Below, piece after piece: positions 1-64,000 of a stretch of 64,000 nucleotides of DNA. The notes under the pieces were generated by a model that saw nothing but the letters and a program-made list of their open reading frames with translations, made no database searches and had not been told where the DNA came from. Made by a program: the position numbers and the translations under genes. The DNA is from a virus (taxonomy: Duplodnaviria; Heunggongvirae; Uroviricota; Caudoviricetes), in the IMG/VR virus record IMGVR_UViG_3300027908_000001, positions 23,167 to 87,166 of that record; one strand, given 5' to 3'. Each line of letters opens with the position of its first letter. Positions within the stretch are counted from its first letter, which is position 1.

Positions 1-2208
1 CGTGTACCAGTTCCGACTTTTCCGGTCATACTCGGTCTCCACCTTGAAATCTCCGATGACAATGGAGCGGTTCTCGCGGTGCTTGAAAAAATCAATGGCC
101 ACTTGTTTGCGACCTTCTTTGTCGCTGGCGGCATCATAGCGAGTAATAGCGTCTTGCAAACCGTGTTGACTTGTGGATTGCCCGGTTCGGACGTGCGCCG
201 CTTCCAGTTCCGCGAACATCCCCATTTCCTTGTCCACGAACAACGGGAATCCGGCAATGCCCTTGGATGCCCGGTTGGTCACCCGATGCCATTCCCCGTC
301 GTCTTGGTACTTCCACCCTCGGAGTTGATAGAAGTCGCCGGTCGTGCTGCTCTTGACGCGCTCGTAGCGGGCCGAGAAGTCGCCCTCGGTGATTTCGACC
401 GGACCGGCGGTGAACTCGCCTTTGGCGTCGCGCGGGTGCTGCGCCTCATCAAACGATTTCTCAACTTCCTCGGATTTGGCAATCCGGGTCGGCCACTGGT
501 TGAACAGTTTGCCGAGACTGCTGACGTTGATGATTTGCCGCGTCTTGAAATCGATGGTGGTGCCGTCATTGAGTTTGGCAGTAAGCGTTGACCATCCCCA
601 GACGTTGCCGTCGCCGCGATGACCGACCGACACCACCTCTCGGCCCTTGGCTTCCTCCGTAATCTTGCCAGTCAATTTGTGCGCGTACTCAGCGAACGAT
701 TCATCAGCCAGCCGTTCAGCGTTCGCCGCGATGGTCTTGGCGCGCGCCGCCGGTTCTTCCTTGAACTTCATGGTGTTCGGGTCGGCCATGCTGCATGAAC
801 GGTTCACTGGTTCCAGCCAGTGCTGGGCTGACGTGCGGGCATCCGTCGCCTGCCGATACGCCGCCTTGCTCATTGAACCTCGGGGACGTGGCAAAGCCTT
901 GTCTAAATCCCAGTTGGCCGCCTTCATGTCCGTTTCGAGCTTGGTCACGTAACGGGTAATCTGGTCGTGCAGCGCGTCCCGAAGTTGATTGCGCACCGGC
1001 GCGATGGCGGTCTTGACTTTATCCTGTACCGCTCCGAACTCGGCATTGTCGGCCCGGTACTTATCCATACGCTTGGCATGTTCGGTGTCGGCCGCTTCCT
1101 GCTCGCGGAACTTGGAATAAACCGGCTGAAACTTCTTGGCGTATTCGTGTTCGTTTTGCTGTGCCGCGAAGTACGCGTCCCGTGCCGCTAAGAAAGCCTT
1201 CTGTTCCGGCGAATCGTTCGGAGTTGGTTTCGTATCCATCTCCGACATTTGCTTGTCGCGCGTCGCGATGGCGTCATATGCGGCGCTGGTGCGCTTGCGT
1301 TCGCCCTTGAGCCGTTCCATTTCGGCGGACATCGAGGCGAACTCGCCATGCTCATCCCGAGGATGTTTGGCCTCGAAGCTGGCGTCTTTTCCGATGCGGC
1401 TCACCGGCGGATTGCCTACAATGAATTCCTCGTAGCGGCCCGACAGACCGACGTTGACCGCCAAGATATTCTCGACCGGCACGTTCTTGGTTGTAATGAT
1501 GTTGCCAAACTCTGCCGCCTTCTCGCGGGTCGATGCCCAGTTGGTCGTCGGCTTTTCCTTCTGGACGCCGGTGGCGCGGAACAATGGCACGGTATCGCCG
1601 TAGTGCTGGCGCAACGCTTCGCGCGTGTCCTTGAACGTGTCGTAAAGCTGTTCAGGCGAAACCTTGCTGTTGTGGCCGAGCATGACTTCGTCCACGGCAG
1701 TGTTGGCATTGAACCAGACACCGATGACGGCGTCTACCAACGGCGTGTAAACCGCCTTGTTCTTGGTGAGGTCGTTGCGGGCGGTCAGGACGATGTCGGA
1801 TGGCAGCGTACTCTGGCGCTCGGCTGGCGACGGGATGCGTGACGGGTCCAGCGGCTTGGCGATGTCGAACCGGAGCGACCAGAGTTCGGTGGACAGCTTG
1901 CGGTATTCCTTGGCTTCGTCGGTGGTCAGCCCGCTGAGCTTGGCCAACTCCTCAGCGCGTGGTAGGAGTTCCTTGATGCGGGCAATCTTGGCCTCTCGGG
2001 TGTCGGCTACGGCGAATTCACCCCGACTATCTCGCGGGTGCTGCGCCTCATTCCAATCCGCTGCCTTCAGCACGGCCTCCGTGGCGCTGAGCCCGTCTAT
2101 CTCCTCGCAGATGGCCTGCAAGAATGCCTCGTCCTCTAGTTCCGGGAACAGGAATCTGTCGTCCGTCCCGCCGATGCGGCCAGTTTGGATGTCGGTGTCG
2201 AGGCTCAT
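1..2208 (-). CDS. Giant multidomain polyvalent-type protein, N-terminal ~736 aa (ORF runs off window edge; 3' end outside)
   Basis: ATG at 2208..2206 with in-frame TAA upstream at 2226..2224. Manual minus-strand translation gives MSLDTDIQTGRIGGTDDRFLFPELEDEAF...AQHPRDSRGEFAV...AKHPRDEHGEFAS... with no stop down to nt 1 (last codons ...SRNWYT). Absent from supplied ORF track because no in-window stop. Carries the same HPRDxxGEF motif as the three giant ORFs downstream. Confidence 0.6.
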   Translation of the reverse strand, partial: MSLDTDIQTGRIGGTDDRFLFPELEDEAFLQAICEEIDGLSATEAVLKAADWNEAQHPRDSRGEFAVADTREAKIARIKELLPRAEELAKLSGLTTDEAKEYRKLSTELWSLRFDIAKPLDPSRIPSPAERQSTLPSDIVLTARNDLTKNKAVYTPLVDAVIGVWFNANTAVDEVMLGHNSKVSPEQLYDTFKDTREALRQHYGDTVPLFRATGVQKEKPTTNWASTREKAAEFGNIITTKNVPVENILAVNVGLSGRYEEFIVGNPPVSRIGKDASFEAKHPRDEHGEFASMSAEMERLKGERKRTSAAYDAIATRDKQMSEMDTKPTPNDSPEQKAFLAARDAYFAAQQNEHEYAKKFQPVYSKFREQEAADTEHAKRMDKYRADNAEFGAVQDKVKTAIAPVRNQLRDALHDQITRYVTKLETDMKAANWDLDKALPRPRGSMSKAAYRQATDARTSAQHWLEPVNRSCSMADPNTMKFKEEPAARAKTIAANAERLADESFAEYAHKLTGKITEEAKGREVVSVGHRGDGNVWGWSTLTAKLNDGTTIDFKTRQIINVSSLGKLFNQWPTRIAKSEEVEKSFDEAQHPRDAKGEFTAGPVEITEGDFSARYERVKSSTTGDFYQLRGWKYQDDGEWHRVTNRASKGIAGFPLFVDKEMGMFAELEAAHVRTGQSTSQHGLQDAITRYDAASDKEGRKQVAIDFFKHRENRSIVIGDFKVETEYDRKSRNWYT

Positions 2209-2353
2209 GAATTTACCGGTGGCTTAATCCCCAAATCCTTGGCAATCATTTTGGCAAGCTCTTGCACCAGCCGCTTCTCGGTCTCGCTGAGTTTCGGCGC
2301 AATGTACTTGTCGTAACTCAGTTTCATAGCCGGAGAGATGACGTAAGTGTCGC

Positions 2354-2590
2354 TCATGGCTGCAAGAGATTCTGCCGGGACAATTTGAGCTTATGCTCGC
2401 CCGAAGCCGTCTTGATGGTTGCGGATTTCTGGTTCACTCGAATCACGTCATGCACCTTAACCTCGAACGCGACCTTGGTCAAGAAGTAACAGGGTATCCG
2501 CCCTCGGTCGCAGGCCGGTAGGTCGGTAATGAGTATCAAGCCGGTCGGGTGATGCTCTATCCGAGCGATATTGCACGATGTCTCACTCAT
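2354..2590 (-). CDS. hypothetical protein (78 aa)
   Basis: ORF track; same strand as flanking genes, sits between two giant genes. Confidence 0.3.
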   Translation of the reverse strand: MSETSCNIARIEHHPTGLILITDLPACDRGRIPCYFLTKVAFEVKVHDVIRVNQKSATIKTASGEHKLKLSRQNLLQP

Positions 2591-2742
2591 GACGGCGGAA
2601 TCCTTCGCTGGCGATGGCCCGACGCCGCGCCTCGAATACTTTGTCCACAGCCTTTTCCAGCCGCCGCCGATTGGCCGCGCGCTGCTTGGGTGTCAGTCGC
2701 TTGGCCCGGTTGCGCTTCTTGATGCCCTTCCAGTATTTAATA

Positions 2743-4305
2743 TCAGACTTGGGCATGCGCCGCCATCCTTTCGAGCTTGAGCTTCTGGTACGCCTGTCCA
2801 ATCTTCCACCCGAGACTGTCCGGGGAGAGGTCTTTGCGGGCTTCGTAGCCGCCGTTCGGGCCACGGAACAAAAGCACTTCGCGACCGAATTTCGGAAAGC
2901 TCGGTGTGGCGAACGTTGCGAATTCCCACGCGTGATGGATACCAGCCAGCCGTTGGTTGGATTCCTCGAACTCGGCATCGCCCATCCGCTCTATGGAGTG
3001 ATGCGCGTCCAGCATGGACTCGAACCAGCCGCGCACTTCCCTCTGGGCGTCTGGATTGGCGAAGTCGTAGCCGTTAAGAGGCCAAGCCAGACTACCGACC
3101 TTCGCATTCGCCTGTAACTCGATGTACTTCACGCCAATCTCCTGACAGAATTTCTCGGACTGGTTGTAAAAGTCCGTGCCGATGCCGGTTCCCTGCCAGC
3201 CCGGATGGATGTCCAGACTCATGTTGTGACAGGCCAGATTGCCTTCCCTATCCAGACCGAGCACGCGGTGGAAGCGTCCGACCTGTTCAGACGTGTTCCG
3301 ATTGTAGATGTCCCCTGCCACGACCAGCGCCGGTTGGTTGTCCATGATGTGCGGGATGAACTTGTCGATGCGGACGGCCAAGTCGGGATGGTGTGGCACG
3401 CTGAAACCGGTTTCAAACTCTTCCTTGGTCATCCCGGTCAACTGCGGCGGCATCTTCTGCGGCTCCACCGCTGCGGAGGCGCTGGCAAACTTGCCGTGCT
3501 CGCCGCGGGGATGCAGTTCCTCACGCCACTCGGCGGCCTTGGCCAAATCCTCGACCAGCGCCGCATCCGAGATGTCCACCGACTTGGAGATGGGGACGGA
3601 CACTGGCCGGACGGTGATGGCGGAAAGGCGCAGATGGACGTTCTTGCCGACTTCGTGTACCTTAACCACGTCACCGCATGGGGTGGTTTGGACGGAGTAG
3701 AACCGGCCCGGTCGGATGGCGGCGCGGTCGAGCGGAGCGCCCAGTTCCGATTTCTTTAGGATGACTTCGAGCACCACAAGGTCATCAAGTGATTTCTTGA
3801 CCGGCCCCGCAGCATCCGCATCGAACAGGATTACCTGCGGGGAGAACCGTTTGTCAGATAGGTCCAGCACGCCATCGTAGCCTTGCGCGCGCAGATAGCG
3901 CTGGCGGCGACCAAAGTAATTCTCGCCATCTTGCATATCGGCATTCTCCGCCACTTCATGCAATAGTTTCTTGCCATCCGCTGGCGACCGCACCAATCGC
4001 AAGCGAATATCATTCGGCAGCGTGTACTTCAAAACCTGCGTGTCTTTGCCGGTGCCACGGTTTTCCTTGGCCCATCTCAGGGCTTTGTCGCGCTCGCCTG
4101 TGAGGTAGAACTGACCGGAGAGGCCGCCGGTCTTCGCACCAAAGGCTTTTATCTTGCGCGCCGAAGCCGCCGTCGTGCCGTGATACAGCACCGTTCCGGC
4201 GTGATAGATAGCAGCGTCGCCGTCGATGTGGTAAATCGCCGAGCCAGAATTGGCGAACCGGCCGCGCTCGTCGTGGTTGGGATTCGATTTTTGAAGGTGC
4301 ATCAT
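2743..4305 (-). CDS. polyvalent-type multidomain protein (520 aa) with NPNHDERGRF and ELHPRGEHGKF motifs
   Basis: Long ORF; N-terminal NPNHDERGRFA motif and internal HPRGEHGKF motif shared with neighbouring giant proteins; YHGT...GxFY module paralogous to modules in 1126- and 1600-aa proteins. Confidence 0.55.
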   Translation of the reverse strand: MMHLQKSNPNHDERGRFANSGSAIYHIDGDAAIYHAGTVLYHGTTAASARKIKAFGAKTGGLSGQFYLTGERDKALRWAKENRGTGKDTQVLKYTLPNDIRLRLVRSPADGKKLLHEVAENADMQDGENYFGRRQRYLRAQGYDGVLDLSDKRFSPQVILFDADAAGPVKKSLDDLVVLEVILKKSELGAPLDRAAIRPGRFYSVQTTPCGDVVKVHEVGKNVHLRLSAITVRPVSVPISKSVDISDAALVEDLAKAAEWREELHPRGEHGKFASASAAVEPQKMPPQLTGMTKEEFETGFSVPHHPDLAVRIDKFIPHIMDNQPALVVAGDIYNRNTSEQVGRFHRVLGLDREGNLACHNMSLDIHPGWQGTGIGTDFYNQSEKFCQEIGVKYIELQANAKVGSLAWPLNGYDFANPDAQREVRGWFESMLDAHHSIERMGDAEFEESNQRLAGIHHAWEFATFATPSFPKFGREVLLFRGPNGGYEARKDLSPDSLGWKIGQAYQKLKLERMAAHAQV

Positions 4306-4343
4306 CCTACAATTCGCCTTGCCGGGTCACTGCCAAAAAGTTC

Positions 4344-4372
4344 TTGCCTCCGCAGTCCGCTGGCCGTATAGT
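4344..4372 (+). promoter_or_regulatory. candidate sigma-70 promoter TTGCCT-N17-TATAGT driving the plus-strand mini-gene
   Basis: TTGCCT at 4344..4349, 17-nt spacer, TATAGT at 4367..4372; located in the only sizeable intergenic gap (4306..4463) of this part of the genome. Confidence 0.35.
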
Positions 4373-4463
4373 GCCCGCGTGGACGGCACATAAGACCTCT
4401 CTATTGATTCTTCGATTACTGGCACGCATGAAGTGTGTCCGTGTTTGAATTCAAGGAGAGCCA

Positions 4464-4652
4464 ATGTCTTACTACGATAGTCCAGTCATTCTCTACCGCT
4501 GCGCGCGGTGCCGCCTCATGAAACCTTCCACCCAGTTCCAACCGTTCGTCGAACGAGGAACCACCATCCGGTCGGACTCCTGCGATGCCTGCCGACGGGA
4601 AATCGTGGCACTGCGGTCGAGGAAACGCGTTCATGACGTAACCTTGCGCTGA
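4464..4652 (+). CDS. small zinc-ribbon protein (62 aa), opposite strand to all neighbours
   Basis: ATG at 4464 preceded by AAGGAG (4453..4458); two CxxC pairs (CARC...CDAC); sits in intergenic gap between two minus-strand giant genes. Confidence 0.5.
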   Translation: MSYYDSPVILYRCARCRLMKPSTQFQPFVERGTTIRSDSCDACRREIVALRSRKRVHDVTLR

Positions 4653-5026
4653 CGGGCCAGACGCCGCGCCGCAGCCGGGGTAGAGGCCAGCGTGGCCGCC
4701 TTGCCGACAAGTTCGCGCGCTTCCATGACCTTGGCCACCTGAGAGGCTGGAATCGCGACATAGAACCGGACGGCCTGTTCACCGTCCATCTTGTTCAACC
4801 GCTCCTTGGATTTGCGGATTGGAGCGGGCAACGCTACATTCGGGTCTGGCCAGTCGGCGATGAAGGATTTTATGAGTTCGGAGTCCGGCGCGGGCTCGTC
4901 CTCAAAGAGGTTTGGCATCACGAACGGTCCGACATCCGGCAAGATGGCCGTTGCGTGGTCATCCCGACCCACGATACGCCAACCCTCGGGCACGGCTACG
5001 TCAGGCTTGAGTAGTATTGGCGTCAT
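4631..5026 (-). CDS. hypothetical protein (~131 aa; track ORF 4631..5170 trimmed to internal Met MTPILLKP)
   Basis: ORF track; start chosen to minimise overlap with the 1126-aa gene ending at 5001; protein-like composition. Confidence 0.3.
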   Translation of the reverse strand: MTPILLKPDVAVPEGWRIVGRDDHATAILPDVGPFVMPNLFEDEPAPDSELIKSFIADWPDPNVALPAPIRKSKERLNKMDGEQAVRFYVAIPASQVAKVMEARELVGKAATLASTPAAARRLARQRKVTS

Positions 5027-8000
5027 TGACGACTTTCTCCATGTACTCCAACAACGGCCAGTTCCGTTGATGGAAATCCTCGCGCTTGTAGTTCGGGGCT
5101 GTAACCGCGGCAAATGTTTCGGCGAACCCTTCCTTGGAATTATCGAAGCTATACGATGAAATGGTCTCATGCCGAATGTCGCTCAGGCTTCTCGCTGGCT
5201 TTTCCCCACCGGCGATATATTCCCGCTGCTGGCGCATCGCAACCTCGACCTCGGCGTCGTAGTCCTCCTTATACGGGGCGTACAATCCGCGCCATTCCTG
5301 CGCGCGAGCGATATCCGTGCTCTCAATCCCATCTTCGACATGATGGCCGTATTCGTGGTGCAGTATTCCTTCCAGAGAATCTCCGGGCACAGAACATTCT
5401 CCCGGCTTCACGTTAAATGGCTCGTCGGCGTTCACCTTGGAAATTTTACCACCCCAAAGTTGCGGCGTGTCATACACCACAATTCCGTTGCCGTGCATGT
5501 ACTCGGCTTGCGGCGTGTTCAGGTCCATAGGCTTGGAATCCGGTCGAGCCTGACTGAGTGATACGACCACCGGCACCTTTCCGTACTTCTCAAAGATACG
5601 CTGCATCGACGGGTCATTCCAGAATTTGTTGGCCGCCTTCTGAACGTCGTCATGAAACTGCGGGGTCACCTTGTCGGCCTCCGCGCCTGCGAACGTCTTG
5701 GACCAGCGACGCAGCACTCGGGTAAAGGCGGCCTTCTCTCCCGCCGAGAATCGAAGCGCCACATCGTCGGAATCGCCGGGCTTGACCATGCCCATTTTCT
5801 TGCGCCAAAGCGATACGGCCAGCATATTGGCGCGCTGGTCGTTTAACTCCTGAACCGTCATATCCTTGAGCTTGTCCAGCTTGGCCGCCTCAAGCTTCTG
5901 AAAGTGCGAGACGAACGCCCGCGCCGATTCCACCGAACCGGTTGGCACCACCCCGCTGACCGCGAACTCCCCCTTGGCATCCCGGGGGTGCTGCGCTGGG
6001 TCGAACGCCTTGCCGATGTCTGCTTCCTCGTGACTCCATGTGCCGCGATTGAAGGCCGACTTAATTTGGTGTGGCTCGAATGCCAGCCAAACGCTGTGAG
6101 TAGGGCCTCCCATTTTCCCGCCAGTGTCTTTGATGCCATCGTAACCAAATCTCTGCAGAATTGGCAGCGCATCCTTCGGGACCTGCGTGGCCCAGAACGT
6201 CTCCTTGCCGGTAGCCTCCTCTTCCTTGATGTCGCGCACCCAAGCCTTGAGCGGATATTCCTTCGTCCAATGCGTGTCGCTGATGACATCCTCGCTCGGC
6301 ATGCGTTTGCGCTTGACGGCGCTCTCCAAGACATCCATCAAATCTTTCGGAATCGGCTTGCCGCCGTCGAGCGGGTTCTTGATGCTAAGGTATAATGGGA
6401 ACACCGCCGGTTGCGACCAGTTGTACGCGTTCCATTTCAGGCCGATGTGGTCGAGTAGCTGCTCAAATGGACTCTTGTTCTGCCGCAGTGCGAACGGGCC
6501 TTCGCCTTCATCGGCATACGCAATGTTGTACCCCATTGACTCCATGACCTTAAAAATGGAGAATAGGTCTTTGGTGCCGCCGCGATAGAATGCTTGCCGT
6601 GAATCCTTGTCATAGTCCTTATTGTCGGCCACGTACTTGTCCAAGTCGAAGTGGACCCCGTCCTCTCGATTCAGGAACTCCTTGGCTTTCGCTGCCTGCT
6701 CCGGCGTCAGCGTGATTTGCCAGAGCTTCTTGTTGAACTCTCCGTTCTTACCGGCAATCCTATATTGGTCGCCGTTCTCGTAGGTTTCTTTCACGCCCAT
6801 TTTACCGGTCGCGTAATTGGAGGCAATGGCCGGGTCTTCGGTGGCGTAGAACGCGCCTGCGGTGGATTTGCGCGGGTTGAATCCTTTGCCGTAAAGCTGC
6901 GCATTGTTCTGACCGGAGTAGACGACCTTTGGCTGGCCTTTTTCATCCACGACTTTTGAACCAGCGAACCATGCTTTGAATGCTGGAGAAGAAGTGCCGC
7001 TCGTGAACTCCCCACCGCCTGCTGAGCCCTTCGGTACGCGCGGGTGAACGGCTTCATCGAAGGATTTGCGCATGTCATCCATCGCCTTGGCTACTTCCGC
7101 CGGTTCCTTGGTCACGTCTTTGCCATTGACGTGGGTGATGTGGATTCGTGAATCGTCGAAGATGACGTAGTTGTGGGTCTGCCGGTCCTTGGCTTTGTCG
7201 TAGTATGCCTTCGCATCGGCCTCGTGAATGAACTGCAAGGTGCCTTTCATTGAGTCATCCACTTCCCAAACGCTCGTCTTCGGGTCTTTGCGAGGTTCGT
7301 GGACACGACTGCCTTGGTCGAGGTACTTCAAACCCGGTATGCCGTTGGCTTTAAGCTCTTCGGAGGCGGCCTTGGGCGACCCTAACAGGTCGGAGAGTTC
7401 CGTGTAAAAAGTTGCCCCAGTCTTGTCGGACAGGTCGTACTCTTGAAATCGTCTCGATAGCTCACTGGCCTTATGGAAATCCGTTTCCTTGTTCACCACG
7501 TCATCTAGCACGTCCTTCACCGCCGACCGGATGCTGTCGTTCTGTTGGCTGAGCGGCCTGTCGTCATCCAATAATTCACCGGGCCTGACTGCCAACTTGA
7601 CCTGATACATATTGCCATGGCCCTGCGCGATTGCGCCTTTATCCACCGCGGCCAGTAGCGTATCGGCCTTGGCCTTCAATGCCTGCACGCCTTCGAGGTT
7701 TACTTCGAGGAACTCATTCGGCTTGTAGACCATGTCCTTGATGGCCTGAAATGTTTTTGCATGACCGTTCTGGCAGGTGCTGCTGTTGCCTTCATACTCC
7801 TTGGTGTCGGTCCAGTAGGTAATGCGCGCACCGTCGCTGGCCGTCCATTCTTGGCAGGGCACCGCTTTGCGCTCTGCGCCCCATCCATGCATGTACTCCA
7901 CGTCGACCGGCCCGGTCCACTTCCGCTCCCGGGCGTTCTTCACTTCGGCATCAACCTTGGCCTGATACTCGGACGCCCGCTGGTTGGCAACATCGACGGT

Positions 8001-8381
8001 GTTGGTCGCCCATTGCTTCAACTGATTCAGCGCGCGGGTCTGCGATGACTTGTTTGTAGAATTTAGCGCCACCTTGAGCTTGTTGTAGGCTGCATCGGTA
8101 ATCCCAAGGTCGTGCGCGTCGGCTCCGTCCACTAGAATAACATCGCCCAGCTTCTTGTAGCTCTCCGCAGTGGCTTGTTGGTCGGCGAAGTAGAGGCCGT
8201 ACCCGTATGCCTGCGCGCCTTCGCCTTCGCCGATATGGGATGAGGAAAACTCCGGTACTAGGTTCGGTGTGCCATGATACGCAACGATGCCGCCAGCGCC
8301 GTCCGATTCCGAGAACCGGCCTTTGTCGTCGTGGTGGACGTTAAACTTGGCGATGCGCCGCAATGTTGCGATGATGTTCAT
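5001..8381 (-). CDS. polyvalent-type giant protein (1126 aa) with C-terminal HExxH zinc-metallopeptidase motif
   Basis: ATG at 8381; motifs FNVHHDDKGRF (N-term), HPRVPKGSAGGGEF, HPRDAKGEFAV; HHEYGHH (HExxH) encoded at 5340..5360; TPEFKAWF...VVYSG...FYAT and SIKNPLD...GYDGI...QIKSAFN modules paralogous to modules in the 1600-aa protein. Confidence 0.65.
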   Translation of the reverse strand: MNIIATLRRIAKFNVHHDDKGRFSESDGAGGIVAYHGTPNLVPEFSSSHIGEGEGAQAYGYGLYFADQQATAESYKKLGDVILVDGADAHDLGITDAAYNKLKVALNSTNKSSQTRALNQLKQWATNTVDVANQRASEYQAKVDAEVKNARERKWTGPVDVEYMHGWGAERKAVPCQEWTASDGARITYWTDTKEYEGNSSTCQNGHAKTFQAIKDMVYKPNEFLEVNLEGVQALKAKADTLLAAVDKGAIAQGHGNMYQVKLAVRPGELLDDDRPLSQQNDSIRSAVKDVLDDVVNKETDFHKASELSRRFQEYDLSDKTGATFYTELSDLLGSPKAASEELKANGIPGLKYLDQGSRVHEPRKDPKTSVWEVDDSMKGTLQFIHEADAKAYYDKAKDRQTHNYVIFDDSRIHITHVNGKDVTKEPAEVAKAMDDMRKSFDEAVHPRVPKGSAGGGEFTSGTSSPAFKAWFAGSKVVDEKGQPKVVYSGQNNAQLYGKGFNPRKSTAGAFYATEDPAIASNYATGKMGVKETYENGDQYRIAGKNGEFNKKLWQITLTPEQAAKAKEFLNREDGVHFDLDKYVADNKDYDKDSRQAFYRGGTKDLFSIFKVMESMGYNIAYADEGEGPFALRQNKSPFEQLLDHIGLKWNAYNWSQPAVFPLYLSIKNPLDGGKPIPKDLMDVLESAVKRKRMPSEDVISDTHWTKEYPLKAWVRDIKEEEATGKETFWATQVPKDALPILQRFGYDGIKDTGGKMGGPTHSVWLAFEPHQIKSAFNRGTWSHEEADIGKAFDPAQHPRDAKGEFAVSGVVPTGSVESARAFVSHFQKLEAAKLDKLKDMTVQELNDQRANMLAVSLWRKKMGMVKPGDSDDVALRFSAGEKAAFTRVLRRWSKTFAGAEADKVTPQFHDDVQKAANKFWNDPSMQRIFEKYGKVPVVVSLSQARPDSKPMDLNTPQAEYMHGNGIVVYDTPQLWGGKISKVNADEPFNVKPGECSVPGDSLEGILHHEYGHHVEDGIESTDIARAQEWRGLYAPYKEDYDAEVEVAMRQQREYIAGGEKPARSLSDIRHETISSYSFDNSKEGFAETFAAVTAPNYKREDFHQRNWPLLEYMEKVVNDANTTQA

Positions 8382-11300
8382 GCTTCCTTGGTCAGCGGTA
8401 TCTCCGTATGCACTCCGGTCGGAGTGGAGAAATCAAGATGTGAAATGGGGATGGCCTTGCCTGCGAACCGGTCGTCTCCGACATACTTGTCCACGAACTC
8501 TGGTTTCAGATATGCAATCGTCATGTGGCCGATGTACTGGCCATCGAAATCGCTCTTGTACGGCAACCGTTTCAGGCGCTTGTTCATCCGGGTCAGCGCG
8601 CCGCCGTAGACCGGGACGTACAGCACGCGGTACTCCTTGCCTTCGCGTTGCGGGAACGATGCAGTCCGGCCGCACACGATGGTGAATGGCTCAAACTTGT
8701 CGGTGATGGCGCGAACGTCGGCAGGGTCTTGCGTATCCAGTCCGTAGAGCACCGTGGCGTGGATGTCTGTCTCGCGTCCGAAGTCCGGTCCGTAACTGTC
8801 GTCCGCGGCTGGCTCCGTGTAAAGCTCGCTGTCCGGTATCGACTTCCCGTACTCCAGAAACGGCTTGGCATCCTCGGGCTCGACCATGGCCATGACGCAG
8901 GACGCCGATAGCTTGGTGGCGTCGCGCTTGGCGAGCGGGGTCGTCAAGTCGGTGTCCTTTCCGTGTAGCCTGTCCCAGAGATAATCCAACTCGAAATAGT
9001 CGTAGGCCGCGTGGTGGCCGCGTGAGCCGCGCCGTACCGCTTGTGCCGTGGTCTCGCCCGGCAGGCCGTGCGTGATTTGAAGCTGCTTGTTTGTCGGGTC
9101 GGGCTTCGTGAAGTCGTAGCCGCGTTTCTCGATGTCCAGCGCGTGCTCGATTTCGTGCCGTATGGTGGACAGTTGGCGCTCCTTGACCTTGCCCTGCCAT
9201 GGCTCTGGACGTGGCAGCCCGATGACGAATTGCAGCGGCTTATTGGTGGCCTTGTCGTACTGGACGGAAATCTCGCCGTGCCGCGTGGACGTATCATGCC
9301 AAACGAACTTCGTAGGAGTCTGGATGCCAAACTTCTTCACATAGAATGCAACCGCCTTAGCCGGGTCGGTTGTGCCGGTTTCCTCGGCCACCAACTTGTG
9401 AATCAATTCCGTGGTGCGCTCGTTAATTGGGTCGTTATCGAACTGCGTCTTGGTCATACCCGCGACCTTTATCGCCGCCGCCTGTACCTCTGGGTCTTGA
9501 AACTTCGGCGCAAACTCTCCCCTGTCATCCCTCGGATGCTCGTCCTCTTCCCATGCCTTGCTGATGTCCGGGCTGTCGGCGTGCGGTGTCGGGTTGAATA
9601 CGGACTTGATTTGCGAAGGGTGGAACGCTATCCACGTGTCGCCGGAGTGGCCCGGCTGCACTTCGTTGCGGCTCGTGTTCTGGTAATGGATGCCGTCGTA
9701 GCCCAGCTTCACCAAGATGTCTTTGGCTTTCGCGGTGTGACGGTCGAGCAAGCCGATGCCGTAATCCTTTGCGAACTCATCCCATGACTCCCAGTTCCCG
9801 TACTTACCGCCGCTGTTGTGGAATCCTTTGCCGGACTGCAACGCGTCCCAGACTTCGCCGTAGTGCTGAATCTTCGCCGGGTCGGTGCTGTTATACGTCA
9901 CGGCCTTGATGAACAGGTTCTTGTCCGCCGGGAACACGACTTTCTCCACCGCGCGCGTGATGGCGTTCTGGTCGAACCCGGTATCTTCCGTGCCGACGTT
10001 CAGCGGGTGCTTGATGCTCAAGTAAACCGGGTACACCGCGCCACCGGGGATGAGCATCCGCACGCTGTAGTCCGGACCGAGCCGGTCGCGCATGCCCCAT
10101 GTGCTGCCGTGTTTGTTCACGTCGTAGGGCTCGACGGCGATGTCGTGGAGGTCTTTGTCTTGCTTGACCAATACCGGCAGACCGTCGTACTTGATTTCTC
10201 CATCCTTGCCCCGGTACCACGATTCGTCCGGATGATATTCGTTGACATGGAAATCTTGGGCGTAGGCGTACTCGCCTGCCGTAAACGCGTTCGGGACAGA
10301 TGGGTCGACGGCGAAGTGGGAGCCGACCTGCGTGTTGAAAAGTGATACGTTGTCCGTCGCGTCGGTCTTGAACTCGCTGAATGCCGCCCGGCTGCCGTGA
10401 TATACAACCAAGGGTTTCCCGTCCGGCGTCACGACCTTCGAGTCCCCGAACCATTGCTTGAATTCGGGCGTATTGGTCAAGTCACGCTTGACCTGCTGGC
10501 CCGGTTCCAAACTGTCGGAGCTTGTTGATATGTCCCGACCTTTCGCATCACCGGCTGCAAACCTTCCCCGCGCATCATGGTTGGGATTCGCCTTCCCCAC
10601 ATCTTCCGCCTCGCCGGTATCCAGCACTTCACCGCCGTCATCGCTCTGGGCGGCTGAGGCTTTTTCTTCGGCCAAGGTGGGCCAAGGATTTCTCGCCAAG
10701 TCTGGGTCTGTAAAGACATTTGTTGGCGGCTCCGTCTCAACCTCTTCATCCGGGCCAAGCTCGTATACGGCCTCCACGGCACAACGACAGTTCTTGACTA
10801 GGAAGCTCTCACACTGGTATAAATGGTACTGTGAAGCTTGGAAATCATACACATGGGTGCTCACCGAAAAATTCCTAATCTTGCTGATTTTGGCAGGCGC
10901 TATGAAGCTGGCGAACCTACCACAAAACTCGCTCGCGCGGCGGGTGTCACCAAGAGAACAATGAACATCCGTCTCCGAAGCATTGGAGTGCGAATCCGCA
11001 CCCCCAGTGAAGCGCAGCTTTTGAAGAATGTCCAATGGGGTCCGCGGAAGCGCCAAAGGATTACCGCTGCTGCTCACGCCGCCAATACCGGCAGAAAGCG
11101 AAGACACATTGAACTTGTCCATATTGCCCAAGGCCGAGAGCGCAACCAAACCCATATCTCCTATATTGAGGCTCCGCTTGCTGCCAGATTGCGGGATGCT
11201 GGCCTTGCGGTTACGCAACAAAAGGCGATTGACAAGTACAATATTGACATCGCTATTGAAGAACCGCGCATCGCCATAGAAATCTGTGGCGGCCAAGGTG

Positions 11301-13180
11301 CCATTTGGAATCGTTACCGCACCTTTTACAGCAAGCGCCTCAAATATATCCTCGACAGCGGTTGGGCCGTTGTAATGGTCTATACCATAGCCGCCCGCCA
11401 TCCCCTCACTGTCGGTTGTGACCAATACATATTCGCCCTCATTGAGCGACTTCGCCTGTCTGTAGCCGGTAGGCGTGAGTACCATGTGATTCGCGGTACA
11501 GGAAAGCCTACGCCCATTAGCAAGATGTATTTCAACCGCAGGCCCGACATAGAATACCTTGGATGCTGCGACGAGGTCTGGAATAATCGCCTTATTGCTT
11601 GGGAGGATGCAATTCGGATGGGCCGGAAACGCGTCTTGGATGTCTGAGATTGCCCAAACTCTTCCGTCGAAGCCATCGCAAATCGGGCATTCGTCAGGAG
11701 TACCAAGCCAGCGAGCCAAGGAAATTCCGTCATTTTGGTATGATGCCAATGCAGCCCGCACTTGTCCTCGCGCAAATTCGGTGCGGGCAATTCTGTCAGA
11801 CTCATACCCGGTCAAATCCTGAAATCGGTCATTGATAATTCCGCCCATTTCCTTGGTGGGAATACCGTCGCTCAATCCATCCACGAGCAAGTCCTTTATC
11901 GAGCTATCAATTCTCGAAAGCGTGCTCTCCGAAAACTTCATCGCATACTCTTGCAGCGCATCTTCCAGCGGCTCTTTGACGGCGGAGGCCAGCGTGTCCT
12001 CGTCTATCTCCAATTCATCGGCGGCGATGGCGATGCCGTCGTCCACCCCGGCCGATTGCGTAATCATCAGCGCGTCGGCCAGTTCGGCAATCGCATCTTC
12101 ACCGGCATCCGGGAAAGCGTCCTGCAGGATGGCTTCGATGTCGAACTCGAATTCTTCCGGGTCGGGTAGGTCATCGTCGTCGGGGTCGTCTTTGGCTATG
12201 CGCGTGAAGGTTTTCCAGACGCGGGCCAGTAGGGACTTGGTGATATCTTTCTCTTTGGGGTCGAACGTGCCGCGGTTGCCGATGGCGGATTTGACCTGCT
12301 CGGGGTCGAACGCCGCGTAGGTGGTAGCGAATCCACTCTTGCTATCCTCATAGAATATTGCGCCGTCGTATCCCAATTTCTTCAGCACACCAACAAATTC
12401 AGCGCCATCCTTGTCATCGAAAAACTCCCAGTAGTTGGAGGCGTTCCTGTAATAGGATGGATTCAGGCCAGCGCCCTTCAACTCATCAAGCGTGTCCTCA
12501 TCAAATCCATTGCGTAAATCCAGCGGGGACTTGATGTTCATGTAAACCGGCATGACGTTGGTGCCGGGTTCTTCAGGGTTAATATATTCCTGAGCGAACT
12601 TCGGATTCTCGGTCGCGAATATGGCACTGCGCTGAGTCTCGAAGTTACCAAAAAATCCGTAGTTATTGATGCTCTTCCTGCCGACTTCAAATGTGCTGAA
12701 ATCCCCCTTGGTTGCATGGAACAGTTCCAGTGGCTTGCCGTCTTTCATGACCACGGATACCGGCGGCAGACTCGGGTCGCGCTTGGACGACCATGCGTGC
12801 GGGTCTTGCCAGTCGCCGAACCAAGCTTTGAACTCTGGTGTTGTAGTCTGCGAAGCGAACTCACCGCCGCCGGTCGCGCCTTTCGGATTCCGTGGATGCT
12901 TGGATTCATCCCACGCCTTGGCAATCCGGCCGAGTAACGACTTCTTGACCGGCACCGGCGGATGCTTGGCGAGCGCTGCCAGTACGCGACCGCGCCACTT
13001 CGCGAACACTGCGGCGATGGCGGCCTTGCCAGCCTTTAGTCCGGGCTCATCTTCAAAATGCGGGGCGTCCTTGGCCTTGGAGATGCACGTCCGGCATCCA
13101 CACGCCGTCAGCGAGATGCGACATTCATGGACGGCGTCGAATAGTTCTTGGGCTTCGGCTTTGGAGAGTCGAACTGGCAC
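8378..13180 (-). CDS. polyvalent-type giant protein (1600 aa) containing a MuF/SPP1-gp7-like head-morphogenesis domain interrupted by an intein
   Basis: Track ORF with GTG start at 13180; MuF-like block RIARTEFARGQ...WLGTPDECPICDGFDGRVWAISDIQDAFPAHPN|C...N|CRCAVEAV; HPRNPKGATGGGEF, NPNHDARGRFA, EHPRDDRGEFA motifs; two copies of the TPEFK(A/Q)WFGD...(Y/F)H(G/A)(S/T) and (S/N)IK(H/S)PL...GYDG(A/I)...Q(I/V)KS(A/V) modules. Confidence 0.7.
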   Translation of the reverse strand: MPVRLSKAEAQELFDAVHECRISLTACGCRTCISKAKDAPHFEDEPGLKAGKAAIAAVFAKWRGRVLAALAKHPPVPVKKSLLGRIAKAWDESKHPRNPKGATGGGEFASQTTTPEFKAWFGDWQDPHAWSSKRDPSLPPVSVVMKDGKPLELFHATKGDFSTFEVGRKSINNYGFFGNFETQRSAIFATENPKFAQEYINPEEPGTNVMPVYMNIKSPLDLRNGFDEDTLDELKGAGLNPSYYRNASNYWEFFDDKDGAEFVGVLKKLGYDGAIFYEDSKSGFATTYAAFDPEQVKSAIGNRGTFDPKEKDITKSLLARVWKTFTRIAKDDPDDDDLPDPEEFEFDIEAILQDAFPDAGEDAIAELADALMITQSAGVDDGIAIAADELEIDEDTLASAVKEPLEDALQEYAMKFSESTLSRIDSSIKDLLVDGLSDGIPTKEMGGIINDRFQDLTGYESDRIARTEFARGQVRAALASYQNDGISLARWLGTPDECPICDGFDGRVWAISDIQDAFPAHPNCILPSNKAIIPDLVAASKVFYVGPAVEIHLANGRRLSCTANHMVLTPTGYRQAKSLNEGEYVLVTTDSEGMAGGYGIDHYNGPTAVEDIFEALAVKGAVTIPNGTLAATDFYGDARFFNSDVNIVLVNRLLLRNRKASIPQSGSKRSLNIGDMGLVALSALGNMDKFNVSSLSAGIGGVSSSGNPLALPRTPLDILQKLRFTGGADSHSNASETDVHCSLGDTRRASEFCGRFASFIAPAKISKIRNFSVSTHVYDFQASQYHLYQCESFLVKNCRCAVEAVYELGPDEEVETEPPTNVFTDPDLARNPWPTLAEEKASAAQSDDGGEVLDTGEAEDVGKANPNHDARGRFAAGDAKGRDISTSSDSLEPGQQVKRDLTNTPEFKQWFGDSKVVTPDGKPLVVYHGSRAAFSEFKTDATDNVSLFNTQVGSHFAVDPSVPNAFTAGEYAYAQDFHVNEYHPDESWYRGKDGEIKYDGLPVLVKQDKDLHDIAVEPYDVNKHGSTWGMRDRLGPDYSVRMLIPGGAVYPVYLSIKHPLNVGTEDTGFDQNAITRAVEKVVFPADKNLFIKAVTYNSTDPAKIQHYGEVWDALQSGKGFHNSGGKYGNWESWDEFAKDYGIGLLDRHTAKAKDILVKLGYDGIHYQNTSRNEVQPGHSGDTWIAFHPSQIKSVFNPTPHADSPDISKAWEEDEHPRDDRGEFAPKFQDPEVQAAAIKVAGMTKTQFDNDPINERTTELIHKLVAEETGTTDPAKAVAFYVKKFGIQTPTKFVWHDTSTRHGEISVQYDKATNKPLQFVIGLPRPEPWQGKVKERQLSTIRHEIEHALDIEKRGYDFTKPDPTNKQLQITHGLPGETTAQAVRRGSRGHHAAYDYFELDYLWDRLHGKDTDLTTPLAKRDATKLSASCVMAMVEPEDAKPFLEYGKSIPDSELYTEPAADDSYGPDFGRETDIHATVLYGLDTQDPADVRAITDKFEPFTIVCGRTASFPQREGKEYRVLYVPVYGGALTRMNKRLKRLPYKSDFDGQYIGHMTIAYLKPEFVDKYVGDDRFAGKAIPISHLDFSTPTGVHTEIPLTKEA
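10790..11611 (-). other. Hint-domain intein (274 aa) inserted in the MuF HPNCRC motif
   Basis: N-extein ends ...FPAHPN, intein begins C(11611..11609)ILPSNK..., block-B-like GRRLSCTANHMVLT, C-terminal block HVYDFQASQYHLYQCESFLVKN(10792..10790) followed by extein Cys (10789..10787) RCAVEAV; removal regenerates HPNCRC, the canonical MuF motif. Confidence 0.5.
10838..11647 (+). CDS. HTH + DUF559/Vsr-like PD-(D/E)xK endonuclease-domain protein, encoded antisense inside the intein
   Basis: Track ORF (TTG at 10838; first ATG at 10853); HTH-like TTKLARAAGVTKRTMNIRLRSIGV; DUF559-like block YNIDIAIEEPRIAIEICGGQGAIWNRYRTFYSKRLKYILDSGWAVVMVY (cf. family pattern D-x-a...vvEiDGgqH...D..R...L...GW.VlRf). 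Confidence 0.45.
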   Translation: MEIIHMGAHRKIPNLADFGRRYEAGEPTTKLARAAGVTKRTMNIRLRSIGVRIRTPSEAQLLKNVQWGPRKRQRITAAAHAANTGRKRRHIELVHIAQGRERNQTHISYIEAPLAARLRDAGLAVTQQKAIDKYNIDIAIEEPRIAIEICGGQGAIWNRYRTFYSKRLKYILDSGWAVVMVYTIAARHPLTVGCDQYIFALIERLRLSVAGRREYHVIRGTGKPTPISKMYFNRRPDIEYLGCCDEVWNNRLIAWEDAIRMGRKRVLDV

Positions 13181-13194
13181 TTGTGGCCTGCACT

Positions 13195-13860
13195 TTACGG
13201 CTCTTTGTGGTAGGAATCAATCTGTTCTTGGTCGGATTTGGAAACGCCGTTCAGGGACGCTTGGAATCGAGCGTCAAGGTCGTCCTTCATCTTTTGCGGC
13301 AAAGTCGAATAAGAGTCCTCAGTGTGCCCCTGCCGCGCCAAGAACGATGTCCTTGCGTCGTTACTATCGATGGGGGCCACGCCGCCGCGCCGCTCGCTGC
13401 CATGACCGCCTGCATCTTTGGCCTTACCCAAAAACTCGCTGGCCGTCTTGCGCACCGGCGACGGTTTGTCAATGACCTCGGCCCACTTCGATTGCCAGTC
13501 ATCGAACGACTTACGGACCCGGCCTGATATGCCGAGACACTTGGTTGCGGTGCTGTGGAGCGTTGAACCCAACTGGAAACCCGCGTCGGATTTCAGGAAC
13601 TCGACGGCCTTGGATTCGGTAATGCCACTCTTAATGAGACTTGACACTACCAAATCATCGTAACGCGCGTCCCTGACGGCCTTGAAGAACCCTCCACCGG
13701 CTTCGGCACGTAGGCGCTTGGCGAGGTTCTGGGATTCAAAGTGACGGTGGACGGGCGTCGGCAGCCTAGGCGCGGGCGCACCCGACACCTTGGCGACCGG
13801 CTCGAACGTCGTCTTGAGGTTGTCAAAAGATTTGAATATGCCGCTGAATTTCCCGCTCAT
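13195..13860 (-). CDS. hypothetical virion-associated protein (221 aa) with KAKDAGGHGSERRG motif
   Basis: Track ORF, ATG at 13860, TAA at 13195..13197; shares KAKDAxGHGSxxRG motif with 14451..17699 and 19745..20458. Confidence 0.45.
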   Translation of the reverse strand: MSGKFSGIFKSFDNLKTTFEPVAKVSGAPAPRLPTPVHRHFESQNLAKRLRAEAGGGFFKAVRDARYDDLVVSSLIKSGITESKAVEFLKSDAGFQLGSTLHSTATKCLGISGRVRKSFDDWQSKWAEVIDKPSPVRKTASEFLGKAKDAGGHGSERRGGVAPIDSNDARTSFLARQGHTEDSYSTLPQKMKDDLDARFQASLNGVSKSDQEQIDSYHKEP

Positions 13861-13862
13861 AG

Positions 13863-14141
13863 TTATTTCCTTGTCAAATCAAACGGCAATAGTACCGTGT
13901 CGGCTATAGCGCTGAACGGCATGTCCAGCAGGATTATCGGCGTTAGAAAAATCCTGTCAGCGGTATCCTCGCCATTGTGCGGCGACCATGTGTCGTGAAC
14001 GAATTCCGCGTCCAGCCTCACGCCCGCATAAACGCCGGTCTGGTATGGAGCTTTGCCGGAATCGTCCGTCAGGTCGGTGTGAGCCAAGAACGTGCCGCAG
14101 CCGGTCATGGCCAGCAGCAATATGGAAACCAACACCCTCAT
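13863..14141 (-). CDS. putative lipoprotein (~92 aa; track ORF 13863..14342 trimmed to Met MRVLVSILLLAMTGC)
   Basis: Signal peptide plus lipobox-like AMTGC; start trimmed to minimise overlap with upstream gene. Confidence 0.35.
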   Translation of the reverse strand: MRVLVSILLLAMTGCGTFLAHTDLTDDSGKAPYQTGVYAGVRLDAEFVHDTWSPHNGEDTADRIFLTPIILLDMPFSAIADTVLLPFDLTRK

Positions 14142-14449
14142 TTGCGTTTCTTCCACGCGGGCTGCTCGGCTTGCGGTTCGGAATGCCCGACCGTTACATT
14201 CTCTTCGTTGGATGTTTGGTCGCCTCCCCAGACGCGATATGTATGCGTGCCTTCGGATACCGTGGAGTCCACGAAACTGCTCTTGACCGAGGACAACACG
14301 AAGCTGTTGGCGTTCCCGGCAGTCGTGGCCACGTTGCGCCAAACGTTGCCGACCTTCTCATCGATATGCCAGCCCGATGGCGTGAAGTCGGCCTTCCAGT
14401 TCAGCGCTACCTGACCGGGTTGCGTGGATGCCGCTGTGAGTGTTATCAT
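14138..14449 (-). CDS. small Ig/FN3-like beta-sandwich protein (~104 aa; trimmed from track ORF 14138..14596)
   Basis: MITLTAASTQPGQVALNWKADF...SFVLSSVKSS...THTYRVWGGDQ pattern resembles FN3/Ig-like; ATG abuts stop of 1082-aa gene. Confidence 0.3.
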   Translation of the reverse strand: MITLTAASTQPGQVALNWKADFTPSGWHIDEKVGNVWRNVATTAGNANSFVLSSVKSSFVDSTVSEGTHTYRVWGGDQTSNEENVTVGHSEPQAEQPAWKKRK

Positions 14450-14450
14450 G

Positions 14451-17400
14451 TTAGACTTGGCCGCCGGATTTGACGATGTTCTGCATGCGACCGAGTAGGC
14501 CAGCCGGTTTTTGGCCTGACTTGGATACCGAATTATCCGGGCCGGTCTCGTGGGCATAATAAACCCCTTTGTCGGTAGAAACCATTGCCATGCCAAGCCT
14601 GTTATTTTCGTGGCCGATTACGGTTGCTGGTCCGGAGTAGCTATCATGGTCGTTTACACTCACTTTGGTGCCGACAGGATATTTATTCCGTAATGCGTCC
14701 AGAGCACTAGCGGCTCGCGCACGCCTTTCCGAGCCATGTCCACCCGCATCCTTGGCCTTCGCAAACGCCGCAATGACAGCCATCGGGTCCGAATCATCGA
14801 CCGGTCCGGTCGTCTCGTTGTCCAGATTATCCCCGGCTTCCCATCCGCAGGCCGAGCATACAAACACTCCGCCTACGCCGTTGTCCGTGTGGTCCATCGT
14901 GCCGCCGCAGTTCGGGCATACGACCTTGTCGGCTTGGCCGGTCGATACGTTGACCGCACCGGTGTTGCCGGAGAAGGTCTTGGCCAGTTCGAGCGCCTTC
15001 TCCACTTCGTGCGAGTCGTCGGCCTTTTCAACGAATGCTGAAATGGCATCGGAATCTGAAACTGTCTTACCGACGTGCTGCGCTATGCTACCGGCAATGC
15101 GTTTGGCGGAATCTTCGGAGTATCCCTTGGCCTGCATGTACTTCACCGCGTTGTCGAACCGTTCGCCGGTCCCGGCTTCACCTTTGAAGTGGCCGCCTTC
15201 CGTGTACTTCGATTCGGCGTCGTCGGACTTAACAACCACTGCATCCTTCGCCTTCGCCACGTGCGCCGCGCTCGTTAATTCCAGTGCCTTGCCGATGGCG
15301 ACTGGCTTGCCGCTCCGGCTCTTGTACAGGTCGAAATCGAAATCATCCGTGTCATCCCAGTCCGCGCTCTGGCCCAATTGCGCGCAGATGTCCTTGGCTT
15401 CGTAGGGGTCCATGGACTGGTCGGTAACGAGGCTGCTCATGCAGTCGTCCATGCTGGAGAATTCGCTGGCGTCGGCGTCCTTGCGAACCACGACCGGCTT
15501 TGACGCCTTGGTCAGGCCGACTAATGCGCCCATGAATTTCAGTGTCTTGCCGATGACCCGTTGCCCCGCCGTCTCGTGCGTGGGCGTGACGGCTTCCATT
15601 TCCTGCTTGGTGCGTTCCATAATTTCTTGATTCCTCTCCGCTTCGGTCGGGCGCTGGTCTACCTTGATGACAATTCTTTCGGATTGAAGTTTTTTGATTG
15701 CCCGGTTTATCGTGGCGATGTCTTTGGGCACGCTCATGCCGCTATCCCGTAGACCCTCAAGCGCCTTTATTTGTGCATCGGTTCCGGGTGCTCTATTTGC
15801 CGCCCAAGTAATGGCGGTGCCGACTGTCATACGGCTTTGCTTTTCTTCCTCGGATTCTTCCCCGCGCTTATTCGACCCGTGCCCAAGAGCATCCTTAGCC
15901 TTGCTCACGTCATCGTCATCCACGCTGTCCATATCGTAGGCTTCGTCGTTGCTCTCTCCGCAGGCCGGACAGACTGCCGCGCCGCCGCTGACCTTCGCGT
16001 CGGACATCGATGCGCCGCAGTTCTTGCACTTCCATGCCTTCTGGACCGGGGCAGTCGGAGCCGCCGGTTGCGTGGCCTTCCCACCTCCGCCGCCGGACGT
16101 ATCGCCCGTGTCGTCATCCCATTCTTCCATGTCGGAGGTCTTGCCGCAGGAGCCGCACTTCAGCGCGTCGCCTTGGAATTGCACTTTGTCCGGCATCTGG
16201 CCGCACGCCGGGCAGTTCGATATGGATTTACCAATTTGCACGTCACCCATGGTAACGCGGCTGCCATCGGACTTGTGAATCACGACTGCCACCACGATAC
16301 CATCGGCATTCGCCACCTCGGTTCGCATTGCCTTCTCCACGCTCTTGTCCGCGCCCGGCCAGCGACCAAGGTACTTTTTGTGAAGGGCAGCACATAAAGC
16401 GTTCGGGTCAGATACGCCACTCATCGGCGCTATTTCTTTGACGCAATAGTTGAAAAATCCTCCATCATCCTCGCGCTCTTGGGCCGTCTTGTGCTCGCCG
16501 TCGGCCTTCTTGATGCCGCGCTCGGCGTTATACATGGCCTCGCCCTTCTGGTGCGCGGTCTGGAATTCGTCGCTCTCCAGTTCGTTACTCGCCATGTGAT
16601 GCTGAATCGCCGCCTCTTTGATTGCCGGTGCCGCCCACGCCCGCTGAGCCTCCATAGCCTTGTAGTGGTCGTTGTTGACGCTTTGAACCCTGTCCAAGTA
16701 CCCGTTCCAATCCAGTTTGCCTGCCTCGGCGTCACGGTGGATACGGCCCATACTGTAATGCATGGCTGCTTCGGCTGAGTTGAAGTTGGCATGATGCGGG
16801 TCGTTGTTGGCGCGCGCTGCGAGCGCCGCCTGACCATAAGCCTTGCCTGCATCCTCGTTCGACCGGGCCGCTGCCGCATGCGCGCCGCGGTCGTCGAATC
16901 GTGGGCTGAGCGCTCGCGAGGTATCTTCGGTGGCAATGTTACCACGCGTAACCGCCAAAGCTGATAGCGCTTCGGACTTCTCGCCGAGCCGGTCGCCACG
17001 CTTATTGCTGCCATGGCCCTTGGCATCCTTCTCTTTAGAAACCTGCACGATGGCCTTGGCCAGCGCCGTGTCCTCATCCGTGACCCGGATTTTCAGCAGC
17101 TTCATGTTGTGCTTTTCCATCCGGTCGGCGCAGCTTGGGCAAATCTTCGCGATGATGGCTATCGGGACTCTCAGGACAATGCCTTCAGTAGCCCTAGCTT
17201 TGTTCACCGCGTCTTGAAGAAGAACAGCACGTGCGTGTTCATCCAAGTTCTTGAAAATATCGTCATCATCCCACAAGGCATCCTGACCGAGCTTGTCGCA
17301 AATGTCGGACGCTTCACCGTAATCGTGGCCGTTGTCCTGAATCATCGTGGTCATACATTGCTCGCGGTTCTCGAAGTCAGTGGGCTCGGCACCGTCGCTG

Positions 17401-17699
17401 TCCTCGTCCCAAATGTCTTTGCGGAGCAGCGACTTTTCCAGCATCTCCACCGTCGGCTCAATCAAGGCACCAGCCTTGGTGACGTTGGCCGCGTCCTGTA
17501 GTCCAAACACCTTCGAGGCGATGGTGCCTGCCTCATCGGGCGTGTACCCGAAACTGACGAGGTAATTCTTGCAGCCGTCGAACCCGGACTTGAACGTACC
17601 GTCCGGGTTCAGGAACTTCGCGCGCGCGCCTTCCAGCGACACCTTCGCAATCTTCTGCTCATCCGACAATATGAGGTTCTTGAACATGACCAATTCCAA
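14451..17699 (-). CDS. large zinc-ribbon-rich structural/internal protein (1082 aa)
   Basis: Track ORF (TTG at 17699; first ATG at 17687); four CxxC...CxxC zinc-ribbon pairs (CPSCADR, CPACGQ...CGSCGK, CKNCGAS...CPACGES, CPNCGGT...CSACGWE); three KAKDAxGHGSxxRG motifs; internal repeat (EQCMTTMIQDNGHDYGEASDICDKLGQDALWDDDD / MDDCMSSLVTDQSMDPYEAKDICAQLGQSADWDDTDD). Confidence 0.6.
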   Translation of the reverse strand: MELVMFKNLILSDEQKIAKVSLEGARAKFLNPDGTFKSGFDGCKNYLVSFGYTPDEAGTIASKVFGLQDAANVTKAGALIEPTVEMLEKSLLRKDIWDEDSDGAEPTDFENREQCMTTMIQDNGHDYGEASDICDKLGQDALWDDDDIFKNLDEHARAVLLQDAVNKARATEGIVLRVPIAIIAKICPSCADRMEKHNMKLLKIRVTDEDTALAKAIVQVSKEKDAKGHGSNKRGDRLGEKSEALSALAVTRGNIATEDTSRALSPRFDDRGAHAAAARSNEDAGKAYGQAALAARANNDPHHANFNSAEAAMHYSMGRIHRDAEAGKLDWNGYLDRVQSVNNDHYKAMEAQRAWAAPAIKEAAIQHHMASNELESDEFQTAHQKGEAMYNAERGIKKADGEHKTAQEREDDGGFFNYCVKEIAPMSGVSDPNALCAALHKKYLGRWPGADKSVEKAMRTEVANADGIVVAVVIHKSDGSRVTMGDVQIGKSISNCPACGQMPDKVQFQGDALKCGSCGKTSDMEEWDDDTGDTSGGGGGKATQPAAPTAPVQKAWKCKNCGASMSDAKVSGGAAVCPACGESNDEAYDMDSVDDDDVSKAKDALGHGSNKRGEESEEEKQSRMTVGTAITWAANRAPGTDAQIKALEGLRDSGMSVPKDIATINRAIKKLQSERIVIKVDQRPTEAERNQEIMERTKQEMEAVTPTHETAGQRVIGKTLKFMGALVGLTKASKPVVVRKDADASEFSSMDDCMSSLVTDQSMDPYEAKDICAQLGQSADWDDTDDFDFDLYKSRSGKPVAIGKALELTSAAHVAKAKDAVVVKSDDAESKYTEGGHFKGEAGTGERFDNAVKYMQAKGYSEDSAKRIAGSIAQHVGKTVSDSDAISAFVEKADDSHEVEKALELAKTFSGNTGAVNVSTGQADKVVCPNCGGTMDHTDNGVGGVFVCSACGWEAGDNLDNETTGPVDDSDPMAVIAAFAKAKDAGGHGSERRARAASALDALRNKYPVGTKVSVNDHDSYSGPATVIGHENNRLGMAMVSTDKGVYYAHETGPDNSVSKSGQKPAGLLGRMQNIVKSGGQV

Positions 17700-17792
17700 T
17701 TACCGCAACAACAGAATTACCACGACGATGACCAGCAATAGACCGGCCCCACCGCCGACATAAAACGCACTCGCTAATAGAGGTGCAAACAT
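17700..17792 (-). CDS. possible 30-aa hydrophobic peptide MFAPLLASAFYVGGGAGLLLVIVVVILLLR (below track length cutoff)
   Basis: Manual translation; ATG 17792..17790, TAA 17702..17700 abutting start of 1082-aa gene; single TM-like segment. Confidence 0.2.
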   Translation of the reverse strand: MFAPLLASAFYVGGGAGLLLVIVVVILLLR

Positions 17793-17807
17793 TGTATTCC
17801 GTTTCGT

Positions 17808-18392
17808 TTACTTGTTGACCGATTCGTGAACCGCTACCGGCACCGGCGATTGTGCGGCGACCGGCCTGAAAACTATACCTAATATCAATCCGATAATAGT
17901 GCAGACAACGCCCACTCCAGCAATCATGTAAGCGACTGTTGCGGATATACCTTCTCCTCGCCCCTTGGTAAGCGTGCGAGAATCTTTCAGGTCGGCAATT
18001 GAGTCCAGTGAAGCCTTGTTGTTCTGCTCGATGCGCGCCGTAAGATTGGCCTCGACGGCATCGATTTTTTCTTCCATCGACTTATGCTGGACGGTATATT
18101 CATTGCGAGGCAAAAATGTGGATGTCTGGTCCGACAACTGCGCCCGAAACTCATTCACTGCATCGAACCTTTTTTCAGTAGCGGTATCGGCCTTGGCGAT
18201 GGCCTTTTCGGCGTTGGCGAAAGCCTGTTCGCTTAGTGATTTCTGTGCGGTCAACGCCAATTCCACGGATTTGGTGGATTGAACGGAGCGCTCTTCGTAT
18301 CGGCGGTCGCGTTCGTCCATAAGTCTTTCAAAGCCATCGATTCTGGCAATCAAAACCCCTGTGGACATTTCCGAATTTTCTTTCTCGCTCAT
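17808..18392 (-). CDS. coiled-coil protein with C-terminal transmembrane anchor (194 aa)
   Basis: Track ORF; long heptad-like region then hydrophobic tail VAYMIAGVGVVCTIIGLILGIVF. Confidence 0.4.
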   Translation of the reverse strand: MSEKENSEMSTGVLIARIDGFERLMDERDRRYEERSVQSTKSVELALTAQKSLSEQAFANAEKAIAKADTATEKRFDAVNEFRAQLSDQTSTFLPRNEYTVQHKSMEEKIDAVEANLTARIEQNNKASLDSIADLKDSRTLTKGRGEGISATVAYMIAGVGVVCTIIGLILGIVFRPVAAQSPVPVAVHESVNK

Positions 18393-18394
18393 TT

Positions 18395-18874
18395 CTAAGC
18401 CTTAACCTCGGAAGGACCGGGCAAAAGAACTGGACCATCTGCTTTGCGAATCTTGTGCGCAGCAAAAATTTCGTTGAGGTGCGCTACATCCAGCGGCTTC
18501 ATGAGTAGCCCGAAATATCCAACCTTGGCGGCCTTGTTCAGGCATTCGCTATCCGGGCTGTCGGCGATTAGTATCACCGGCACGCCAGCCAGTTTCACCT
18601 TTAGGAATCGAAGCGTCTCGACAATATCTATATCGGTCACGTTCAAGTCCAGAAACAACAGGCTTATTAGCCTATCCCGACCAGCCGATGTTTCAGTGTC
18701 AATTATTGTCCTGAACATCTCCCCCGTTGTGGCCGATAGGACGTTACAGCCATATTGATTCAAGACATTGGCTATCAGGACCAGCGTTTCTGTTTCGCTC
18801 TCGACCACTAGCACTCGCGGTGTCTTATTCATCGCAATAACGGCTTCATCCACGAATTCAAGCACTCGGTTCAT
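18395..18874 (-). CDS. standalone response-regulator receiver (REC/CheY-like) domain protein (~159 aa; track ORF 18395..19009 trimmed to Met MNRVLEF)
   Basis: PRVLVVESE...LNQYGCNVLSATTGEMF...ISLLFLDLNVTDIDIVETLRFLK...VPVILIADSPDSECLNKAAKVGYFGLLMKPL: acidic pocket, phospho-acceptor Asp in LFLDLN, conserved T/K positions; no output domain. Confidence 0.5.
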   Translation of the reverse strand: MNRVLEFVDEAVIAMNKTPRVLVVESETETLVLIANVLNQYGCNVLSATTGEMFRTIIDTETSAGRDRLISLLFLDLNVTDIDIVETLRFLKVKLAGVPVILIADSPDSECLNKAAKVGYFGLLMKPLDVAHLNEIFAAHKIRKADGPVLLPGPSEVKA

Positions 18875-18881
18875 AGAGGCG

Positions 18882-19250
18882 TCACCGATGGAGAAATCCT
18901 CCCGCCAATATCGCCAGTATTGCCGCCATGATAACACCTCCGGCCCATGCCGCAACGGCCCATCCTCCTGTAAAGAAAGTCCGTTGCCGTTTGAACTCTT
19001 CCACGTCATTGCTCATCGCAAACTGCTCGGCCAATGAGCGGCGCGCCTCGTGGTTCAGACGTATCACCACCTGAATGAACCAGTCCTGTTTCTGTCCGGC
19101 AATGTCCACGGCCTGAATCATGTACCGCTCGGATTCTGTGGCCGATGCCAGCAAGTGTTTGGGCACACGACAATCGAAGCGCGGCGTTTGCGTTATCTCC
19201 GGCAGCCGCGCGTCCAGTTCGTTCCGTTGGTCCTGTGTCAGCTCACCCAT
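18882..19250 (-). CDS. tail-anchored membrane protein (122 aa)
   Basis: Track ORF; C-terminal WAVAAWAGGVIMAAILAILAGGFL hydrophobic segment. Confidence 0.35.
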   Translation of the reverse strand: MGELTQDQRNELDARLPEITQTPRFDCRVPKHLLASATESERYMIQAVDIAGQKQDWFIQVVIRLNHEARRSLAEQFAMSNDVEEFKRQRTFFTGGWAVAAWAGGVIMAAILAILAGGFLHR

Positions 19251-19280
19251 GTCGATGTCCCCGTTATCGTTTGTGAATTG

Positions 19281-19562
19281 TTAATGATGACTGGCCGTGA
19301 CTGGCACCAGTTCGGGCTTGTCCTCAAACGTTCGGCGTAAAAACTGCCACCATTTCGGACGGGTCCAACCTTTGGCCTTGGCCTTCTCGATAAGCTCGGC
19401 CCTTGCTGATGCCTCACTCACACATCCGGACACCTCCGCCAATTCCCAAATACCATCCCGGGAGTTCCACCATTGCAATCTGGCGCTATACGCCGTGAGC
19501 AATGGTGCCACCACCGCTGCCGGATGTAGTTTGGTTTTTACAGGATGCCGATGGTGTACCAT
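19281..19562 (-). CDS. hypothetical protein (93 aa)
   Basis: Track ORF, same strand, tight spacing. Confidence 0.25.
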   Translation of the reverse strand: MVHHRHPVKTKLHPAAVVAPLLTAYSARLQWWNSRDGIWELAEVSGCVSEASARAELIEKAKAKGWTRPKWWQFLRRTFEDKPELVPVTASHH

Positions 19563-19744
19563 TTTACTTGCCTTCGCCGCTCTGTCCGTGCGAAATCCCT
19601 AGATTAACCCCGCCCTGACCCGCATTGAAATGCAGACCGATACCGCAAATCCAGCAGAGCGCCACGACGACGATTACCGCGAGGATGATTTGTACGATTC
19701 TGTTCTGGAATATGTTATGCCACATAATGCTCGATACCTTTCGT

Positions 19745-20458
19745 TTACCGCTTTTTTCGACCGTGACCGAACTCGAACCCGCGGTTCAGCGCCTTGCCGA
19801 TGTCGTCGGAGGCATTATCGGAAATTGTGCTCATGGCATACTGGCGCTCGCCCGGTGCCATCTTGGACCATTGCTCTTGGGCGTCAGCTTGGGCCATCTT
19901 GGAATCCACCATGCGGCCTGCCTTGGCGTGGGCCTTGGCTTCCTGCATTTTGGATACGTAGGCATCGGACCGCGCCGACTTGCTGCCCGGCACTTTCTGG
20001 TTGCCGTGGAACCAGCCTTTGCCAGCCTTGCCGATGCGCTCACCGATGGTGCCTAGCATGCGGAGGTTCGGTGAGAATGTTTTTCCAATCTTTCCACCGG
20101 CATTGCGAACATCGGCGTTGGCCTGCGCCGCTTCCTTGCTGGCGAATACCTGACCGGTAGAACCATCCTCGTGCTTTACCGTATGACGTTCGTCGTCAGG
20201 GTCGTCGGTGAGCTTTGATGGACTCCATGGGCCTTTCTCGCCGCGCGCTTCCTTGGCTGCGTCATCCTGTCGGCTGTCATAGTGCCAGTGGTCGGAGCCG
20301 CCGGACTCGGACGATGCTGTCATGCCTCGTTTTTCACTCCCGTGTCCCTTGGCATCCTTCGCCTTCGCTACGGTAGATTGGTGGACCTGCTGCAATACAG
20401 AGAGTTTTTGAAAGATGGTTGCCATAGGTAGTGCGCTCGTCGTTGTGTGCTCTACCAT
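19745..20458 (-). CDS. basic, low-complexity protein (237 aa) with AKAKDAKGHGSEKRG motif
   Basis: Track ORF; shares KAKDAxGHGSxxRG motif with two other window proteins; Lys/Ala/Gly-rich. Confidence 0.4.
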   Translation of the reverse strand: MVEHTTTSALPMATIFQKLSVLQQVHQSTVAKAKDAKGHGSEKRGMTASSESGGSDHWHYDSRQDDAAKEARGEKGPWSPSKLTDDPDDERHTVKHEDGSTGQVFASKEAAQANADVRNAGGKIGKTFSPNLRMLGTIGERIGKAGKGWFHGNQKVPGSKSARSDAYVSKMQEAKAHAKAGRMVDSKMAQADAQEQWSKMAPGERQYAMSTISDNASDDIGKALNRGFEFGHGRKKR

Positions 20459-20491
20459 TCGCCGAGAAGGGTCAACGCGGCGTGGACGGCG

Positions 20492-20959
20492 TTACTTGGA
20501 CTCTGGCCAGATGAGGACTTCCGGATGTTTCGGGTTGGTCCAACGGCATTGAAAGGTGCGGCGCACGTCCACTACCCGGACTTTTACGCCGAGGTCATCG
20601 AGGTGACCGGCAAGCGAATGACAGTCATTGACAGCAAGCTCGTATTTCCCGGACATCTCTGCGCGCTGCAGGCTCTTGCCGGTAGGACGGTAGGCGCTGA
20701 AGCTGGGATTACCCGACCAATATCGCAACCGCCTCTTGGCGCAGGCCAGACGGCGCTTGAAGTAGGCAATCTGGTCGGCTTTACTGGTTCCGGGCTTGAA
20801 GAACCCGCTCATCTCAACCCAAATCGGTCGAGTACATCGGGCGGAAGTATTCCACGCGCTATGTCGTGACCGACGTTGCTCAAGAACTGGCCGTAAACAC
20901 CACGGCTGCGGCGATGACATCGAGACACCCGAAGCGCCCATCGCCAGTCTTGTTGCCAT
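20492..20959 (-). CDS. hypothetical protein (155 aa)
   Basis: Track ORF. Confidence 0.3.
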   Translation of the reverse strand: MATRLAMGASGVSMSSPQPWCLRPVLEQRRSRHSAWNTSARCTRPIWVEMSGFFKPGTSKADQIAYFKRRLACAKRRLRYWSGNPSFSAYRPTGKSLQRAEMSGKYELAVNDCHSLAGHLDDLGVKVRVVDVRRTFQCRWTNPKHPEVLIWPESK

Positions 20960-20981
20960 GCAAGGAATTGACGTAGGTATT

Positions 20982-21350
20982 TCATGCCGGTTGCCTCGTC
21001 CTTGCCTTGAGCCACTCGATGAATGTCAAGCCACTGTCGGCATCCAGATAATCCCGGTATCGCTGCGCGCCCCGGCTCAGCTTCGGTGGTGGCGGACTCT
21101 GCATCCGCACTTCATCCATACCGTGGGTTGTCACGTTGAAAGCATGCATGCCGCCGTAGCAAGGTTTGGCTCCGTAATCGTTCATCAACCCGAGGGCGAC
21201 CAGCGCCTGACAATCGGCGAAGTCTTTGGATTCAGGTCCAGTAACGAAATGGTTGCGGTACTGATTACCCTGACCGTACTCGTCTACTCCCAGACCATGC
21301 TGGAGGATGTGGAGTTGGGATGGTGTGAGATTCAATAGGGCCTCCCGCAT
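20982..21350 (-). CDS. hypothetical protein (122 aa)
   Basis: Track ORF. Confidence 0.3.
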   Translation of the reverse strand: MREALLNLTPSQLHILQHGLGVDEYGQGNQYRNHFVTGPESKDFADCQALVALGLMNDYGAKPCYGGMHAFNVTTHGMDEVRMQSPPPPKLSRGAQRYRDYLDADSGLTFIEWLKARTRQPA

Positions 21351-21482
21351 GTTCTACAGGTCGCGTGACGTTTCCGTAAATACGACTCTATGCGCTGAAT
21401 CATTCGGTTACCACGATTCATTTCGCGCTCAATTTGGTCGGACAGTTCCCGAAGCCGCAGCGACAATGCCTTGTCAATCTCT

Positions 21483-21884
21483 TTAGTAAAGGTTCTCACT
21501 GTAAAGCCTCTTTTCGTCACCGCCGCATCTGCGTCGGATTTGACCGGCGGCCTTCGCGACTTCCAACGCTTCTTCGCGCGTCATGAATACCCCGCGCTGG
21601 TCGATGAATCCCTGCGTAGCTCCAATCCAGTCCACCGTGCCGCCGTTGAGCTTGACTTGGTCGCGCATTACGTCATCGAAGTGGCGAGCGCCGCATACTC
21701 GTAGTCCATCCGTTCGGCGCAATGCCGCACAGACCACGCGCCTATCCATCCCCGTCGTTTCCTTCCTTGCGCCCGCAGGCCAAGCTTCGATGATTGGGGC
21801 CGGACACTTACACAACGCCAAGTCGCTCTTGGTGTATTCCGGTGCATGCAATCCCCCGCATGTGTGGCAGATGTTGTAGCTCAT
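21483..21884 (-). CDS. hypothetical Cys-containing protein (133 aa)
   Basis: Track ORF; N-terminal CxxC...CKC. Confidence 0.3.
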   Translation of the reverse strand: MSYNICHTCGGLHAPEYTKSDLALCKCPAPIIEAWPAGARKETTGMDRRVVCAALRRTDGLRVCGARHFDDVMRDQVKLNGGTVDWIGATQGFIDQRGVFMTREEALEVAKAAGQIRRRCGGDEKRLYSENLY

Positions 21885-22129
21885 TCCATTTCTGGTCCAA
21901 TCAATTGGAGGGTAACTTTCGGCTCGTAATATTCACTCAACCAAAAATGATGACCACATGGTAAGTGAATGCTCACGTTTCTGTGACCAGTGGCAGACCG
22001 TTTAATCCTCACCACATCCCCCGCCTCCAATGTATAGCCAGTGCCGCAAAGCTGACAGGCGATGCCCTTGCCGACCCACGCCGCCGTCTGGTCGTTCTTC
22101 ACCATTTCCGTTTTCCTCGAATCTTCCAA
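21881..22129 (-). CDS. hypothetical protein (82 aa)
   Basis: Track ORF; start overlaps stop of upstream gene. Confidence 0.25.
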   Translation of the reverse strand: MEDSRKTEMVKNDQTAAWVGKGIACQLCGTGYTLEAGDVVRIKRSATGHRNVSIHLPCGHHFWLSEYYEPKVTLQLIGPEME

Positions 22130-22358
22130 GGATGAATCTGCTCGGATGGCGGCTCTTTCTTCTTGAGATAGTTGAACGTGACCGGGTTTGGCAGTAAATC
22201 CGAAAAGAGCAGTGGCTTGGGCTTGGGTTCTGCCTCAAGGATAACCAAAGCTCGCATCGTTTCCGATTCAAGCAGTATCCGGGCCAGTGCGTTGCGGTCG
22301 GTATGCCCGTCAACAACAATGACGGTGACATCCGGGGGCAATCTTGAAAAGTCGCCGG

Positions 22359-22619
22359 TCACCGACTGGCCCTCTTACCTATCTCCACTTCGGAACCCGT
22401 CCCGCCGAACGCCATAAACCACGCAAAAACGACCAGCACGGGATTGGTGTGCCAGTAAATCGTAGTGGCGATGATGGCCACAAGTAAGTGTGGGCAGAAA
22501 ATCCAGCCCAGCCAACTCCACAGGCCGAACGAGAGCGTTGTGAAAAATAGGAGCGTGACTCTCGGAAAGCACGCCATACCAAACAGGAAAAGCCAACCAT
22601 GATTTTGCCAGTAGTTCAT
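22359..22619 (-). CDS. small integral membrane protein (86 aa, 2-3 TM)
   Basis: Track ORF; WLFLFGMACFPRVTLLFFTTLSFGLWSWLGWIF...LLVAIIATTIYW...VLVVFAWFMAFGG. Confidence 0.35.
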   Translation of the reverse strand: MNYWQNHGWLFLFGMACFPRVTLLFFTTLSFGLWSWLGWIFCPHLLVAIIATTIYWHTNPVLVVFAWFMAFGGTGSEVEIGKRASR

Positions 22620-23041
22620 ATTCCGACCATACGCGATTCAAGTTAGGCCGTCAAGTGATTTCTATTGTGTCGCCTATTTGTATGACCTTATGGGCGAACC
22701 CGCGCATTACAAGTAACGGCTGGCGCTTGTTCCGGTGCGTCTCACACGGGACGCGGCAGACAAGATTCTTACATGGCATGCATTTCGCCATGAAATGCAG
22801 GGTCATCAGCTTGGTGCGTTTGTTGTAATGAAAAAAGAATCGCCTCATGACTTGATACCGACAATCTTGCCGATGCACCGACCGTGTTGCGTGAAGTGGA
22901 TTTCATCGGGCGGCATTTCCTCGTGGACGATGAACTTGAATCCGAGCAAATGAAATACCGCCTTGACCTTCTCGGCCTCGGCGTAGTTCGGTGCTTTAAC
23001 AGTAACGCCTCGCAATGGCCAGAAGGTTTTAGCGGGAACAC

Positions 23042-23938
23042 TCATGCCGTGATTTCTTCGTAAGCGCCAACCAGAACCTTGCTGTCCCAGAACATCCGTC
23101 CGCCGTTGGCAATGAGTTCGGGCTTCCAGTTACCCAAAATCGGTGAAATATGGGTTTCTCGGAATCGCTTCATATCTTCCGCCGCCTGCCTGCGCCCCTC
23201 TCGCGTCAATCCGCCTTCTTTCCTGTGCATGAGCGCATACTGCGTCGGCACTCCGTAATGGTCGAATCGGAAGCGTGGGTCGGTGACGAAAAAATTCGAT
23301 ATGCATCCCATGAGCCGCATCCCGAGGCGGGCGTCCTGAGCCCGGTAATCACTGAGTTCATGGTTGTGGCCACCTAACTCGCGTAACATTTTTCTCGGGG
23401 CCGCCCATATCGCCCCGTAAGCCAGCAACGGTGTCTTGGGCATCCGATACACTCCGGGCTCTGCAGGAAAATAGTCCAAGCGAGGGTCACGATGGAGCTT
23501 CACGCCGGTCTGTTCGTCGTAGAAATCGATTTGGCCCCACAACACTCTCTGCGGTGTTTCGGTAATGCGCTGCTCAATCACCAACTCGACCATGCCGGTG
23601 TCAGGAACTCCGTCTGCGTCCAGATGAATCAGGATGCTGCCAATCGCTTCCTTGAAAAGCACGTTCTCGGCCCAGCCCGGACCTCCGCCTTCGAGTGTCC
23701 TTGGTGTCAATCGACGGAACACGCTCGCTGAGAACGGCCAGTCATGCCCGAGCAATTCTTTCTTCAAAACCTCGACTGTGTCGTCCGTTGATGCATCGTC
23801 GACTACTAGGACTTCAAGCGGAGGGATGGTCTGGCAGGCGAGGGCCTCAAGTAGCTTGCCATCTCGCCAGTGTTCGGCGTCGTTAAAACTTGGTATGATT
23901 ACACTGACTGTCACGCCTTCCCCCGCATCTTGCCCCAT
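23042..23938 (-). CDS. glycosyltransferase family 2
   Basis: VSVIIPSFNDAE...LEALACQTIPPLEVLVVDDASTDDT: classic GT2 N-terminal signature. Confidence 0.6.
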   Translation of the reverse strand: MGQDAGEGVTVSVIIPSFNDAEHWRDGKLLEALACQTIPPLEVLVVDDASTDDTVEVLKKELLGHDWPFSASVFRRLTPRTLEGGGPGWAENVLFKEAIGSILIHLDADGVPDTGMVELVIEQRITETPQRVLWGQIDFYDEQTGVKLHRDPRLDYFPAEPGVYRMPKTPLLAYGAIWAAPRKMLRELGGHNHELSDYRAQDARLGMRLMGCISNFFVTDPRFRFDHYGVPTQYALMHRKEGGLTREGRRQAAEDMKRFRETHISPILGNWKPELIANGGRMFWDSKVLVGAYEEITA

Positions 23939-24137
23939 GGCGGGTCATCCACGACTCGTTGCAGTGAATCCATGTAATGGCCAGCCGCTAGGCCATCTAT
24001 CTCACCCCCGCACTTGGTACAAGCAATGTTGGCCCCGCCGTCCGCTGCCTCGAAGTTGTGCGGGAACTTGCAGTCACCGAGTCGGCGCTTGTTGGCATCG
24101 TCGTGTACGGCCTTGGCGGATTCACCGGCGAGCGCGC

Positions 24138-24512
24138 TCATGGTTCCACCGGCTTCGGCACCGGCCGATAATCTGCCATCTTGCGAAAGGCGATTTCTTT
24201 AGCCACGGCCACAGCCTCGCGCATCTGCTGAAACCAGCAGGGGTTAATATTGCCGAAGTTGGCGTTCCCATTGGTAAGCAGTTCTTTACTGGCTGGTTCC
24301 TGCCATGGAGGCATGTCAATCACAGCGGCCTGCAATTTTCCGGCGTCTCTCTTTGCACGCTCGATAGCGCGCTGGTATTCGTCCAGCTTATCGACAGCGG
24401 CGGCACCGAGCAGCATCCAGTCCTCGCTGTTGCCGAGTATGCCGTGACGGCGCAAGCCTTCGCGCACCTGTTCCTTGGTCACTTCAAAGCTCATTCTTCC
24501 ACCTCTCGCCAC
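24138..24512 (-). CDS. hypothetical protein (124 aa)
   Basis: Track ORF. Confidence 0.3.
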   Translation of the reverse strand: MARGGRMSFEVTKEQVREGLRRHGILGNSEDWMLLGAAAVDKLDEYQRAIERAKRDAGKLQAAVIDMPPWQEPASKELLTNGNANFGNINPCWFQQMREAVAVAKEIAFRKMADYRPVPKPVEP

Positions 24513-24832
24513 TTACAGTCGGCACCTTCGTCCGGGGAATGGTCATCAAAAATGTTTGGGTCTTTGGGTCGCCCAGCTTTCAGCCAAGCATTCATGTAGT
24601 CCCTGTGCCACTCGGCTTCCTGAATATCGCCATACATTTTTCCTTTGTGCCTGATTTTATCCACAATCAACCATCCCTTGCGAAGCTCCAGCGTGTACTT
24701 GCCGTCGTCACACTCAATAATCACGTAGTGCGAATTGTGGTTTCTGGTCGTTACAAGTGTAATTTGCAATGCCAACAAAATCCAAACGAACGTCATTAAA
24801 ATCCTGTGTGTCATGTTATGCCTCTCCGTCAA
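24491..24832 (-). CDS. N-terminally membrane-anchored hypothetical protein (113 aa)
   Basis: Track ORF; ILMTFVWILLALQITLVTT. Confidence 0.3.
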   Translation of the reverse strand: MTERHNMTHRILMTFVWILLALQITLVTTRNHNSHYVIIECDDGKYTLELRKGWLIVDKIRHKGKMYGDIQEAEWHRDYMNAWLKAGRPKDPNIFDDHSPDEGADCKWREVEE

Positions 24833-25139
24833 TCAGCTTCTTGGCCTTCTCTTGAATGTCCACAATCACCTCGCCCCGGTTCGGCTGGCAGTGGCCGATG
24901 GACCGGAGTTGGTTGGCGATGTTGTCCAGCCACACTCCGATTCGCCTGCGCTCGGTATTGACCGCCGCCTTCACTTCGTCTGGTATGATGTCCGGCGGAG
25001 CTACCTTTATACCGCCGCCCTTATTGCAGAAACACCGGCAGCGCGTTCCACCGTATACACCCGTCGGCGCTGGATGTCCTTTTTCGCAGCGGTCATGGTC
25101 GCCAAGCTCGCATCGCATGCATGTGTAGAGATAGACCAT
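24816..25139 (-). CDS. Cys-rich hypothetical protein (~107 aa; trimmed from 24816..25175)
   Basis: CMRCELGDHDRCEKGH...CRCFC; ATG overlaps TAA of upstream small gene (TAATG). Confidence 0.3.
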   Translation of the reverse strand: MVYLYTCMRCELGDHDRCEKGHPAPTGVYGGTRCRCFCNKGGGIKVAPPDIIPDEVKAAVNTERRRIGVWLDNIANQLRSIGHCQPNRGEVIVDIQEKAKKLIDGEA

Positions 25140-25318
25140 TAGTGTAACAGTAAAAAGGTTCCAAATCCGACACACGCCGCAACGATTGCCGTGACAAAAA
25201 TCGCGAATGCAAAAACCTTGGCGGCCCGAATGAACCCAAACCAGCCCGCGGTATAAATAAAAATTCCCAAGAACGGAATTCCAAGCAACAAGATGCCAGC
25301 GATGTGTTGCATCATCAT
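25139..25318 (-). CDS. small 2-TM membrane protein (59 aa; below track cutoff)
   Basis: Manual translation MMMQHIAGILLLGIPFLGIFIYTAGWFGFIRAAKVFAFAIFVTAIVAACVGFGTFLLLH; ATG overlaps TGA of upstream gene (ATGA). Confidence 0.3.
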   Translation of the reverse strand: MMMQHIAGILLLGIPFLGIFIYTAGWFGFIRAAKVFAFAIFVTAIVAACVGFGTFLLLH

Positions 25319-26025
25319 GGCTGCATCACCGAGGTAGTGACCTTGCCGCCCGGCCCGGCCGTTACATCGAGGTAAGGCGTCTTGGCCGGTGCGAGACTCG
25401 GCGTTGCAGGCGGTTGACCAAGTCCGGTTTCCAAGTCGAACATCACCGGCTCTTTCTCCAGCCTCTTATGTTCCTCCTGCGCATCGCATATCGGGCAGCC
25501 GTCATGATGGAAGTGGAAATCCTCTTGGTCGGGACAAATTATCACGGCGCACTCGCTGCATTCCGAATCCTTGCAGTGCGCCAAGAGATGGTCGAGTTTC
25601 CAGACCAGTTCTTGCACGACATCTTCCACCTTGGTGTACTTCTTTGAGCCTGAGAGCTTCACGGCTCGGTCTATCGCGGCCAAGGCAAAGTCACGTTGGC
25701 TGATTACCTTCGGCAGAGCGGTGACCAATGTGTCGCCGAGGCCGTTGCGCTGGCACATCTCGGTCAGGTGTTCGTAGAGGGCCTTGTATCTTGCCAAATC
25801 GTCGTTTACTCGGCTTTCCATTTCGGAAACTTTTCCAGTGAGAAACCGGTCGTTTTCAATCAATCTGACCAGTGCCGCCTGATGTTGAGCAAGCGGTTCA
25901 AGGAATAAACCGCTCTGAATCATGTTGGCCACTAGGTCAACGCTCAGCGTGATGCCTTCGCCCTGCTTCTGCACAATCTGGCGGGCGACCTTCAGGACTT
26001 CGGCGGATGGTTGTGTGTCGCTCAT
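25315..26025 (-). CDS. hypothetical protein with C-terminal Cys/His cluster (~236 aa; trimmed from 25315..26073)
   Basis: CKDSECSECAVIICPDQEDFHFHHDGCPIC; start at MSDTQPSAEV. Confidence 0.35.
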   Translation of the reverse strand: MSDTQPSAEVLKVARQIVQKQGEGITLSVDLVANMIQSGLFLEPLAQHQAALVRLIENDRFLTGKVSEMESRVNDDLARYKALYEHLTEMCQRNGLGDTLVTALPKVISQRDFALAAIDRAVKLSGSKKYTKVEDVVQELVWKLDHLLAHCKDSECSECAVIICPDQEDFHFHHDGCPICDAQEEHKRLEKEPVMFDLETGLGQPPATPSLAPAKTPYLDVTAGPGGKVTTSVMQP

Positions 26026-26026
26026 G

Positions 26027-26278
26027 TTATATTTCAAGGAGAAACGCAAATGGACGCACGGTTTTATAAGCATCGAGACGTTTTATTAAACCACGCACAC
26101 GTGCTGGTAATTTAAGTAAAGTGCGGCTAGTGTCTTTACCGTCCAAACGGATACTATCATTAAGGACCACTACTTTTTTATTGGTATGACGGGAAACGGC
26201 CTTGGCAACTGCACAATGCCATGGGTTTCCGATAATGCCAGTGCGAATGTCTCGCTGTGTTACTCTTATGGTTTTCAT
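26027..26278 (-). CDS. hypothetical protein (83 aa)
   Basis: Track ORF. Confidence 0.25.
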   Translation of the reverse strand: MKTIRVTQRDIRTGIIGNPWHCAVAKAVSRHTNKKVVVLNDSIRLDGKDTSRTLLKLPARVRGLIKRLDAYKTVRPFAFLLEI

Positions 26279-27234
26279 GGCATCAAATCTTCCGCTCGTA
26301 ATGGTTCGCGTTCGCCGATTTCCTTGGTATGCTGTATCAGCGCGGTAAACCTTCTCTCAAAATTCGCTCGTTCTGTCAAGAACGATTCTCTCGCGATTCT
26401 GCCAAGCTTGCCGCAATCGTCCTCGGACAGCCGCCAGCAGTTGTCCGCCGCGCCCATGACGGATACCGGGGATATGCTGTGTGTCGTCGCAAGCCCTTGC
26501 TTGGACTGATGTTCGGATGGAATGCGCAGACCGTTGGGACAGGCGGCGATTTCGTCGAATGGCGGATACTTGCCGCTTACGACCACCGCCCCGCAGCCTA
26601 TGGATTCCCAGATGGATTGGCCGTAGCCCTCGTATGCCGACGCCATGATGTGGAACTGAAACTCGTTCTTCATCCGCGCCAGCGTCGGCTTGTCGACAGA
26701 TTTTATGTAAGTTATGTTTGGCTCGTTGCCGGTGTAGTGCTCAGCGAGGATGGTCAGTGGATACGGCAGCGAGAACCTTCTCCATGCTTCGATGACTGCG
26801 AGGGAATTCTTAGCCTGAGACTGTCCTGCATTATGTAGGAAGGCGCGTTTCTTTTTGACGGCGGGGTCATAGAAATCCTGCGCGGTGAAGCCGGTGTAAT
26901 AGACCTGATGGGCTATGGGCTTAAAAATGCGTTCCGCATCGCGCGTCTTGGCCAGTACCATATCAATTTTGGATAACAGGTAGTTATTCGACGCGGAATG
27001 CCATTCTACATTTGGTAGGTATAGCCTTCTTTTGGCCCAGCGAATCATGGCCGGATTCAATACTTCCAAAAAAATAAGCATGTCCACTTCATGGCACGCA
27101 CTGCAATTGTCAAATTCCCATCCAAACACCTCGTGCCCCATTGGCTCAAGCAGGGCCTTGAGAATTAAAAAGTCAGCGAGCAGACCTTTGCCGCCGCGGA
27201 GGTTCGAGCTAATAGCGATTCTCACGCGCCCCAC
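26275..27234 (-). CDS. glycosyltransferase, GT-B fold (GT4-like)
   Basis: C-terminal EGYGQSIWESIGCGAVVVSG matches GT1/GT4 E(x7)E motif region. Confidence 0.55.
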   Translation of the reverse strand: MGRVRIAISSNLRGGKGLLADFLILKALLEPMGHEVFGWEFDNCSACHEVDMLIFLEVLNPAMIRWAKRRLYLPNVEWHSASNNYLLSKIDMVLAKTRDAERIFKPIAHQVYYTGFTAQDFYDPAVKKKRAFLHNAGQSQAKNSLAVIEAWRRFSLPYPLTILAEHYTGNEPNITYIKSVDKPTLARMKNEFQFHIMASAYEGYGQSIWESIGCGAVVVSGKYPPFDEIAACPNGLRIPSEHQSKQGLATTHSISPVSVMGAADNCWRLSEDDCGKLGRIARESFLTERANFERRFTALIQHTKEIGEREPLRAEDLMP

Positions 27235-27971
27235 TCCGGCAGCACAGGATTCTCCAACTCAAAGTAGCCATACCGCCGCGCCATTATCGCAGCCTGCTCC
27301 TTGATGTGGCTGGCCGGTATGTCGCTCCACTTGATGTCCTCTTTGCGTGCGCGGTGATTGGCTTGCGTGCCGAGCCGCGCGAACAGCGGGCGTACCTGCA
27401 TCTCGGTCCGTTCTTCGCCTAATGCCCACCGCAACATTTCCACCACTTCGATTGGACGAATATACCGTACACGCCAGCGAGCGTAGTTCGGGCTGTCGCC
27501 AACCGCTATTTCAATCATCCGATTCCAGAGCCACCAGTAGGCCAGCGCCCTCTCCACCTCCGTCGGCTGCTTGAATGCTTCCGGACAATGTTTCATGGCG
27601 AACGGCGCGAACGGTTCATAGGGTCGAAAAGGCGTCTTGAAGAACTCGATGCCGGTTGCCGACCGGATGTTGTGAAGCGGATGTCGGACCTGATGCAGGA
27701 TGGCGACATTGCGCGAGATGGTCTTCAAGAACGGTGCAGCGCACCACGAAGATTCAGCGCGCATGCTCGGTAGCGTCTCCCAGAAGGCCATGCCAACCGG
27801 CTTGTTTAAGAAAGGATGGAACACCTGCTCATGACCACAATGGATAGCCAGACCGTTGAGCATCTCAGATATGAACCGAGTGCCCGACCGCTGACAGCCG
27901 GTAATCAGCAACCGTCGCATTATTAGTCTCGCAGTGTGGCGGAAAGATACCCGGTGCACTTCTCGCGCCAT
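27222..27971 (-). CDS. sulfotransferase-family protein
   Basis: RLLITGCQRSGTRFISEML resembles 5'-PSB P-loop of sulfotransferases (hhhhGxxRSGTT). Confidence 0.4.
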   Translation of the reverse strand: MAREVHRVSFRHTARLIMRRLLITGCQRSGTRFISEMLNGLAIHCGHEQVFHPFLNKPVGMAFWETLPSMRAESSWCAAPFLKTISRNVAILHQVRHPLHNIRSATGIEFFKTPFRPYEPFAPFAMKHCPEAFKQPTEVERALAYWWLWNRMIEIAVGDSPNYARWRVRYIRPIEVVEMLRWALGEERTEMQVRPLFARLGTQANHRARKEDIKWSDIPASHIKEQAAIMARRYGYFELENPVLPEWGA

Positions 27972-28630
27972 GGCGACGCGTCCACGTTATGGGTCCGCGC
28001 CAGCCGTTCGGCAAACGCGGTGAACTCATCCTTGGTCACCGGATGATATTCCATGGCGATACGTTTGATGCGGCACAATATCTCGGGTGTCGTGTCGAAG
28101 ATTAGGTACTCACTCCATTCACAGTCGCACTTGAAAAAGTCGCACACGAAAATCTGGTTATCCTCAAACACGTCAGCGAGCGTCACGGTCTGGCAATCAG
28201 CGTAATCACCCTGCAATCCTTCATGACCGGTGGCCAACAATCGGCTGCTGCCGAAATTCCCCAGTATCTTGCCCATGCCGCGCTCGTTGCTGACGGCCTT
28301 GTTCCAGACCGTGATGTTGCCGTCCACTTCAAAGCCGTTGTCACGGATGTTGCGCAAGAACAACACCATGTTCTCCGGCTCCGGTTCGTAGGCAATCACC
28401 CGCGCGCTCGGGCACAGCTTGGCCGCGTACATGCTAAAGGCTCCGATATTTCCACCCACGTCAAGGATAACGCCGCCGTCCGATACCATGTCGGGCGAAA
28501 ACTTGTAAACCTGTTGGTCGAACACGTCGTCAATCACCCAGCGGTCGGACGTGTTCTCGCGAATGTGAAAGGTGAATCCCGAGCCCGGATGTTTGAAGGT
28601 TATGGTGTTCATAAAATCAAATCTGCACAA
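27923..28630 (-). CDS. FkbM-family methyltransferase
   Basis: GGVILDVGGNIGAFSMYAAKLCPSARVIAYEPEPENMVLFLRNI: FkbM signature. Confidence 0.5.
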   Translation of the reverse strand: MCRFDFMNTITFKHPGSGFTFHIRENTSDRWVIDDVFDQQVYKFSPDMVSDGGVILDVGGNIGAFSMYAAKLCPSARVIAYEPEPENMVLFLRNIRDNGFEVDGNITVWNKAVSNERGMGKILGNFGSSRLLATGHEGLQGDYADCQTVTLADVFEDNQIFVCDFFKCDCEWSEYLIFDTTPEILCRIKRIAMEYHPVTKDEFTAFAERLARTHNVDASPWREKCTGYLSATLRD

Positions 28631-28777
28631 CCCCCATTACAATGATTCCGAACGATTCCATGGCTGCTCTCATGCTGCTCATGTATTCATCGTCATTTTG
28701 TCGCTCGGAACGGCATCGGATGTCGTGCCTTTCCAACTCCTGCAATTCTGTGCGGCTTAGGTGTGACAGGTCGGGCA

Positions 28778-29326
28778 TCAAATTTCCTTGGTCGCGATGA
28801 CGTATCGCAGGTCGTGCATGAAGCTGAACCGCCGTCTCGCGCCGAATCGTTCGTTGAGTTTATCGACAGTAACTTCTTTCCATTCCTCGGTCACGTTGGG
28901 CGCGCCTCCGAACGCTTGGATGTCGTCCACTACGACAAGCTCGCTATACGGCCTCGACAGGATGAAATCAAGTTCCTTGAACAGCGGCAGGCCATCTTTC
29001 GGGCAATCGATGGGGTCAATGGGGTCATGCCACCAGTGAGCGTCCAGATAGAAGAAAGTCGGTAATGCTGGCGCAATCTTTGGGAGCAAGTCAGCCGAGT
29101 TGCCCTGATGCAGCTCAATGCACGGGTCAGGCGATGTTTCTCGGAATCTATCAATGTAAGCCTGACTGATTTCGATACTGTGAACCCGCTGGAACTCGTA
29201 CGAGGCCGCCGCGCGCCTGCAGGTGCCGCCCTGAAACAAGCCCGTCTCGATGAAGGTCTGGAACGGCTGCTCGAATCCGCAGAGGCGACGGAAGAAGTAG
29301 AATTCAGGGATTTGAATGCCGGGCAT
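28778..29326 (-). CDS. class I SAM-dependent methyltransferase (TylF/CmcI-like), ~182 aa (trimmed from 28778..29491)
   Basis: FIETGLFQGGTCRRAAASYEFQRVHSIEIS: glycine-rich SAM motif I; start trimmed to MPGIQIPEF to abut upstream gene. Confidence 0.4.
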   Translation of the reverse strand: MPGIQIPEFYFFRRLCGFEQPFQTFIETGLFQGGTCRRAAASYEFQRVHSIEISQAYIDRFRETSPDPCIELHQGNSADLLPKIAPALPTFFYLDAHWWHDPIDPIDCPKDGLPLFKELDFILSRPYSELVVVDDIQAFGGAPNVTEEWKEVTVDKLNERFGARRRFSFMHDLRYVIATKEI

Positions 29327-29327
29327 G

Positions 29328-30053
29328 TCACACCTTTCGATACAGCACGTGGTTTTCGTGGTCGATACCGAGCAGTTCGCCGCGGTATCCGCAGTGTTCC
29401 ATGAAGTGATTGAAGTTGGTGGAAGTGGCGTGGTAATCGCGGATGAGTAGTTCGGGATGCACGGAAATCCAAAGGAGCATTGGCTTGCCAAGATTCAGCA
29501 AATTTTTAGCTCCCTGCATGGCCAACAGTTCCGCGCCTTCGATGTCCATGGTAACGGCGTCGGGGAATATGCCGGTACGAGCGCACCAATCATCCAGTGT
29601 CGTCTGCGGTGTCTGGTCGGCGTGCGCGTGGATGTAGCGGCAATCGTATGGCGTGAAGATTTCACCGACAGAGCATCCCGGCCAGCCATCGGCCTTCATC
29701 TCGTTATCGAAGTTCAGGTTCGGCGGGTTCAGGTCGGTCTTGTCGCTCACCAACCCGGCGAAACAGGCTTTCGGCTTGGCGAGCCCGTTCGCTTCCCATG
29801 TCTGGCGGATGTTCGGCCAAACCAACGGCAGACCTTCAAATAGGCACATGTTCTCCGCGCCGACCAGCTTGGCGAATATGATGGATATATCCGCCTGTTC
29901 GCAACCCACATCAAGAAGCACCATGCCGGGCTTGAGATGTCGTTCCATCGACTCGAACCGCTGGACCTCCCACATCTGGCGCTCATCGAACGTGTCGGCC
30001 CGGTGGTCGGGCAATATAATTGTCCACTTCTTATTGATGGTCGTCGCTCTCAT
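29328..30053 (-). CDS. FkbM-family methyltransferase (second copy)
   Basis: GMVLLDVGCEQADISIIFAK...AVTMDIEGAELLAMQGA. Confidence 0.45.
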   Translation of the reverse strand: MRATTINKKWTIILPDHRADTFDERQMWEVQRFESMERHLKPGMVLLDVGCEQADISIIFAKLVGAENMCLFEGLPLVWPNIRQTWEANGLAKPKACFAGLVSDKTDLNPPNLNFDNEMKADGWPGCSVGEIFTPYDCRYIHAHADQTPQTTLDDWCARTGIFPDAVTMDIEGAELLAMQGAKNLLNLGKPMLLWISVHPELLIRDYHATSTNFNHFMEHCGYRGELLGIDHENHVLYRKV

Positions 30054-30853
30054 AATCGTATCCAGTGCGGCTCGTAAATGTCTGCGTTATGATTCCCTCG
30101 ACCCGGTGGCACCCAGCAGGCAGGGGCCACGACCGTCTTATTGCAATCGGGGTCGCCGAGCATCGCACCCCACGCTGAGAACGTCGAATTGGCTATGATT
30201 ATCGCGTCCATCCGGGACATCACTTGTATCGCCATGTAATCTCGGTCGTTCACGATGTCCGGTCGGCGCATGAACCCGAGGTTCTTGTTGCACCAGTCGA
30301 GGTCGTCACTGAACACCACGAACTCGGCATCTGGGAACTTCGCTGCGGCAGCTTCGTAGTAGCTCAGTGGCAGGTCCCAAAAGTAATCGGTCACGTAATC
30401 CGCCCGGCGCACGTGGACGGCGACCAGTTGTTTGCCGATATGCCGCCGTCGCAATTCTTCCACGCGCACGGCCACATCGGCCCGATACGTCTTGGTGAAC
30501 ACGTCGATGATTTCCCGCCGGTAATCGTTGAAGTACCGGCTGGAAGTGTAGAACCCGTAGAGCATCGTGTCGGTCGTGAACGCAGGCAGCGCCTCGAACT
30601 TTTTGTAGTTCTCCTCATGCCGCTTGAACGGTGCCGGGTCGGTAAACGTGCCGTAGGCTTTGAGGACCGGCTTGATGAAATGCCCGAACGCGGTGATGTC
30701 CTTGTAGTATTGGCATTCCTCTTGTGGCCAGCACGGCTCAAGTTTCTGCCGCCATGCCGTCGCCAGCACGCACGCTGTCTCGAACATCAGGTTACCGAGT
30801 CGCCCTTGGAAGTTGCAGGTGATTCGGCTCATGGTTTTCTCACGACCATCCAC
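30050..30853 (-). CDS. GT11-family alpha-1,2-fucosyltransferase
   Basis: HVRRADY (HxRRxD motif I of alpha-1,2-FucTs) at 30395..30415; GRLGNLMFE N-terminal motif typical of GT11. Confidence 0.6.
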   Translation of the reverse strand: MDGREKTMSRITCNFQGRLGNLMFETACVLATAWRQKLEPCWPQEECQYYKDITAFGHFIKPVLKAYGTFTDPAPFKRHEENYKKFEALPAFTTDTMLYGFYTSSRYFNDYRREIIDVFTKTYRADVAVRVEELRRRHIGKQLVAVHVRRADYVTDYFWDLPLSYYEAAAAKFPDAEFVVFSDDLDWCNKNLGFMRRPDIVNDRDYMAIQVMSRMDAIIIANSTFSAWGAMLGDPDCNKTVVAPACWVPPGRGNHNADIYEPHWIRL

Positions 30854-31437
30854 ACCCAGTTCTCGTAGGGATAATCTATGTTGGTTTCAGCGATGTTCAA
30901 TCCGGCCTCAGTAACCCATTGTCGCATTGTGTCAATCGGAATGGCCTGCGAGAGAAAGAACTGATAATCCCCGCGAACGAACTGGAATACGAATACACCG
31001 CCACTGACCAGCTTCCGGGCCATCTGTTGTAGATAGCCTTTCACGACCTCTGCCGGTAGATGCTGCATGACGGCCACTGAATACGCGGCATCCAGCGGGC
31101 AGTCCTCTGGCAGATGCACGCCGTCGCCCTTGACCAGTGTGAGATTCTCCGGCAAGAACGGCTTTCGCGCCAACTCCAGCATGGCCTCGGAAATGTCCAG
31201 CCCGATTACCTTCGCCTCCGGCCGAAGCGTTGCCATGGGAAACGCCATGCGACCGATACCGCATCCCAAATCGAGGATGGTGCCTTGATGTGGCATCCAG
31301 CGCAGGACGTATTGCATGGTCTTGCGGTCAAATTCCTCGTCCAACTTTGGTCCTCCAAATATGGCGTTGTGCAGCGCCGTGGTGTCCGACTTGGCGGCCG
31401 CGTCCCAGTGCTGGATTTCCTTGGTGATGTCCGTCAT
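30829..31437 (-). CDS. class I SAM-dependent methyltransferase (~202 aa; trimmed from 30829..31557)
   Basis: GTILDLGCGIGRMAFPMATLRPEAKVIGLDISEAMLELARK: motif I and post-I. Confidence 0.5.
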   Translation of the reverse strand: MTDITKEIQHWDAAAKSDTTALHNAIFGGPKLDEEFDRKTMQYVLRWMPHQGTILDLGCGIGRMAFPMATLRPEAKVIGLDISEAMLELARKPFLPENLTLVKGDGVHLPEDCPLDAAYSVAVMQHLPAEVVKGYLQQMARKLVSGGVFVFQFVRGDYQFFLSQAIPIDTMRQWVTEAGLNIAETNIDYPYENWVWMVVRKP

Positions 31438-31445
31438 GCTGTCCG

Positions 31446-32537
31446 CTACTTCTCTGACGGCAACGTGAACAGCAGGTTGGCTCCTGTACCCTCGACATTC
31501 GGGCGCTTGCCGTCCCACTTGGCAATCGTTTCCTGCGCAATCTGCAATTTCCGCCACGTGATGATTTCTGCCGTGATGGACTTCGCTAGGAGGTCGTTGG
31601 CCTTGGCTTCACCCTCGGCGCGGGCGACCTGTGACTGGGCCTCGCCTTCTGCGGTAGCGACTTTCTTCTTGGCCTCTGCCGAAGCTTGGCGCAATTCGTT
31701 CTCAACGCGGATGGCGTCCTGTGTCGCCTTAATCTTCGCGTTGATGGCGTCCACGACGTTCTGCGGCAGGCGCATCGCTCCGATGAAACCCAATTGCTCG
31801 ATATGGATTCCGAATTCTTCCACCTGCGCATTCACGCGCTTGGTGACTTCCTTGAGCAAGGCTTCTTTTCCAGCGCCGTAAATTTCTTCCACACCCATCG
31901 TTTGCGCGACTTCGTTGAACGCGTCGCGCGCCACGTTACGCAGAAAACCGTGCGTGAAGGCATCGATACTGTCGCTGCGGAACTTGACGTAGAACGCCGG
32001 TACTTTGTCTTGGTAGAGTTGGTAGCTCAGCGAAATGTCACCGGCGATTACCAGACCTTCTTTCGAGTTGAAGGTTATCTCCTCATTCTTGGGGCTGCCC
32101 TCGTCCTTACTGGCGCACCACGATGCGGTTTGAACGAAGCAAGGCCATTCATCAATGTTTTCCGTGAACGGGTTGTACCAGACCATGCCGGTGACTAACG
32201 GGTAATCTTCCACACCGCGATTCTTGCCGTACAGGTCGATGCGGATACCGGCATAACCGGGGCGGACTCGCGTGCAGCCGGTGCCTAGCAAGGTCAAGCC
32301 GACAAGCAGTACGACCACCGGGCCAATTGAGCTTGGCGGGAATAGTGCGCGACAGCCTTTCTTGATTACGTGTCCCAAAAATACGAGCCACGCAATCAGC
32401 GCGACAGTGATAATTGTCAAGCCGATGCCGACCTGCACATCGCTCGGGGCGCTGACCATGTCGACGGCTTTTCCGGCGAAAAATACACTGAGAAATATGG
32501 CGGCTACAAACAGACACAACTTCAACGCGAACTTCAT
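31446..32537 (-). CDS. SPFH/band-7 (HflK/C-like) membrane protein
   Basis: N-terminal TM then typical SPFH core (...VIAGDISLSYQ...) and Ala/Glu-rich coiled coil ...AEAKKKVATAEGEAQSQVARAEGEAKANDLLAKS. Confidence 0.55.
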   Translation of the reverse strand: MKFALKLCLFVAAIFLSVFFAGKAVDMVSAPSDVQVGIGLTIITVALIAWLVFLGHVIKKGCRALFPPSSIGPVVVLLVGLTLLGTGCTRVRPGYAGIRIDLYGKNRGVEDYPLVTGMVWYNPFTENIDEWPCFVQTASWCASKDEGSPKNEEITFNSKEGLVIAGDISLSYQLYQDKVPAFYVKFRSDSIDAFTHGFLRNVARDAFNEVAQTMGVEEIYGAGKEALLKEVTKRVNAQVEEFGIHIEQLGFIGAMRLPQNVVDAINAKIKATQDAIRVENELRQASAEAKKKVATAEGEAQSQVARAEGEAKANDLLAKSITAEIITWRKLQIAQETIAKWDGKRPNVEGTGANLLFTLPSEK

Positions 32538-32599
32538 TTTGTCTCTCCTTGGTTAGACTGACGGTACTACTGGCACAAATTCGAGATTGATTGCAAGAC

Positions 32600-33559
32600 T
32601 TATTTTACGGCACAGACTTTGGCCCAATCTTCTTCGATGCCCTTGACCAGACTCAGCTTGTAATCTGCCCACCATTGCAGGGCCTGCGCCGTCTTGAGTT
32701 TCAAGGCGTAAGGGTCACCGGCGAAGTAATCGAGCAACTTCGGCAATTCCTTGTGCCAATCGTCCACGCACGGGAACGGTTCTTGGCCGAATACGTGGAG
32801 CCAGTAATTACCCTTCTGACCCGGCGCGCGGCGGTTGCAAATCGGCAGACACCCGGCCTCCAGCGCCTCGTACATCCGCATCGTGTCGGCAGTCACTGGA
32901 CCGGACGGGCATATCGCTATCTTCGCGCGCGCCAGCAGTGCCAAATATTCCGGATACGGCAGACCTTGCCCGAACCCGTGACTGCACACCATCTTGCCAT
33001 CCCGACGGCGATTCAGTTCCTCGTAGCAGGCCGCCCGGTAGGAATGATTGATTTGACCAGAGTAGGCCCACAGTAGGTCTTTCGGACCCGGTCCTTGATG
33101 CTCTATCTTCGTGGCGTGGATGGCTCGCAATAGCTCGATGGTCTCGTTGCGCCAGCCGCTGACCATGGCACGGTGCGGCCGGGCAGGGAAATTGGTTGCG
33201 CCGAGGGCGTCCGGATTCTCAATCTGCCGCCACCACACGTCGCCGGGCCGGAGCAACGCGCTGGAATCCAGCAAGTGCCCCTCGTCGGCCATGTGACAGA
33301 TGATGGCTGGTCCGCGCCCCTCAAGCTGCTTGCGGAGGTCGTCGACGCGTGGCGCGAAGTAGCTACCGCAGATTACGATGACACACGGCTCGCCCTTCGG
33401 CACTTCCTCGCAGACTTTGAACTGTAGATACTGCAACGACGGCGATATAAGCCGTCCGCTGAGCAGGTGTTCGAGCAGTCCCTCGTCCCATATCCCTCGG
33501 ATGGGTTTGCCTTGGTCGTTTTTGAGCCAGCAGACGTTGACGGTATTGGAATTCATCAT
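32600..33559 (-). CDS. GT47/exostosin-like glycosyltransferase (paralogue A)
   Basis: AICPSGPVTADTMRMYEALEAGCLPI matches exostosin-family C-terminal motif (fCLaPsG...R.yEAl..GCiPVi). Confidence 0.45.
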   Translation of the reverse strand: MMNSNTVNVCWLKNDQGKPIRGIWDEGLLEHLLSGRLISPSLQYLQFKVCEEVPKGEPCVIVICGSYFAPRVDDLRKQLEGRGPAIICHMADEGHLLDSSALLRPGDVWWRQIENPDALGATNFPARPHRAMVSGWRNETIELLRAIHATKIEHQGPGPKDLLWAYSGQINHSYRAACYEELNRRRDGKMVCSHGFGQGLPYPEYLALLARAKIAICPSGPVTADTMRMYEALEAGCLPICNRRAPGQKGNYWLHVFGQEPFPCVDDWHKELPKLLDYFAGDPYALKLKTAQALQWWADYKLSLVKGIEEDWAKVCAVK

Positions 33560-33948
33560 TTCACCGACGTTCCCTCAACACCTCTCGCCATTCGGTCGCG
33601 CGTCCGCTTCTGCAACCACATCAGCGATTCCTCCAACTTGGTCAGTGCGAGCGCGTTCTCGCTACAGGCGAAAGCACCGGCCTGAAAACAGCGGAGACGG
33701 TCCATGACGATGGCTATCAAGGATTCGTTGGACAGACCGTTGGTGCCCGCTTCCTTGATTGGCCCTTTCTGGAATTTTATGTAGCACTCGTGGCCCCCTT
33801 GATGGCCCGCGCCGGGTGGGTCAACCACACAATCCGGCCACTCGACTTCGTACAGGTGATGCGCGCCGCCGTCGCCCGGCTCGTCGAGCACGCGGATTTC
33901 TAACGCCTCGTTCAGCCCGTTCAATTTGTGGTCAGTCAGTTCTCTCAT
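33556..33948 (-). CDS. hypothetical protein (130 aa)
   Basis: Track ORF. Confidence 0.3.
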   Translation of the reverse strand: MRELTDHKLNGLNEALEIRVLDEPGDGGAHHLYEVEWPDCVVDPPGAGHQGGHECYIKFQKGPIKEAGTNGLSNESLIAIVMDRLRCFQAGAFACSENALALTKLEESLMWLQKRTRDRMARGVEGTSVK

Positions 33949-33974
33949 CTAAGTCCTCTCATCGTTTAGTGTGT

Positions 33975-34319
33975 TTATAACGGCTGCTTTGCGCAGGCAT
34001 TATGGATTCGCTTCACCAGTTGCCCGAATACGGTTGCTTCGGTTTCTTCATCCACCGTTATCAGATGGCGTACCGAATAGAACAGGTGATACGCCTCGTG
34101 TGCGATGACTTCGGCAAGCTCGGAACCGCGCAAGTGCGAGTCGATGAATATTTTATGGACTGCGTCCGGTTTCACTTCGCCGTCCTGTTCGTGGGTTTTA
34201 TGCTGACCACGCACGGCCATTTCCTCGATAACGACTGTGACTTCTAGACGAAACCCGAGAGAGTCAGTGATGATTTTGTTGTCCATACTTTTCAAACCTT
34301 GATTTCGTCTCCCACCCAA
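33975..34319 (-). CDS. hypothetical protein with HEAYH (HExxH) motif (114 aa)
   Basis: Track ORF; VIAHEAYHLFYSV. Confidence 0.3.
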   Translation of the reverse strand: MGGRRNQGLKSMDNKIITDSLGFRLEVTVVIEEMAVRGQHKTHEQDGEVKPDAVHKIFIDSHLRGSELAEVIAHEAYHLFYSVRHLITVDEETEATVFGQLVKRIHNACAKQPL

Positions 34320-34543
34320 ATTTCATCCCAGCCCGGATACGTGTCCTTGCGGCTTTCACAGAATCGGTTGTAGTGCTCGCAGAGCGTGACCAGCCGGTGA
34401 GTGTTTCGCGGCATGCAGTAAGTGGTGAAATATTTCTCGCCCGCAATCAGCCGTTGACGGAACAATTCCCATTCCACGCCACTGGCAAATTCAGGGTCGT
34501 CAGTTCCAAACGGTACAACCAGACCATATTCAATGTCGCTCAC
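34292..34543 (-). CDS. hypothetical protein (83 aa)
   Basis: Track ORF. Confidence 0.25.
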   Translation of the reverse strand: MSDIEYGLVVPFGTDDPEFASGVEWELFRQRLIAGEKYFTTYCMPRNTHRLVTLCEHYNRFCESRKDTYPGWDEIWVGDEIKV

Positions 34544-34604
34544 AGCAGTAGAAATTCCCCCACCTCCTTGTGAGTGGATTCAGTAGCGGATTGGGCCGGT
34601 GGAG

Positions 34605-35261
34605 TCAAGACTTGGCTCGCTTTCTTCGTTGATATTCTCGTGCCCTGATGCGGACACACTGGACACAATTTCTGCCTTTGCCGTCTGGACGAATGTACGA
34701 ATTCCCCGGCGTCAGTGCGTGGCCTTGCGAACAATGCGTGTGCCGAAGTTCGGGATGAGGCCCAAACATCAATCCGCGTTCTACATTTATGGTGTGAGTT
34801 ACCGGCTCGTGGTGCCAAGGGTTGACACATGGAGGAAACCTGCAAAGATGGTCGAGCACAAGCTCATCGGGAATCTTGCCAATCAGCGCTTCATAAAACA
34901 CACGATGGGCATACAACTTTTTGCCGCCCTTCCTGATTTCTCCATAGCCCTTGCCGTTCTCTGAACCAGTCCAACTCCAACAACTATCGGGAAGCTCTAC
35001 AACTCTACCCATGTACCTGAACAGTGGATGCGACTCGTCCGCTCGCAAGCTGTCCAGAGAGATTTTGGCGGGCGGCCTTGTAGCGACAACCTCTTTGATT
35101 TTGGGATTAAAAAATCCCACCGTGTCGCCAAGCACCATCGGGCGATTCCTTGCGGAAATCACAACAGGTGCTTCGACAACATCGGCATTATGAATCTTCC
35201 AGTTAATCGTTCGGTTCCCCACCGCAGCGGCTTGTTTACCGGAGATTCTTCGAGGTGTCAA
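34605..35261 (-). CDS. HNH (HNH_3-type) homing-endonuclease-like protein
   Basis: GKGYGEIRKGGKKLYAHRVFYEALIGKIPDELVLDHLCRFPPCVNPWHHEPVTHTINVER. Confidence 0.55.
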   Translation of the reverse strand: MTPRRISGKQAAAVGNRTINWKIHNADVVEAPVVISARNRPMVLGDTVGFFNPKIKEVVATRPPAKISLDSLRADESHPLFRYMGRVVELPDSCWSWTGSENGKGYGEIRKGGKKLYAHRVFYEALIGKIPDELVLDHLCRFPPCVNPWHHEPVTHTINVERGLMFGPHPELRHTHCSQGHALTPGNSYIRPDGKGRNCVQCVRIRAREYQRRKRAKS

Positions 35262-35542
35262 GACTTGCCAACAGCCTCAATCCAGAACCCATCTTCCTTG
35301 TGACCGAACCGGTCCGTGAGCGTACCAGCCCGGCACCCCTTCACAATGAACGGCTGACCGGAAATGTAAATCGTGGCGTTGACGGCCATCCCAGCTTTCA
35401 CAAAGAACGTTGCCGTGAAATCGTTCTTGCCTTTCCGGTTCAACTTGGCCGCTACATCCAGACAGGAGGCCGCGATTAAGACCTTGTCCGCGGTTTGGAC
35501 GGTTGGCGCGTTGCTTCCGAGGATGATGCCGGATTCGCTCAT
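35258..35542 (-). CDS. hypothetical protein (94 aa)
   Basis: Track ORF; ATGA overlaps both neighbours. Confidence 0.3.
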   Translation of the reverse strand: MSESGIILGSNAPTVQTADKVLIAASCLDVAAKLNRKGKNDFTATFFVKAGMAVNATIYISGQPFIVKGCRAGTLTDRFGHKEDGFWIEAVGKS

Positions 35543-36618
35543 GTCAGCACCGGTAAAGTTCCGAACCAGTCCGCGTCCCAGTTACACCGCCATATCATTC
35601 GTCGCATCATCTCGGGAGAGTCTCCTTCTTGTTGATGGATAAATTTGTCTGGCGAGTGTTTCAATGGGGAAGGACTCAAACCCGTACCGAGTTTTCCTCG
35701 GTCACCATCTGCCAGACTCGAAATGTCATCTTCCAGCGCGTGAACCAGCGCTCGCTTCTGTCCAATCCACCACGCCATGGCCCTGTTCGTCTCCTGCTGC
35801 CGTTTCTCGGGCATGCCGCGAAAGATGTTGCCGAGCGTATTGAATTCTTCCCAACTGGTAACAACTGGAAACGGCGGCGGACCGCCGAGTAAATCAGCCC
35901 AGTAATCGTAGTTCGCTTCCTCGGACGGACAGCGGCGCTCGACTATAGGCAAACATCCGGCTTCCAGCGATTCCCATATTCGGAAGCAGTCGGCAGTATG
36001 CGTGCCGGACGGATTCGGTGCCAGATACGCGCACGTCATCATCTGCAAATATTCCTCAACCTTGTAACCCCGGCTGTAACCGGCTGTCCGGCTCAACAGT
36101 CCGCCGTCAGTGCGCCGTCCGAGCATCTCCACGCATGCCCGGCGCTGCGGGTGTTGCATTTGACCGATGAACGCCCATGGGAACCGGCGCGAGGCGTCCG
36201 GACAGGCTGGTGCGAGCTTGGCGAGTATCTCACGCGTGCCGCCGGGCCAGCCGATGCAGAATTTTCGGTCAACCCCGGCATGCTTATCGCCGTGGGGCAT
36301 CTGCAGCCAGATTTTGCGGTTCGGCCCGAGGAGCTTGCGCCACGGGAACCGGCCTTCCTCGTCCGCCGCCACGACGACCAAGGCCCATGATAGTTTATCC
36401 AGCGCGCGCGCTATCTCGTCAGCGTAAGCGCGCTGGACCCCACCCGAGACAATCACGACGGCCCCGTGCCCATCCATCTCGGGGTCGTTGTGGTCAAGGA
36501 TATGCCTGAAAGTTAGTGTTGTCGGCCAAAGCTGGCCCGAGAACGCGTGCTGCAACATCCCGTGGCAGCGGTCGCCGCGGTTGCCGAAACACCACACCAC
36601 TGGAATTGTGTCACTCAT
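35539..36618 (-). CDS. GT47/exostosin-like glycosyltransferase (paralogue B)
   Basis: CAYLAPNPSGTHTADCFRIWESLEAGCLPIV; N-terminal VVWCFGN / GAVVIVSGG blocks parallel paralogue A. Confidence 0.45.
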   Translation of the reverse strand: MSDTIPVVWCFGNRGDRCHGMLQHAFSGQLWPTTLTFRHILDHNDPEMDGHGAVVIVSGGVQRAYADEIARALDKLSWALVVVAADEEGRFPWRKLLGPNRKIWLQMPHGDKHAGVDRKFCIGWPGGTREILAKLAPACPDASRRFPWAFIGQMQHPQRRACVEMLGRRTDGGLLSRTAGYSRGYKVEEYLQMMTCAYLAPNPSGTHTADCFRIWESLEAGCLPIVERRCPSEEANYDYWADLLGGPPPFPVVTSWEEFNTLGNIFRGMPEKRQQETNRAMAWWIGQKRALVHALEDDISSLADGDRGKLGTGLSPSPLKHSPDKFIHQQEGDSPEMMRRMIWRCNWDADWFGTLPVLT

Positions 36619-36835
36619 GCTGGAATTTGAAAGTCTTTCTCACGGCTGGTTCGGCGTCCTCAAATCGTTTGTAATCCTCGTTCCACAACTGCACGTTGCC
36701 GCTCCGTCTCCACTGTCGCGCCTGCAGGATGTACCCGGCTCGCCTGACCGTACCAAGTAGAAACATAGGGTGTCGCACCGGCTGGAAGAAGTCCGGCGGC
36801 AACGGCGGCGTTTCCTTGGTTTTGACCCAACTCAT
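36611..36835 (-). CDS. hypothetical protein (74 aa) starting MSWVK
   Basis: Track ORF; ATGA overlap with upstream gene. Confidence 0.3.
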   Translation of the reverse strand: MSWVKTKETPPLPPDFFQPVRHPMFLLGTVRRAGYILQARQWRRSGNVQLWNEDYKRFEDAEPAVRKTFKFQHE

Positions 36836-37344
36836 GAGCAGTTGATATTCAATACAATCGAGGAATGCTCACGTTCAATCCCATGCCATGAGTGAGCGCT
36901 CTTGGTGAACAAGACTATTCCCCCTTGCCGATGCCCGAATGGCACATAGGGTGCAAGATGGTTTTCTATCATCCTATCCATCACCACGACGGGGAATCCA
37001 TAGGATTTAAGTGTGGTCGGTTCTGGCAGCCATACATCGCTCCCCATAGTGCAGCGCTGTGCCAGCTCTGTTCTGTAAGCCTTTTCCACATCAGCCGATG
37101 CATACAAAACGAATTCGGCTGGCTGGCGGCGTTTCATTTGCGGGACCATCACTATTGCTTCAAGGAAGCAGTTGTAATGAAATGGTCGGTGATTCCAATC
37201 AAGGATATACTGGCTTCTTTGGAGTCCGGAATTGTGCTGCTCCTTTGCGAGTGGAAATCCGCCAACACCAAAGAAGGATAAAGCACCAATTGCCGATGAT
37301 TTTAGGAAGTCGCGTCTATTCATGCGTGATTTTACCCAACTCAT
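36832..37344 (-). CDS. Tat-signal (twin-arginine) exported protein (170 aa)
   Basis: MSWVKSRMNRRDFLKSSAIGALSFFGVGGFPLA: RRDFLK twin-arginine motif, hydrophobic h-region, AxA-like site. Confidence 0.4.
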   Translation of the reverse strand: MSWVKSRMNRRDFLKSSAIGALSFFGVGGFPLAKEQHNSGLQRSQYILDWNHRPFHYNCFLEAIVMVPQMKRRQPAEFVLYASADVEKAYRTELAQRCTMGSDVWLPEPTTLKSYGFPVVVMDRMIENHLAPYVPFGHRQGGIVLFTKSAHSWHGIEREHSSIVLNINCS

Positions 37345-37425
37345 CCGGTTTGCTCAGTTCCCTTCCGCTCGGCCAGAAAATCGGGTCGGGACAGTAATCC
37401 CATTCGTCTGGGTCGAAGGCGTTCA

Positions 37426-37800
37426 TCAGGCTTCCAATAAAATTCCGAGGACTTGAGCATTGAGCAGCGCCTCGAAATGGGCATCGGTGATACGCTCAAA
37501 CTTCAAAGCGGGGCCGAATCCAAACGCCTTGTAATGCTTGACGGGAGGACATTCATAGAACTCATCTGAACGCGCAATGACAATCAGGCAATCTCGGGTC
37601 TTGTCGAATATGAGATTGACCACTTTCACTCGCTCGCAGAGCGCGGCCATGAGGTTCCTGCCTCCATCCCGAATGATTGTCTCCATGCTCACCGAGATGA
37701 TGCCAAGCGGCGGCTTGGGCGCTATTTTGCTATCTAGTATTTCGCTCATTACGCCTCCAGCGGGATGACGGACAGAATCATGGCTCTTTCTGGTACACAT
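37426..37800 (-). CDS. hypothetical protein (124 aa)
   Basis: Track ORF. Confidence 0.3.
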   Translation of the reverse strand: MCTRKSHDSVRHPAGGVMSEILDSKIAPKPPLGIISVSMETIIRDGGRNLMAALCERVKVVNLIFDKTRDCLIVIARSDEFYECPPVKHYKAFGFGPALKFERITDAHFEALLNAQVLGILLEA

Positions 37801-37957
37801 TTTCGGTCCGGATGATTGGTATTTATGTCAGCGCAGAAGGACTTCTTTACGGTCGCCAAAGTGGCCTCATCTAGCAGTCCCTCCGTCTCAAATACGGAAT
37901 TCCCTTTTGACACGCTGCCGTTTTCACAGAGAGCCTCAATTGCCGCCATGTACTTCT

Positions 37958-38299
37958 TCATTGTCCCTCCAGTAGTTTATTAAACACGGCAATCACATCG
38001 CCTACGTCGCGCGCGATGATGTAGATGCCGCCAGCCTTTTCATACTTCTCCCGCCAGACTTTCTGCTCATCGCGCATACTATCGTGCCCAGCCTTGACCT
38101 CAATACAGAAACTTTTCCCGTTAATCACACCGGAAATATCGGGCACGCCTTTCTGTCCATACCGTACCCATCGCGTCTTGCCCGGCGCAATCGTCATCTC
38201 TCCCGCGCCAGACGAGTTCGTCCAGACATGGCAACGCGGGCCGAGGTGCGCTAGATATTCGCGCACGGCATGACTCAGTCTCTGTGCGGGTTTGCCCAC
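37958..38299 (-). CDS. VRR-NUC domain nuclease
   Basis: GVPDISGVINGKSFCIEVKAGHDSMRDEQKVWREKYEKAGGIYIIAR: VRR-NUC core (D...EvK...Q..w). Confidence 0.5.
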   Translation of the reverse strand: MGKPAQRLSHAVREYLAHLGPRCHVWTNSSGAGEMTIAPGKTRWVRYGQKGVPDISGVINGKSFCIEVKAGHDSMRDEQKVWREKYEKAGGIYIIARDVGDVIAVFNKLLEGQ

Positions 38300-38801
38300 G
38301 CGCTAGATATACGCCCTGACTGCTCGGAAAGGTAGCGCCACTTGACAGGTCGTTGGTTTCCCATCCGGGATGCTCGGCCTTCAACTTCTCGATGACCTTC
38401 TGGAGCGCGCCCAGTCTTTCGATGCCATTGTCCTTGAGAGCGGCATTCAGGAATCCATCAGCAGCTTCTTTCAGGAACTCGGCCGCCGCGACCGCCTTGT
38501 CCATCTCGTCTCGCTGCCGGTAAAACGAGGCGACGGCGTCGTTGTAGTTGGTTTCACATTCGGTGGTTTCGGCAATCCAGAAGTCGCTGTTGGTTCTCCA
38601 CCATCCGGAACACTCCTTCCAGAACAATGCGTCCGTGCGCCAGTCATCGATGATGGCCATGTCCCGCTTATGGGCAGATTCCAACTCGGCGACGTGGTCG
38701 GTGAATTGTTTGCAGGGATAGTGCGTGCCCCATGCGGCTCCGAGCGCGAACACGCAGAGCAGTGTTACGAATAGCACAGCGAATAAATCAACGCGTTTCA
38801 T
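38121..38801 (-). CDS. signal-peptide/membrane-anchored hypothetical protein (trimmed from 38121..38849)
   Basis: MKRVDLFAVLFVTLLCVFALGAAWG; 3' third overlaps VRR-NUC gene in another frame, so true 3' end uncertain. Confidence 0.3.
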   Translation of the reverse strand: MKRVDLFAVLFVTLLCVFALGAAWGTHYPCKQFTDHVAELESAHKRDMAIIDDWRTDALFWKECSGWWRTNSDFWIAETTECETNYNDAVASFYRQRDEMDKAVAAAEFLKEAADGFLNAALKDNGIERLGALQKVIEKLKAEHPGWETNDLSSGATFPSSQGVYLARGQTRTETESCRARISSAPRPALPCLDELVWRGRDDDCAGQDAMGTVWTERRARYFRCD

Positions 38802-39430
38802 GCCTCGCCTTCCACCAGCTTCTTGTACCGTATAAGCTCGCGCTGACACCGCTCCAGTTCGACGCGTAATTCAACGACCGGTCTCTCGGGACATTGCTTG
38901 GCGTGCGCGATTAACTCCTGCTGGCCGGTTTCATCTTGGTCGGAGCAATCTACCTTGAATTCGCACCACGAACAGCGACCGACCCAGCGCACTGGCCGCT
39001 GGCAGACAGCCTTGAGGATTTCGATGCAGTCCACCTTGAGCATGCTGCGATTGAGCAGGTCGGCGATGTCCCGCCGGTCTTTCACCGCTCGCTCGAAGTC
39101 TTTGCGCATGACCTCGTGCAGCTTGAACCATTCCTCCGCAGTCCTTCCCTCATAGCGCTGGTCAACGTCCGGCACCGGCTCTGGCTGCTTGTAAATCTTC
39201 GGATTTGTCCCGCCGAGCGCCTGCCATTCGGCCCACCATTGATAGGCAGTCAGTCCTTTGTATTTTTGCCGAAGCTCCATCGCCTCTGTAATTGCCTTTC
39301 GTATGGCCTCCCGCGCAACACAACATTCCACCGGCGTCGATAGATTGACTTTGTCCACAATTCGTCCAGCCCATTTATCCGCTATGTCATCAATCAAACT
39401 CATGTCGTCCCCACTTTCTTGCTGAGCCAC
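38798..39430 (-). CDS. hypothetical protein (210 aa)
   Basis: Track ORF. Confidence 0.35.
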   Translation of the reverse strand: MAQQESGDDMSLIDDIADKWAGRIVDKVNLSTPVECCVAREAIRKAITEAMELRQKYKGLTAYQWWAEWQALGGTNPKIYKQPEPVPDVDQRYEGRTAEEWFKLHEVMRKDFERAVKDRRDIADLLNRSMLKVDCIEILKAVCQRPVRWVGRCSWCEFKVDCSDQDETGQQELIAHAKQCPERPVVELRVELERCQRELIRYKKLVEGEA

Positions 39431-39642
39431 CCGATTTCCGCTTCGAGTCGCTTCGTTAATTTCGACCGCGCCCGACCGGCATCATGCTCGCTGATTATCT
39501 GCCTGCGATACAGCCGCGTGACGGCGTCGGCGTCGGCCTGCGCTTCGTCGATGAGCGACATATCCAGTTTTACACCCAAAGAGGTAAGCTGGCTGCGTAT
39601 GCTCGCTGCGTATGGCCCGAATTCCAATTCCATATCGTCTCC

Positions 39643-40266
39643 TTAATCCAGTTTCCTCACGCTACCGGTCACGTCACTGTAACCGGATGCCTGTTTCGCC
39701 AGCGGTTCCGTGGGGCAATAAACTTTGTACTCGCCGCACATCGATGAGAACGCGTGGTCGACGCTGATGCACATGCTCCCGAGCCGCTTGAGCCACTCGG
39801 ACAGCATTTTTTCGCGGACAACGTAACAGTGAAGCCCCCAGAAATGCCGGGCGACAGCGACGTGAGGTGTCAGCGGTGTTGGGGCAAGACCGGACGGATA
39901 ATAGCCGAGCCACAACGCGTCCCAATTATCGGGCACCTCATTCATGAACCGTTTGAACCGCTCGAAGTAGTCCGGCTCGAACTTCACGTCATCTTCCAGA
40001 ATCAGGGTAAGCTCGCCCCTTTCGTGAGCCAGCCGTGCTTGCAGCGCCACGCGACCGTGAGACACCAGCGCCGCATACTCGGTCGGTTTGCCACGGAAAT
40101 ATTTCGGCATCTTCACATCATCTGGCGTCACGGCGGTGAAGAACCTCGGCTGCTTGAACGCCCAGTTACAGGCTTTCAGATTCTTGCGCAATGCCCGCCG
40201 CCGGTCAGCCCGTTTCTTGAGGCTGATGCAAACTACGTCGCCGAATATCTCGTTAGCGTTTGACAT
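39643..40266 (-). CDS. glycosyltransferase family 25 (LPS/LOS beta-1,4-galactosyltransferase-like)
   Basis: VVCISLKKRADRRRALRKNL...FFTAV: GT25 signature. Confidence 0.5.
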   Translation of the reverse strand: MSNANEIFGDVVCISLKKRADRRRALRKNLKACNWAFKQPRFFTAVTPDDVKMPKYFRGKPTEYAALVSHGRVALQARLAHERGELTLILEDDVKFEPDYFERFKRFMNEVPDNWDALWLGYYPSGLAPTPLTPHVAVARHFWGLHCYVVREKMLSEWLKRLGSMCISVDHAFSSMCGEYKVYCPTEPLAKQASGYSDVTGSVRKLD

Positions 40267-40966
40267 GTCGTTGATACTTTCCGAGCCAGATGCCGCACCG
40301 ATATTCCCACGGCATCAGGCTCATGTGAATCGTCAAGTCGCCCGGCTGCCAGCTACGCTTGAGGGGCGGTCCCTTGACCTCTTCCCAGACCGACCCGATT
40401 TCATTCTCCGTACACGCATGCACCCCCTTGTAGTTCAAGTTGTGCAAAATATTGTTGAGTTGCCGTTGCTCGCGTTTCTCCTCGATGCCTTCCCGCTCGG
40501 GATGGTCGCCGCCTTCGATGAGTTGCAAAATGCGCTCCAACGTTTCCATGGAGCGCCAGTCGTGACGGAACACCAGCAACCCGGCGCAGATGTATTTCTT
40601 GTGAGTCTTGCCTAGCTCACGCATACCGGCCAACCAGTGTTTATCGTCTACGAGGTCGCCGATGTCCCGCGTGAAATCCGTGAACGCAATATCAGCGTCC
40701 GCCCAGACCACCGTGTCGAATCCGCGGCGCAACAGTTCGCGGATGTACCAAACCTTGGAGTAGACCGGAGAAATTTCGGGCCAGTAGGCGCGCGGCTCGT
40801 AGATGAACGTGTAACCCCATCGACTGGCATAATCCGCCTTGTTCGCGCGCAGGGCGTAACAGTGATACGCGATGTCGGGCGTGTCCATCGTCAACAGGGC
40901 GCGGCGCTCGCGGCGATGTTTCAGCCTAAGAATGCCCGGCGAATGTTCTTTGTCTGTTTGCTTCAT
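40253..40966 (-). CDS. GT-A fold nucleotide-sugar glycosyltransferase (GT34/GT8-like)
   Basis: FDTVVWADADIAFTD DxD-type motif. Confidence 0.35.
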   Translation of the reverse strand: MKQTDKEHSPGILRLKHRRERRALLTMDTPDIAYHCYALRANKADYASRWGYTFIYEPRAYWPEISPVYSKVWYIRELLRRGFDTVVWADADIAFTDFTRDIGDLVDDKHWLAGMRELGKTHKKYICAGLLVFRHDWRSMETLERILQLIEGGDHPEREGIEEKREQRQLNNILHNLNYKGVHACTENEIGSVWEEVKGPPLKRSWQPGDLTIHMSLMPWEYRCGIWLGKYQRHVKR

Positions 40967-41391
40967 GCCTGTTGCGGCTCAATTAACCGATAGTGGTAAG
41001 AATTCGACTCACGGAATTCAATCCATGACCGCTCTACCCATTCGAGCCAAACCACCTGCCGACCGGGGCGCACCTCTGCTCCAATCGGCACAGGCTTCCA
41101 AGCGAACCATTTCTCCCATCGATGCGGGTCGGCCTGCGTTCTCTCAATCCATCTCATGCCGAATGCCTATTCATCGCCAGAGGATGACATATCTCCAAGT
41201 GTCCCCTGACCTTTTGCAGCGTCCATTGTTCGATGCGGTCCGGGTATTTCAGGAAAATGTTGGCCAAGGAATTTGGCCTCGACCGAATCCGCCAGCGCAA
41301 CACCCCGTCCGGCACGACCACCGGCAGGCTGGGAACGTCCGACCATATCGGCGACGGGACAGCGGGCCATTTGCCTATCGATACCGCCATA

Positions 41392-41730
41392 TCACTTCAA
41401 CGCATCCACGACCGCCTGAAACAGTTTATCCTTGACCTTCTGCGCCTCGGGTAGTTCGTCATACGGAACAAGACATGGGTGCTGCTTCAAGGCCGCGTCT
41501 TTGACCGGGCCATGTGTCCAGCCGTCGTTCACCTTCGCCAGCATCCACGCGACGTGTTGCGCGTGCGGGCCGACTTGGGGATTGTTGAGGCGGAATTGCA
41601 CGCCTTGAATGGCGCTCTCACGCTGCCACTGTTCGGCATTGCCCCAGTCCTTCTGGCTGTTGTCGCCCACGGTTTCACAATACGCTTTGTTCGCTTGATG
41701 AGTTATCTTGGCTATATCTTCAACGTTCAT
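41392..41730 (-). CDS. RyR-domain protein
   Basis: IAKITHQANKAYCE...WMLAKVNDGWTHGPVKDAALKQHPCLVPYDELPEAQKVKDKLFQAVVDAL matches RyR repeat consensus (iHe.W...GW.yG...d...K.hP.LvPy.eL.e..K..dr). Confidence 0.5.
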   Translation of the reverse strand: MNVEDIAKITHQANKAYCETVGDNSQKDWGNAEQWQRESAIQGVQFRLNNPQVGPHAQHVAWMLAKVNDGWTHGPVKDAALKQHPCLVPYDELPEAQKVKDKLFQAVVDALK

Positions 41731-41748
41731 GGTTCTCCTTGATTCAGG

Positions 41749-42729
41749 TTATTCTTTCAGTCTCTCGGCAATGGCGGGTTCGTAGCTGGCGACGGTCCGC
41801 AGAAGCTCGGTCATGCGGTTATCATACGTCGATACCGCCTTGGTGCGCTCATGACCGGCAATCTGGATTCGGCGGCGGTCAGATTCGTGGGCCGGGTCGA
41901 GGTAGTGGTCAATCAATTCTTTCAATCGGGCGTATTCTCCGAACCGGTAGTAGCGAATGTGCTCGCCATCGGTCCAGATGTCCTCCATGCCCTCGACGAA
42001 AGGATGAATCAGGAATCCTCCTCGCCCGGTCGTTTCTGGCACACGGTCGCTCCAATACCGGACCTGCTTGAATCCCACATTGCAACTGTCTCCGACCATG
42101 ACGCGGCAAGAAGCGTAGAGTTGATTCAGATTGTGTCCGCGCCATGAGTCTCCATTGGCCCCGAACAATCTGAACCTCGTCCCGTAGGTTTTTTCGAGCC
42201 ACGCTATGAGTTCTCCTCTTGGATGCTCGCGGTGATATCCCCGACTGCCGCAGAAAGCCACATCGGTTATGAGGTCTACCCTCGGTTCTGCCATGTAGCA
42301 TTCGCGCTTGAGAACGCCCGGCCTGAACCAAAAATGATTGATGCCCTTGGCCTTGAATATCTCATCATGGCCGCCATCCGCCGTCCAGCAGTACCTAGCA
42401 TGCCAAAAGGGGTCGAACCCCAATGTCTTTTCTCGCTCCAGACCTATGTAAGCGTCAAGATGCACAGTCACCGTCGGAATCCGAATCCGCGCCAGCATCT
42501 GGTAGCCGTCACAGCGCAGGAATCCCATGGTGCGGGTCCATAGGAACAGGTCGGCGTCACGGCAGGCTTCGAGGATTTGCGGTAGTTCGGCGGTTTGTTC
42601 GTGAACGCGGTTGACTCTGTGCCCAAGCGATTCGAGCGTCTCGGCAATGTGCGACTCAGTCGTGAACCGCTTCTCGGCCGGTAAATCCGGCTGATGATTC
42701 CCCAGATAGACTATCGATAATTTCCCCAC
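41749..42729 (-). CDS. CgeB-like (DUF3880 + Glyco_trans_1_2-type) putative glycosyltransferase
   Basis: Overall resemblance to CgeB-like proteins by eye; weak. Confidence 0.3.
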   Translation of the reverse strand: MGKLSIVYLGNHQPDLPAEKRFTTESHIAETLESLGHRVNRVHEQTAELPQILEACRDADLFLWTRTMGFLRCDGYQMLARIRIPTVTVHLDAYIGLEREKTLGFDPFWHARYCWTADGGHDEIFKAKGINHFWFRPGVLKRECYMAEPRVDLITDVAFCGSRGYHREHPRGELIAWLEKTYGTRFRLFGANGDSWRGHNLNQLYASCRVMVGDSCNVGFKQVRYWSDRVPETTGRGGFLIHPFVEGMEDIWTDGEHIRYYRFGEYARLKELIDHYLDPAHESDRRRIQIAGHERTKAVSTYDNRMTELLRTVASYEPAIAERLKE

Positions 42730-42937
42730 CGCACCGCCTCCTTGGTTCTATGTCGCCGGTCGTTTCTTGCGCCTCGACGCTTTCTTTTTTACCGTGAGCA
42801 TGTCGAGCAATTCACGGCGCTCGTCCGGCTCGGTTATGTATGCGGTCTCTCCACTGCGAAATCTCACGGTGCCATTCCGCCCCATGTGAATGATTTCCTT
42901 GAGATTGAAAGCTTGTTCGCCGATTCGTACCAGCATA

Positions 42938-43294
42938 TCACACTGCCTCTCTCCGTTGCCGCAACTTCCAGTTCACGACCCCGAGCAGTTCGTTCACCGT
43001 CATGTCAGCGCACCGGCGGCGCAGCAGTTCTTTGCGCGGCTCCTTCTTACCCGATGATGGCACTCCCATAAACTTCATGGTGACATCATAGTATGAATCG
43101 CCGTAGATTTCATAGTACTCAGGCCCGTGGTCGGAGCCTACTCGGCGTCCTCGGTGCTGTACCGATACCTCGGTGTTCGTCAGGACGGCATTGGACAATG
43201 AGAATCCCTGCGCCTCCTGCCCGAACACCAACTCGCCGTCGCCGAACAGTACCGAGCTATCAGGCGTCCACAACATCGGCGGCGACTTCGGCAA
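42938..43294 (-). CDS. hypothetical protein (118 aa)
   Basis: Track ORF. Confidence 0.3.
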   Translation of the reverse strand: MPKSPPMLWTPDSSVLFGDGELVFGQEAQGFSLSNAVLTNTEVSVQHRGRRVGSDHGPEYYEIYGDSYYDVTMKFMGVPSSGKKEPRKELLRRRCADMTVNELLGVVNWKLRQRREAV

Positions 43295-43580
43295 TGTCTT
43301 TGTCCCGTAGCGCTGTCAGTTGCGCTTTCATCTCGGCTAGTGTGCGCTCCGCGGCATCGATTTCACGAAGCCGTTCCTTCACGAATTCTTTGGCGAGCGA
43401 CTTCTTTTCGTCCTTGAGTTCGTCCGCTGCCTCCTGCATGATTTCATCTACTTTCACTGTGTCCTCCTTGGTTGACTGCGAAATTACGGGGGTTACTCTC
43501 CACCCCCAAAGTCGCGCTATTGTCACAGCGTTTGTGGCCTGATGTGGTTGCCGCTTCACCCTGCTTTGCCACCGGTGCAC
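43260..43580 (-). CDS. coiled-coil hypothetical protein (106 aa)
   Basis: Track ORF. Confidence 0.3.
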   Translation of the reverse strand: MHRWQSRVKRQPHQATNAVTIARLWGWRVTPVISQSTKEDTVKVDEIMQEAADELKDEKKSLAKEFVKERLREIDAAERTLAEMKAQLTALRDKDIAEVAADVVDA

Positions 43581-43729
43581 CGTTAGGTATCAGGGATATA
43601 TCAGGCGTCGTTGCGCGTCTGCGGTCGAGCCGCAATCTTAAAATTTCTATTGCCCACTCTCCTTGGTTGAGTGGCGTTGTACGGCATCCGTGAAAACTTG
43701 TCAACAGGTTTTCCGGGAAAATCTTTCGG

Positions 43730-43918
43730 TCAGTACGCCGACCAGTATTTCCGGGCCAGCCGGTCGAACACCAGCAATACCAAGAACGCAATCCATCCGA
43801 CGACGCCAAGCACCTTGTCGCGTTGGGCAATGTGCCGACCGCGTTTACCGGACACGACCATGCAGCATAGGGTGAACAGCAGTCCGACGAGCAGATAGAG
43901 TTCGGTGCCAATTATCAT
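43730..43918 (-). CDS. small 2-TM membrane protein (62 aa)
   Basis: LYLLVGLLFTLCCMVVS...VVGWIAFLVLLVF. Confidence 0.3.
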   Translation of the reverse strand: MIIGTELYLLVGLLFTLCCMVVSGKRGRHIAQRDKVLGVVGWIAFLVLLVFDRLARKYWSAY

Positions 43919-44334
43919 GTAGGCTTCTCCTGTAGTTTGGTGAGCAGCGCGCAGCGGCAGATGGCCAGCGGGGCGGTCGCGGATGCTGAAGGGTATTCCT
44001 CGTGCTCTCGGAGTTCGCAGCTTACCAGCGGTACATCAGTTCCGCCTACCGAATCAACAGTGACGAGCGTGGCGCGAAAGGCGTACCAGCCATCATCTGC
44101 CTTAACTACCGACATCCCGAGCGACACGACCAGCGGCCATGCGTCGGCGATATGCGTGCCCGGCGAGAACTGTCCTATGTGCTGCTTCGAGTGCCGCTTG
44201 CCGTCATCCCGGCTGTCCCAGTAGCGGCAGACCTCGCTGAAATGCGTGGCAATCAGGTAATTTAATTCTTCTGCATCCATCGCGGCGACCATATCAGCGG
44301 TCAGCGGCACCGATTTGGTGATGTGAATGGTCAT
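43915..44334 (-). CDS. hypothetical protein (139 aa)
   Basis: Track ORF; ATGA overlap. Confidence 0.3.
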   Translation of the reverse strand: MTIHITKSVPLTADMVAAMDAEELNYLIATHFSEVCRYWDSRDDGKRHSKQHIGQFSPGTHIADAWPLVVSLGMSVVKADDGWYAFRATLVTVDSVGGTDVPLVSCELREHEEYPSASATAPLAICRCALLTKLQEKPT

Positions 44335-44759
44335 GGCTCAAACTCCGCTTTGCTGACGGAAGGAATAAGAGGATTGGTGACGGCATTCGGACGAAAGGCG
44401 CGGTGTTTGGCGTAGAGTTTACGTCGACGTTTATTTCGGCGCTCTCGCTCTCCGCGCACCCAATCCGCCCGAGCTTTTACTGACAATCCATGGCTCATGT
44501 ATTCGGCTTCCTCAAGTTGGCCTCATCCCGGTCGTAGCTGGCGATGATGACGCGGCACTCCTCGACCGTGGCCCACGCGCGTTTCTTGTACGCTTCATGC
44601 ATCAGGTTCCGCGCCTTGGTTCGTCGTTCTTCAATCTGTTCTTTGATGTGGTCGTACTGCTCCTGCTCGGTCATGGGCTTTGGCTTCACGCGCGATTACC
44701 GCCCCATTTGTTTGCGGCCAGTATGATTAGAGCCGATACGACTATCCAGAATAATGCGG

Positions 44760-45152
44760 TCAACATGGTTTTACTCCTTGGGGCTGCGGGCTGGCTGACT
44801 GGGAGCGGCGGCGGAGCCAATCTGAAACCGAAGGCTTGTAGAATACGTCAGCAGCTTCTTCTGTTAGTTGCTCAATCATCTCCCGATGGACTTTCTCTAT
44901 AAGGGAGTCGAGAGAGGCGGCGGGGTTGGTTTGGTTTATGTATGCCTCTATCTTCTCGCAGGACTCTTTGTAAGAGATTACGGAAGGGTCGGCCACTATT
45001 TGCTTCAGTCCTTCAATCCACGCCCCCTGCTCTGATATAATTCGGTCTTTGTCGGCGCATTGTTGGCAATAGCTCATTCGTATTTCTCCTTGTGCAATCC
45101 ATGACCAATCTGTCTCTGTACTGGCTCGGTAAGAGCGCGGTGGACAGACCAT
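44760..45152 (-). CDS. hypothetical protein (130 aa)
   Basis: Track ORF. Confidence 0.3.
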   Translation of the reverse strand: MVCPPRSYRASTETDWSWIAQGEIRMSYCQQCADKDRIISEQGAWIEGLKQIVADPSVISYKESCEKIEAYINQTNPAASLDSLIEKVHREMIEQLTEEAADVFYKPSVSDWLRRRSQSASPQPQGVKPC

Positions 45153-45838
45153 CCCTTTTCCATGCGAGAGCGAATGGTGGAATTAGTAATTCCCATGATT
45201 TCTGCCCATTCTGGTCGGCTGCGAGTTACACCATCATGGGTCATAAATGTGGTGATGCGCCGGTTGCGTGCCTGTTCCTTCAGCGTGGCCCATTTGCAAT
45301 TCTCTGGTGAATACCCCTTGTTGTTGTCGATGCGCTCCAGAGTTAATCCATCGGGCTTTTTGCCCATGTCGGCAAGGAAGTTTACAAAGTCAGACCATCT
45401 TTCGCAGACCTTGATGCCCCTGCCACCATAATTCCGGTAGGATTTGTTTTTGGGGCACGTACACCGCTTAACCATCGACAGCCAAGCATGATATTCGGTC
45501 GTAGCCTTTCCGCCCGCAGTGGCTCCATGCCTTCTTGTATTCACCATCCTACGCTCTTTGAGAAAACATCCACAGGATAAAATATGGCCCGATTTTAAGT
45601 CTTGGCTCAAAACGACCTTGCGATTGCCGCATTCACAAACACATTCCCATGCTGACCTGCCAGATTTATTCGGGACAGCCTTGACAGGCGTAAGCCTTCC
45701 GTACTTATTCCCGAAGATTATTTCAACGCGCATCGCGGCTCCTGAACAATCCTCACCGCCGCTGCTTACAGAACCAGTGATGGCGAGTGAGTTTCCAAAA
45801 CTCTCGACGGCAAGGATTGATTGAGTTCGTGGCTTCAT
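45074..45838 (-). CDS. Zn-ribbon + HTH DNA-binding protein, homing-endonuclease-like N-terminal module
   Basis: KYGRLTPV...WECVCECGNRKVVLSQDLKSGHILSCGC module (also present twice in 59987..60910); C-terminal HTH-like. Confidence 0.35.
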   Translation of the reverse strand: MKPRTQSILAVESFGNSLAITGSVSSGGEDCSGAAMRVEIIFGNKYGRLTPVKAVPNKSGRSAWECVCECGNRKVVLSQDLKSGHILSCGCFLKERRMVNTRRHGATAGGKATTEYHAWLSMVKRCTCPKNKSYRNYGGRGIKVCERWSDFVNFLADMGKKPDGLTLERIDNNKGYSPENCKWATLKEQARNRRITTFMTHDGVTRSRPEWAEIMGITNSTIRSRMEKGWSVHRALTEPVQRQIGHGLHKEKYE

Positions 45839-45862
45839 ACCGATTCTGTAAGCGTGCCGATA

Positions 45863-46480
45863 CTACTTAACGGCCTTTCGCAACTCAAGATATTTCTCCA
45901 GAGTTCCCAGCGATGGAGGGCCATTGGAACACTCTGAGGCCAGATCGTCGGCTATCTCTAGCTGGCGCTGCAAGTCTTGGTTAGCGGATTGGAGGCGAAG
46001 GCGTTCTTGCTTTTCATTTTCAGCAACTTTGGCAACCCACTTTGTACGCTCCAATGCCTCGGCCTGCTGCTCGATGAAGGTGAGGAGGGTTTGAACCCGT
46101 TGTTCGTAAGGCGTCCTTTCGCTATTGGCGATGGATGGTCTCACAACTTTTAGCCATCGTATGACCTCCTTGATTTCCTCCGGCAGCACGGCCTTCCGGC
46201 TGGCCTGCATTTCGCGGAGGGCGTGGATGAGCAGTCCGTCGAGTGGGACGTATTTATGGTCACTATCGTGTCCGGCCCAGCGTTTGGCGCGTAGGCAGAA
46301 TTGCGGATTGTGGCCGCCTTCAAGATGGAAACATGGTGGGCCTTGATTCAGCACGACTTGTTGCCAGTCTGCTTTTTCTGCCGCTTCGATTATATCCTGC
46401 GGCAACTCCTTCAGGCTCTCGGAGGAGGGGTTAATTTGGCGCATCACGACTTTTTCCATTTCTCCATTGTCATCCGGCAT
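45863..46480 (-). CDS. hypothetical protein (205 aa)
   Basis: Track ORF. Confidence 0.35.
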   Translation of the reverse strand: MPDDNGEMEKVVMRQINPSSESLKELPQDIIEAAEKADWQQVVLNQGPPCFHLEGGHNPQFCLRAKRWAGHDSDHKYVPLDGLLIHALREMQASRKAVLPEEIKEVIRWLKVVRPSIANSERTPYEQRVQTLLTFIEQQAEALERTKWVAKVAENEKQERLRLQSANQDLQRQLEIADDLASECSNGPPSLGTLEKYLELRKAVK

Positions 46481-46513
46481 AGTAAAACCCCTGTATTGGG
46501 TGATTCTTGGTTG

Positions 46514-46705
46514 TCATTTGGCTCCTTCTTTCTCCTCAACCCGCAACCCCAGTGTCCTAAATAAGGCTTCAGCTCGTTGCGAGGCGTTGGCGATGAGTTG
46601 GGCATTTACGCGGCAAAAATCACATCTGCAACCTTTCACGTTTCCTGTTATTTGATTGGCTGTGTCCCATTGCCACTCCTGTATTGGACAATTCTCGGTT
46701 GTCAT
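46514..46705 (-). CDS. hypothetical small Cys protein (63 aa)
   Basis: Track ORF; abutting neighbours. Confidence 0.25.
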   Translation of the reverse strand: MTTENCPIQEWQWDTANQITGNVKGCRCDFCRVNAQLIANASQRAEALFRTLGLRVEEKEGAK

Positions 46706-46917
46706 TTGGCCCCTTCAAGAAGCATTGCGTCGGCATGAATAAAGGCCATTTCAGCAACCTTCCCAACCATCCACTGTTTTGAGATTACTTCTGGATTCGA
46801 TAATAGCCCCTGCATTGCATGGAGCGCGTACAACTCCCGCTTGGTCATGCCAACTCGTTCGCCGGTCTGACCAGTTTCAAGCAGCGGAAACGCTGGCTCT
46901 GATTTGTCTTTGCTCAT
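46702..46917 (-). CDS. hypothetical protein (71 aa)
   Basis: Track ORF. Confidence 0.25.
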   Translation of the reverse strand: MSKDKSEPAFPLLETGQTGERVGMTKRELYALHAMQGLLSNPEVISKQWMVGKVAEMAFIHADAMLLEGAK

Positions 46918-47237
46918 TTATCGTCCTCCCACAACCCCAGTGTCCTCAAGAAAATTCTTGCCCAATCTTCGACTGTCAGTTGGTGCATAAGTTTGTGTTG
47001 CCGAACGGACTCTCGTCCCATTTCGGTAGCGAACTTAATTTGACACTTGTCATTCTGCGCTAGGACGGCAGATTGCATCGCGTTAAGGTCGTGGGGATAG
47101 TCAGGACATTGGCTATATTCACGTCCTTTCTTTCGGAAGTGCTTAGGAAGGATATCGCCTTTTGGTTGTAAGCCGCCAACGCAGGGTTCGTACCCACAAA
47201 CCTCGGCTATGGCAACGCGTTGTTTTTCAGGTGTCAC
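46914..47237 (-). CDS. hypothetical protein (107 aa)
   Basis: Track ORF. Confidence 0.3.
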   Translation of the reverse strand: MTPEKQRVAIAEVCGYEPCVGGLQPKGDILPKHFRKKGREYSQCPDYPHDLNAMQSAVLAQNDKCQIKFATEMGRESVRQHKLMHQLTVEDWARIFLRTLGLWEDDK

Positions 47238-47697
47238 TTGGCTTCTCCTCCTTTTCGGGTGGGCTACGGCTGGCGAAATAATGAACCACTTGACCTATCA
47301 AAGTGGGATTTTGGCCGTGCAGTTCTTTCTCTTGCTTCAGCGAGACAAGTACCTTTTCAGCAGCCTCCAGTGACCGCTGGCACTCCGCAAGGGAGGCCAG
47401 TAATTCACCAATGAACTGAATGTACTCGCCGTTTCTGTCGGCTACCTGCTCAAAGGCCATGTACCAGTATTCAGCAGGACGGCCATCGACGCGGGTGTGC
47501 TTGGCGATGATTTGTTCCATCAACTCAACTCGTTCGACAAGTGCTCTCGGCCAACCCCAGCAGAAATGTTCAATCTCTTTAGCAGCGGCTTTCTCCCGCC
47601 CACTCGGCACCAAGGCTTTGGCTTGTGGGTTCATCCGCAGTTCACTCCAATCAAGATGCCCACCAGCAACATCGACAGCGCCAATATGGCGACACAA
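47227..47697 (-). CDS. hypothetical protein (156 aa)
   Basis: Track ORF. Confidence 0.3.
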   Translation of the reverse strand: MCRHIGAVDVAGGHLDWSELRMNPQAKALVPSGREKAAAKEIEHFCWGWPRALVERVELMEQIIAKHTRVDGRPAEYWYMAFEQVADRNGEYIQFIGELLASLAECQRSLEAAEKVLVSLKQEKELHGQNPTLIGQVVHYFASRSPPEKEEKPSDT

Positions 47698-47772
47698 CGC
47701 GTGTTGACCTTTATCGGGATTCCGGTCGGGTCGGTTTTCATGGTGTCAACCTAGCATGCTGCGCGATTCGAG

Positions 47773-48018
47773 TCAAGCCTTCTTTCGTCGTTTCGGACGC
47801 GGCTTGGTGGCCTTCTTCGCCGCCTTCCTGCGATTCATCGACCAGTTCACCTGCCCCTTAACTTCCTCGTTCGGCACGCACCAAATTTCCCGGCTCTCGT
47901 CCATCATCACGACCCAAAGCAAGCTGTGCTCTTGGCTGTAATCAATCACCAGTATCGCGTACCCGGTACCCTTGTTCGTCTCCAGCGGGATGGGCGGGTC
48001 GAGTTGAAGCAAACCCAT
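47773..48018 (-). CDS. hypothetical protein with basic C-tail (81 aa)
   Basis: Track ORF. Confidence 0.25.
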   Translation of the reverse strand: MGLLQLDPPIPLETNKGTGYAILVIDYSQEHSLLWVVMMDESREIWCVPNEEVKGQVNWSMNRRKAAKKATKPRPKRRKKA

Positions 48019-48019
48019 T

Positions 48020-48223
48020 CTATCTGCGCCGTTTCTTCCGCTCGGCCATCATCGCGTCGGCGAACTCGAAGGCGACCTTGGCCCACTTGCGCTTGTTGAC
48101 GCGAGTGCGGTCGCAGAGCGGATTGGAGGCGAGCATGCCATTTAGCGCTATGGCAGCAAAGTAGTCGTGTGTGACCGATTCGTGGAACTGGTCTTCCGTG
48201 AGGCGATTCTTGTTACGAGCCAC
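48020..48223 (-). CDS. hypothetical protein (67 aa)
   Basis: Track ORF. Confidence 0.25.
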   Translation of the reverse strand: MARNKNRLTEDQFHESVTHDYFAAIALNGMLASNPLCDRTRVNKRKWAKVAFEFADAMMAERKKRRR

Positions 48224-48610
48224 GCGGTCCCCCTGTCTGCAATATCGGCCTGCCGACGGTTAGCTCGTTTTCATTCACGTACTCGACAGCCTCGCGCAGC
48301 AGCCGGTCGCCGACCGCGCATAGTCCGAAGCAGTGCTGGGCACACCAAGCACACACGTCGAGGTGGTTGTGGAATTGGTCTGCGGGTGACACCGTGGCGC
48401 TCACGTTGTCTGAGCTATGCTCGGTACTTGGCATTCTTTTAGATGTTCCCCGGAAACCAGCCACGCCTTATCCGCGGCGGCATCCCTGTGAAAATCATAC
48501 GACCGGATGGAATTGGTTGCCAGTTTTGCGGCGTTGAGCGCGGCACGGAATCCGTCGTCGTATCCGGTCTTATATCCACTTCGGTATGCTGATTCTTTTG
48601 CGTCCATGAT

Positions 48611-48871
48611 TCAATCCTTTCGCAGCGTGTCCAGCAACACGTCGATTTCGTCACGGATGTCTTGGAGGCTGGATTTGGTTTCGGAACGTGATACGCTCTG
48701 GTCGCTGAAAACCTTGTTCACGGCGTCCTTGGCTTCCTTGCATAGGTCTTCGTGGTTACGGCTCATAAAACAATCGCGATGTCCTCCGATGTGAAGTGGC
48801 ATGGCCCGAGTTGGCACACTTTGCAGGTGCGCGGATAAGGCTGGCCGACCTGACGCAGGTAGTTCGAGCAA
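48611..48871 (-). CDS. hypothetical protein (86 aa)
   Basis: Track ORF. Confidence 0.25.
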   Translation of the reverse strand: MLELPASGRPALSAHLQSVPTRAMPLHIGGHRDCFMSRNHEDLCKEAKDAVNKVFSDQSVSRSETKSSLQDIRDEIDVLLDTLRKD

Positions 48872-49695
48872 TCCGGGTCAACCATACGCGGCCCGGGTTT
48901 GACCGGCTCGATTGTGAGCGCCTTGAGCTTGCCGACCTTGAGGATGGCGTCCTTGATGTAAGCCTCGTCGGCATCAAGACTGCTTCCTATTGTCATCGTC
49001 GGAACTTCGGACCAACGACCGAGCGAAACCATGGACTGATGCATAGCGTTAATGGCCATCATCACTGCCGCGAGCGCTTCGTGGACCTCTGGCGGCAGCG
49101 TTCGCCTGTATCTGTCCTCGGCCGATTCTTTGGTGATGGGAGGTACACTGGTGTCAATCGCTGGCACGCCAACAATTTCCGCTGCTGGCTTGTCCTTCTT
49201 GCAGATGGGGCAGCAGGTCCAGTGAACGTCCACAAAGATAAGCGCGAACTCTGGCGCGTTCTGAATCATCCAGCCCATGCCGCCGCCGTGACTGCGGCTG
49301 CCGATGAACTGCCAAGTGATGTGCTCGCACCAGACTGGTTTATTCGGCTCGCCAAGACCGGCCTGTATCCGTGACCGCTCACAACCTTTGTCAATCGCCG
49401 CATCAACTTCCTCTGGCGATGGAATTCTGGCTACAGTCTCGCAATGCTTGCTCATGGCTTCTATCGCTCCTTTCCTTGTGGCGAAGGCGTCGCGTATCAT
49501 GCGGGCCTCAGCTTGCAACGGTTGATAGCCGACCGGGCACAACTTGTCAAGAGCATTTAATCCTTCGATGGCCAACGCGAGCCCGCGGAGGATGGCGAAC
49601 TGCGGTTTAGGATGGACACGGGGCATCCGGTTCTTTCTCGACGGCCCAAGGTTCGGCCATAATCTGGCTTTGGAAATGCGGCGGCTGCTTCGCAA
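48763..49695 (-). CDS. hypothetical Cys-rich protein (310 aa)
   Basis: Track ORF; several CxxC pairs; function not recognised. Confidence 0.35.
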   Translation of the reverse strand: MRSSRRISKARLWPNLGPSRKNRMPRVHPKPQFAILRGLALAIEGLNALDKLCPVGYQPLQAEARMIRDAFATRKGAIEAMSKHCETVARIPSPEEVDAAIDKGCERSRIQAGLGEPNKPVWCEHITWQFIGSRSHGGGMGWMIQNAPEFALIFVDVHWTCCPICKKDKPAAEIVGVPAIDTSVPPITKESAEDRYRRTLPPEVHEALAAVMMAINAMHQSMVSLGRWSEVPTMTIGSSLDADEAYIKDAILKVGKLKALTIEPVKPGPRMVDPDCSNYLRQVGQPYPRTCKVCQLGPCHFTSEDIAIVL

Positions 49696-50281
49696 ACGGA
49701 TTGGCCAGTATGCTCTCCACCGTGCCCGCGGGCATGTCCTCCATCGTTTTGACGAACTCGCGCATCAGCCGGAAGGATTGCGGTATGAATTCGTCTGGCA
49801 CGTCCGTGGCTCGGTCCACGAACTGCTTGAGCATGGTCGCGCCCATCAGCGCTTGGTAGTGGGTTTTGAACATCAGTTCGTCGTGGGAATACACCGTGAA
49901 CACTTTGCCGTCTGGTCCAATAGTTTCCATTGGGCAGCATTGGGAGAACCGCTGAAGGAAATTATCCTCTGACGCAGTGTAACATCGGCGCGTGAGAATG
50001 GACCGACGCTTGTCCGGCGGCGTTCGGGCACCAAAGAGAGGGTGAATGCTGGTGACGTTGCCGGTGATGTTCAAGAGAATGTCCGTGCTCGGCCTTTGGA
50101 CTGAGCAAACGTTAATCAGGTGCTTGGAAGTGTTCGCGAGTCCGACTTCTCGGTAGGCGGAAATCGGTACGGCCAATATTACGTCGTGCGCTTCATTGAC
50201 GACCTCGAAATACACGGTGCTGGACAGCCACTCCCGCAGGAAGCTTCCGAACGCGCCGTTGCCGATGATTTGGATGTTCAT
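49607..50281 (-). CDS. NAD(P)-binding Rossmann-fold protein, prephenate/arogenate-dehydrogenase-like (trimmed to MNIQIIGNGAFG)
   Basis: MNIQIIGNGAFGSFL...HDVILAVPIS glycine-rich dinucleotide-binding motif. Confidence 0.35.
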   Translation of the reverse strand: MNIQIIGNGAFGSFLREWLSSTVYFEVVNEAHDVILAVPISAYREVGLANTSKHLINVCSVQRPSTDILLNITGNVTSIHPLFGARTPPDKRRSILTRRCYTASEDNFLQRFSQCCPMETIGPDGKVFTVYSHDELMFKTHYQALMGATMLKQFVDRATDVPDEFIPQSFRLMREFVKTMEDMPAGTVESILANPFAKQPPHFQSQIMAEPWAVEKEPDAPCPS

Positions 50282-50598
50282 GTGAAAAATGACAATACAT
50301 CGACTTCTGAATCGTAAAAAACCCCGCATCGAATCAGTTCGATTATTTGTTCCTCGGTGATGACTTCTGCCAGTTCGTTGACATCAATTGCGAGCCAAAA
50401 CTGGTCGTGTTCGGCTGCGCTGATGATGTCATCGCCGCCTTCCTTATGCGGCAAAATCTTATCAAGCACAATTAAGGCATGCAGGTCTTTACGCGATGCC
50501 AGCTTGTTCTGGATGATGGAGAATTTTCCGAACTCGTCATCATGCTTCCGCCAAAGCGCTTCCATTTCTTCTAGTGTCATGGCTGCACGACCTTCCAC
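50278..50598 (-). CDS. hypothetical protein (106 aa)
   Basis: Track ORF. Confidence 0.3.
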   Translation of the reverse strand: MEGRAAMTLEEMEALWRKHDDEFGKFSIIQNKLASRKDLHALIVLDKILPHKEGGDDIISAAEHDQFWLAIDVNELAEVITEEQIIELIRCGVFYDSEVDVLSFFT

Positions 50599-50888
50599 TT
50601 GGCGCGGCGTATCCGCTCATCACGCTCATCGTAATACTTCAATTCTTGGTAGTCCTTGACGGCTTCCGCCTTGTTGGTGCTCTCGCGCAGTACCTCGTAA
50701 ACAAATGTCGGGTAACCCTGCTTACCCTCCACGCGGTAGGTAACTTCGCCATTGCCCGCATCGCGCATAATGAGGCGATATCTCGGCTGCGTGGCGCAAA
50801 ACCAAATCGGGTAGGCAAACAAAAATAAAACGCCGATAGCTAACGAGGCGGTTAGCAGGACAGGAAAGAAGCTGAGTATTTTTTTCAT
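50577..50888 (-). CDS. membrane protein (trimmed to MKKILSFFPVLLTASLAIGVLFLFAYPIWF)
   Basis: N-terminal TM; ATGA overlap with upstream gene. Confidence 0.3.
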   Translation of the reverse strand: MKKILSFFPVLLTASLAIGVLFLFAYPIWFCATQPRYRLIMRDAGNGEVTYRVEGKQGYPTFVYEVLRESTNKAEAVKDYQELKYYDERDERIRRAKWKVVQP

Positions 50889-51391
50889 TGGTTCACCATG
50901 CTGAACGTTCCGTCGTGGCGGATGATGATATGACTGAAATCCTTTTGCAAGAGAATTGCGCCTTGGTCGTAGTGCCAGCCGCATGCCCGGAGTTGGTCGA
51001 GCACTCGGCCTTGCGTGCCCGGCACAACGCCCTCGGGCGGGATTCGCATGAGCCATGCCTTGGTGTATCCATCCGACACCATGCCGTCATCTTCTACCAC
51101 AGCGTACTCAGGGTCGGGACAACGTTTGGGGTGGGCGTCGATAGCGCAGATGGTAGCCTCGAATGCTGGCGGCATACCGGATTCTTGGCACTTGACCCAC
51201 ACGCGGTCACCGATGTGGTACTCGGCCTTTGGCACGACGATTTTGGATTCTGTTTTCATCGTCTCTCCAGCCAGACCCATGCTTGAATGAGCAGGTACGC
51301 GCCGACCGGGACACCGGCAAACAGCAGGAATGCGGCGAGCGATGGAAGTTCTGGATGTGTTGCGGTAACAGTCATGTCCTCGAAACCTCAA
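50885..51391 (-). CDS. hypothetical protein (168 aa)
   Basis: Track ORF. Confidence 0.3.
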   Translation of the reverse strand: MRFRGHDCYRNTSRTSIARRIPAVCRCPGRRVPAHSSMGLAGETMKTESKIVVPKAEYHIGDRVWVKCQESGMPPAFEATICAIDAHPKRCPDPEYAVVEDDGMVSDGYTKAWLMRIPPEGVVPGTQGRVLDQLRACGWHYDQGAILLQKDFSHIIIRHDGTFSMVNQ

Positions 51392-51913
51392 TTTCTCCGT
51401 TATGGATTAGTAGGCGATGCACTTCAACGCCACACCTTTCGGCCAAAGCCTTGCGAAAAATTTCAGCCCGACGGTCAGCTTCACTCACATCTCGCTCACT
51501 CTTTTTCTTCAATAGCTCGGCCTCGGCCAGCGCCGGGTGCGGAATGCACAGGTCGCCGCTCGCTTCGGATTCCATTTCAGCCGAATGCATCAGGCTCTTG
51601 GCGATTTCTTCCACCTTGTGCGGGGGCAGAGTGATGCCCGCTTCATCCAATGCGCAGCCTAGCGCCTCGGTCCAGTATTTAAGTCTGGCCACGGAGCATG
51701 CTCCCGTCAATACCGCAGTTCGTGAATCTCATTTCTGGCGTCCAGCGCGTGAAGTCTGGCATGCCTTTCCATTGCCGGTCATCCGCCTGCCGACCGCAAC
51801 ACGGGGTCGTGAACAAGGTGCAATCCGAGTAGCGATGAATCACCTTGGCCTCAGTCAGGTCGTATATCTCGCCGCAATGGGTGCAGACGACCGGTGAAAT
51901 CATGCCTTTTGTC

Positions 51914-52588
51914 TCAGTGGCCATTGGACTCCTTCGGACATGGTTCATCCCAGTAAGCCAGCGGAGAATGCCATTGCGGATACTTCTCGTCAAGCCACTT
52001 CTTGTGCGAATCCATCATGGCTTCCAATTCTTCACTAAGCCTCATGGCCTTCGCTCGGTCACCGCTCCAGTCCGGTCCCTGCACTCGCACTCTCCGATTG
52101 ACGATACCAAGCTCGTCTCGAACAAGGATGGTGTCCGTACCGCCTTTCTCCTTGGCGTACTCACGGCCCACGCTGAATCGGTTGTTCAAAGACACATGCG
52201 CCGACCGGTCGTAGAACGCCGCCTTATAGAAGATGGCACCGCGTTCACGTCCTTTGTCGTCCACAATCTTGCTCCACATGCTGTGGTCGGTGGGCACTTT
52301 CTTCCAGCCCGCCGGGAATTTCACGTTGACGAATAAATGTTCGCGCCCTTGATTCTGCGCCTTGACCCTGTCCATCTCGAACATGAACCCGAGCGACTCG
52401 AATTGTTTGCGCTGCTCCTCGGTGCTGGTGCCTTCGAGCGGCAACGTTTGCAGGGCAGCCTGCTCAAGTTGACCCGCCTTCTCTTGTGCTTCGATACCGC
52501 CGGGTGTCGAGGCTACGAGGAAGTTTGCTGCGTCTCCCTTGGCCAATGCGCCCAATGCTGCTGGTGTTATTCTCATTATGGTCTCCAT
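51914..52588 (-). CDS. hypothetical protein (224 aa)
   Basis: Track ORF. Confidence 0.3.
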   Translation of the reverse strand: METIMRITPAALGALAKGDAANFLVASTPGGIEAQEKAGQLEQAALQTLPLEGTSTEEQRKQFESLGFMFEMDRVKAQNQGREHLFVNVKFPAGWKKVPTDHSMWSKIVDDKGRERGAIFYKAAFYDRSAHVSLNNRFSVGREYAKEKGGTDTILVRDELGIVNRRVRVQGPDWSGDRAKAMRLSEELEAMMDSHKKWLDEKYPQWHSPLAYWDEPCPKESNGH

Positions 52589-52805
52589 CTCTTTTCTTTC
52601 ACCTTGCCAGACTTCAAATCCTTGATGAACAGCGCGGCTCGGGCCTGCGCTCGCTTCAGCGACTCGGCCTCATCATCCAACACAGAGAACCGGTACTGCC
52701 GCTGCCAGTCGCCTTGGTCATTGACCACAACAAAACTGCTGGTCTTGTTGCAGCCGCGACCGGCCTTCCCGCCCCGGTCGTCGGCGTATTGGATGCGGAA
52801 GGTGC

Positions 52806-53429
52806 TCATGATGTCGCCTTCTTTTCCGCCAAGCTGTACGACCAGACCCATTTCGGGAAGCCGGGCTGCCAGTTGGCTCCGAGACTGCAACGAAACCGCT
52901 CAAGGATACCACTGCGCTCAAGTTCGGCGAGGTCTTTCTGCGCCTGCTTGACCGGCATTGCGCCCCACACCTTGAATTCTCGCTTGTAGAACGGGAATTT
53001 CAGATGATAAGCATCTTGAAATGGCTGGTCGACCACGCTGGCCGATATTTCCCTTTTCAGGTAATCAAGGATGAATGCGTGTCGCTCGGCTGGATGAACC
53101 GGCTGGGCGTTCTCGACAGCCGCTGGTTCGCCCGCCGACTGCCATAATCGCATTCCGTCGAATGTCACTTCAAACGGTCCAAGCTCCTTCGATTTCTTTA
53201 CGAATCCCTTGCGAACTAATCCGTAGAAATCCGATATGTCGCCCTCGATACGGCACCAAAGCCTGTCAGAGCGCACAGGAGGCGAGAATAGGTATCGCTT
53301 CAGATTGAGTGCGCCACCATATTGCTTGCCGTCTTTCTCGCGGCAAATCCAGTTCAGAACATTCCACTCAGAACCGGTCAGGCTCGTGGGTGCTGTGAGT
53401 GTGGTTGTCATGACGTTACGTTCTGCCAA
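52806..53429 (-). CDS. hypothetical protein (207 aa)
   Basis: Track ORF. Confidence 0.3.
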   Translation of the reverse strand: MAERNVMTTTLTAPTSLTGSEWNVLNWICREKDGKQYGGALNLKRYLFSPPVRSDRLWCRIEGDISDFYGLVRKGFVKKSKELGPFEVTFDGMRLWQSAGEPAAVENAQPVHPAERHAFILDYLKREISASVVDQPFQDAYHLKFPFYKREFKVWGAMPVKQAQKDLAELERSGILERFRCSLGANWQPGFPKWVWSYSLAEKKATS

Positions 53430-53842
53430 TTCCCGTCCATGCTGATGGACGATAACGTTTTCTTGGCGGCATCACAATCTTCGACGGTTGCGTCCCGGTC
53501 TGACACGCAGATTATTTCGACCAAGTCTCGGAGGTTTCTTATGAGAGCGGGCGTGGCCTTCATGGCCTCGGAGACGATGTAACCCGATTGGGAATGGCCG
53601 CTACCTTTTACCTTTGACTCAGCGACCTTGATAAGACCGAGCGAAGAATCTCGCGTGGTTCGCATGGCTTCGCGTATGCCAGCATTAAACCGGCGACGGG
53701 CCAACAGGTCGCGTGCGTCTCTAATAGTGAACTGACGGCCCTTGTCGAGTTCTTGCTTCAGAATCACGGCCACTGCCGCACGGTCGGCCACGGTGTTTTT
53801 GACCAGATTGCGAACGCTGTAGGCTTTTGATGTTCCGCTCAT
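53408..53842 (-). CDS. hypothetical protein (144 aa)
   Basis: Track ORF. Confidence 0.3.
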   Translation of the reverse strand: MSGTSKAYSVRNLVKNTVADRAAVAVILKQELDKGRQFTIRDARDLLARRRFNAGIREAMRTTRDSSLGLIKVAESKVKGSGHSQSGYIVSEAMKATPALIRNLRDLVEIICVSDRDATVEDCDAAKKTLSSISMDGNWQNVTS

Positions 53843-54090
53843 GCCGACACACTAGCGCGAATCGCGTAAGGTGTCAACAAGTATTTTTGGCACAGGATTC
53901 AGGCTAGATATTCGGCAGGCCGAAGAATATCCAGAACCGCAGGAATTGCGTCCAAATCCAGTCTTTCGAGCGCAGCACGGCCTCCGTACACAGCCACAGC
54001 AGTATCAGTATCACCAGTACGATTACGCCGATGGTGTCGATGGCTGTGGTGCGCATGGCGACTAGATTTCCGGGGATGGCGCGTTGACGG

Positions 54091-54510
54091 CTATTTTCCA
54101 GCCGGTCGTTTGTCCAGTCCCTTTTCCGCCAAGATTGCTGCGAGGTCTTCAATATGCAGGCAATCGCAAATGCAAGCGCCTTGGTCGGTGGTGATGGGTG
54201 CGATAGACCCGTTGCAGTAGTCGTTGCCGGGCTGTGCGCTGTGAAGCACACCAAATGACACCACCAAGCCGGTGGTCAGCTTTCCATCTGCGCCATATAC
54301 ATCGCCGAGCTTCACGATTTTGTCACCGTTCTTTGCTTCTCTGCCGTTTCTGTAATGCATTATGAACACTCTCCTTCGACTCCGCTCATGTTGGGTTTCT
54401 CGGTGCCGAGCAACTGCGGTTGCAGCGGCTTGCCGAATGTCAAAATCTGCTGCCAAATCTTTCCGCCAAACAACACGGCGATTCGCTCGCGCCACGACAG
54501 CTTCCAGCAA
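54091..54510 (-). CDS. hypothetical protein (139 aa)
   Basis: Track ORF. Confidence 0.25.
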   Translation of the reverse strand: MLEAVVARANRRVVWRKDLAADFDIRQAAATAVARHRETQHERSRRRVFIMHYRNGREAKNGDKIVKLGDVYGADGKLTTGLVVSFGVLHSAQPGNDYCNGSIAPITTDQGACICDCLHIEDLAAILAEKGLDKRPAGK

Positions 54511-54786
54511 CAGGCGATGCGGCCTTGCGGGTCGTTCTCAAACCGATGGGCTGGCAGCGGCCGGTACTGCGGTTGATTCTCGGCATATACGGCGGTCTGC
54601 TCGGGGAATGTGGCGATGGTCATACGTCTCCGTGGTTGTGGTGTTGTATCGGAAGCAATTCGGTTTTCAGGCATCTGCGGCATTGTCGGTAGTGAATCCG
54701 CGCTACAAACCAATCTTCGCTGCGGTTTCGGTAATCGTGACCGCGCCAAAGGCATTTCAGGAATCCGGTGAAAACTTCCAGCATGA

Positions 54787-56340
54787 CTACTCCGACATCT
54801 TCGCTATACGGCGCTCCATGCGCTCCAGCGCCGCCGCCACGCGGTTTGTTTCCTCGTCAGCGGACTTCATCACTGCCGTGGGCCGTGGCGTGGCTCCGGG
54901 CGGTCTGAGGCTCTGCATGGTGTTCGACAGCCCAGCGCCCGGCACCGGCGCGTTCGGCGCGTTCGTCTCACCCGGCTTACCGGCTCCGGCGGCCGGTTTG
55001 ATAATCTCGTCGCCGCCTTCTTCGGATGGCAGCGGGTCGAGGCGCATGACCTTACGAATCTCGTTGCGCTTGAAACACTGGGTCTGCGCCATCTCGGTGG
55101 CAATCGTCGCGTTGGCCGTTTCCTCGGTCAGGTCCATCACTGGCAACTCAAACTCGTAGTCGGTTACGCCGAGGCATTGGAGCAACATGTTCATCGGATG
55201 CTCGACACGGCGTTGACGCGGCAACACGACTTCATCCCGGAACTGTTCGGCCTGTTCGGGTGATGTCTGGAACTTCGAGGTATCCAGCGATGCGACGCGG
55301 GACGGCGGCACGCGACGGCAGGCTAATATCTCGTCCCGGTTCATGTTCTTGTACAGCTTGAAGCTCATGTCCTTAACGTCCTCGGACATTTTCTCAAACC
55401 GGATGGCCTCGTCCACTTTGAGGTTGGACCCGTCCATGCCGATGATGAGCGGCTTGTGCCAGTCGCCTTTGCGGAGCTTCTGCTCAAAGAATTCTTCGAT
55501 GCGTCGCTTGGTCGGGGCAGATACCTGACCGCCGAATAGTATCGCCCATTTCGCAATCATGTTGGACTCAAACATGTCGAGGTTGTAATCGCGCGCGCGA
55601 AGGTCGGCCAGTATAGAGCCGATGGCCGCTAAGTGGTCCGGAATTCCGTAGTAGTAGGAAACCGGATTGGGCCGGTGGATGTGGATGATTTCGTTCAGGC
55701 TGAAATCTTTGTTGTCGGGACTGAATGGGAAAAAGAACGCCCGTTTGCCGCCGCGAATCTGCTCGTACTTGGAGCGGTCGAAATGGATTCGCATCGTGTC
55801 AGACGGGATGTAATAGATGTACTTTGGAACGCCCTCTTCACGCGCGACTTCGATGAAACCATTGCCGGTGTTTTCGTAATCTTGCTGGACGGACTTGAGC
55901 ACATCCTCAATCGGGAATCGCTCGCCGCAGGTGCGGACGAACGAGACGGCCAGTTCCTTTTGCGCTTCGTCACCATCCTGACCGTCGGCGTCCTCGGCTT
56001 CTTCAAGATGTTGGGCCAGCTTGACGCCGACCTCGTAGCCGATGACAGAATCTACGATGGCGTCAACTGCGGCTTTGTTCCAGACGTTCTGGTCGTAGAG
56101 CCCGCGCAGTTCACGGAAGTTGAATGGTGGAGAAACGTACTGCCAGCCGTGCTCCAAGGGTCGAACTTGTCGCGATACACCAGCGCCGCCTTCGCCCTGA
56201 TTGCGACCCATGACTTGTCCGCCAGCGAATGGAAAGTCTGTGGCGCTCATGCCGCTGGATTGTACCGACAACTCGGAAGGGCTGGATACGCCGGGAAGTT
56301 TGGCTTTGACTTTGGCTTTCGCCTTGGGGTTCTTAGGCAT
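54787..56340 (-). CDS. portal protein (putative)
   Basis: 517-aa ORF two genes downstream of terminase large subunit; size, position and acidic C-terminal region fit phage portal proteins; no exact motif verified. Confidence 0.5.
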   Translation of the reverse strand: MPKNPKAKAKVKAKLPGVSSPSELSVQSSGMSATDFPFAGGQVMGRNQGEGGAGVSRQVRPLEHGWQYVSPPFNFRELRGLYDQNVWNKAAVDAIVDSVIGYEVGVKLAQHLEEAEDADGQDGDEAQKELAVSFVRTCGERFPIEDVLKSVQQDYENTGNGFIEVAREEGVPKYIYYIPSDTMRIHFDRSKYEQIRGGKRAFFFPFSPDNKDFSLNEIIHIHRPNPVSYYYGIPDHLAAIGSILADLRARDYNLDMFESNMIAKWAILFGGQVSAPTKRRIEEFFEQKLRKGDWHKPLIIGMDGSNLKVDEAIRFEKMSEDVKDMSFKLYKNMNRDEILACRRVPPSRVASLDTSKFQTSPEQAEQFRDEVVLPRQRRVEHPMNMLLQCLGVTDYEFELPVMDLTEETANATIATEMAQTQCFKRNEIRKVMRLDPLPSEEGGDEIIKPAAGAGKPGETNAPNAPVPGAGLSNTMQSLRPPGATPRPTAVMKSADEETNRVAAALERMERRIAKMSE

Positions 56341-56395
56341 GATTGTCGCGTTCTACCATTCGCCGAAAGGGGTCAGGACGGTCGCCATGTCGCGC

Positions 56396-57151
56396 TCAGT
56401 TAAACCGCACGTGTTCGGCCAGCGCGGTCTGTTCCAGCGCCTCGGGTTCCATGCCCACGCTCATCGTGAAGTTTAGTCTTTCCGAACCCGACCTTGGTTC
56501 GACGTGCAACTCCATCTGGTTGCACAGTTTGACCTGCATCAACGGCGATGGGCCGATGAGTATCGGTCCGCCCATCACGCTCTTGTTTTCGGGGTCACTA
56601 TTGGGCATGGCATCCAGTGCGATGGCTTTCAGGCCGAACAAGTCTTTATGGTTATGCTCGTCTCTCCACAAATCCATGGCATGCGAGCCGTAGAAGATGG
56701 GGCCGTCGCTCGTTTTCACCAAAGCTTTGATGGCCGCCAGTGCAGCAGCCGGGTCGCCCCACCATCTGGCATCATATCGCCTTTCTTTCGGCACCTGCGC
56801 GATGATGCCGTCCTCCATCCCCAGCAATCCTTGTGGACCAGCTTTCTTGCCATTGATAAACAAATCCATCAGGTCAAATGCCGACCGTTCCGCGGCAATT
56901 TGCAGCAGTGTGTCCACGAATCCAGACTTGTCTATGTTTCGTTCGATGGTTTCATCGCTGATGGTAGTAAAACCATCCAGCTTTACCGGCTGGGGCTCAC
57001 TTACGACGGTTATTTTCCACGCCCTCAGTCCATCGAAGGATTGTTGGAGATGACGCGCGAACACCTGAACGGATTCTACGTTCATGTGCTCGAAGTCCGG
57101 CGCGATGCTGCGGATGTGCTCTTTGAATTTGGAGTGGGTGTCGCTGTTCAT
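56396..57151 (-). CDS. hypothetical protein (trimmed from 56396..57202)
   Basis: Track ORF between terminase and portal. Confidence 0.3.
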   Translation of the reverse strand: MNSDTHSKFKEHIRSIAPDFEHMNVESVQVFARHLQQSFDGLRAWKITVVSEPQPVKLDGFTTISDETIERNIDKSGFVDTLLQIAAERSAFDLMDLFINGKKAGPQGLLGMEDGIIAQVPKERRYDARWWGDPAAALAAIKALVKTSDGPIFYGSHAMDLWRDEHNHKDLFGLKAIALDAMPNSDPENKSVMGGPILIGPSPLMQVKLCNQMELHVEPRSGSERLNFTMSVGMEPEALEQTALAEHVRFN

Positions 57152-57152
57152 G

Positions 57153-57719
57153 TTACGCTTCCTCGTCTTGCAGTTGTTTCCGTGCGGCCTGTGCCTTGCC
57201 AATCCGGGCTTCGATACAATGGGCCGGTGGTGCCGCCTTCATCACCTTCATCGCATGCCAGCGGAGACGACGCACGTGATTGGGTTTGATTTTCATGGCC
57301 CGGCCTATCGCGCGGACGGGCATAGGCTTGGTGAGGCACATCGTCGCCAAGCACACCAGCTTCTCGCGGTCACTCAGTACGATTTGGCTCCCGAGATATT
57401 CTTTGACGCGCTGGAAGCTCTTGTTGTCGACCGTGTCCTTGCCGTTCATCAGCCGTTCTACTTCGCGGTGGTCGGTGTCGGTCCCGAATACGCGTCTGTC
57501 GAGTTCTTTCCAGTTGAACTCGGTCGCCGGTATCTCCGGGTCGTCGGCATGCAGTTCGTGAGTGTTGGATGGCCGGGTGTCGATAGCTTCCCGGCCTTGC
57601 AATAGCCGGATGACCTTCATCGGCACCAGCACGTATTCCTCATCGCCAATCTTCTCGCCGCCGTCTACGGAGCGAAGCTTGATGGGGTTGGATTTGGTGC
57701 CGCGTTTTGGTTCAGCCAT
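57153..57719 (-). CDS. basic DNA-binding-like protein (trimmed from 57153..57821)
   Basis: Lys/Arg-rich N-terminus, C-terminal HTH-like LVCLATMCLTKPMPVRAIGRAMKIKPNHVRRLRWHAMKVM. Confidence 0.3.
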   Translation of the reverse strand: MAEPKRGTKSNPIKLRSVDGGEKIGDEEYVLVPMKVIRLLQGREAIDTRPSNTHELHADDPEIPATEFNWKELDRRVFGTDTDHREVERLMNGKDTVDNKSFQRVKEYLGSQIVLSDREKLVCLATMCLTKPMPVRAIGRAMKIKPNHVRRLRWHAMKVMKAAPPAHCIEARIGKAQAARKQLQDEEA

Positions 57720-59247
57720 TCGCTTCTCTTTCTGCGGTAATCTGGTCCGCAATCTCTTGGGCCTTCTTGTAGTGGTCTTTGAGGAAATCTTCTCTGTTGA
57801 ATACAGGTTTTTCATCGTCACCGCCGCTTGGGGTGTTATACATATTTAACTCAACGTTCCTGCGTCCGGCACAACTCAACAGGAATGCGTCGGCCAAGTC
57901 TGGACTGGGAAGCCCGCGCTTCTTCATGACCTTCTTGGGTTCGAGTTGAATCCGGCCGTCACTGCGCGGGATGCGCTTTCTTCCCGTCAACTGGTTCTGC
58001 AAATCCGCCACGCTCAGGTAGCCCTCTTCGGGGTCGGGGTCGTTGGGGTCGGGCATCTGAATCAACCCGACCTCACCCGCCTGCAGCTTGAGGCGCGCTT
58101 CGTACCACACTTCGGCACCGGCGTCGTGGTAGGCAATGCCGTCAATCGGTGAGCCGCCGAAATTGAAGCGATTGAAGTGATACCCGAGTTCATCCAGTCT
58201 GTCGCATATCGCCCAGCCCATGCTGCCGTCATCGATGTTCACGCCTTCGGGCACTAGCCCGTATTTCTTGGCGTCATGCTGGAAGTAACGGATGATTCGA
58301 CCGGCGGATTCCATGGTGTTGGGCTCTTTCCACCGGCGCAATGCCATCTGGCGATTGCCGACGGTCAGACTGTAGGCGCACTCGTCACCGCCACCGGCCG
58401 CCAAGTCGATGCCCGCGCATGCGCCACGGCTCTTGTCCCATTCGGGTGGGTCCTCGACCATCTTCTGCACAAACGTCAGCGGAATGACCACCAGCGGGTC
58501 GTCGGCGGATGAGAACTCGCCCATGACCGTGGATAAATAGAATGGGGAAGTCTCACCGTATTTGCGCTTGAGCAGTTCTATCTGGGCGGGGTCAACATAG
58601 GGAGATTCACCCATCTTGATATGGATGGGGTGATAGAGGTCGGAGAATTTAGAGAAGCATTCGTAAAATGGACCCAATGGCGAACCCGGTGAACTAATGA
58701 CCAACTGCCGCACCCAATCGCCGGAAGTCAGCAACCGTTCGCTGGCGTCGAAGATGTTTTGCGGGACAATCTTGGCCTCGTCGATGATGACGAGAATTCG
58801 TTTCGCATGCCAGCCTTCAAATTTCTCAGGCTTGTTGGTCGAGAATCCGTACCCGTAACTACCCAGCTTGTTGAATCGTATCGCGGTTTGCAGGATATCG
58901 CCACCGAGCGGAACGAGCGACCGGGAATACATGCGGTTGACTTCGAGCCAGAGCGAGTATACCTGACGACCCGAGCCCGCGGTCGTGATGACCGTGCAAT
59001 CCTTGAACATCGAAGTGCCCCACAAAATCAACTCGGCGGCAGAAATCGACTTGCCGACACCGTTGGGCGCACGCACCACTGTCCGCTTATTCTTGACGAC
59101 GGACATCAGGATTTCATCCTGCTTGGGGAAGTTACCGGCTATCTGCATGCCTTTAGCATCGAACTTGGGCGCGTTGCCAAGCACTTCGCGAACGAACTTC
59201 GGCGGGTTGCCGGTGTAGGTGTCCAGACTGAAATTGACTTCACTCAT
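57712..59247 (-). CDS. terL: terminase large subunit
   Basis: Walker A VRAPNGVGKS; Walker B ILVIIDEAK; C-terminal nuclease-like acidic residues; 511 aa. Confidence 0.7.
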   Translation of the reverse strand: MSEVNFSLDTYTGNPPKFVREVLGNAPKFDAKGMQIAGNFPKQDEILMSVVKNKRTVVRAPNGVGKSISAAELILWGTSMFKDCTVITTAGSGRQVYSLWLEVNRMYSRSLVPLGGDILQTAIRFNKLGSYGYGFSTNKPEKFEGWHAKRILVIIDEAKIVPQNIFDASERLLTSGDWVRQLVISSPGSPLGPFYECFSKFSDLYHPIHIKMGESPYVDPAQIELLKRKYGETSPFYLSTVMGEFSSADDPLVVIPLTFVQKMVEDPPEWDKSRGACAGIDLAAGGGDECAYSLTVGNRQMALRRWKEPNTMESAGRIIRYFQHDAKKYGLVPEGVNIDDGSMGWAICDRLDELGYHFNRFNFGGSPIDGIAYHDAGAEVWYEARLKLQAGEVGLIQMPDPNDPDPEEGYLSVADLQNQLTGRKRIPRSDGRIQLEPKKVMKKRGLPSPDLADAFLLSCAGRRNVELNMYNTPSGGDDEKPVFNREDFLKDHYKKAQEIADQITAEREANG

Positions 59248-59815
59248 GCGGTGGAAGCTGCTTCAGGGCGTTGGATTCAGCATTCAACTGTTTCTGCTCG
59301 TGATGTTGCGCGATGAAATCTTCGATGGTCGTGGCCGTCTTGCCGGTTTCCTTCTTGTCTTGTTCCTGAGCGACACCCATTCCCAAGACCTTCATCCTCA
59401 TCTCACGGCACTTGGCGACTATAGCCAAGGCACGCATATCGCCTTCGTCGCGCTCGATTTGGGTGGCTGTGGCCGTCGAGGACGGTCCCATGACGCCGTC
59501 GCTCTTGGTCACGCTGGCGACTCGCTTTACCTTCCGACTGCGCTCGTAGGCATCCAGCGCGCGCTCCGTGTCCTCGTCAATCGCCTTGAGCATCGTGGCG
59601 ATGTGGGCTCGCATGTTGGCGCTGGCTTCGTTCTGCCAACCCGCAATGAGCGCCTGCATGTCCTCGGATACCGTGCCGATGCTGCAACCCATTTCCTTGG
59701 CGATACGGCGTACCGTCCAGCCCTTCTTGAGGTACATGTCCGAGACGCGGGCGCGGCGCTCGGCGATTTCAGCCTTCTGCGCTGCCCGGTAATGGCTGTG
59801 ACTGTTCAGTTCCAT
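59240..59815 (-). CDS. terminase small subunit-like HTH protein
   Basis: Immediately upstream of and overlapping terL; HTH LKKGWTVRRIAKEMGCSIGTVSEDM. Confidence 0.4.
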   Translation of the reverse strand: MELNSHSHYRAAQKAEIAERRARVSDMYLKKGWTVRRIAKEMGCSIGTVSEDMQALIAGWQNEASANMRAHIATMLKAIDEDTERALDAYERSRKVKRVASVTKSDGVMGPSSTATATQIERDEGDMRALAIVAKCREMRMKVLGMGVAQEQDKKETGKTATTIEDFIAQHHEQKQLNAESNALKQLPPHE

Positions 59816-59839
59816 AGTGTTCAGACAGTAAATTCAGTA

Positions 59840-59859
59840 ATTTCTGTCATTACAGAAAT
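59840..59859. promoter_or_regulatory. perfect 8-bp inverted repeat ATTTCTGT-CATT-ACAGAAAT in AT-rich intergenic region upstream of terminase genes
   Basis: Arms at 59840..59847 and 59852..59859; region 59816..59986 is markedly AT-rich relative to ~58% GC background. Confidence 0.3.
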
Positions 59860-59986
59860 ATATGAAATATAGGTAACTATTTGCAGGACAGGGTTCAAGG
59901 CTTAAAACTCGGGTGGATTTTTTGGGCGCTGATTCCGCACGGCAATAGATATACGCCCAGCGAGCGTCAGAAACAAGTGCCAGTTG

Positions 59987-60910
59987 TCAAGCTTGAATGG
60001 AAGACTCGGAAGAGCGGAGCAATTCAGGGGCATGTTTGGATAGATAATTCTTGCAAAACTCTATCATGTCCATAATGCGCTGACCGGGGGGATGAGAACT
60101 AGACCAAAGCTCAAGATTTTCAATTCGATTATCACTTCTGATTCCATTTTTGTGGTGCACCGTTTCTAGATTGCTAAGTTTCCTACCGAGAAGATTCTCC
60201 ATCACAAATCTGTGCTCTGCGATATGCCTTGCCCCCTCTGGGATGGAATCATCTCTAATCGTCAGGATGACATATCCCCGCCTGACCCATTTACCGCCCC
60301 TCCAGCTTTTGTTCTCCGGTCCCCTTTTTCGATGCAAGCACCCACAGGAAATTACCTTACCAGCGAAAACATAGTTCCATTGCAGAGACTTTACGTTACC
60401 GCATTCACATTCGCAAAAACACTTGAATGCTCCGTGTTTTGTGCGCCATTTATCCGGACCAAGAACAGTAAGTTTTCCGAATTTCTTACCCACATAAGCA
60501 AAAATACCTTCATCCCATCGGGATTTTGATGGCTCAATATTTACCGATTGGATTGGTGTCGCCTCTATCTCAGAATCTTTATCGCACCTACAACCGAACT
60601 CGACGCCCGTTTTAAGTTCTGCCAAAGTAACAATGGCAAAATCACCACAATCACATTTGCAAAGCCAATGGGATTCTTTTCCCCTCGTCGATGGTATCGG
60701 CAGGAGTGGAAGGAGTTGGCCGTACTTCTTTGGTGGGCTCTTGCTTCTTTGGTCTGCCACCAAGCTTGCCGTTTTCTCTGGCGGCGGCGCGTTGTTTTTC
60801 GGTGGCGGCTGCTCCGCCGAGACGGCCAAGGGCAACTGCTGCTGGGTTTTTTCGGTTTTTTCGCATATCATGTCACCCCATACTATATCCCCAGCGGTGG
60901 GGAAAATCAA
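59987..60910 (-). CDS. HNH endonuclease with duplicated Zn-ribbon N-terminal modules
   Basis: ARHIAEHRFVMENLLGRKLSNLETVHHKNGIRSDNRIENLELW (HNH_3); two copies of YG.L...W.C.C.CG...CGC module. Confidence 0.55.
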   Translation of the reverse strand: MIFPTAGDIVWGDMICEKTEKTQQQLPLAVSAEQPPPKNNAPPPEKTASLVADQRSKSPPKKYGQLLPLLPIPSTRGKESHWLCKCDCGDFAIVTLAELKTGVEFGCRCDKDSEIEATPIQSVNIEPSKSRWDEGIFAYVGKKFGKLTVLGPDKWRTKHGAFKCFCECECGNVKSLQWNYVFAGKVISCGCLHRKRGPENKSWRGGKWVRRGYVILTIRDDSIPEGARHIAEHRFVMENLLGRKLSNLETVHHKNGIRSDNRIENLELWSSSHPPGQRIMDMIEFCKNYLSKHAPELLRSSESSIQA

Positions 60911-61359
60911 GCGACAGTTTCATTTCTCCCCAGATACAACCGCAACACCGCATGGTCGTAGAACGGCAGGAACGGCTCGGGCTGGGCGGCGTCGATGAAC
61001 ACCGGCACCCCGGTTATCCAAATGGGCGTGCCGCCAGCGCGATAGCGTTCGACCTCTCGCACCTTCTCGCGGACCGCCGTTGCGTATTCCGGTCGGGCTA
61101 CAATGCCAATGAGGCAGCGGACCGGCGACTGAGTCTTGGCCAAGACCTCGGCGAATTCCTTCATAGTGAAGGAAGTGGCGGTAGTGTTCATTCGCGGTCT
61201 TTCTTCTCTCGCAGAATCTGTACGATGGCGCAGGTCGCACATCGTTTTCCCGGCCATTCTTCCCAACCATATTTGTTGCGCTCGATGTTTAGCTTTTTGC
61301 GGATTTTCCTTCCGCAAAATGTCTTGGTGGAAGATTGAAAGGCGTGGAATGGAGCGCAC
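60907..61359 (-). CDS. hypothetical protein (150 aa)
   Basis: Track ORF. Confidence 0.3.
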   Translation of the reverse strand: MRSIPRLSIFHQDILRKENPQKAKHRAQQIWLGRMAGKTMCDLRHRTDSAREERPRMNTTATSFTMKEFAEVLAKTQSPVRCLIGIVARPEYATAVREKVREVERYRAGGTPIWITGVPVFIDAAQPEPFLPFYDHAVLRLYLGRNETVA

Positions 61360-61407
61360 TCAAGCCTCACGGCATCGGCTCTAGCTTTTACGGATAGGCC
61401 GTGCATG

Positions 61408-61746
61408 TCAGGTGCTCCCCGGCGCGAAGTATATCTCCGCCCTTCGATGCGGCCCGCAAATCGTGTTGACGATGGCCTGCGCGAAACACTTTAGTCCACG
61501 GAACTCCTGCTCCATGTGGCCGACCCAGCCGTATTCCTCCAGCTTCACCAAGGCTGCCGCACAAACCTCCTCGACCGTATCGCCGTGGAACGTGCCGCGA
61601 AACTCATTCCCAGCTTTGTCCTTCACCGCGACCGGTATCATGAGCTTCTTGGTGGCGTGTGGACCGCTCTCCACTTTGAGTCCAAATTCATAGATGATGT
61701 CGAAGTATTTGGTTTTTAGGTCGTCGGGTATGTCGTGCATGGTCAA
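61408..61746 (-). CDS. hypothetical protein (112 aa)
   Basis: Track ORF. Confidence 0.3.
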   Translation of the reverse strand: MTMHDIPDDLKTKYFDIIYEFGLKVESGPHATKKLMIPVAVKDKAGNEFRGTFHGDTVEEVCAAALVKLEEYGWVGHMEQEFRGLKCFAQAIVNTICGPHRRAEIYFAPGST

Positions 61747-62042
61747 TCCAAGTGCTGCGCTATGACTTCCTGCAGCAGTTCCTTGTACTCGGGCACCGGC
61801 GGCACCTCAATATTGCACCAGAGCGCCTCTGGATATTCCGAAGGCGTCCTTTCGTATGGGCGACCGTGGTTGAGCATGATGTCCTGATAGATTCGGAGCG
61901 GGTCGGCCAGTGCTATGAACGTGTGATGATGGTCAGAATCCCGACCAACGAATACCACCACCACATTCCCGTCGGTCGGGCAACGCTTGAAGAAATACCA
62001 GCCGGTCGCGCCGGGTTTGGTCCGCCATGCGATAGTGCTCAT
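61743..62042 (-). CDS. hypothetical protein (99 aa)
   Basis: Track ORF. Confidence 0.3.
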   Translation of the reverse strand: MSTIAWRTKPGATGWYFFKRCPTDGNVVVVFVGRDSDHHHTFIALADPLRIYQDIMLNHGRPYERTPSEYPEALWCNIEVPPVPEYKELLQEVIAQHLD

Positions 62043-62043
62043 G

Positions 62044-62538
62044 TCAAATCATCTCGAACTCGTCCAGATTCACCGTGAACGTTTCACTGCCGGATTTGGA
62101 GTGACAAGTTGCCCAGTAAAAATTCGAGGACAGCGAAGCAGCGATTTCTCCAGTTTCTCCCGGAGTAGCTCGAACAATGTCTCTCTTTAATACACTGACA
62201 TCAACGATATTTTTGAGGAAACGTATGCGGGTCCCGACCGGCCATTGCAGCGCGCCAACACGTGCGGCGTAATTCATGAACTTTTTGACTTTGGCCGTCT
62301 TTTTCTGCTGAGCGTCCGGGTCTATCCAATCTTTCGGCAATACACCGGCGTCAGCCAACATGAACACAACCGCTATCAAATCATTGATTTCTTCCAATAG
62401 GCGGTCGCGATTCGTGGGGCCGGTCGGGTCCAGTACGTTGCGGTCGTCGATGCCGAACCGGTTTATCTTGGAGACCTGTTGCGCTATCTCCGCGCCTTCT
62501 TCTCCGAGGCAGGTTAAGAGATGTTCAGTAGGGTTCAT
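62044..62538 (-). CDS. MazG-like NTP pyrophosphohydrolase (tentative)
   Basis: N-terminal LLTCLGEEGAEIAQQVSKINRFG resembles MazG EExxE helix; weak. Confidence 0.3.
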   Translation of the reverse strand: MNPTEHLLTCLGEEGAEIAQQVSKINRFGIDDRNVLDPTGPTNRDRLLEEINDLIAVVFMLADAGVLPKDWIDPDAQQKKTAKVKKFMNYAARVGALQWPVGTRIRFLKNIVDVSVLKRDIVRATPGETGEIAASLSSNFYWATCHSKSGSETFTVNLDEFEMI

Positions 62539-63101
62539 GGAGTCTCCTTTTGCGGAAGCGGCTGCGGGGCCGGTCTTGGTGCGGGCGCTTCAACACGTGT
62601 AGCGTTCTCTGTTTCGCGTCTCCAGAAATACGCATACGGTGTGTGACTGCGGCCGTTGCTGGGACACTTCGTGCAGAAATAATCTCCGGCCTTGTTGGCA
62701 TCAAACTGTTCTTCGTTGAGCAACGAACTCGCCGATTGCAATACCTCTTGAAGTTTTCCTCCGCATTGAGGACAATTGGCTGCCGGGAATCTGGCACCTC
62801 TGAGTCTTAGCCCGCAATCCAGCGGCTCATGCCTGAACCGGTCGTCTACGCGCTTCTCTTCGGTTTCCAGTTCCAGCATCGCTTCTCCCAGCCGCTCCGC
62901 TTGGTCCCGGCAGAACTTCACCACGCCGTAAGTCGCTCCCTTCGGCAGTGTGGAACGGAAGTTCTCCGCAAAGTTTTCGTGACTGGCCTTGATGACTTTC
63001 AGTTTGTCGAGCGCGCTCATAGCAAATGCCCCAAGGGTTCCAATAGAATGACCTTCATAAGACCCACAGGATAACGGGATACGTGCCCAGCGCACAAGCA
63101 T
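62535..63101 (-). CDS. hypothetical Zn-ribbon protein (188 aa)
   Basis: NCPQCGG...CTKCP. Confidence 0.3.
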   Translation of the reverse strand: MLVRWARIPLSCGSYEGHSIGTLGAFAMSALDKLKVIKASHENFAENFRSTLPKGATYGVVKFCRDQAERLGEAMLELETEEKRVDDRFRHEPLDCGLRLRGARFPAANCPQCGGKLQEVLQSASSLLNEEQFDANKAGDYFCTKCPSNGRSHTPYAYFWRRETENATRVEAPAPRPAPQPLPQKETP

Positions 63102-63276
63102 TTACTGCGGCGTTTCCAGAATCCTATTCTGGTTGGATGCATCAGACAGTCTCCATCTTGCTCCAAAAGAATCTTACAGTGAATACAGCGCATGGCAGGC
63201 GTGGCATTCAAGCGCATAGCGCTGTCAGAATAGATATCACCAAAATTCTCCGCCGCCACACTGGTTTCCGTGTCAC

Positions 63277-63582
63277 TCATAACACATCGGCAACGCCGTC
63301 GCCTTCCATTGGTTTGCGATTCTTCAATTTTAACGGGTCTTTGTCTGAACCCCGGTTCAAGGCCGCCTGTATCTCTCCCTTGGTGGCGCGGTAGGACGGG
63401 CCGGGGATGCCGAAATTCTTGAAGAGTGTTTCCGCAAACACCGCGTGCCGCTGCCGACGCGTGAGCCCCTTGTCCGGTACTACCGTGAGCGTTCCAATCA
63501 AGGAATGCGTCATGGGCGAGCCTTCCCAGACCGTCAGCTTCCTGTGGCCGCGGCTGATGCGGTAGAGCTTGATGTTCTTCAT
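63277..63582 (-). CDS. hypothetical protein (101 aa)
   Basis: Track ORF. Confidence 0.3.
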   Translation of the reverse strand: MKNIKLYRISRGHRKLTVWEGSPMTHSLIGTLTVVPDKGLTRRQRHAVFAETLFKNFGIPGPSYRATKGEIQAALNRGSDKDPLKLKNRKPMEGDGVADVL

Positions 63583-63754
63583 ATCCTCAATCCTGTCACG
63601 CCGCGAAACAGCTTGTCAATGCTCTTGCGCAGTGGTGCTTGCTTGGAGTAAAAAGTGATTGTTCCACCGCTCACAACTGTTCGGGCAATGAGCAGAGCGA
63701 CTTTGAGGGAGTCTCGCTCCTTGTCTGTGAACGTAAAGGTATTGCCTCGGCGTT

Positions 63755-63958
63755 TCATGCACACACCTCGTCAATGACTCGTTGAATGTTATCGTGGCGG
63801 CTCACCGGCGTATTGCCGTTATGCCAGCCACCGCAGAAACAGCATTTGTAGCTGCGGAGAAATGGCAGGTGATGCTTGCGCTTGTGAATCTGCGCGCCCA
63901 CGAGTGTCTTGAACCTTATCTTGCCATCGCATTGCCTTCGTTTCTGGTGGCGCTTCAT
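63755..63958 (-). CDS. small zinc-binding protein (67 aa)
   Basis: KCCFCGGWH... Confidence 0.25.
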   Translation of the reverse strand: MKRHQKRRQCDGKIRFKTLVGAQIHKRKHHLPFLRSYKCCFCGGWHNGNTPVSRHDNIQRVIDEVCA

Positions 63959-64000
63959 AACGCCTTCATCTGCTTGTCAATCTCCGCCCGCTGCTTCTCC

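Follow-up and report, generated by a model that had tools for sequence, protein, structure and literature searches.

Introduction

[quoted passage not shown] 2017; PMC5512222). Their commonest protein-modifying domain is ART-PolyVal, which sometimes occurs in several copies, and the listed components also include a MuF fusion, a zincin-like metallopeptidase, 2H and GNAT (PMC5512222). In the MuF-toxins of temperate phages an N-terminal MuF head domain is followed by variable C-terminal toxins or effectors including ARTs (Jamet et al. 2017; PMC5576092). For phage T4 a short N-terminal peptide, the capsid targeting sequence (CTS), is the sole common element of diverse head-packaged and injected anti-defence proteins (PMC3012670). 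Among the weapons of a phage, polyvalent proteins are considered the first to reach the host. In secreted polymorphic effectors, short motifs which demarcate exchangeable effector cassettes, and which can be used to find new effectors, include MIX in type VI secretion, VENN and the DPxGL pre-toxin motif.

Here we describe four proteins, A to D, encoded by a large uncultured phage (about 197 kb). They are phage-type polyvalent proteins and thus of a kind that is already known, so the value of the locus lies in a short motif that recurs in front of their modules and in the generality of that motif.

Layout of the array

We analysed a stretch of 64 kb (the window) from the source contig of 197,437 bp. 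Every motif copy in the window lies in one of four large ORFs, and all features given below are on the minus strand. Protein A (8378..13180, 1600 aa) is identical to P0001, which is encoded on a 197-kb contig. The start codon of protein B (5001..8381, 1126 aa) overlaps the stop codon of A (ATGA). Protein C (2743..4305) has 520 aa and protein D (1..2208) runs off the window start with 736 aa inside it. These sizes and the strand agree with the initial annotation, which had D at more than 736 aa; on the source contig D does extend further, to 773 aa, but it is not much longer than the window portion. The four genes had also been called consecutive. According to the gene calls on the source contig this is not the case: an ORF of 131 aa (4631..5026), for which we found no family match, separates B from C, and three small ORFs of 57, 78 and 50 aa (2205..2756) separate C from D. 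Nor can we maintain that the array is unusually long. The same tandem layout is found in a related phage, and single proteins of 3696-7334 aa bear 10-18 motif copies.

The reading of A to D as polyvalent proteins sensu Iyer et al. 2017 was supported. At least two disparate activities are joined per chain in A, B and C: A contains two ART-PolyVal copies, a MuF domain and a 2H domain, B two ART-PolyVal copies and a zincin-like module, and C an ART-like and a GNAT-like module. The ART-PolyVal scores, the MuF score after splicing, the HExxH-bearing zincin-like module of B and the 2H domain of A all bear this out. A link to virion genes is given by the MuF domain within A and by the terminase and portal genes of the window, which also contains an HNH gene, though the portal and terminase genes are about 40 kb away from the array. 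In about 20 window ORFs from the region 23-61 kb, which were scanned with PHROG, neither a prohead protease nor a major capsid protein was detected.

Domains of the four proteins

From the N- to the C-terminus A consists of a conserved N-terminal domain, a motif copy, ART-PolyVal copy 1 and a MuF domain that is split by an intein, and then, in its second half, a motif copy, ART-PolyVal copy 2, a further motif copy, a module with the sequence HEIEH and a 2H phosphoesterase. B starts with a motif copy (aa 14), which is followed by ART-PolyVal copy 3 with a large insert, a motif copy, ART-PolyVal copy 4, a motif copy and a module with the sequence HEYGH. C has a motif copy (aa 8), a weak ART-like domain (DUF3990 / ART-PolyVal), a second motif copy (aa 265) and a GNAT-like C-terminal module, whereas in D three motif copies set apart three modules.

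Two kinds of repeated module had been noticed at first, TPEFKxWFGD..VVYHG..FYAT and SIKNPL..GYDG..QIKSAFN. The comparison of the inter-motif segments by BLASTP, Pfam and local HMMs confirmed that the paralogy is real, but the two supposed modules belong to a single domain, ART-PolyVal (PF18760), of which they represent the N-terminal and the C-terminal half. We detected four clear copies and a weak fifth one. A reaches 119.7 bits (in 3 stretches) and B 73 bits (in 2 stretches), compared to the Pfam gathering threshold of 31.2, while C stays below this threshold with 18.2 bits. Copy 1 (12245..12856) covers A aa 109-312 and copy 2 (9581..10483), which has inserts, A aa about 900-1200. The divergent copy 3 with its large insert (7122..8288) corresponds to B aa about 32-420 and copy 4 (6012..7001) to B aa about 461-790. 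The weak ART-like domain at C aa about 32-165 (3811..4212) has kept both YHG and GYDG. The described active site of ART-PolyVal comprises a His on strand 1, a Tyr on strand 2 and an Asp on strand 5 (PMC5512222). In our local HMM alignment, which is an alignment of sequences and not of structures, the His of YHG is present in four of the five copies and GYDG likewise in four, and the strand-2 position is occupied by Y or F. The second copy of B (copy 4) has a Ser instead of the strand-1 His (VVYSG).

The MuF domain (phage Mu F / SPP1 gp7) that had been noticed at first lies in A, and an intein interrupts it. The part before the intein (11612..11902) ends with AHPN and the part after it (10751..10789) starts with CRC; the intein in between has a length of 274 aa (A aa 524-797; 10790..11611). 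Removing it in silico raised the score for PF04233 from 19.1 to 33.3 bits (gathering threshold 29.6) and rebuilt the C-terminal MuF motif as HPNCRC, for which the homologs P0004 and P0006 have an uninterrupted HPHCRC. The hallmarks of the intein are Cys524, a block B with TANH and the terminal LVKN797 followed by Cys798, and the insertion point lies between HPN and CRC. The penultimate residue is Lys, not His. The Pfam model Intein_splicing gave 31.4 bits (E 1.9e-07), which is below its gathering threshold of 35.8, and the matching NCBIfam models were those of intein-bearing archaeal RFC and IF-2.

The zincin-like metallopeptidase module of B extends over 5004..5954 with HEYGH at 5343-5357, and a downstream EGFAETF is conserved in P0007. 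The Pfam matches of this module, Peptidase_Mx (E 0.004) and ATLF, the anthrax lethal factor family (E 0.043), are below the cutoff. A homolog search with the module returned zero matches and did not recover B itself either, and the C-termini of A and B gave nothing meaningful against the PDB sequences. The sequence pattern HEIEH in A (aa 1342-1346; 9143..9157) is possibly a second zincin-type site, for which there is no profile support. The C-terminal domain of A (8501..8782) is likely a 2H phosphoesterase of the 2'-5' RNA ligase superfamily: it matches Pfam 2_5_RNA_ligase2 with 22.3-24.8 bits (E 2.5e-05), below the gathering threshold of 27, and phrog_755 (RNA ligase) with E 3.5e-05. The GNAT-like module of C (2746..3438) is homologous to the C-terminus of P0116, a protein of 3696 aa. 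In D, homologs of module 1 (1366..2040) are embedded in other giant phage proteins (P0123, L003) with or without the motif, and the only relative of D from a viral contig has a homologous module and zero motifs. Module 2 (475..1032) matches phrog_4687, a family of unknown function. A profile search with a D module against the PDB sequences gave nothing meaningful.

The recurrent motif

The motif is a stretch of about 14-20 residues with the consensus h-x-K-[AS]-[WF]-D-E-x-x-H-P-R-D-x-x-G-[RKE]-[FW], after which comes a spacer rich in Gly and Ser. There are also a short variant, NPNHD..GRF, and a long-loop variant, HPR.P.G...GG[EQ]F. A regular expression for both spellings, applied to the six-frame translation of the full 64 kb, found exactly 11 copies, all of them within A to D and with the same positions and spellings as in the initial annotation; a looser pattern added no real copy in the window. 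Three copies lie in A: HPRNPKGATGGGEF at aa 95 (12857..12898), which is of the long-loop type, the short variant NPNHDARGRF at aa 865 (10559..10588) and KAWEEDEHPRDDRGEF at aa 1215 (9512..9538). B carries NVHHDDKGRF at its N-terminus (aa 14; 8313..8342), a long-loop copy, HPRVPKGSAGGGEF, at aa 446 (7005..7046) and KAFDPAQHPRDAKGEF at aa 798 (5964..5990). In C the N-terminal copy is NPNHDERGRF (aa 8; 4255..4284) and the second one is EWREELHPRGEHGKF (aa 265; 3487..3513). The copies of D, numbered on the full-length protein, are DWNEAQHPRDSRGEF at aa 57 (2014..2040), SFEAKHPRDEHGEF at aa 282 (1339..1365) and SFDEAQHPRDAKGEF at aa 591 (412..438). Treating the two main spellings as one family proved justified, as intermediate forms are present in a related phage.

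Compositional bias had been named as an alternative to a real motif. Over 2000 residue shuffles of A to D we obtained a mean of 0.0005 copies compared to the 11 that were observed, and hence the motif is real. Synonymous codons vary between the copies at nearly every conserved residue. The motif is thus conserved at the level of the protein, and a DNA-level repeat or recombination site was rejected.

The motif is the new part of the array, as we found no match for it in Pfam, NCBIfam, the PDB or the literature. Neither Pfam nor NCBIfam contains a model that covers it, permissive E-values included; its profile gave nothing meaningful against the PDB sequences, a word-indexed homolog search with the motif alignment gave no match, and nothing relevant was found in the literature for several spellings. 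In an AF2 model of B aa 430-830, which is itself of low confidence (mean pLDDT 57.7), the motif regions have a pLDDT of about 30. As weak evidence, this is consistent with the motif being a flexible linear peptide.

Distribution of the motif and shuffling of modules

We built a search profile from the 8 HPR-type copies of the window. At a cutoff of E<=1e-3 it picked out 736 of the 1.84e9 cluster representatives, with up to 18 copies per protein and a median spacing of 261 aa between profile matches. The exact degenerate DNA pattern was found in at least 120 IMG/VR stretches and in 68 stretches of species genomes, the latter from Firmicutes, Actinobacteria, Proteobacteria, Spirochaetes, Planctomycetes, Melainabacteria and other phyla.

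The domains that follow the motif are diverse: ART-PolyVal, R-S-E ARTs, GNAT, zincin, NUDIX, Acb1, SAM lyase, Zeta toxin, RelA_SpoT, LPD3 and peptidoglycan-binding domains. We rejected the possibility that the motif is a part of the ART-PolyVal domain, as these unrelated domains are prefixed as well and only 13 of the 110 ART-PolyVal homologs of A bear it. Of the 124 proteins from the search of the representatives, 24 have their first copy at most 30 aa from the N-terminus, as do 13 of 49 complete viral ORFs with lengths of 100-900 aa; a copy equally close to the C-terminus was observed in only 1 of the 124 proteins. Small single-domain proteins also carry it, at the extreme N-terminus. The shortest motif-bearing N-termini read M-W-D-E..., and zero proteins start within the motif. 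The motif had been regarded as a mere linker, but with these positions it behaves as the prefix of a module.

It also marks the points of gene fission and fusion. P0116 unites homologs of A, B and C modules in a single chain, and exact motif positions mark the start of several homology blocks. Where the genes A and B meet, P0253 and P0002 have an in-frame motif. The unit that has been shuffled, fused and split in evolution is the motif together with its domain.

Head proteins that bear the motif include portals, MuF proteins and prohead proteases of the S78/XkdF type. Pseudomonas phage Orimi01, an isolated phage, has a gp4 that consists of portal, acidic linker, motif and ART, and the portal core of Xanthomonas phage PhiXhv-5 is likewise followed by the motif; phage Mu is without it. 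A short-query tblastn search of the motif against isolated phages gave few matches, of which the one in Microbacterium phage Pavlo was spurious. Among the matches listed, a strict MuF signature occurs near 6 of 120 viral motif loci, and a tight association of the motif with a nearby MuF signature was rejected on this count. Upstream in the phage of the array we also observed a leader peptide with the pattern KDAxGHGSxxRG.

Possible functions of the motif

Between them, the four polypeptides carry several kinds of host-manipulating modules: one or two zincin-type peptidases and five ADP-ribosyltransferase-like domains, together with a 2H phosphoesterase and a GNAT-like module. A is tied to the head via its MuF domain. 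If the polyvalent-protein model and the example of T4 Alt apply here, A to D would be packed in the capsid and delivered with the DNA. A conserved component of the procapsid could recognise the motif and the tagged modules would then be loaded into the head; chains with several modules may be cut or handled one module at a time before or during ejection. Candidate partners of the motif are the maturation protease, the scaffold, the portal, MuF and the inner surface of the capsid. Of the readings considered we prefer this one, and we hold the chances to be evenly balanced that the motif is an address for capsid targeting, a label for processing or both, comparable to the T4 CTS. In its favour is the presence of the motif in head proteins. 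Against it stand the distance of the array from the portal and terminase genes, the absence of a prohead protease from the scanned window ORFs, the few viral motif loci with a strict MuF signature nearby and the lack of same-protein coupling to HExxH. As portal and MuF fusions are packaged anyway, a pure targeting role is redundant for them, and the motif is more plausibly involved in their release or processing. The broader claim that [WF]DExxHPRDxxG[RK][FW] is an undescribed pan-phylum address label of head-packaged, injected proteins, and KDAxGHGSxxRG a second such label, is tentative, and we lean towards doubting it.

A different kind of processing site is conceivable from the arrangement of the modules. 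Motif copies separate modules and are about one domain apart, and in both A and B there is a copy immediately upstream of the HExxH-bearing module. The motif could thus be the recognition or cleavage site of the polyvalent zincin-like metallopeptidase, which would free single enzymes after the delivery or within the head. A metallopeptidase has been proposed as processing enzyme (PMC5512222), and the array offers the HEYGH module at the end of B, with its conserved downstream Glu motif and the weak Peptidase_Mx and anthrax lethal factor matches, as well as the HEIEH site of A. HExxH is, however, rarer in motif-rich proteins (50 of 147, 34%) than in motif-less ART-PolyVal homologs (63 of 97, 65%), and some proteins with 8-16 motifs have none at all. 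This indicates that the motif and the proposed processing peptidase are not coupled within one protein, and same-protein coupling was rejected. Moreover, a motif directly after the initiator Met (MWDE..., MPWDE...) leaves nothing upstream that could be released, and protease sites are usually shorter than these 14 conserved residues with their variable loop. An AF2 model that joined the motif to the zincin module (B aa 780-1126) was of low confidence (mean pLDDT 41.9) and uninformative. Overall we judge this explanation to be unlikely.

The motif might instead act after injection, as a short linear motif that binds the co-injected DNA or a component conserved in all hosts; each module could in this way be refolded, localised or activated, for instance. 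It is predicted to be flexible and it accompanies enzymes of counter-defence and takeover (ARTs, Acb1, SAM lyase, RelA_SpoT). The exact motif has been kept in phages and prophages of many bacterial phyla, a conservation that would require a very conserved partner. Against such a role stands the presence of the motif in portal, prohead protease and MuF proteins, where binding to the host has no obvious role, and we know of no host-binding motif that resembles it. We regard an action after injection as quite unlikely.

Very unlikely in our view is a purely structural role, in which the conserved D, E, H and D would form a structural or metal-binding cap that stabilises the linkers of long chains at the domain boundaries without any signalling. 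The motif does consist of two halves, WDExxHPR and GxF, with a variable loop of 3 or about 8 residues in between, which suggests that the halves meet in space, and a second motif family in the same phage shares with it the spacing D-x3-H-x2-D-x2-G. Yet in the AF2 model the motif, at a pLDDT of about 30, is not packed on the ART domain, it occurs at the extreme N-terminus of small single-domain proteins, and most ART-PolyVal polyvalent proteins do without it.

Finally, chance, compositional bias or a DNA-level repeat is refuted by the shuffles, by the zero copies elsewhere in the six frames of the window, by the differing codons and by hundreds of independent occurrences in unrelated proteins.

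A motif that prefixes modules, small proteins, portals and prohead proteases would provide an experimental handle on loading, cutting and delivery, and searching for it would be a way to mine metagenomes for injected effectors. If the motif is indeed a pan-phylum address label, looking for it in sequences would be enough to list the injected effectors of uncultured phages, new anti-defence enzymes among them, and the motif could be used to load foreign cargo into engineered capsids, as has been done with the T4 CTS.

Comparison with known systems

A to D resemble the polyvalent proteins of Iyer et al. 2017 in that unrelated enzymes are joined, ART-PolyVal occurs several times and MuF, zincin-like, 2H and GNAT parts are present. 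They differ in that the modules are distributed over four genes with small ORFs in between and that the MuF domain bears an intein. In the text of that article (PMC5512222), as far as it was searched, we found no recurrent short motif between or before modules: the word "linker" occurs 0 times, and the listed passages with the word "motif" concern other things. Compared to the MuF-toxins, the MuF domain of A is internal and interrupted by the intein, and B, C and D are without MuF; neither a motif nor a linker is mentioned in PMC5576092.

Like the marker motifs of secreted effectors, the phage motif sets off effector cassettes that can be exchanged. It is not similar in sequence to MIX, VENN or DPxGL, the setting is a phage head and not a secretion system, and the motif precedes every module and not just a C-terminal toxin.

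The T4 CTS of IPI-III and Alt, which is removed by the gp21 protease, is a short peptide common to unrelated head-packaged proteins and typically N-terminal. The phage motif resembles it in being the sole element common to very diverse effector modules and in being often N-terminal. This would be a likeness of function and not homology: the two share no sequence similarity, and whereas the CTS is specific to its lineage, the phage motif is found across many phyla and recurs within giant chains.

Domain architecture of the four large proteins

The four large minus-strand ORFs at the start of the window, A (8378-13180, 1600 aa), B (5001-8381, 1126 aa), C (2743-4305, 520 aa) and D (1-2208), were present as the initial annotation described them. 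D, given there as more than 736 aa running off the window edge, is indeed longer, with a full length of only 773 aa on the source contig. The genes are not strictly consecutive, as small called ORFs intervene on that contig (131 aa between B and C; 57, 78 and 50 aa between C and D). Protein A matched ART-PolyVal with 119.7 bits (three stretches forming two domain copies), MuF and an intein-splicing profile; a 2H phosphoesterase match stayed below the cutoff and a HEIEH site had no profile support. B contains two ART-PolyVal copies (73 bits) and a C-terminal HEYGH module with weak matches to Peptidase_Mx and anthrax lethal factor, whose downstream EGFAETF is conserved in its sole detectable homolog. 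In C we found weak matches to an N-terminal ART-like domain (DUF3990 / ART-PolyVal) and a C-terminal GNAT-like module. D had no Pfam match, and one of its modules matched phrog_4687 (function unknown). The first module of D recurs, 54% identical and without the motif described below, within an ORF (>1261 aa; 8963-12745 of IMG/VR contig 3300037193_000134) whose product resembles a large internal or tail-associated protein. Such effector domains are thus not confined to motif-bearing carriers.

The repeated modules reported earlier are real and recurrent. They are not separate units, being the N- and C-terminal halves of a single ART-PolyVal domain in a local HMM built from ART-PolyVal homologs, to which all five ART-like regions could be aligned. 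The His of strand 1 is retained in four of the five; in the second copy of B (6012-7001, minus strand) this catalytic residue of YHG is replaced by Ser (VVYSG), and that copy may be inactive or altered in activity. A close homolog, P0094, shares the Ser, and P0026 retains the His.

ART-PolyVal, MuF, zincin-like metallopeptidase, 2H and GNAT domains all appear in the component list of Iyer et al. (PMC5512222), who named this architecture phage-type polyvalent proteins. The polyvalent-protein reading therefore holds, and proteins of this kind were known before. The length of the array is not unusual: the layout recurs in a related metagenomic phage, where a gene with a receiver domain and one for a giant protein of zinc-ribbon type are followed by polyvalent genes (2270, 1367, 662 and 316 aa) with interspersed small ORFs, and single proteins elsewhere reach 3696, 5313 and 7334 aa.

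The MuF domain of A is interrupted by a 274-aa intein (10790-11611, minus strand; Cys1, a TANH block and a terminal LVKN followed by Cys). It splits the conserved HPN|CRC exactly within that motif, which is uninterrupted (HPHCRC) in homologs. With the intein removed, MuF scored 33.3 instead of 19.1 bits and cleared the Pfam cutoff. Inteins occupy the identical site in P0153 and P0236, two unrelated motif-rich proteins, and the site looks like a recurrent insertion point.

A conserved peptide as module prefix

The modules of A-D are preceded by a peptide of the form [WF]-D-E-x-x-H-P-R-D-x-x-G-[RKE]-[FW] with a Gly/Ser-rich spacer. At least 11 copies had been claimed; a six-frame regex search of the 64 kb found exactly 11, in both spellings and all in the four ORFs, and a relaxed pattern yielded no further real copy in the window. 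Compositional bias does not explain them, as 2000 shuffles of the four proteins gave on average 0.0005 copies. The codons of the conserved residues vary among copies (CAT/CAC, CCG/CCC/CCT/CCA, AGG/CGG/CGC/CGA, GGA/GGG/GGC/GGT), which places the selection at the level of the peptide and rules out a DNA repeat. The aligned consensus of the window copies is h-x-K-[AS]-[WF]-[DE]-E-x-x-H-P-R-D-x-x-G-E-F-A. Two variants also occur, one short (K-[AS]-N-P-N-H-D-x-x-G-R-F) and one with a long loop (H-P-R-x-P-K-G-x-x-G-G-G-E-F). Intermediates such as K-x-Y-N-P-x-E-x-R-D-x-x-G-[RK]-W, seen in the related phage, bridge the variants.

We built a 30-position profile from the eight HPR-type window copies and searched 1.84 billion cluster representatives. 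This returned 736 proteins at E<=1e-3, of which 115 passed E<=1e-10; all are necessarily multi-copy proteins, with up to 18 copies in one chain. Across 441 extracted instances the first position was W (58%) or F (30%), followed by D-E-x-x-H-P-R, then D (71%) or G (19%), x-x-G-[R/K], F (80%) or W (20%) and a Gly-rich stretch. Copies were a median of 261 aa apart, roughly the length of one domain. At the DNA level we scanned for W-D-E-x-x-H-P-R-D-x-x-G-x-F with an exact degenerate pattern whose 24 specified bases make chance matches negligible. It matched at least 120 stretches in IMG/VR and, in species-representative bacterial genomes, 68 stretches. The latter include Clostridia, Actinomadura, Kitasatospora, Acinetobacter, Comamonas, Oligella, Desulfovibrio, Treponema, Planctomycetes, Verrucomicrobia, Bacteroides and many Gastranaerophilales. 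As a module prefix the motif is both genuine and widespread. Even at E<=1 it is not represented by any Pfam or NCBIfam model, and no PDB chain matched its profile at E<=10. It is apparently undescribed so far: full-text literature searches with various spellings, in a coverage mostly outside subscription journals, gave nothing relevant, and text searches of the polyvalent-protein (PMC5512222) and MuF-toxin (PMC5576092) papers found no mention.

Partner domains and position of the motif

Partner domains were surveyed with Pfam in 48 motif-rich proteins and 49 viral ORFs. The effector partners comprise R-S-E ARTs (ADPrib_exo_Tox), ART-PolyVal, GNAT, NUDIX, InPase, Acb1, SAM lyase, Zeta toxin, RelA_SpoT, LPD3 and peptidoglycan-binding domains; the head-protein partners are MuF, Mu-type and other portals, and the S78 and XkdF prohead proteases. 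In gp4 of the isolated Pseudomonas phage Orimi01 the portal core is followed by an acidic linker, DFDENKHPRSDDGKF and an ART with an LYRG / STS / EKE signature. Xanthomonas phage PhiXhv-5 has the portal core, the motif and a C-terminal extension of ~170 aa, and on one viral contig the motif follows an S78 protease domain. Just 13 of 110 ART-PolyVal homologs of A contain the motif, which is thus not a piece of that domain.

In 24 of the 124 proteins taken from the representative search, and in 13 of the 49 viral ORFs, the motif first appears no more than 30 residues from the N-terminus; in one of the 124 the last copy is equally close to the C-terminus. The shortest N-termini begin with MWDE, MPWDE and MADWDE and none starts inside the motif, which also opens B (residue 14) and C (residue 8). 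A single chain, the 3696-aa database protein P0116, has regions homologous to A 865-1214, B 14-445, B 446-797 (E 4e-155) and C 265-520, and several of these blocks start exactly at the motif. The A stop and B start overlap as ATGA (8378-8381), and the two genes are probably translationally coupled in this phage. Two other database proteins, P0253 and P0002, carry the motif in frame at the corresponding place, behind the 2H domain of a single polypeptide, a comparison that indicates gene fission or fusion at the motif. Together, the P0116 blocks, this junction and the N-terminal copies show that motif plus domain is the unit of gene fusion and splitting.

Genome setting and a second peptide

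The window comes from an uncultured phage, and nearly every long ORF in it is on the minus strand. Genes for a portal (54787-56340), a large terminase (57712-59247) and HNH endonucleases were identified; the window ORFs that were scanned yielded neither a capsid protein nor a prohead protease. No isolated phage has a terminase more than 29% identical to this one, and the first 20 kb had no megablast match among 50,697 phage records. An identical copy of A is present on a 197,437-bp ENA metagenome contig. The interval that separates the effector array from the portal region holds, all on the minus strand, glycosyltransferase-like genes (41749-42729, 26275-27234), a GtrB-like glycosyltransferase-type gene (23042-23938) and a lipoprotein-family gene (31446-32537). 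A receiver domain protein of response-regulator type (18395-18874, minus strand; Pfam Response_reg, E 2.4e-11) keeps its relative position in the related phage locus L004. The next sizeable gene past D, after an 86-aa ORF and just outside window coordinate 1 (23832-24803 of the source contig), encodes a 459-aa protein with two repeats of Clp_N (E 4e-19), the Clp unfoldase substrate/adaptor-binding domain and a curious neighbour of a phage effector array.

Directly upstream of the array we found five minus-strand copies of a second conserved peptide, K-[AE]-K-D-A-x-G-H-G-S-x-[KR]-R-G (13387-13416, 14721-14750, 15864-15893, 16998-17027 and 20327-20356). Three are in a 1078-aa zinc-ribbon protein (14451-17699, minus strand) and one each in proteins of 221 aa (13195-13860) and ~226 aa (19745-20458). 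The 1078-aa protein has several zinc-ribbon-like CxxC pairs, with matches to Zn_ribbon_IS1595, DZR and a Lar-like PHROG, and is partitioned by the peptide into modules of ~380 aa; its 1419-aa counterpart in the related phage likewise contains the peptide. The exact DNA pattern matched 71 IMG/VR stretches, and in 119 of 131 ORFs the peptide is the extreme N-terminus (M-K-D-A-K-G-H-G-S). These are small proteins (median 145 aa) whose genes are clustered in tandem arrays, with up to seven matches per stretch. Both peptides share the spacing D-x3-H-x2-D-x2-G, and they never occurred in one ORF. This parallel strengthens the reading as a leader or label, one that heads the products of small genes at the N-terminus and delimits modules inside fused giants.

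Possible function of the motif

The motif may have a role in packaging or cleavage. It could be a targeting tag and nothing more, which would be redundant where it is fused to a portal or MuF domain. A purely inter-domain cleavage site would leave the copies right behind the initiator Met unexplained. Cleavage by a zincin within the same protein is not favoured, as HExxH is rarer in motif-rich proteins (34%) than in motif-less ART-PolyVal homologs (65%) and can be missing from chains with 8-16 copies. The two motif regions of B have a pLDDT of ~30 in the AF2 model, beside an ART core of moderate confidence, which is weakly consistent with a flexible linear motif. The limits of these three readings, taken with the analogue in T4, favour a combined address and processing label that would be recognised by a conserved component within the procapsid, a proposal for which we see the chances as evenly balanced. 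The nearest functional analogue of the motif is the T4 capsid targeting sequence.

What the first reader, a model, noticed from the sequence alone, without database searches (positions are those of the whole stretch)
10790..11611. Intein splits the universally conserved HPNCRC motif of a MuF (SPP1 gp7-like) head-morphogenesis domain inside a 1600-aa polyvalent protein
Upstream of 11611 the minus-strand protein reads as a canonical MuF domain (RIARTEFARGQ...WLGTPDECPICDGFDGRVW...FPAHPN). The next residue is Cys, followed by about 270 aa with Hint blocks: G-RRLSCTANHMVLT (block B; T and H present) and HVYDFQASQYHLYQCESFLVKN (blocks F/G, terminal Asn). Immediately after comes C-R-C-AVEAV. Deleting residues 524-797 reconstitutes HPN|CRC, the signature motif of MuF/gp7 proteins, so this is an intein at a catalytic or structural hot-spot. 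I recall no report of an intein in a MuF domain. The penultimate residue is Lys rather than the usual His.
Basis: partly seen in the sequence, partly recalled or inferred. Interest (0 to 1): 0.8.

Follow-up and report, generated by a model that had tools for sequence, protein, structure and literature searches.

The report
MuF intein with antisense homing endonuclease
A self-splicing protein insert (intein) really does interrupt the conserved HPN|CRC motif of a phage head-assembly (MuF) domain, and its middle is the mirror-image reading of a DNA-cutting "homing" gene on the opposite strand, a rare layout first described in 2025 for Gordonia phages, so this is a new example and not a new kind.

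Summary
Residues 524-797 (10790-11611, minus strand) of a 1600-aa phage polyvalent protein form a class-1 intein: Cys1, block B T39/H42, terminal Asn274 and +1 Cys. Removing it in silico restores HPN|CRC and lifts the Pfam Phage_Mu_F score above its threshold.

A 264-269 aa ORF on the plus strand (10853/10838-11647) lies codon-for-codon antisense inside the intein. It encodes an HTH plus Vsr-like (MTES_1575/DUF559) nuclease. All 106 relatives whose DNA I examined show the same layout. They come from metagenomes, IMG/VR, GTDB genomes, a Salmonella Jerseyvirus and Gordonia phage Malisha. In each, the nuclease gene is antisense inside an intein in a MuF-like protein, and the intein frame has no stop codons.

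Substitution patterns show selection on the nuclease frame in the centre and on the intein frame at the C-terminal end, with the same, non-significant lean at the N-terminal end.

This architecture ("minor capsid, MuF-like; VSR -1 ORF") was reported by Gosselin, Arsenault & Gogarten (bioRxiv 2025). A 2021 paper on Jerseyvirus phages already names an "intein-containing capsid morphogenesis protein".

The window's nuclease lacks two near-invariant histidines and may be inactive.

Verdict: real, well explained, and a new member of a known, recently described kind. Interest is moderate.

The parts
8378..13180 (-). Host gene: 1600-aa polyvalent phage protein (ART-PolyVal repeats, MuF domain, weak 2'-5' RNA ligase-like C-terminus); 1326 aa after splicing
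   Evidence: ORF list; Pfam; spliced length
11612..11902 (-). N-extein part of the MuF domain (residues 427-523), ending ...CPICDGFDG...FPAHPN
   Evidence: Pfam Phage_Mu_F match 427-524; 33.8 bits, above the gathering score, after in-silico splicing
10790..11611 (-). Class-1 intein, 274 aa (Cys524 to Asn797 of the precursor)
   Evidence: Translation; Pfam Intein_splicing 1.8e-7; family profile hits only inteins in the PDB; invariant C1, T39, H42, N274
11402..11611 (-). N-terminal Hint subdomain (about intein residues 1-70; block A Cys1; block B T39-A-N-H42 at 11486-11497). It overlaps the C-terminal core and tail of the plus-strand endonuclease ORF.
   Evidence: PDB profile alignment stretch 13-62. 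In 10 pairs of relatives, changes lean to the intein frame's third codon position here: zones Z3/Z4, minus-frame synonymous 72 and 55 against plus-frame synonymous 44 and 30; position bias not significant
10907..11401 (-). Intein 'linker' (about residues 71-235): no domain of its own; the in-register antisense reading of the endonuclease gene, kept free of stop codons
   Evidence: No Pfam hit for this stretch. In relatives, 426 plus-frame synonymous against 161 minus-frame synonymous codon changes. 0 stops in this frame across the endonuclease match/gene in 106/106 loci
10790..10906 (-). C-terminal Hint subdomain (blocks F and G: THVYDFQASQYHLYQCESFLVKN, terminal Asn797, penultimate Lys)
   Evidence: PDB profile stretch 235-266. 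In relatives, minus-frame third-position changes 66 against first-position 20, p=7e-7
10781..10789 (-). C-extein Cys798-Arg-Cys: the +1 nucleophile and the rest of the MuF HPNCRC motif
   Evidence: Translation; +1..+3 is CRC in 38 of 58 distinct family members
10853..11647 (+). Antisense homing-endonuclease ORF, 264 aa from ATG 10853 (269 aa if TTG 10838 is used). The ATG is the reverse complement of the CAT codon of block-F His253. The TGA stop at 11645-11647 is the complement of the Ser512 codon in the N-extein.
   Evidence: ORF list; sequence. 8 homologues at 1e-21 to 1e-38 start at the equivalent Met. Intact 230-313 aa ORFs in 52/52 family members with an identifiable start and stop
10880..10981 (+). 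Helix-turn-helix DNA-binding module of the endonuclease (residues 15-48 in 269-aa numbering)
   Evidence: Pfam HTH_7 weak hit, E=0.1; three confident helices in the AF2 model, pLDDT 85-91
11168..11515 (+). Vsr-like PD-(D/E)xK nuclease core (residues 111-226). D137 and E148 are conserved. The near-invariant family residues His155, His160 and Trp182 are Ala, Tyr and Tyr here.
   Evidence: Pfam MTES_1575 1.7e-5 and DUF559 0.016; Foldseek top specific hits 3hrl, 1vsr, 3r3p; conservation table and local alignment
11516..11644 (+). Endonuclease C-terminal tail (residues 227-269), predicted without structure; it exists because the ORF reads on through the antisense of the N-Hint region
   Evidence: pLDDT below 50 for 227-269. 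Family stop codons mostly lie 2-22 codons inside the intein N-terminus; this copy runs furthest, 11 codons into the extein
10799..10834 (+). Three plus-frame stop codons (TAG 10799, TAA 10820, TGA 10832) that close the endonuclease frame just upstream of its start
   Evidence: Sequence; codon counts

Best explanation
This is a mobile intein whose homing endonuclease is encoded on the opposite DNA strand.

On the minus strand, the 1600-aa polyvalent precursor is translated straight through the 274-codon insert. The N-terminal ~70 and C-terminal ~40 residues of the insert fold into a Hint domain around a ~165-residue linker with no evident structure. Splicing then follows the class-1 route. Cys524 makes the thioester, it is passed to Cys798, Asn797 cyclises, and HPN is joined to CRC. 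That restores the MuF domain, which together with the upstream CPIC probably forms a Cys/His metal site.

On the plus strand, the same DNA, read codon-for-codon in register, encodes a separate 264-aa protein: an HTH DNA-binding module, a helical linker and a Vsr-like nuclease. In active family members this enzyme would cut intein-free MuF alleles of co-infecting phages near the HPNCRC-coding site, and repair from the intein-bearing copy would spread the element (homing).

Shown here: both ORFs are open; both have homologues and profile or fold matches; the arrangement recurs in all 106 related loci examined; and selection acts on the nuclease frame in the centre and on the intein frame at the C-terminal end, with the same but non-significant lean at the N-terminal end.

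Inferred: actual splicing, expression of the antisense gene, and DNA cleavage.

In this particular copy two near-invariant histidines of the nuclease motif (GGxWH...H) are replaced by Ala and Tyr. The nuclease may therefore be dead, with the element kept only because the intein still splices.
For: Intein. The junction and catalytic residues are present. Pfam Intein_splicing is 1.8e-7. The family profile hits only inteins in the PDB, best 1e-11. C1, T39, H42 and N274 are invariant in 55 sequences. MuF rises to 33.8 bits, above the 29.6 gathering score, only after in-silico splicing.

Antisense gene.
- AT skew flips sign at 10800-11400.
- Pfam MTES_1575 1.7e-5, DUF559 0.016, HTH_7 0.1.
- 8 homologues at 1e-21 to 1e-38, seven with precomputed PF18741.
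- A profile search finds 1288 cluster representatives at E<=1e-30.
- The AF2 model is confident for residues 10-226, with Vsr, DUF559-like and I-Bth0305I as the top specific fold hits.

Recurrence. The in-register antisense frame has 0 stops across the endonuclease match/gene in 11/11 loci, in 80/80 IMG/VR loci (the other two frames average 15.5 and 8.2 stops) and in 15/15 GTDB loci. Both junctions were located in 84 of the first 91 loci (58 distinct inteins); the GTDB loci were read by eye, and all but one (L098) show the same MuF site.

Selection, 10 independent pairs.
- Centre: plus-frame third position 774 against first position 546 (p=4e-10); 426 plus-frame synonymous against 161 minus-frame synonymous codon changes.
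- C-terminal Hint: the reverse, 66 against 20 (p=7e-7).

Link to the literature. tblastn hits Gordonia phages Malisha (7e-16), Vivi2 and Fosterous, all listed in the preprint's Supplemental Table 1 as 'minor capsid, MuF-like, class 1, VSR -1 ORF'.
Against: - No experiment: splicing, antisense transcription or translation, and cleavage are all inferred.
- The window's own Pfam hits for Intein_splicing (31.5 bits against 35.8) and MTES_1575 (25.2 against 38.2) are below the gathering scores.
- Codon-usage scoring within the window does not separate the two frames.
- The promoter scan found no sigma-70-like site upstream of the plus ORF. A TTGACT-N18-TATAAA that I saw by eye at 10794-10823 fails the scan's criteria.
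- Foldseek E-values are weak (6e-3 to 6e-2).
- For this single locus, the chance that the minus frame stays open across the endonuclease gene is only modestly low (P about 0.04). The strength comes from the family.
- The window's nuclease lacks His155, His160 and Trp182.
- In the N-terminal Hint zones the codon-position bias towards the intein frame is not significant (p=0.08 and 0.11).
Confidence: 0.85

Rival explanations
1. The element is a fixed, decaying remnant. The intein still splices because it must, but the antisense endonuclease in this copy is catalytically dead and the element no longer homes. This is a rival only about present-day function. It shares the anatomy of the best explanation.
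For: The window's protein has Ala, Tyr and Tyr where 98%, 92% and 98% of family members have His155, His160 and Trp182. These lie in the GGxWH...H motif, which aligns with the Vsr FWH motif. No frameshift explains the change. From memory, Vsr His69 in that motif is essential for catalysis. The ORF also reads 11 codons into the N-extein, the longest tail in the family.
Against: The plus ORF is still fully open over 264 codons, although chance would close it (P about 0.002 if only the intein frame were constrained). D137, E148, R167 and the HTH are conserved. Salmonella phage BPS11Q3 also lacks the first His (GGGWA), so that residue may not be indispensable.
Confidence: 0.45
2. One reading: a conventional intein whose central ~165 residues are an in-frame domain (a degenerate endonuclease or a new domain), with the plus-strand ORF a chance antisense ORF.
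For: In moderately GC-rich DNA the in-register antisense frame is often open. Codon-usage scores within the window do not discriminate.
Against: The central minus-frame segment has no family hit, whereas the plus frame hits MTES_1575, DUF559 and HTH, folds confidently, and matches Vsr-like structures. In relatives, changes in the centre are 2.6 times more often synonymous in the plus frame than in the minus frame. AT skew flips.
Confidence: 0.03
3. The insert is not removed at the protein level. It is either a tolerated in-frame insertion (a dead intein or a BIL-like domain) or an RNA-level element such as a group I intron carrying an antisense endonuclease gene.
For: The penultimate His is missing. 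No splicing experiment exists.
Against: All four class-1 catalytic positions are present and invariant across 55 sequences, and the Hint ends are under purifying selection in the protein frame. An intron would not need an open frame, yet the frame is open in 106/106 loci. Rfam finds no intron or any other RNA family at 10300-12100, even at E<=1. The insert splits a conserved Cys/His motif of MuF, and leaving it there would probably disable the domain.
Confidence: 0.04

Closest known systems
Actinobacteriophage MuF-like minor capsid inteins with an antisense ('-1 ORF') VSR-like homing endonuclease (Gosselin, Arsenault & Gogarten, bioRxiv 10.1101/2025.01.02.630785; Gordonia phages Malisha, Vivi2, Angelicage, Affeca, Fosterous and others)
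   Same: Same host domain (MuF / IPR006528). Same insertion site in Malisha (SHDN|C...VHN|CKC). Class-1 intein. Endonuclease on the antisense strand in the in-register frame. Direct sequence homology of the endonuclease (Malisha 33.6% identity, E=7e-16; Vivi2 and Fosterous weaker). Unstructured in-frame linker.
   Different: The host protein here is a 1600-aa polyvalent protein of an unidentified ~56% GC phage, not an actinophage minor capsid protein. Identity to those members is only 24-34%. This copy lacks the two conserved histidines.
[quoted passage not shown]
   Same: Same site (PPAHPN|CLLGD...AHN|CRS in BPS11Q3). The same antisense HTH + Vsr-like ORF sits inside the intein. 62 Salmonella phage records match.
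   Different: About 30% identity. The cited paper names the intein but, in the passages I read, does not describe an antisense endonuclease. In some of the matching phage records the host protein is annotated as an ADP-ribosyltransferase.
Antisense or out-of-frame LAGLIDADG endonucleases in inteins (Synechocystis dnaX, Gorbalenya 1998 as cited; Phillips et al., bioRxiv 10.64898/2026.09.14.751524)
   Same: The homing endonuclease is encoded in a different reading frame or strand from the Hint domain, within the intein's insertion loop. There is frame-specific purifying selection on the endonuclease.
   Different: Different nuclease fold (LAGLIDADG against Vsr-like PD-(D/E)xK), different host genes, and a bacterial rather than phage setting.
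'Fractured genes': split inteins with a free-standing Vsr-like endonuclease gene between the halves (Dassa et al. 2009, PMC2677866); I-Bth0305I / EDxHD family (PMC3239194; PDB 3r3p)
   Same: A Vsr-like nuclease associated with an intein in phage-like metagenomic DNA. The nuclease ORF overlaps the neighbouring intein part. 3r3p is among the top fold hits.
   Different: There the host gene is broken into two ORFs and trans-splices. Here the intein ORF is contiguous and the nuclease gene lies on the opposite strand.

Membership tests
Class-1 intein (Hint domain) | N-terminal Cys/Ser nucleophile at intein position 1 | tested here: met
   Cys524 (11611-11609); invariant in 55 family sequences
Class-1 intein (Hint domain) | Block B T-x-x-H | tested here: met
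   T39-A-N-H42; both invariant
Class-1 intein (Hint domain) | C-terminal Asn followed by a +1 Cys/Ser/Thr in the extein | tested here: met
   Asn797 | Cys798; N274 invariant; +1 is Cys in all 58 distinct members
Class-1 intein (Hint domain) | Penultimate His (common, not obligatory) | tested here: not met
   Lys273. Family: Ser 28, Lys 17, His 13. Splicing without this His is documented for other inteins (from memory, not checked here).
Class-1 intein (Hint domain) | Sequence or profile homology to known Hint domains | tested here: met
   The family profile hits 20 PDB sequences: 19 inteins or intein-derived constructs and one bacterial intein-like domain, best 1.1e-11. The window alone scores Pfam Intein_splicing 31.5 bits, E=1.8e-7, below the 35.8 gathering score.
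Class-1 intein (Hint domain) | In-frame insertion whose removal restores a conserved host domain | tested here: met
   Phage_Mu_F rises from 21.9 to 33.8 bits (gathering score 29.6), aligned across the junction to profile position 111 of 112
Class-1 intein (Hint domain) | Autocatalytic protein splicing | not testable with these tools
   Needs expression and mutants. A single-sequence AF2 model was uninformative (pLDDT 33).
MuF-intein with antisense VSR-like endonuclease (Gosselin et al. 2025) | Host is a MuF-like minor capsid domain | tested here: met
   Pfam PF04233 above threshold after splicing. InterPro IPR006528 itself was not run.
MuF-intein with antisense VSR-like endonuclease (Gosselin et al. 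2025) | Endonuclease ORF on the antisense strand within the intein (-1 ORF) | tested here: met
   Plus ORF 10838/10853-11647 against intein 10790-11611 on the minus strand; second codon positions coincide
MuF-intein with antisense VSR-like endonuclease (Gosselin et al. 2025) | Homology to the listed members | tested here: met
   tblastn: Malisha 7e-16, Vivi2 1e-6, Fosterous 7e-5, all under their MuF genes on the opposite strand. These phages are listed in the preprint's Supplemental Table 1.
Vsr-like PD-(D/E)xK nuclease (Pfam MTES_1575 / DUF559) | Profile match | tested here: inconclusive
   Window: MTES_1575 25.2 bits (gathering score 38.2), E=1.7e-5; DUF559 15.5 bits (20.6). Seven of 8 homologues carry precomputed PF18741.
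Vsr-like PD-(D/E)xK nuclease (Pfam MTES_1575 / DUF559) | Fold | tested here: met
   AF2 pLDDT 76-94 over the core. Foldseek: 3hrl prob 0.96, 1vsr prob 0.97 (TM 0.52 relative to target), 3r3p prob 0.93; E-values are weak.
Vsr-like PD-(D/E)xK nuclease (Pfam MTES_1575 / DUF559) | Full set of family-conserved active-site residues | tested here: not met
   D137, E148 and R167 are present. His155 is Ala and His160 is Tyr (98% and 92% conserved in the family).
Homing endonuclease (functional class) | Cleaves the intein-less allele; presence/absence polymorphism among close relatives | not testable with these tools
   The search with the spliced extein found no homologues at E<=1e-5, so no intein-less close relative could be compared.
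Split intein / fractured gene (Dassa 2009) | Host gene broken into two ORFs, each carrying an intein half | tested here: not met
   A single uninterrupted 1600-codon ORF
Group I/II intron | Match to an intron RNA model | tested here: not met
   Rfam: no match at E<=1 in 10300-12100

The most novel reading that the evidence does not exclude
The intein and its antisense endonuclease may be one long-lived, interlocked gene pair specialised on the MuF HPN|CRC site in phages of many bacterial phyla, rather than an occasional recent invasion of a mini-intein confined to actinophages.

- All 106 relatives whose DNA I examined have the arrangement.
- The endonuclease start codon is the complement of the block-F His codon.
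- In 15 of 52 members the plus-frame stop lies 3 codons inside the intein N-terminus, which I infer is the complement of the Leu3 codon (not checked codon by codon).
- The conserved endonuclease motif (Y/H)VIRGxG is the mirror image of Hint block B (T-x-N-H).

If so, this would be one of the most widespread true sense/antisense dual-coding gene pairs in viruses. The window's copy, with its lost histidines, could then mark a post-homing or repurposed state.
Probability: 0.5. Interest if true: 0.5.

Novelty: new member of a known kind. Interest (0 to 1): 0.38.

Why it matters
Gene callers pick one strand, so one of the two genes is routinely missed. In the short metagenomic contigs only the endonuclease was called. 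In phage genomes only the MuF gene is annotated over the match, in several records as 'hypothetical protein' or 'ADP-ribosyltransferase'.

Recognising the layout gives the correct mature MuF/polyvalent protein (1326 aa, not 1600). It explains an apparently unstructured 165-residue block. It also provides a natural, widespread case of two functional proteins read from opposite strands of the same codons.

The family supports the view that free-standing endonucleases colonise inteins. Because it occurs in culturable Salmonella Jerseyvirus phages, it offers a tractable system for testing homing, antisense expression and dual-coding constraint.

None of this is conceptually new after the 2025 preprint. 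The added value here is the breadth outside actinophages and the codon-level anatomy.

Tried and rejected
- blastn of the whole gene against 50,697 phage records found no match, so the phage remains unidentified.
- Codon-usage log-likelihood and GC3 scoring within the window could not tell which strand codes in the centre. The element looks compositionally foreign on both strands.
- The sigma-70 promoter/terminator scan found nothing convincing upstream of the plus ORF, with counts no higher than in shuffled sequence.
- NCBIfam and PHROGs gave nothing useful for the endonuclease. NCBIfam gave only weak intein-containing-protein hits for the intein.
The single-sequence model was uninformative (pLDDT 33), so there is no structural test of the Hint fold or of linker disorder for this copy.
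- The search for intein-less homologues of the spliced MuF region found no hits at E<=1e-5.
- An ungapped comparison of L010 and L011 was misleading because of compensating indels, so I replaced it with codon alignments.
- My first boundary regexes mis-called several C-termini and I refined them. 7 of 91 loci still lacked one boundary, through contig ends, a deletion (L017), or in one case (L012) my own off-frame input.
- Rejected on the evidence: group I/II intron, split intein, and chance antisense ORF.
Full report
**1. Observation**

The minus-strand ORF 8378-13180 encodes 1600 aa. Residues 524-797 map exactly to 10790-11611.

The penultimate residue is Lys.

Pfam finds ART-PolyVal (2e-34), a weak 2'-5' RNA ligase-like C-terminus, Phage_Mu_F at 427-524 and Intein_splicing. 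On the 274-aa segment alone, Intein_splicing scores E=1.8e-7 as a split match over residues 18-274, below its gathering score.

Removing residues 524-797 in silico raises the Phage_Mu_F score from 21.9 bits (profile positions 2-95) to 33.8 bits (positions 2-111 of 112; gathering score 29.6). The alignment runs across the HPN|CRC junction.

The window is a phage. A portal gene lies at 54787-56340 and a large terminase at 57712-59247, and a second ART-PolyVal polyvalent protein follows directly downstream.

**2.

The ORF list shows a plus-strand ORF, 10838-11647 (269 aa), almost coextensive with the intein. Its codons are in register with the intein's, so second codon positions coincide (worked out).

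- AT skew is negative across the surrounding minus-strand genes and turns positive at 10800-11400.
- The plus-strand protein hits Pfam MTES_1575 (a Vsr-like restriction-endonuclease fold, E=1.7e-5), DUF559 (0.016) and HTH_7 (0.1). The central part of the intein frame hits nothing.
- It has 8 database homologues at E 1e-21 to 1e-38 and 34-41% identity. Seven carry a precomputed PF18741 domain.
- A profile of these finds 1288 cluster representatives at E<=1e-30 among 1.84 billion proteins.
- An AF2 model built on the 9-sequence alignment is confident for residues 10-226 (pLDDT 76-94, apart from a dip to ~51 around residues 151-160). It shows an N-terminal helical HTH region and an alpha/beta core. 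Residues 227-269 fall below 50.
- The most specific Foldseek hits are a DUF559-like endonuclease (3hrl, prob 0.96), E. coli Vsr (1vsr, prob 0.97) and the I-Bth0305I catalytic domain (3r3p, prob 0.93). Their E-values are weak.

**3. The arrangement recurs**

I fetched the contigs of all 8 homologues. In every one the nuclease gene lies antisense and in register inside an intein at the same MuF site. Examples are ELHPN|CLLPDN...VVKN|CLC, PAHPN|CILPGN...IVHN|CRC and TLHPR|CLLPGS...LTSN|CRC. That frame has 0 stops across the nuclease gene, against 5-36 in the other two antisense frames.

tblastn against annotated phage genomes finds 80 records: 62 Salmonella (Jerseyvirus), 9 Gordonia, plus Aaphi23, S1249, Escherichia, Shigella and Pantoea phages. 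In the annotated records listed, the feature under the match is a gene called head morphogenesis, minor capsid, MuF-like, structural protein, ADP-ribosyltransferase or hypothetical protein. In the two I opened, the gene lies on the opposite strand.

- BPS11Q3 reads PPAHPN|CLLGD...IIAHN|CRS.
- Malisha reads SHDN|CFPAG...IVHN|CKC.
- Both have intact antisense ORFs.

In IMG/VR, 269 stretches encode a relative. All 80 that were kept have 0 stops in the in-register antisense frame, against means of 15.5 and 8.2 in the other frames. The same holds for 15 of 15 loci from GTDB genomes and MAGs spanning Bacteroidales, Actinomycetota, Chloroflexota, Omnitrophota and others.

Among 58 distinct inteins:

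- the N-extein ends HPN in 29;
- the C-extein starts CRC in 38;
- the penultimate residue is Ser in 28, Lys in 17 and His in 13;
- lengths cluster at 264-278 or 305-336 residues. The longer class probably carries a duplicated HTH (two profile stretches in many relatives; not checked per locus).

A 55-sequence intein alignment has C1, G23, T39, H42, G49 and N274 invariant. Its profile matches only inteins or intein-like domains in the PDB, in two stretches corresponding to blocks A/B and F/G (best Mja KlbA 2jmz, 1.1e-11).

**4. Which frame is selected where**

I built codon alignments for 10 phylogenetically independent pairs with 70-88% nucleotide identity.

| Zone | Position bias | Synonymous codon changes |
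|---|---|---|
| Last 21 intein codons (blocks F/G) | intein-frame third position 66 vs first position 20 (p=7e-7) | 53 of 81 changed codons synonymous for the intein, 11 for the plus frame |
| Centre | nuclease-frame third position 774 vs first position 546 (p=4e-10) | 426 synonymous for the nuclease, 161 for the intein frame |
| N-terminal Hint region (two zones) | leans to the intein frame, 116 vs 90 and 90 vs 69, not significant | intein-frame synonymous 72 and 55, nuclease-frame 44 and 30 |

So the C-terminal Hint end is selected as protein on the minus strand, and the middle as protein on the plus strand. The middle of the minus frame is constrained mainly to stay open.

**5. Fine anatomy in the window**

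- The plus frame is closed by TAG, TAA and TGA at 10799-10834.
- Homologues start at the Met equivalent to ATG 10853, which is the reverse complement of the CAT codon of block-F His253.
- The TGA stop at 11645-11647 is the complement of the Ser512 codon, 11 codons into the N-extein. That is the longest read-through in the family, where stops usually lie 2-22 codons inside the intein. Fifteen of 52 members stop 3 codons inside the N-terminus, which I infer is the complement of the Leu3 codon.
- The conserved nuclease motif E-Y-H-V-I-R-G-x-G (residues 214-222) is the mirror image of block B (T-A-N-H-M-V-L).
- The folded nuclease core (to residue 226) truly overlaps intein residues ~32-70.
- Given the window's codon usage, the chance that the minus frame stays open across the nuclease gene is about 0.04. 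The chance that the plus frame stays open across the intein is about 0.002.

**6. State of this copy**

All intein catalytic positions are intact.

The nuclease keeps D137, E148, R167 and the HTH. But it has Ala, Tyr and Tyr where 98%, 92% and 98% of family members have His155, His160 and Trp182: GGQGAIWNRYR here against GGxWHxxxxH in the family. No frameshift accounts for the change.

The WH aligns with the FWH motif of Vsr. I recall, but did not test, that its His is catalytic. I therefore rate an inactive nuclease at about 45%.

**7. Comparison with what is known**

Gosselin, Arsenault & Gogarten (bioRxiv 10.1101/2025.01.02.630785) surveyed PhagesDB.

- They report inteins in 'minor capsid, MuF-like (IPR006528)' proteins carrying non-canonical endonucleases, including a 'VSR -1 ORF'. 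The phages include Malisha, Vivi2, Angelicage, Affeca and Fosterous.
- They report an unstructured in-frame region and a Vsr-like predicted fold.
- They propose invasion of an intein by a free-standing endonuclease.

Three of those phages are direct tblastn hits of the window's ORF.

Antisense LAGLIDADG endonucleases in inteins go back to Gorbalenya 1998, as cited there. A 2026 preprint treats the dnaX case with frame-specific selection. Vsr-like endonucleases with split inteins were described by Dassa et al. 2009. A 2021 paper on Jerseyvirus phages names an 'intein-containing capsid morphogenesis protein'.

What may go beyond the preprint:

- the breadth outside actinophages (Jerseyvirus, Aaphi23, and hundreds of IMG/VR and MAG loci);
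- the invariable association of this nuclease family's closest members with the MuF site;
- the codon-level interlocking.

**8. Verdict**

The best explanation is a class-1 intein with an antisense-encoded Vsr-like homing endonuclease (confidence 0.85 for the architecture and mechanism; splicing and cleavage are inferred). It is a new member of a known, recently described kind. Interest is moderate (0.38).

Noticed in passing
L098 (GTDB MAG, Frankiales; JAYTHM010000095.1), minus frame around 504-1187: A related intein with the same antisense endonuclease family sits at a different MuF site. It is inserted at the upstream CxxC motif (...WFSERDA|CFIASTRV...AVHN|CVVCLALSG...), and the HPRCRC motif is intact further downstream. 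This suggests a switch of insertion site within the same host domain.
   Followed up: partly
window 12857-12898, 9512-9538 (1600-aa protein); 7005-7046, 5964-5990 (1126-aa protein); 3487-3513 (520-aa protein): A short motif (D/E)-x-x-H-P-R-x(2-9)-G-x-F recurs at apparent domain boundaries of three consecutive large proteins, for example WDESKHPRNPKGATGGGEFAS and WEEDEHPRDDRGEFAPK. It could be a linker or a processing site of polyvalent virion proteins.
   Followed up: no
window 16998-17030, 15864-15896, 14721-14753 (1082-aa protein) and 13387-13419 (221-aa protein): A second repeated motif, K-(A/E)-K-D-A-x-G-H-G-S-x-x-R, occurs three times in the 1082-aa zinc-ribbon-rich protein and once in the neighbouring 221-aa protein. 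Its function is unknown.
   Followed up: no
window 5001-8381 (-) and 8378-13180 (-): Two consecutive polyvalent proteins (1126 and 1600 aa) both carry ART-PolyVal domains, and their stop and start codons overlap (8378-8381). They lie about 40 kb from the portal and terminase genes (54787-59247), an unusual distance for a MuF gene, which normally follows the portal gene.
   Followed up: partly
L017 (IMGVR_UViG_3300033143_002086): One family member lacks the intein's Cys1 and the first few residues (...PPRHPG VAFGPVSAAAKSFYVG...) while keeping the rest of the intein and an open frame. This may be a deletion that would abolish splicing, or an assembly error.
   Followed up: no
L001-L011 (short metagenomic contigs) and phage records H1-H70: Automatic annotation calls only one of the two overlapping genes. 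On the short contigs only the endonuclease was called. In the complete phage genomes I opened only the MuF gene is annotated, and in some records the feature under the match is named 'NAD+--asparagine ADP-ribosyltransferase' or 'hypothetical protein'.
   Followed up: partly
window 10794-10823 (+): By eye there is a TTGACT-N18-TATAAA with a TG one base upstream of the second hexamer, 30 nt before ATG 10853, inside the antisense of intein block G. The consensus scan did not call it (its last base is A, not T), and the TTGAC partly follows from the Val-Lys codons of the intein.
   Followed up: partly

Follow-up and report, generated by a model that had tools for sequence, protein, structure and literature searches.

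A MuF intein and an opposite-strand Vsr/DUF559-type endonuclease gene as a putative dual-coding module in a tailed phage

Antisense LAGLIDADG endonucleases (HENs) in inteins date back to Gorbalenya 1998, according to a recent preprint (Gosselin, Arsenault & Gogarten, bioRxiv 10.1101/2025.01.02.630785), and Supplemental Table 1 of that preprint lists 'VSR -1 ORF' inteins in the MuF-like minor capsid genes of the Gordonia phages Malisha, Vivi2, Angelicage, Affeca, Fosterous, Sedona and Kewpiedoll. Here, we analyzed a 64,000-nucleotide stretch of viral DNA (the window), in which a head-protein gene on the minus strand is interrupted by an intein and the plus strand opposite this intein carries an endonuclease ORF. 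Judged by its sequence, this element is a member of the published 'VSR -1 ORF' MuF inteins; the best match in an isolated phage was the gene 5 region of Gordonia phage Malisha (tblastn, 33.6% identity, 86% of the query, E = 8e-16). A first-pass annotation of the window had regarded a free-standing endonuclease antisense to an intein as a novel arrangement if the pattern match held, and this claim had to be given up, since antisense VSR-like HENs in MuF-like inteins already appear in the preprint cited above.

The host gene, its intein and the opposite-strand ORF

The host gene is a single uninterrupted ORF of 1600 codons (Table 1), the product of which matched the Pfam families ART-PolyVal (E = 2e-34), Phage_Mu_F (residues 427-524, sub-threshold, E = 0.0024) and 2_5_RNA_ligase2 (E = 1.4e-4), as well as head-morphogenesis families of PHROG (best 4e-11). 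The intein proposed in the first-pass annotation was confirmed at its position: the junctions are HPN/CILPS...LVKN/CRC, and excision in silico rejoins the MuF HPNCRC motif. An intein profile from 45 loci matched the KlbA intein (4e-11) and RecA mini-inteins (~1e-6) in PDB, and Pfam Intein_splicing matched the intein at E = 8e-6, under its gathering score. The class-1 marks Cys1, block B T39-A-N-H42, Asn274 and the +1 Cys are all present in the window copy; at the penultimate position of block G, where His is canonical, the window copy has Lys273 (VKN/C) and its relatives K, S or H. The insertion site was common to ~95 related loci, and all related loci examined had MuF HPxC insertion sites.

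The AF2 model of the intein was beta-rich and confident for residues 1-95 (pLDDT 66-91, residues 76-80 excepted) and 223-274 (pLDDT 61-93), the latter aligning to the C-terminal blocks of the KlbA and RecA inteins. These results are in agreement with an intein of predicted Hint fold, the splicing of which is likewise a prediction. A search of a database of 5.8 billion protein clusters with the intein alone returned no match at E ≤ 0.001, because the conserved blocks are too short.

Table 1. Features of the host gene, the intein and the opposite-strand endonuclease ORF in the window
Feature	Coordinates	Strand	Description
Host gene	8378..13180	-	1600-aa polyvalent head protein: ART-PolyVal, MuF, intein, 2',5'-RNA-ligase-like domain
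Class-1 intein, 274 aa (Cys1 ... Asn274, +1 Cys)	10790..11611	-	Host residues 524-797; splits the MuF HPN/CRC motif
Hint N-terminal subdomain, intein residues 1-95	11327..11611	-	Block A Cys1, block B T39-x-N41-H42; from AF2 and conservation
Intein 'linker', residues 96-222	10946..11326	-	Predicted disordered (pLDDT 23-35); in essence the endonuclease gene read on its opposite strand
Hint C-terminal subdomain, intein residues 223-274	10790..10945	-	Block F THVYDFQ, block G ...VKN; from AF2 and alignment
Antisense endonuclease ORF, 264 aa from ATG 10853	10853..11647	+	Family-consensus start; homologues
Translation start	10840..10855	+	Weak SD (GGAAA), then ATG, formed by the block-F His253 codon in reverse complement
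Three-helix N-terminal HTH DNA-binding module, endonuclease residues ~10-43	10880..10981	+	
Vsr/DUF559-type nuclease core, endonuclease residues ~100-189	11150..11419	+	D132 at 11246-11248, E143 at 11279-11281
Degenerate catalytic motif	11297..11317	+	Family GGxWH..GRH, GGQGA..NRY in the window copy
Structured C-terminal extension, endonuclease residues ~190-220 (...EYHVIRGTG)	11420..11512	+	Antisense to intein block B
Unstructured ORF tail, endonuclease residues ~221-264	11513..11644	+	Read-through; lies opposite intein residues 1-33 and 11 codons of the N-extein

On the plus strand, the listed ORF extends exactly from 10838 to 11647 (269 codons from a TTG) and is near co-extensive with the intein; these coordinates and the peptides quoted in the first-pass annotation were both correct. 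Its stop codon (11645-11647) lies 36 nt past the intein N-junction, and its frame and that of the intein share codon triplets, that is, they stand in directly opposed register. This register is the one most often open by chance. The probability that the antisense frame is open by chance was 0.11 for this GC-rich window alone, and an antisense ORF of 248 aa in the same register occurs elsewhere in the host gene (9041..9787); the length of the ORF by itself is therefore no evidence of a gene.

The Pfam profile search that had been suggested as a check did return MTES_1575 REase (E = 1.7e-5, 25.2 bits) and DUF559 (E = 0.016, 15.5 bits), as well as HTH_7 (E = 0.1), but the scores of the first two are under the gathering cutoffs (38.2 and 20.6 bits, respectively). 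A Vsr-like core fold was found in the endonuclease, and its profile matched PDB 3HRL at 6e-4. Moreover, eight homologous protein clusters were detected in the 5.8-billion-cluster database (E from 3e-38 to 4e-21), six of which carry PF18741 and pass the Pfam threshold that the window copy does not reach.

Given the register and the GC content, we considered whether the ORF might be an antisense frame left open by chance in a GC-rich gene, its motif match being spurious. The sub-threshold Pfam scores, the openness probability and the second ORF of similar length would fit such a reading, but it is ruled out by the homologues (E down to 3e-38), by conservation specific to the plus frame, the wobble positions of which vary, by the occurrence of the arrangement in 100/100 loci, AT-rich ones included (P ~1e-6), and by the controls, as Pfam searches with five further antisense ORFs, from the host gene and its surroundings, gave no match better than E = 0.2; we consider it scarcely credible. 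The first-pass annotation's view that this is not a random antisense frame thus holds on grounds other than length. These results support a real HTH + Vsr/DUF559-type endonuclease gene opposite the intein, as had been proposed from sequence, and also support two proteins encoded on fully overlapping opposite strands.

Selection on both strands, start signals and spread of the family

We compared related loci that had been gathered by similarity to the endonuclease. Outside this set lie 189 of the 269 IMG/VR matches, and free-standing relatives may exist among these or at greater distance. Within the set, all loci (100/100) had the opposed frame open and the two remaining minus registers closed, so that the opposite-strand ORF is kept in homologous inteins, as the first-pass annotation had expected of a genuine gene. 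The codons TTA, CTA and TCA were absent from the endonuclease core in 63/63 non-redundant loci (median per-locus P 0.01), with a joint P of ~1e-148 when the loci are treated as independent, and the per-locus openness P fell to ~1e-6 in AT-rich loci. In 63/63 loci, the plus frame continued beyond the core without a stop for 42 codons or more, compared with 32/64 and 16/66 in extein controls.

The open minus frame also bears on the possibility of a 'fractured gene' or split intein as in Dassa et al., the setting that first revealed this Vsr-like endonuclease superfamily (PMC2677866). Such an explanation is ruled out, and we give it negligible weight, as the window has a single 1600-codon minus ORF and the minus frame runs unbroken through the endonuclease gene there and in 100/100 relatives, with no internal stop or restart needed.

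The strand under selection was found to change along the locus. Between 10880 and 11419, variability at p3 exceeded that at p1 and the plus protein was better conserved, and both flanks were reversed, with minus-strand selection (p1 variability greater than p3) from 11420 upward and across 10745-10879. In the linker region, the plus-frame protein was likewise better conserved than the minus-frame protein (p3 variability again above p1), except that G113 and D114 were conserved in the intein frame. The first-pass annotation had set the endonuclease opposite a low-complexity linker. This is correct in that residues 96-222 are predicted to be disordered, which together with the lower conservation of that frame rules out an in-frame endonuclease domain within the intein, but the ORF is also antisense to Hint blocks A and B, and its start falls within block F.

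In the Hint N-terminal part, the codons of C1, Y21, G23, H42, L45, T46, G49 and A53 were conserved minus-specifically. The stretch 11420..11512, which encodes the C-terminal extension of the endonuclease (AF2 pLDDT 69-89 up to residue ~220), is truly dual-coding: endonuclease G217 was conserved in the plus frame only, and I213/N41 and G215/T39 were conserved in both frames. The ORF tail (pLDDT 32-43) had a minus-strand selection signal only, and in most relatives the Leu2/Leu3 codon of the intein, read in antisense, provides the endonuclease stop, at a median of -6 nt from the junction. The predicted folded parts of the two proteins overlap over ~85 codons, Hint blocks A and B facing the C-terminal half of the nuclease and block F facing the start of the HTH.

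With regard to translation initiation, 52/59 loci had an ATG or GTG facing the His codon of block F, and in 47/59 the D-L-Q codons were faced by TGGAGGTC. The block-F Leu codon was CTC in 40/41 cases, versus 23% expected (P = 6e-25). It is well supported that intein block F (GHVYDLQ), read in antisense, provides the SD and ATG of the family. In the window, block F has Phe in place of Leu, by which the SD GGAG becomes GGAA and is weakened. A promoter and terminator scan of 10200-12000, including the plus strand upstream of the endonuclease start, gave nothing above chance.

Members of the family occurred in 269 contigs of IMG/VR, in 61 records of Salmonella phages and in MAGs from several phyla. 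Among Jersey-like Salmonella phages, the exteins of which are 94-97% identical, some have and some lack an 816-nt insert, and the intein and the endonuclease were jointly present or absent. The gene was located inside the MuF intein in 100/100 loci examined and nowhere else in them, as is expected if intein and endonuclease move as one unit. These results support the idea that the family behaves like an intein-associated homing endonuclease. For the window lineage, comparison of the locus with 50,697 phage records by megablast gave no match, and the spliced extein had no relative in IMG/VR and hence no empty-site allele; as no intein-less close relative was found in either collection, homing is not inferable for this lineage.

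We consider it rather probable that intein and antisense endonuclease form an obligate, old and co-evolved dual-coding module, not a recent accidental linker insertion, in which the overlapping codons encode folded parts of both proteins, the SD and start arise from synonymous codon choices in block F, and which has spread among the phages of many bacterial phyla and is present in dozens of Salmonella phages in culture, while being largely missed by gene callers.

Proposed mechanism and state of the window copy

We propose, with considerable confidence, that the locus is a composite selfish element consisting of a class-1 intein that interrupts the MuF domain in a polyvalent head protein and an opposite-strand homing endonuclease gene in directly opposed register. 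It is well supported that the minus strand is translated straight through as one polypeptide, the predicted Hint fold being formed by intein residues 1-95 and 223-274 and the disordered loop between them having the absence of stop codons as its sole visible constraint; the intein must still splice in the window phage for head-protein function. It is equally well supported that the plus strand encodes the HTH, a helical linker and the Vsr/DUF559 (EDxHD-like) nuclease core, with the ribosome-binding site and start codon of the family formed from the antisense of block-F codons. The endonuclease, presumably made from a plus-strand transcript, would cut or nick intein-less MuF alleles near HPNC/RC in co-infecting phages, and repair would then copy the intein and the endonuclease gene together.

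The product carries an HTH of its own and is a polypeptide distinct from the intein, to which it is not fused; its host is a polyvalent conflict-type protein, and copies that lack the motif His (in the window and in Jersey-like phages) persist. Such features would also suit a free-standing nuclease in phage-phage competition, which cuts the genomes of co-infecting relatives (marker exclusion, as with T4 Seg/Mob) or host DNA instead of strictly homing, or a protein that is mainly a DNA-binding regulator. However, we consider this improbable in view of the location within the MuF intein in all 100 loci examined, the joint presence or absence of intein and endonuclease in Jersey-like phages, and I-Bth0305I, the closest solved homing enzyme of the same fold, which is described as cutting beside its own insertion site (PMC3239194).

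A complete catalytic motif comprises an Asp, a Glu and the His of GGxWH. In the window copy the motif is degenerate: G-A stands in the place of W-H, and Tyr in that of the second His. From the alignment and the Vsr literature, we take the His of GGxWH to be the catalytic His of Vsr. Across 67 loci, W->G occurred in the window copy alone, and the counts were 3/67 for H->A, 2/67 for the second H->Y and 1/67 for the final W->Y. D132, E143, the GG pair, R162 and the majority of the structural residues are retained. With the near-invariant Trp-His and the second His lost and a weak SD, the window copy is therefore probably catalytically impaired. By its sequence it is probably decaying, may cut no DNA at all given the motif substitutions, and probably represents a late stage of the homing cycle. 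The candidate homing endonuclease of the first-pass annotation thus stands for the family, and an active window copy is doubtful because near-invariant motif residues are lost.

It is even slightly more probable than its opposite that the family gene is real and the window copy a dead relic, with no active nuclease and possibly unexpressed, the frame of which is still open only because decay set in recently and because, at 55% GC, this register has few stops. The four substitutions, the SD weakened through the block-F Phe, the probability of chance openness of the opposed frame and the sub-threshold Pfam scores, where 6/8 homologues pass, point to a relic; on the other hand, the retained catalytic and structural residues, the full-length ORF with a confident AF2 model, and the Jersey-like copies with the same H->A that stay intact in dozens of isolates speak against one. 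As these Jersey-like copies are kept intact, a His-less variant may still work or serve as a DNA-binding protein. An 'NRY' seemingly common to the window and Jersey-phage copies was out of register and was discarded.

The arrangement offers a natural case of two proteins on fully overlapping opposite strands, with selection measurable on both, and would show a route by which a free-standing endonuclease gene becomes a stable, unfused intein partner, which bears on the origin of intein-endonuclease associations and of split inteins. The contrast between 8 protein clusters and 269 IMG/VR loci suggests that standard annotation hides such genes, and 'mini' or 'decaying' inteins may carry antisense endonucleases. 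The cultured Salmonella phages, with intein-plus isolates such as TS6 and SE1 and intein-minus isolates such as vB_SenTO17, provide an easy experimental system; the window itself is of modest value as one further, probably decaying member.

Comparison with described systems

E. coli Vsr (PDB 1CW0) and the DUF559 proteins (PDB 3HRL) are cellular repair or uncharacterised proteins, not genes of mobile elements; compared with them, the window endonuclease adds the N-terminal HTH, the helical linker and a C-terminal strand, and lacks the motif His. I-Bth0305I (PDB 3R3P), described as an EDxHD/Vsr-like enzyme of a group I intron in the recA of phage 0305phi8-36, is encoded on the sense strand (PMC3239194); its similarity to the window endonuclease is marginal (profile E = 0.76), and its N-terminal DNA-binding region differs. 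The mostly phage-borne fractured genes of Dassa et al. 2009 (PMC2677866) resemble the window in having a separate Vsr-like putative homing endonuclease ORF at the endonuclease position of the intein, whereas their host gene and intein are split into two genes and the window intein is contiguous and predicted to splice in cis. The antisense LAGLIDADG ORFs listed for the Synechocystis DnaX, Chloroflexus SpoVR-like and Gordonia minor capsid inteins (10.1101/2025.01.02.630785) likewise lie opposite a contiguous intein, and differ in the nuclease family, LAGLIDADG versus Vsr/DUF559 in the window.

The 'VSR -1 ORF' Gordonia inteins share with the window, as far as they are described, a MuF-like extein, a contiguous class-1 intein and a Vsr-like ORF antisense in frame -1. 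The available text of the preprint (10.1101/2025.01.02.630785) makes no mention of the breadth of the family, the overlap of the ORF with splicing blocks, the block-F SD and ATG, or a co-evolved module. In comparison with the Gordonia cases, the window host is a 1600-aa polyvalent protein of an unrelated phage for which no close relative was found, and the window copy has a degenerate catalytic motif. Moreover, relative to those cases as described, the ORF of the present family extends across blocks A, B and F, the last of which, in antisense, supplies its SD and ATG.

The antisense reading frame and its host gene

The host protein matched ART-PolyVal (Pfam, E 2e-34) and, below threshold, Phage_Mu_F at residues 427–524 and Intein_splicing at residues 540–797 (E 8e-6); its C-terminus gave a 2',5'-RNA-ligase-like Pfam match, and PHROG head-morphogenesis families also matched it. 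The MuF motif HPN^CRC (^, junction) was regained once the intein was taken out. A profile of 45 related inteins matched the solved inteins KlbA (4e-11) and RecA mini-inteins (about 1e-6) over splicing blocks A/B (intein residues about 16–74) and F/G (about 235–273). The coordinates of the features are collected in the table.

Coordinates of the features (window positions unless an accession is given)
Feature	Coordinates	Strand	Basis or content
Host ORF, 1600 codons	8378..13180	-	ORF listing
Intein, Cys524 to Asn797 of host, 274 aa	10790..11611	-	junctions
Endonuclease ORF, TTG start, 269 codons, inside host ORF	10838..11647	+	ORF listing
p1 > p3 variability; selection on minus	10745-10879	-	intein C-terminal blocks and C-extein
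p3 > p1 variability (by 0.07-0.28); selection on plus	10880-11419	+	endonuclease
p1 > p3 variability; selection on minus	11420-11644	-	Hint N-domain and N-extein
Long antisense ORF, 248 codons	9041..9787	+	
Long antisense ORF, extends into next gene	12666..13472	+	
Long antisense ORF	9818..10342	+	
Adjoining polyvalent protein, 1126 aa	5001..8381	-	
Portal gene	54787..56340	-	
Large terminase gene	57712..59247	-	
1082-aa protein	14451..17699	-	IS1595-type zinc ribbon and double zinc ribbon
Response-regulator protein	18395..19009	-	receiver domain
GT2 glycosyltransferase	23042..23938	-	
Intein-less allele, vB_SenTO17	MT012729.1 2748-3539		spliced-extein query
Intein-less allele, Shemara	NC_069152.1 4351-5142		spliced-extein query
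Intein-containing allele, TS6	MK214385.1 31686-33293		spliced-extein query

The minus strand codes nearly all of the window. The two giant polyvalent proteins are encoded side by side by ORFs with a 4-nt overlap. ART-PolyVal ADP-ribosyltransferase domains occur in each of them; in the larger one, a further ART-like repeat is located around residue 900, and a 2',5'-RNA-ligase/2H-like domain occupies the C-terminus. MuF is usually found directly after portal; here, about 42 kb separates the MuF-containing gene from the genes for portal and large terminase. The zinc-ribbon, receiver-domain and glycosyltransferase proteins are unusual phage cargo.

The ORF listing returned exactly the endonuclease coordinates of the first-pass annotation, and the peptides quoted there were correct. 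The endonuclease and host frames read identical triplets, and this opposed register is closed only by TTA, CTA or TCA on the other strand. Since the probability of its being open by chance was 0.11, as computed for this 55% GC window, and a 248-codon antisense ORF occurs in the same register of the host gene, ORF length by itself is no proof of a gene. The three long antisense ORFs overlapping the host gene were without family matches and look like chance open frames, an internal control for a GC-rich gene.

The endonuclease ORF matched MTES_1575 REase (E=1.7e-5), DUF559 (0.016) and HTH_7 (0.1) in Pfam, and none of five control antisense ORFs had a Pfam match better than 0.2. Eight protein homologues were found (E 3e-38 to 4e-21, 34–41% identity), six of them with PF18741. 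The proposed HTH plus DUF559/Vsr-like identity was thus upheld, although the profile scores themselves were sub-threshold. We then compared 100 loci (80 of 269 IMG/VR matches, 15 genome/MAG loci, 4 metagenome contigs and the window). The directly opposed frame was open over the endonuclease match in 100/100, each time inside a 279–1635-codon ORF, and the remaining two minus registers were closed. Wherever junctions were visible, the site was MuF HPxC^C[LIV]LP ... [SHK]N^C(R/E)C. No TTA, CTA or TCA codon occurred in the endonuclease core of 63 non-redundant loci; conditioned on each locus's amino acids and codon usage, the probability of such avoidance had a median of 0.01 and fell to about 1e-6 in AT-rich loci (jointly about 1e-148, only if the loci are counted as independent). 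Profile matches, homologues, conserved arrangement and stop-codon avoidance together argue that this ORF is more than a chance frame.

Selection on both strands and the start signals

To measure per-position diversity, 67 non-redundant loci were aligned by codon; in this register, the third position of a plus codon is the first position of a minus codon. The two overlapping frames are each under their own selection, which supports the earlier claim of two proteins encoded on opposite strands. In the central segment, the plus-frame protein was conserved better than the minus-frame protein. About 35 positions were conserved in the plus frame only (per-codon table; including Y129, N130, D132, E143, G146, G147 and R162), as was endonuclease G217 within intein block B; intein D114, within the nuclease core, was conserved solely in the minus frame, and intein G113 in both. 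Codons conserved in both frames were Q123/L131, A141/G113, W171/P83, I213/N41 and G215/T39. The nuclease fold of the antisense protein and its membership of the family are well supported.

The endonuclease had been placed opposite the intein linker, and intein residues 96–222 were indeed modeled as disordered (pLDDT 23–35, shallow alignment). However, the model was confident at residues 1–95 and 223–274, and the parts of the two proteins predicted to be folded therefore overlap in about 62 codons (11327-11512) at one end and in about 22 (10880-10945) at the other. The plus frame was open for at least 42 codons past the core in 63/63 loci, compared with 32/64 and 16/66 in extein controls, and its stop was usually the antisense of the intein Leu2/Leu3 codon. 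In the window ORF, roughly the final 40 residues are predicted to be unstructured.

At the sequence level, start signals were conserved across the family. The start was the reverse complement of the block F (GHVYDLQ) His codon in 52/59 loci (ATG 44, GTG 8), and TGGAGGTC, the antisense of the block-F Asp-Leu-Gln codons, was placed 8 nt upstream in 47/59. The block-F Leu codon was CTC in 40/41 loci (23% expected from host usage, P=6e-25), and the His codon was CAT in 36/41 (55% expected, P=7e-6). This bias indicates that intein synonymous sites are selected to supply the ribosome-binding site of the antisense gene. In the window intein, Phe replaces the block-F Leu, and the upstream sequence consequently reads TTGGAAATCATACACATG, a weak SD. 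A promoter scan upstream of the endonuclease start found no promoter-like sites above chance.

State of the window copy, spread and mobility

The family-wide motif ...YN[IV]DIA...[IV]A[VI]E[IV]FGGxWH..GRH...R...GW..[IV][IV]W reads ...YNIDIA...IAIEICGGQGA..NRY...R...GW..MVY in the window copy. Its W to G change was unique among the 67 loci; H to A occurred in 3/67 (the other two being Jersey-like phage copies), the second H to Y in 2/67 and the last W to Y in 1/67. Given these substitutions, the weak SD and the sub-threshold Pfam scores, the window copy is, on balance, probably impaired. Because its ORF is intact and H-to-A copies persist in many Salmonella phages, it may nevertheless retain some function or act in DNA binding only.

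The N-terminal HTH module is duplicated in many members of the family (loci L012, L017, L033, L087, L097, L100, P0002, P0003 and P0006), which are about 300-aa endonucleases in 320–360-aa inteins; the DNA-binding part therefore varies in copy number, with a constant nuclease core.

Using tblastn, the family was found on 269 IMG/VR contigs; loci also occurred in MAGs labelled Bacteroidales, Omnitrophota, Chloroflexi, PVC group and actinomycetes, and among isolated phages in 61 Salmonella records and in Haemophilus, Aggregatibacter, Escherichia, Shigella and Pantoea phages. The 61 Salmonella Jersey-like records carry the antisense endonuclease inside the intein of a 'head morphogenesis/structural protein' (for example, L101, phage SE1, MK479295.1 34269-36128, and L102, phage PK2, PV446483.1, where the ORF is annotated 'hypothetical protein', XRA40007.1), likewise with H to A in GGxWH. 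An intein-containing capsid morphogenesis protein was already known in Jersey-like phages, the endonuclease being unmentioned there (PMC8425127). Just 8 endonuclease clusters were present among 5.8 billion protein clusters, none of them on a contig longer than about 1.9 kb, and the MuF ORF overran the contig end in all four contigs fetched. If the longer MuF ORF is complete, the ORF nested in it is discarded by gene callers.

Close relatives of the window phage were absent from the collections searched (phage records; IMG/VR with the spliced extein). A spliced-extein query of Jersey-like phages returned uninterrupted alleles in vB_SenTO17 and Shemara (94–97% identity, one piece, 792 nt) and interrupted alleles in TS6, phi135, LPSE1 and LP31 (two pieces, about 1605 nt). 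MuF alleles with and without the intein thus coexist in cultured Jersey-like phages with exteins 94–99.6% identical, a pattern that would be expected from a homing element, and these phages offer a ready-made system for homing experiments. We infer that the endonuclease is expressed, that it cuts the MuF site where no intein is present, that the element homes and that the intein splices.

Comparison with known systems

Dassa et al. 2009 (PMC2677866) found a Vsr-like endonuclease family with split inteins only and did not discuss antisense orientation. According to Gosselin, Arsenault & Gogarten (bioRxiv 10.1101/2025.01.02.630785, version 2), LAGLIDADG HENs in antisense orientation had been described before (Gorbalenya 1998; Gogarten 2002), two VSR clusters show horizontal-transfer-like patterns, and Supplemental Table 1 gives 'VSR -1 ORF' MuF-like minor capsid inteins in Malisha, Vivi2, Angelicage, Affeca, Fosterous, Sedona and Kewpiedoll. 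The searched text of that preprint contains neither the family breadth, nor the overlap of the ORF with the splicing blocks, nor the block-F-derived SD and start codon. The top isolated-phage match of the window endonuclease was Malisha gene 5 (33.6% identity, 8e-16, tblastn), lying antisense within a gene that is annotated 'hypothetical protein' and flanked by portal and scaffold. The first-pass annotation, sound on gene identity and dual coding and incomplete on the overlap location and the state of the window copy, had called the arrangement novel; because Malisha is a listed case, the arrangement is already known. The window element and the Malisha intein share it, and the window element is a new, distant member.
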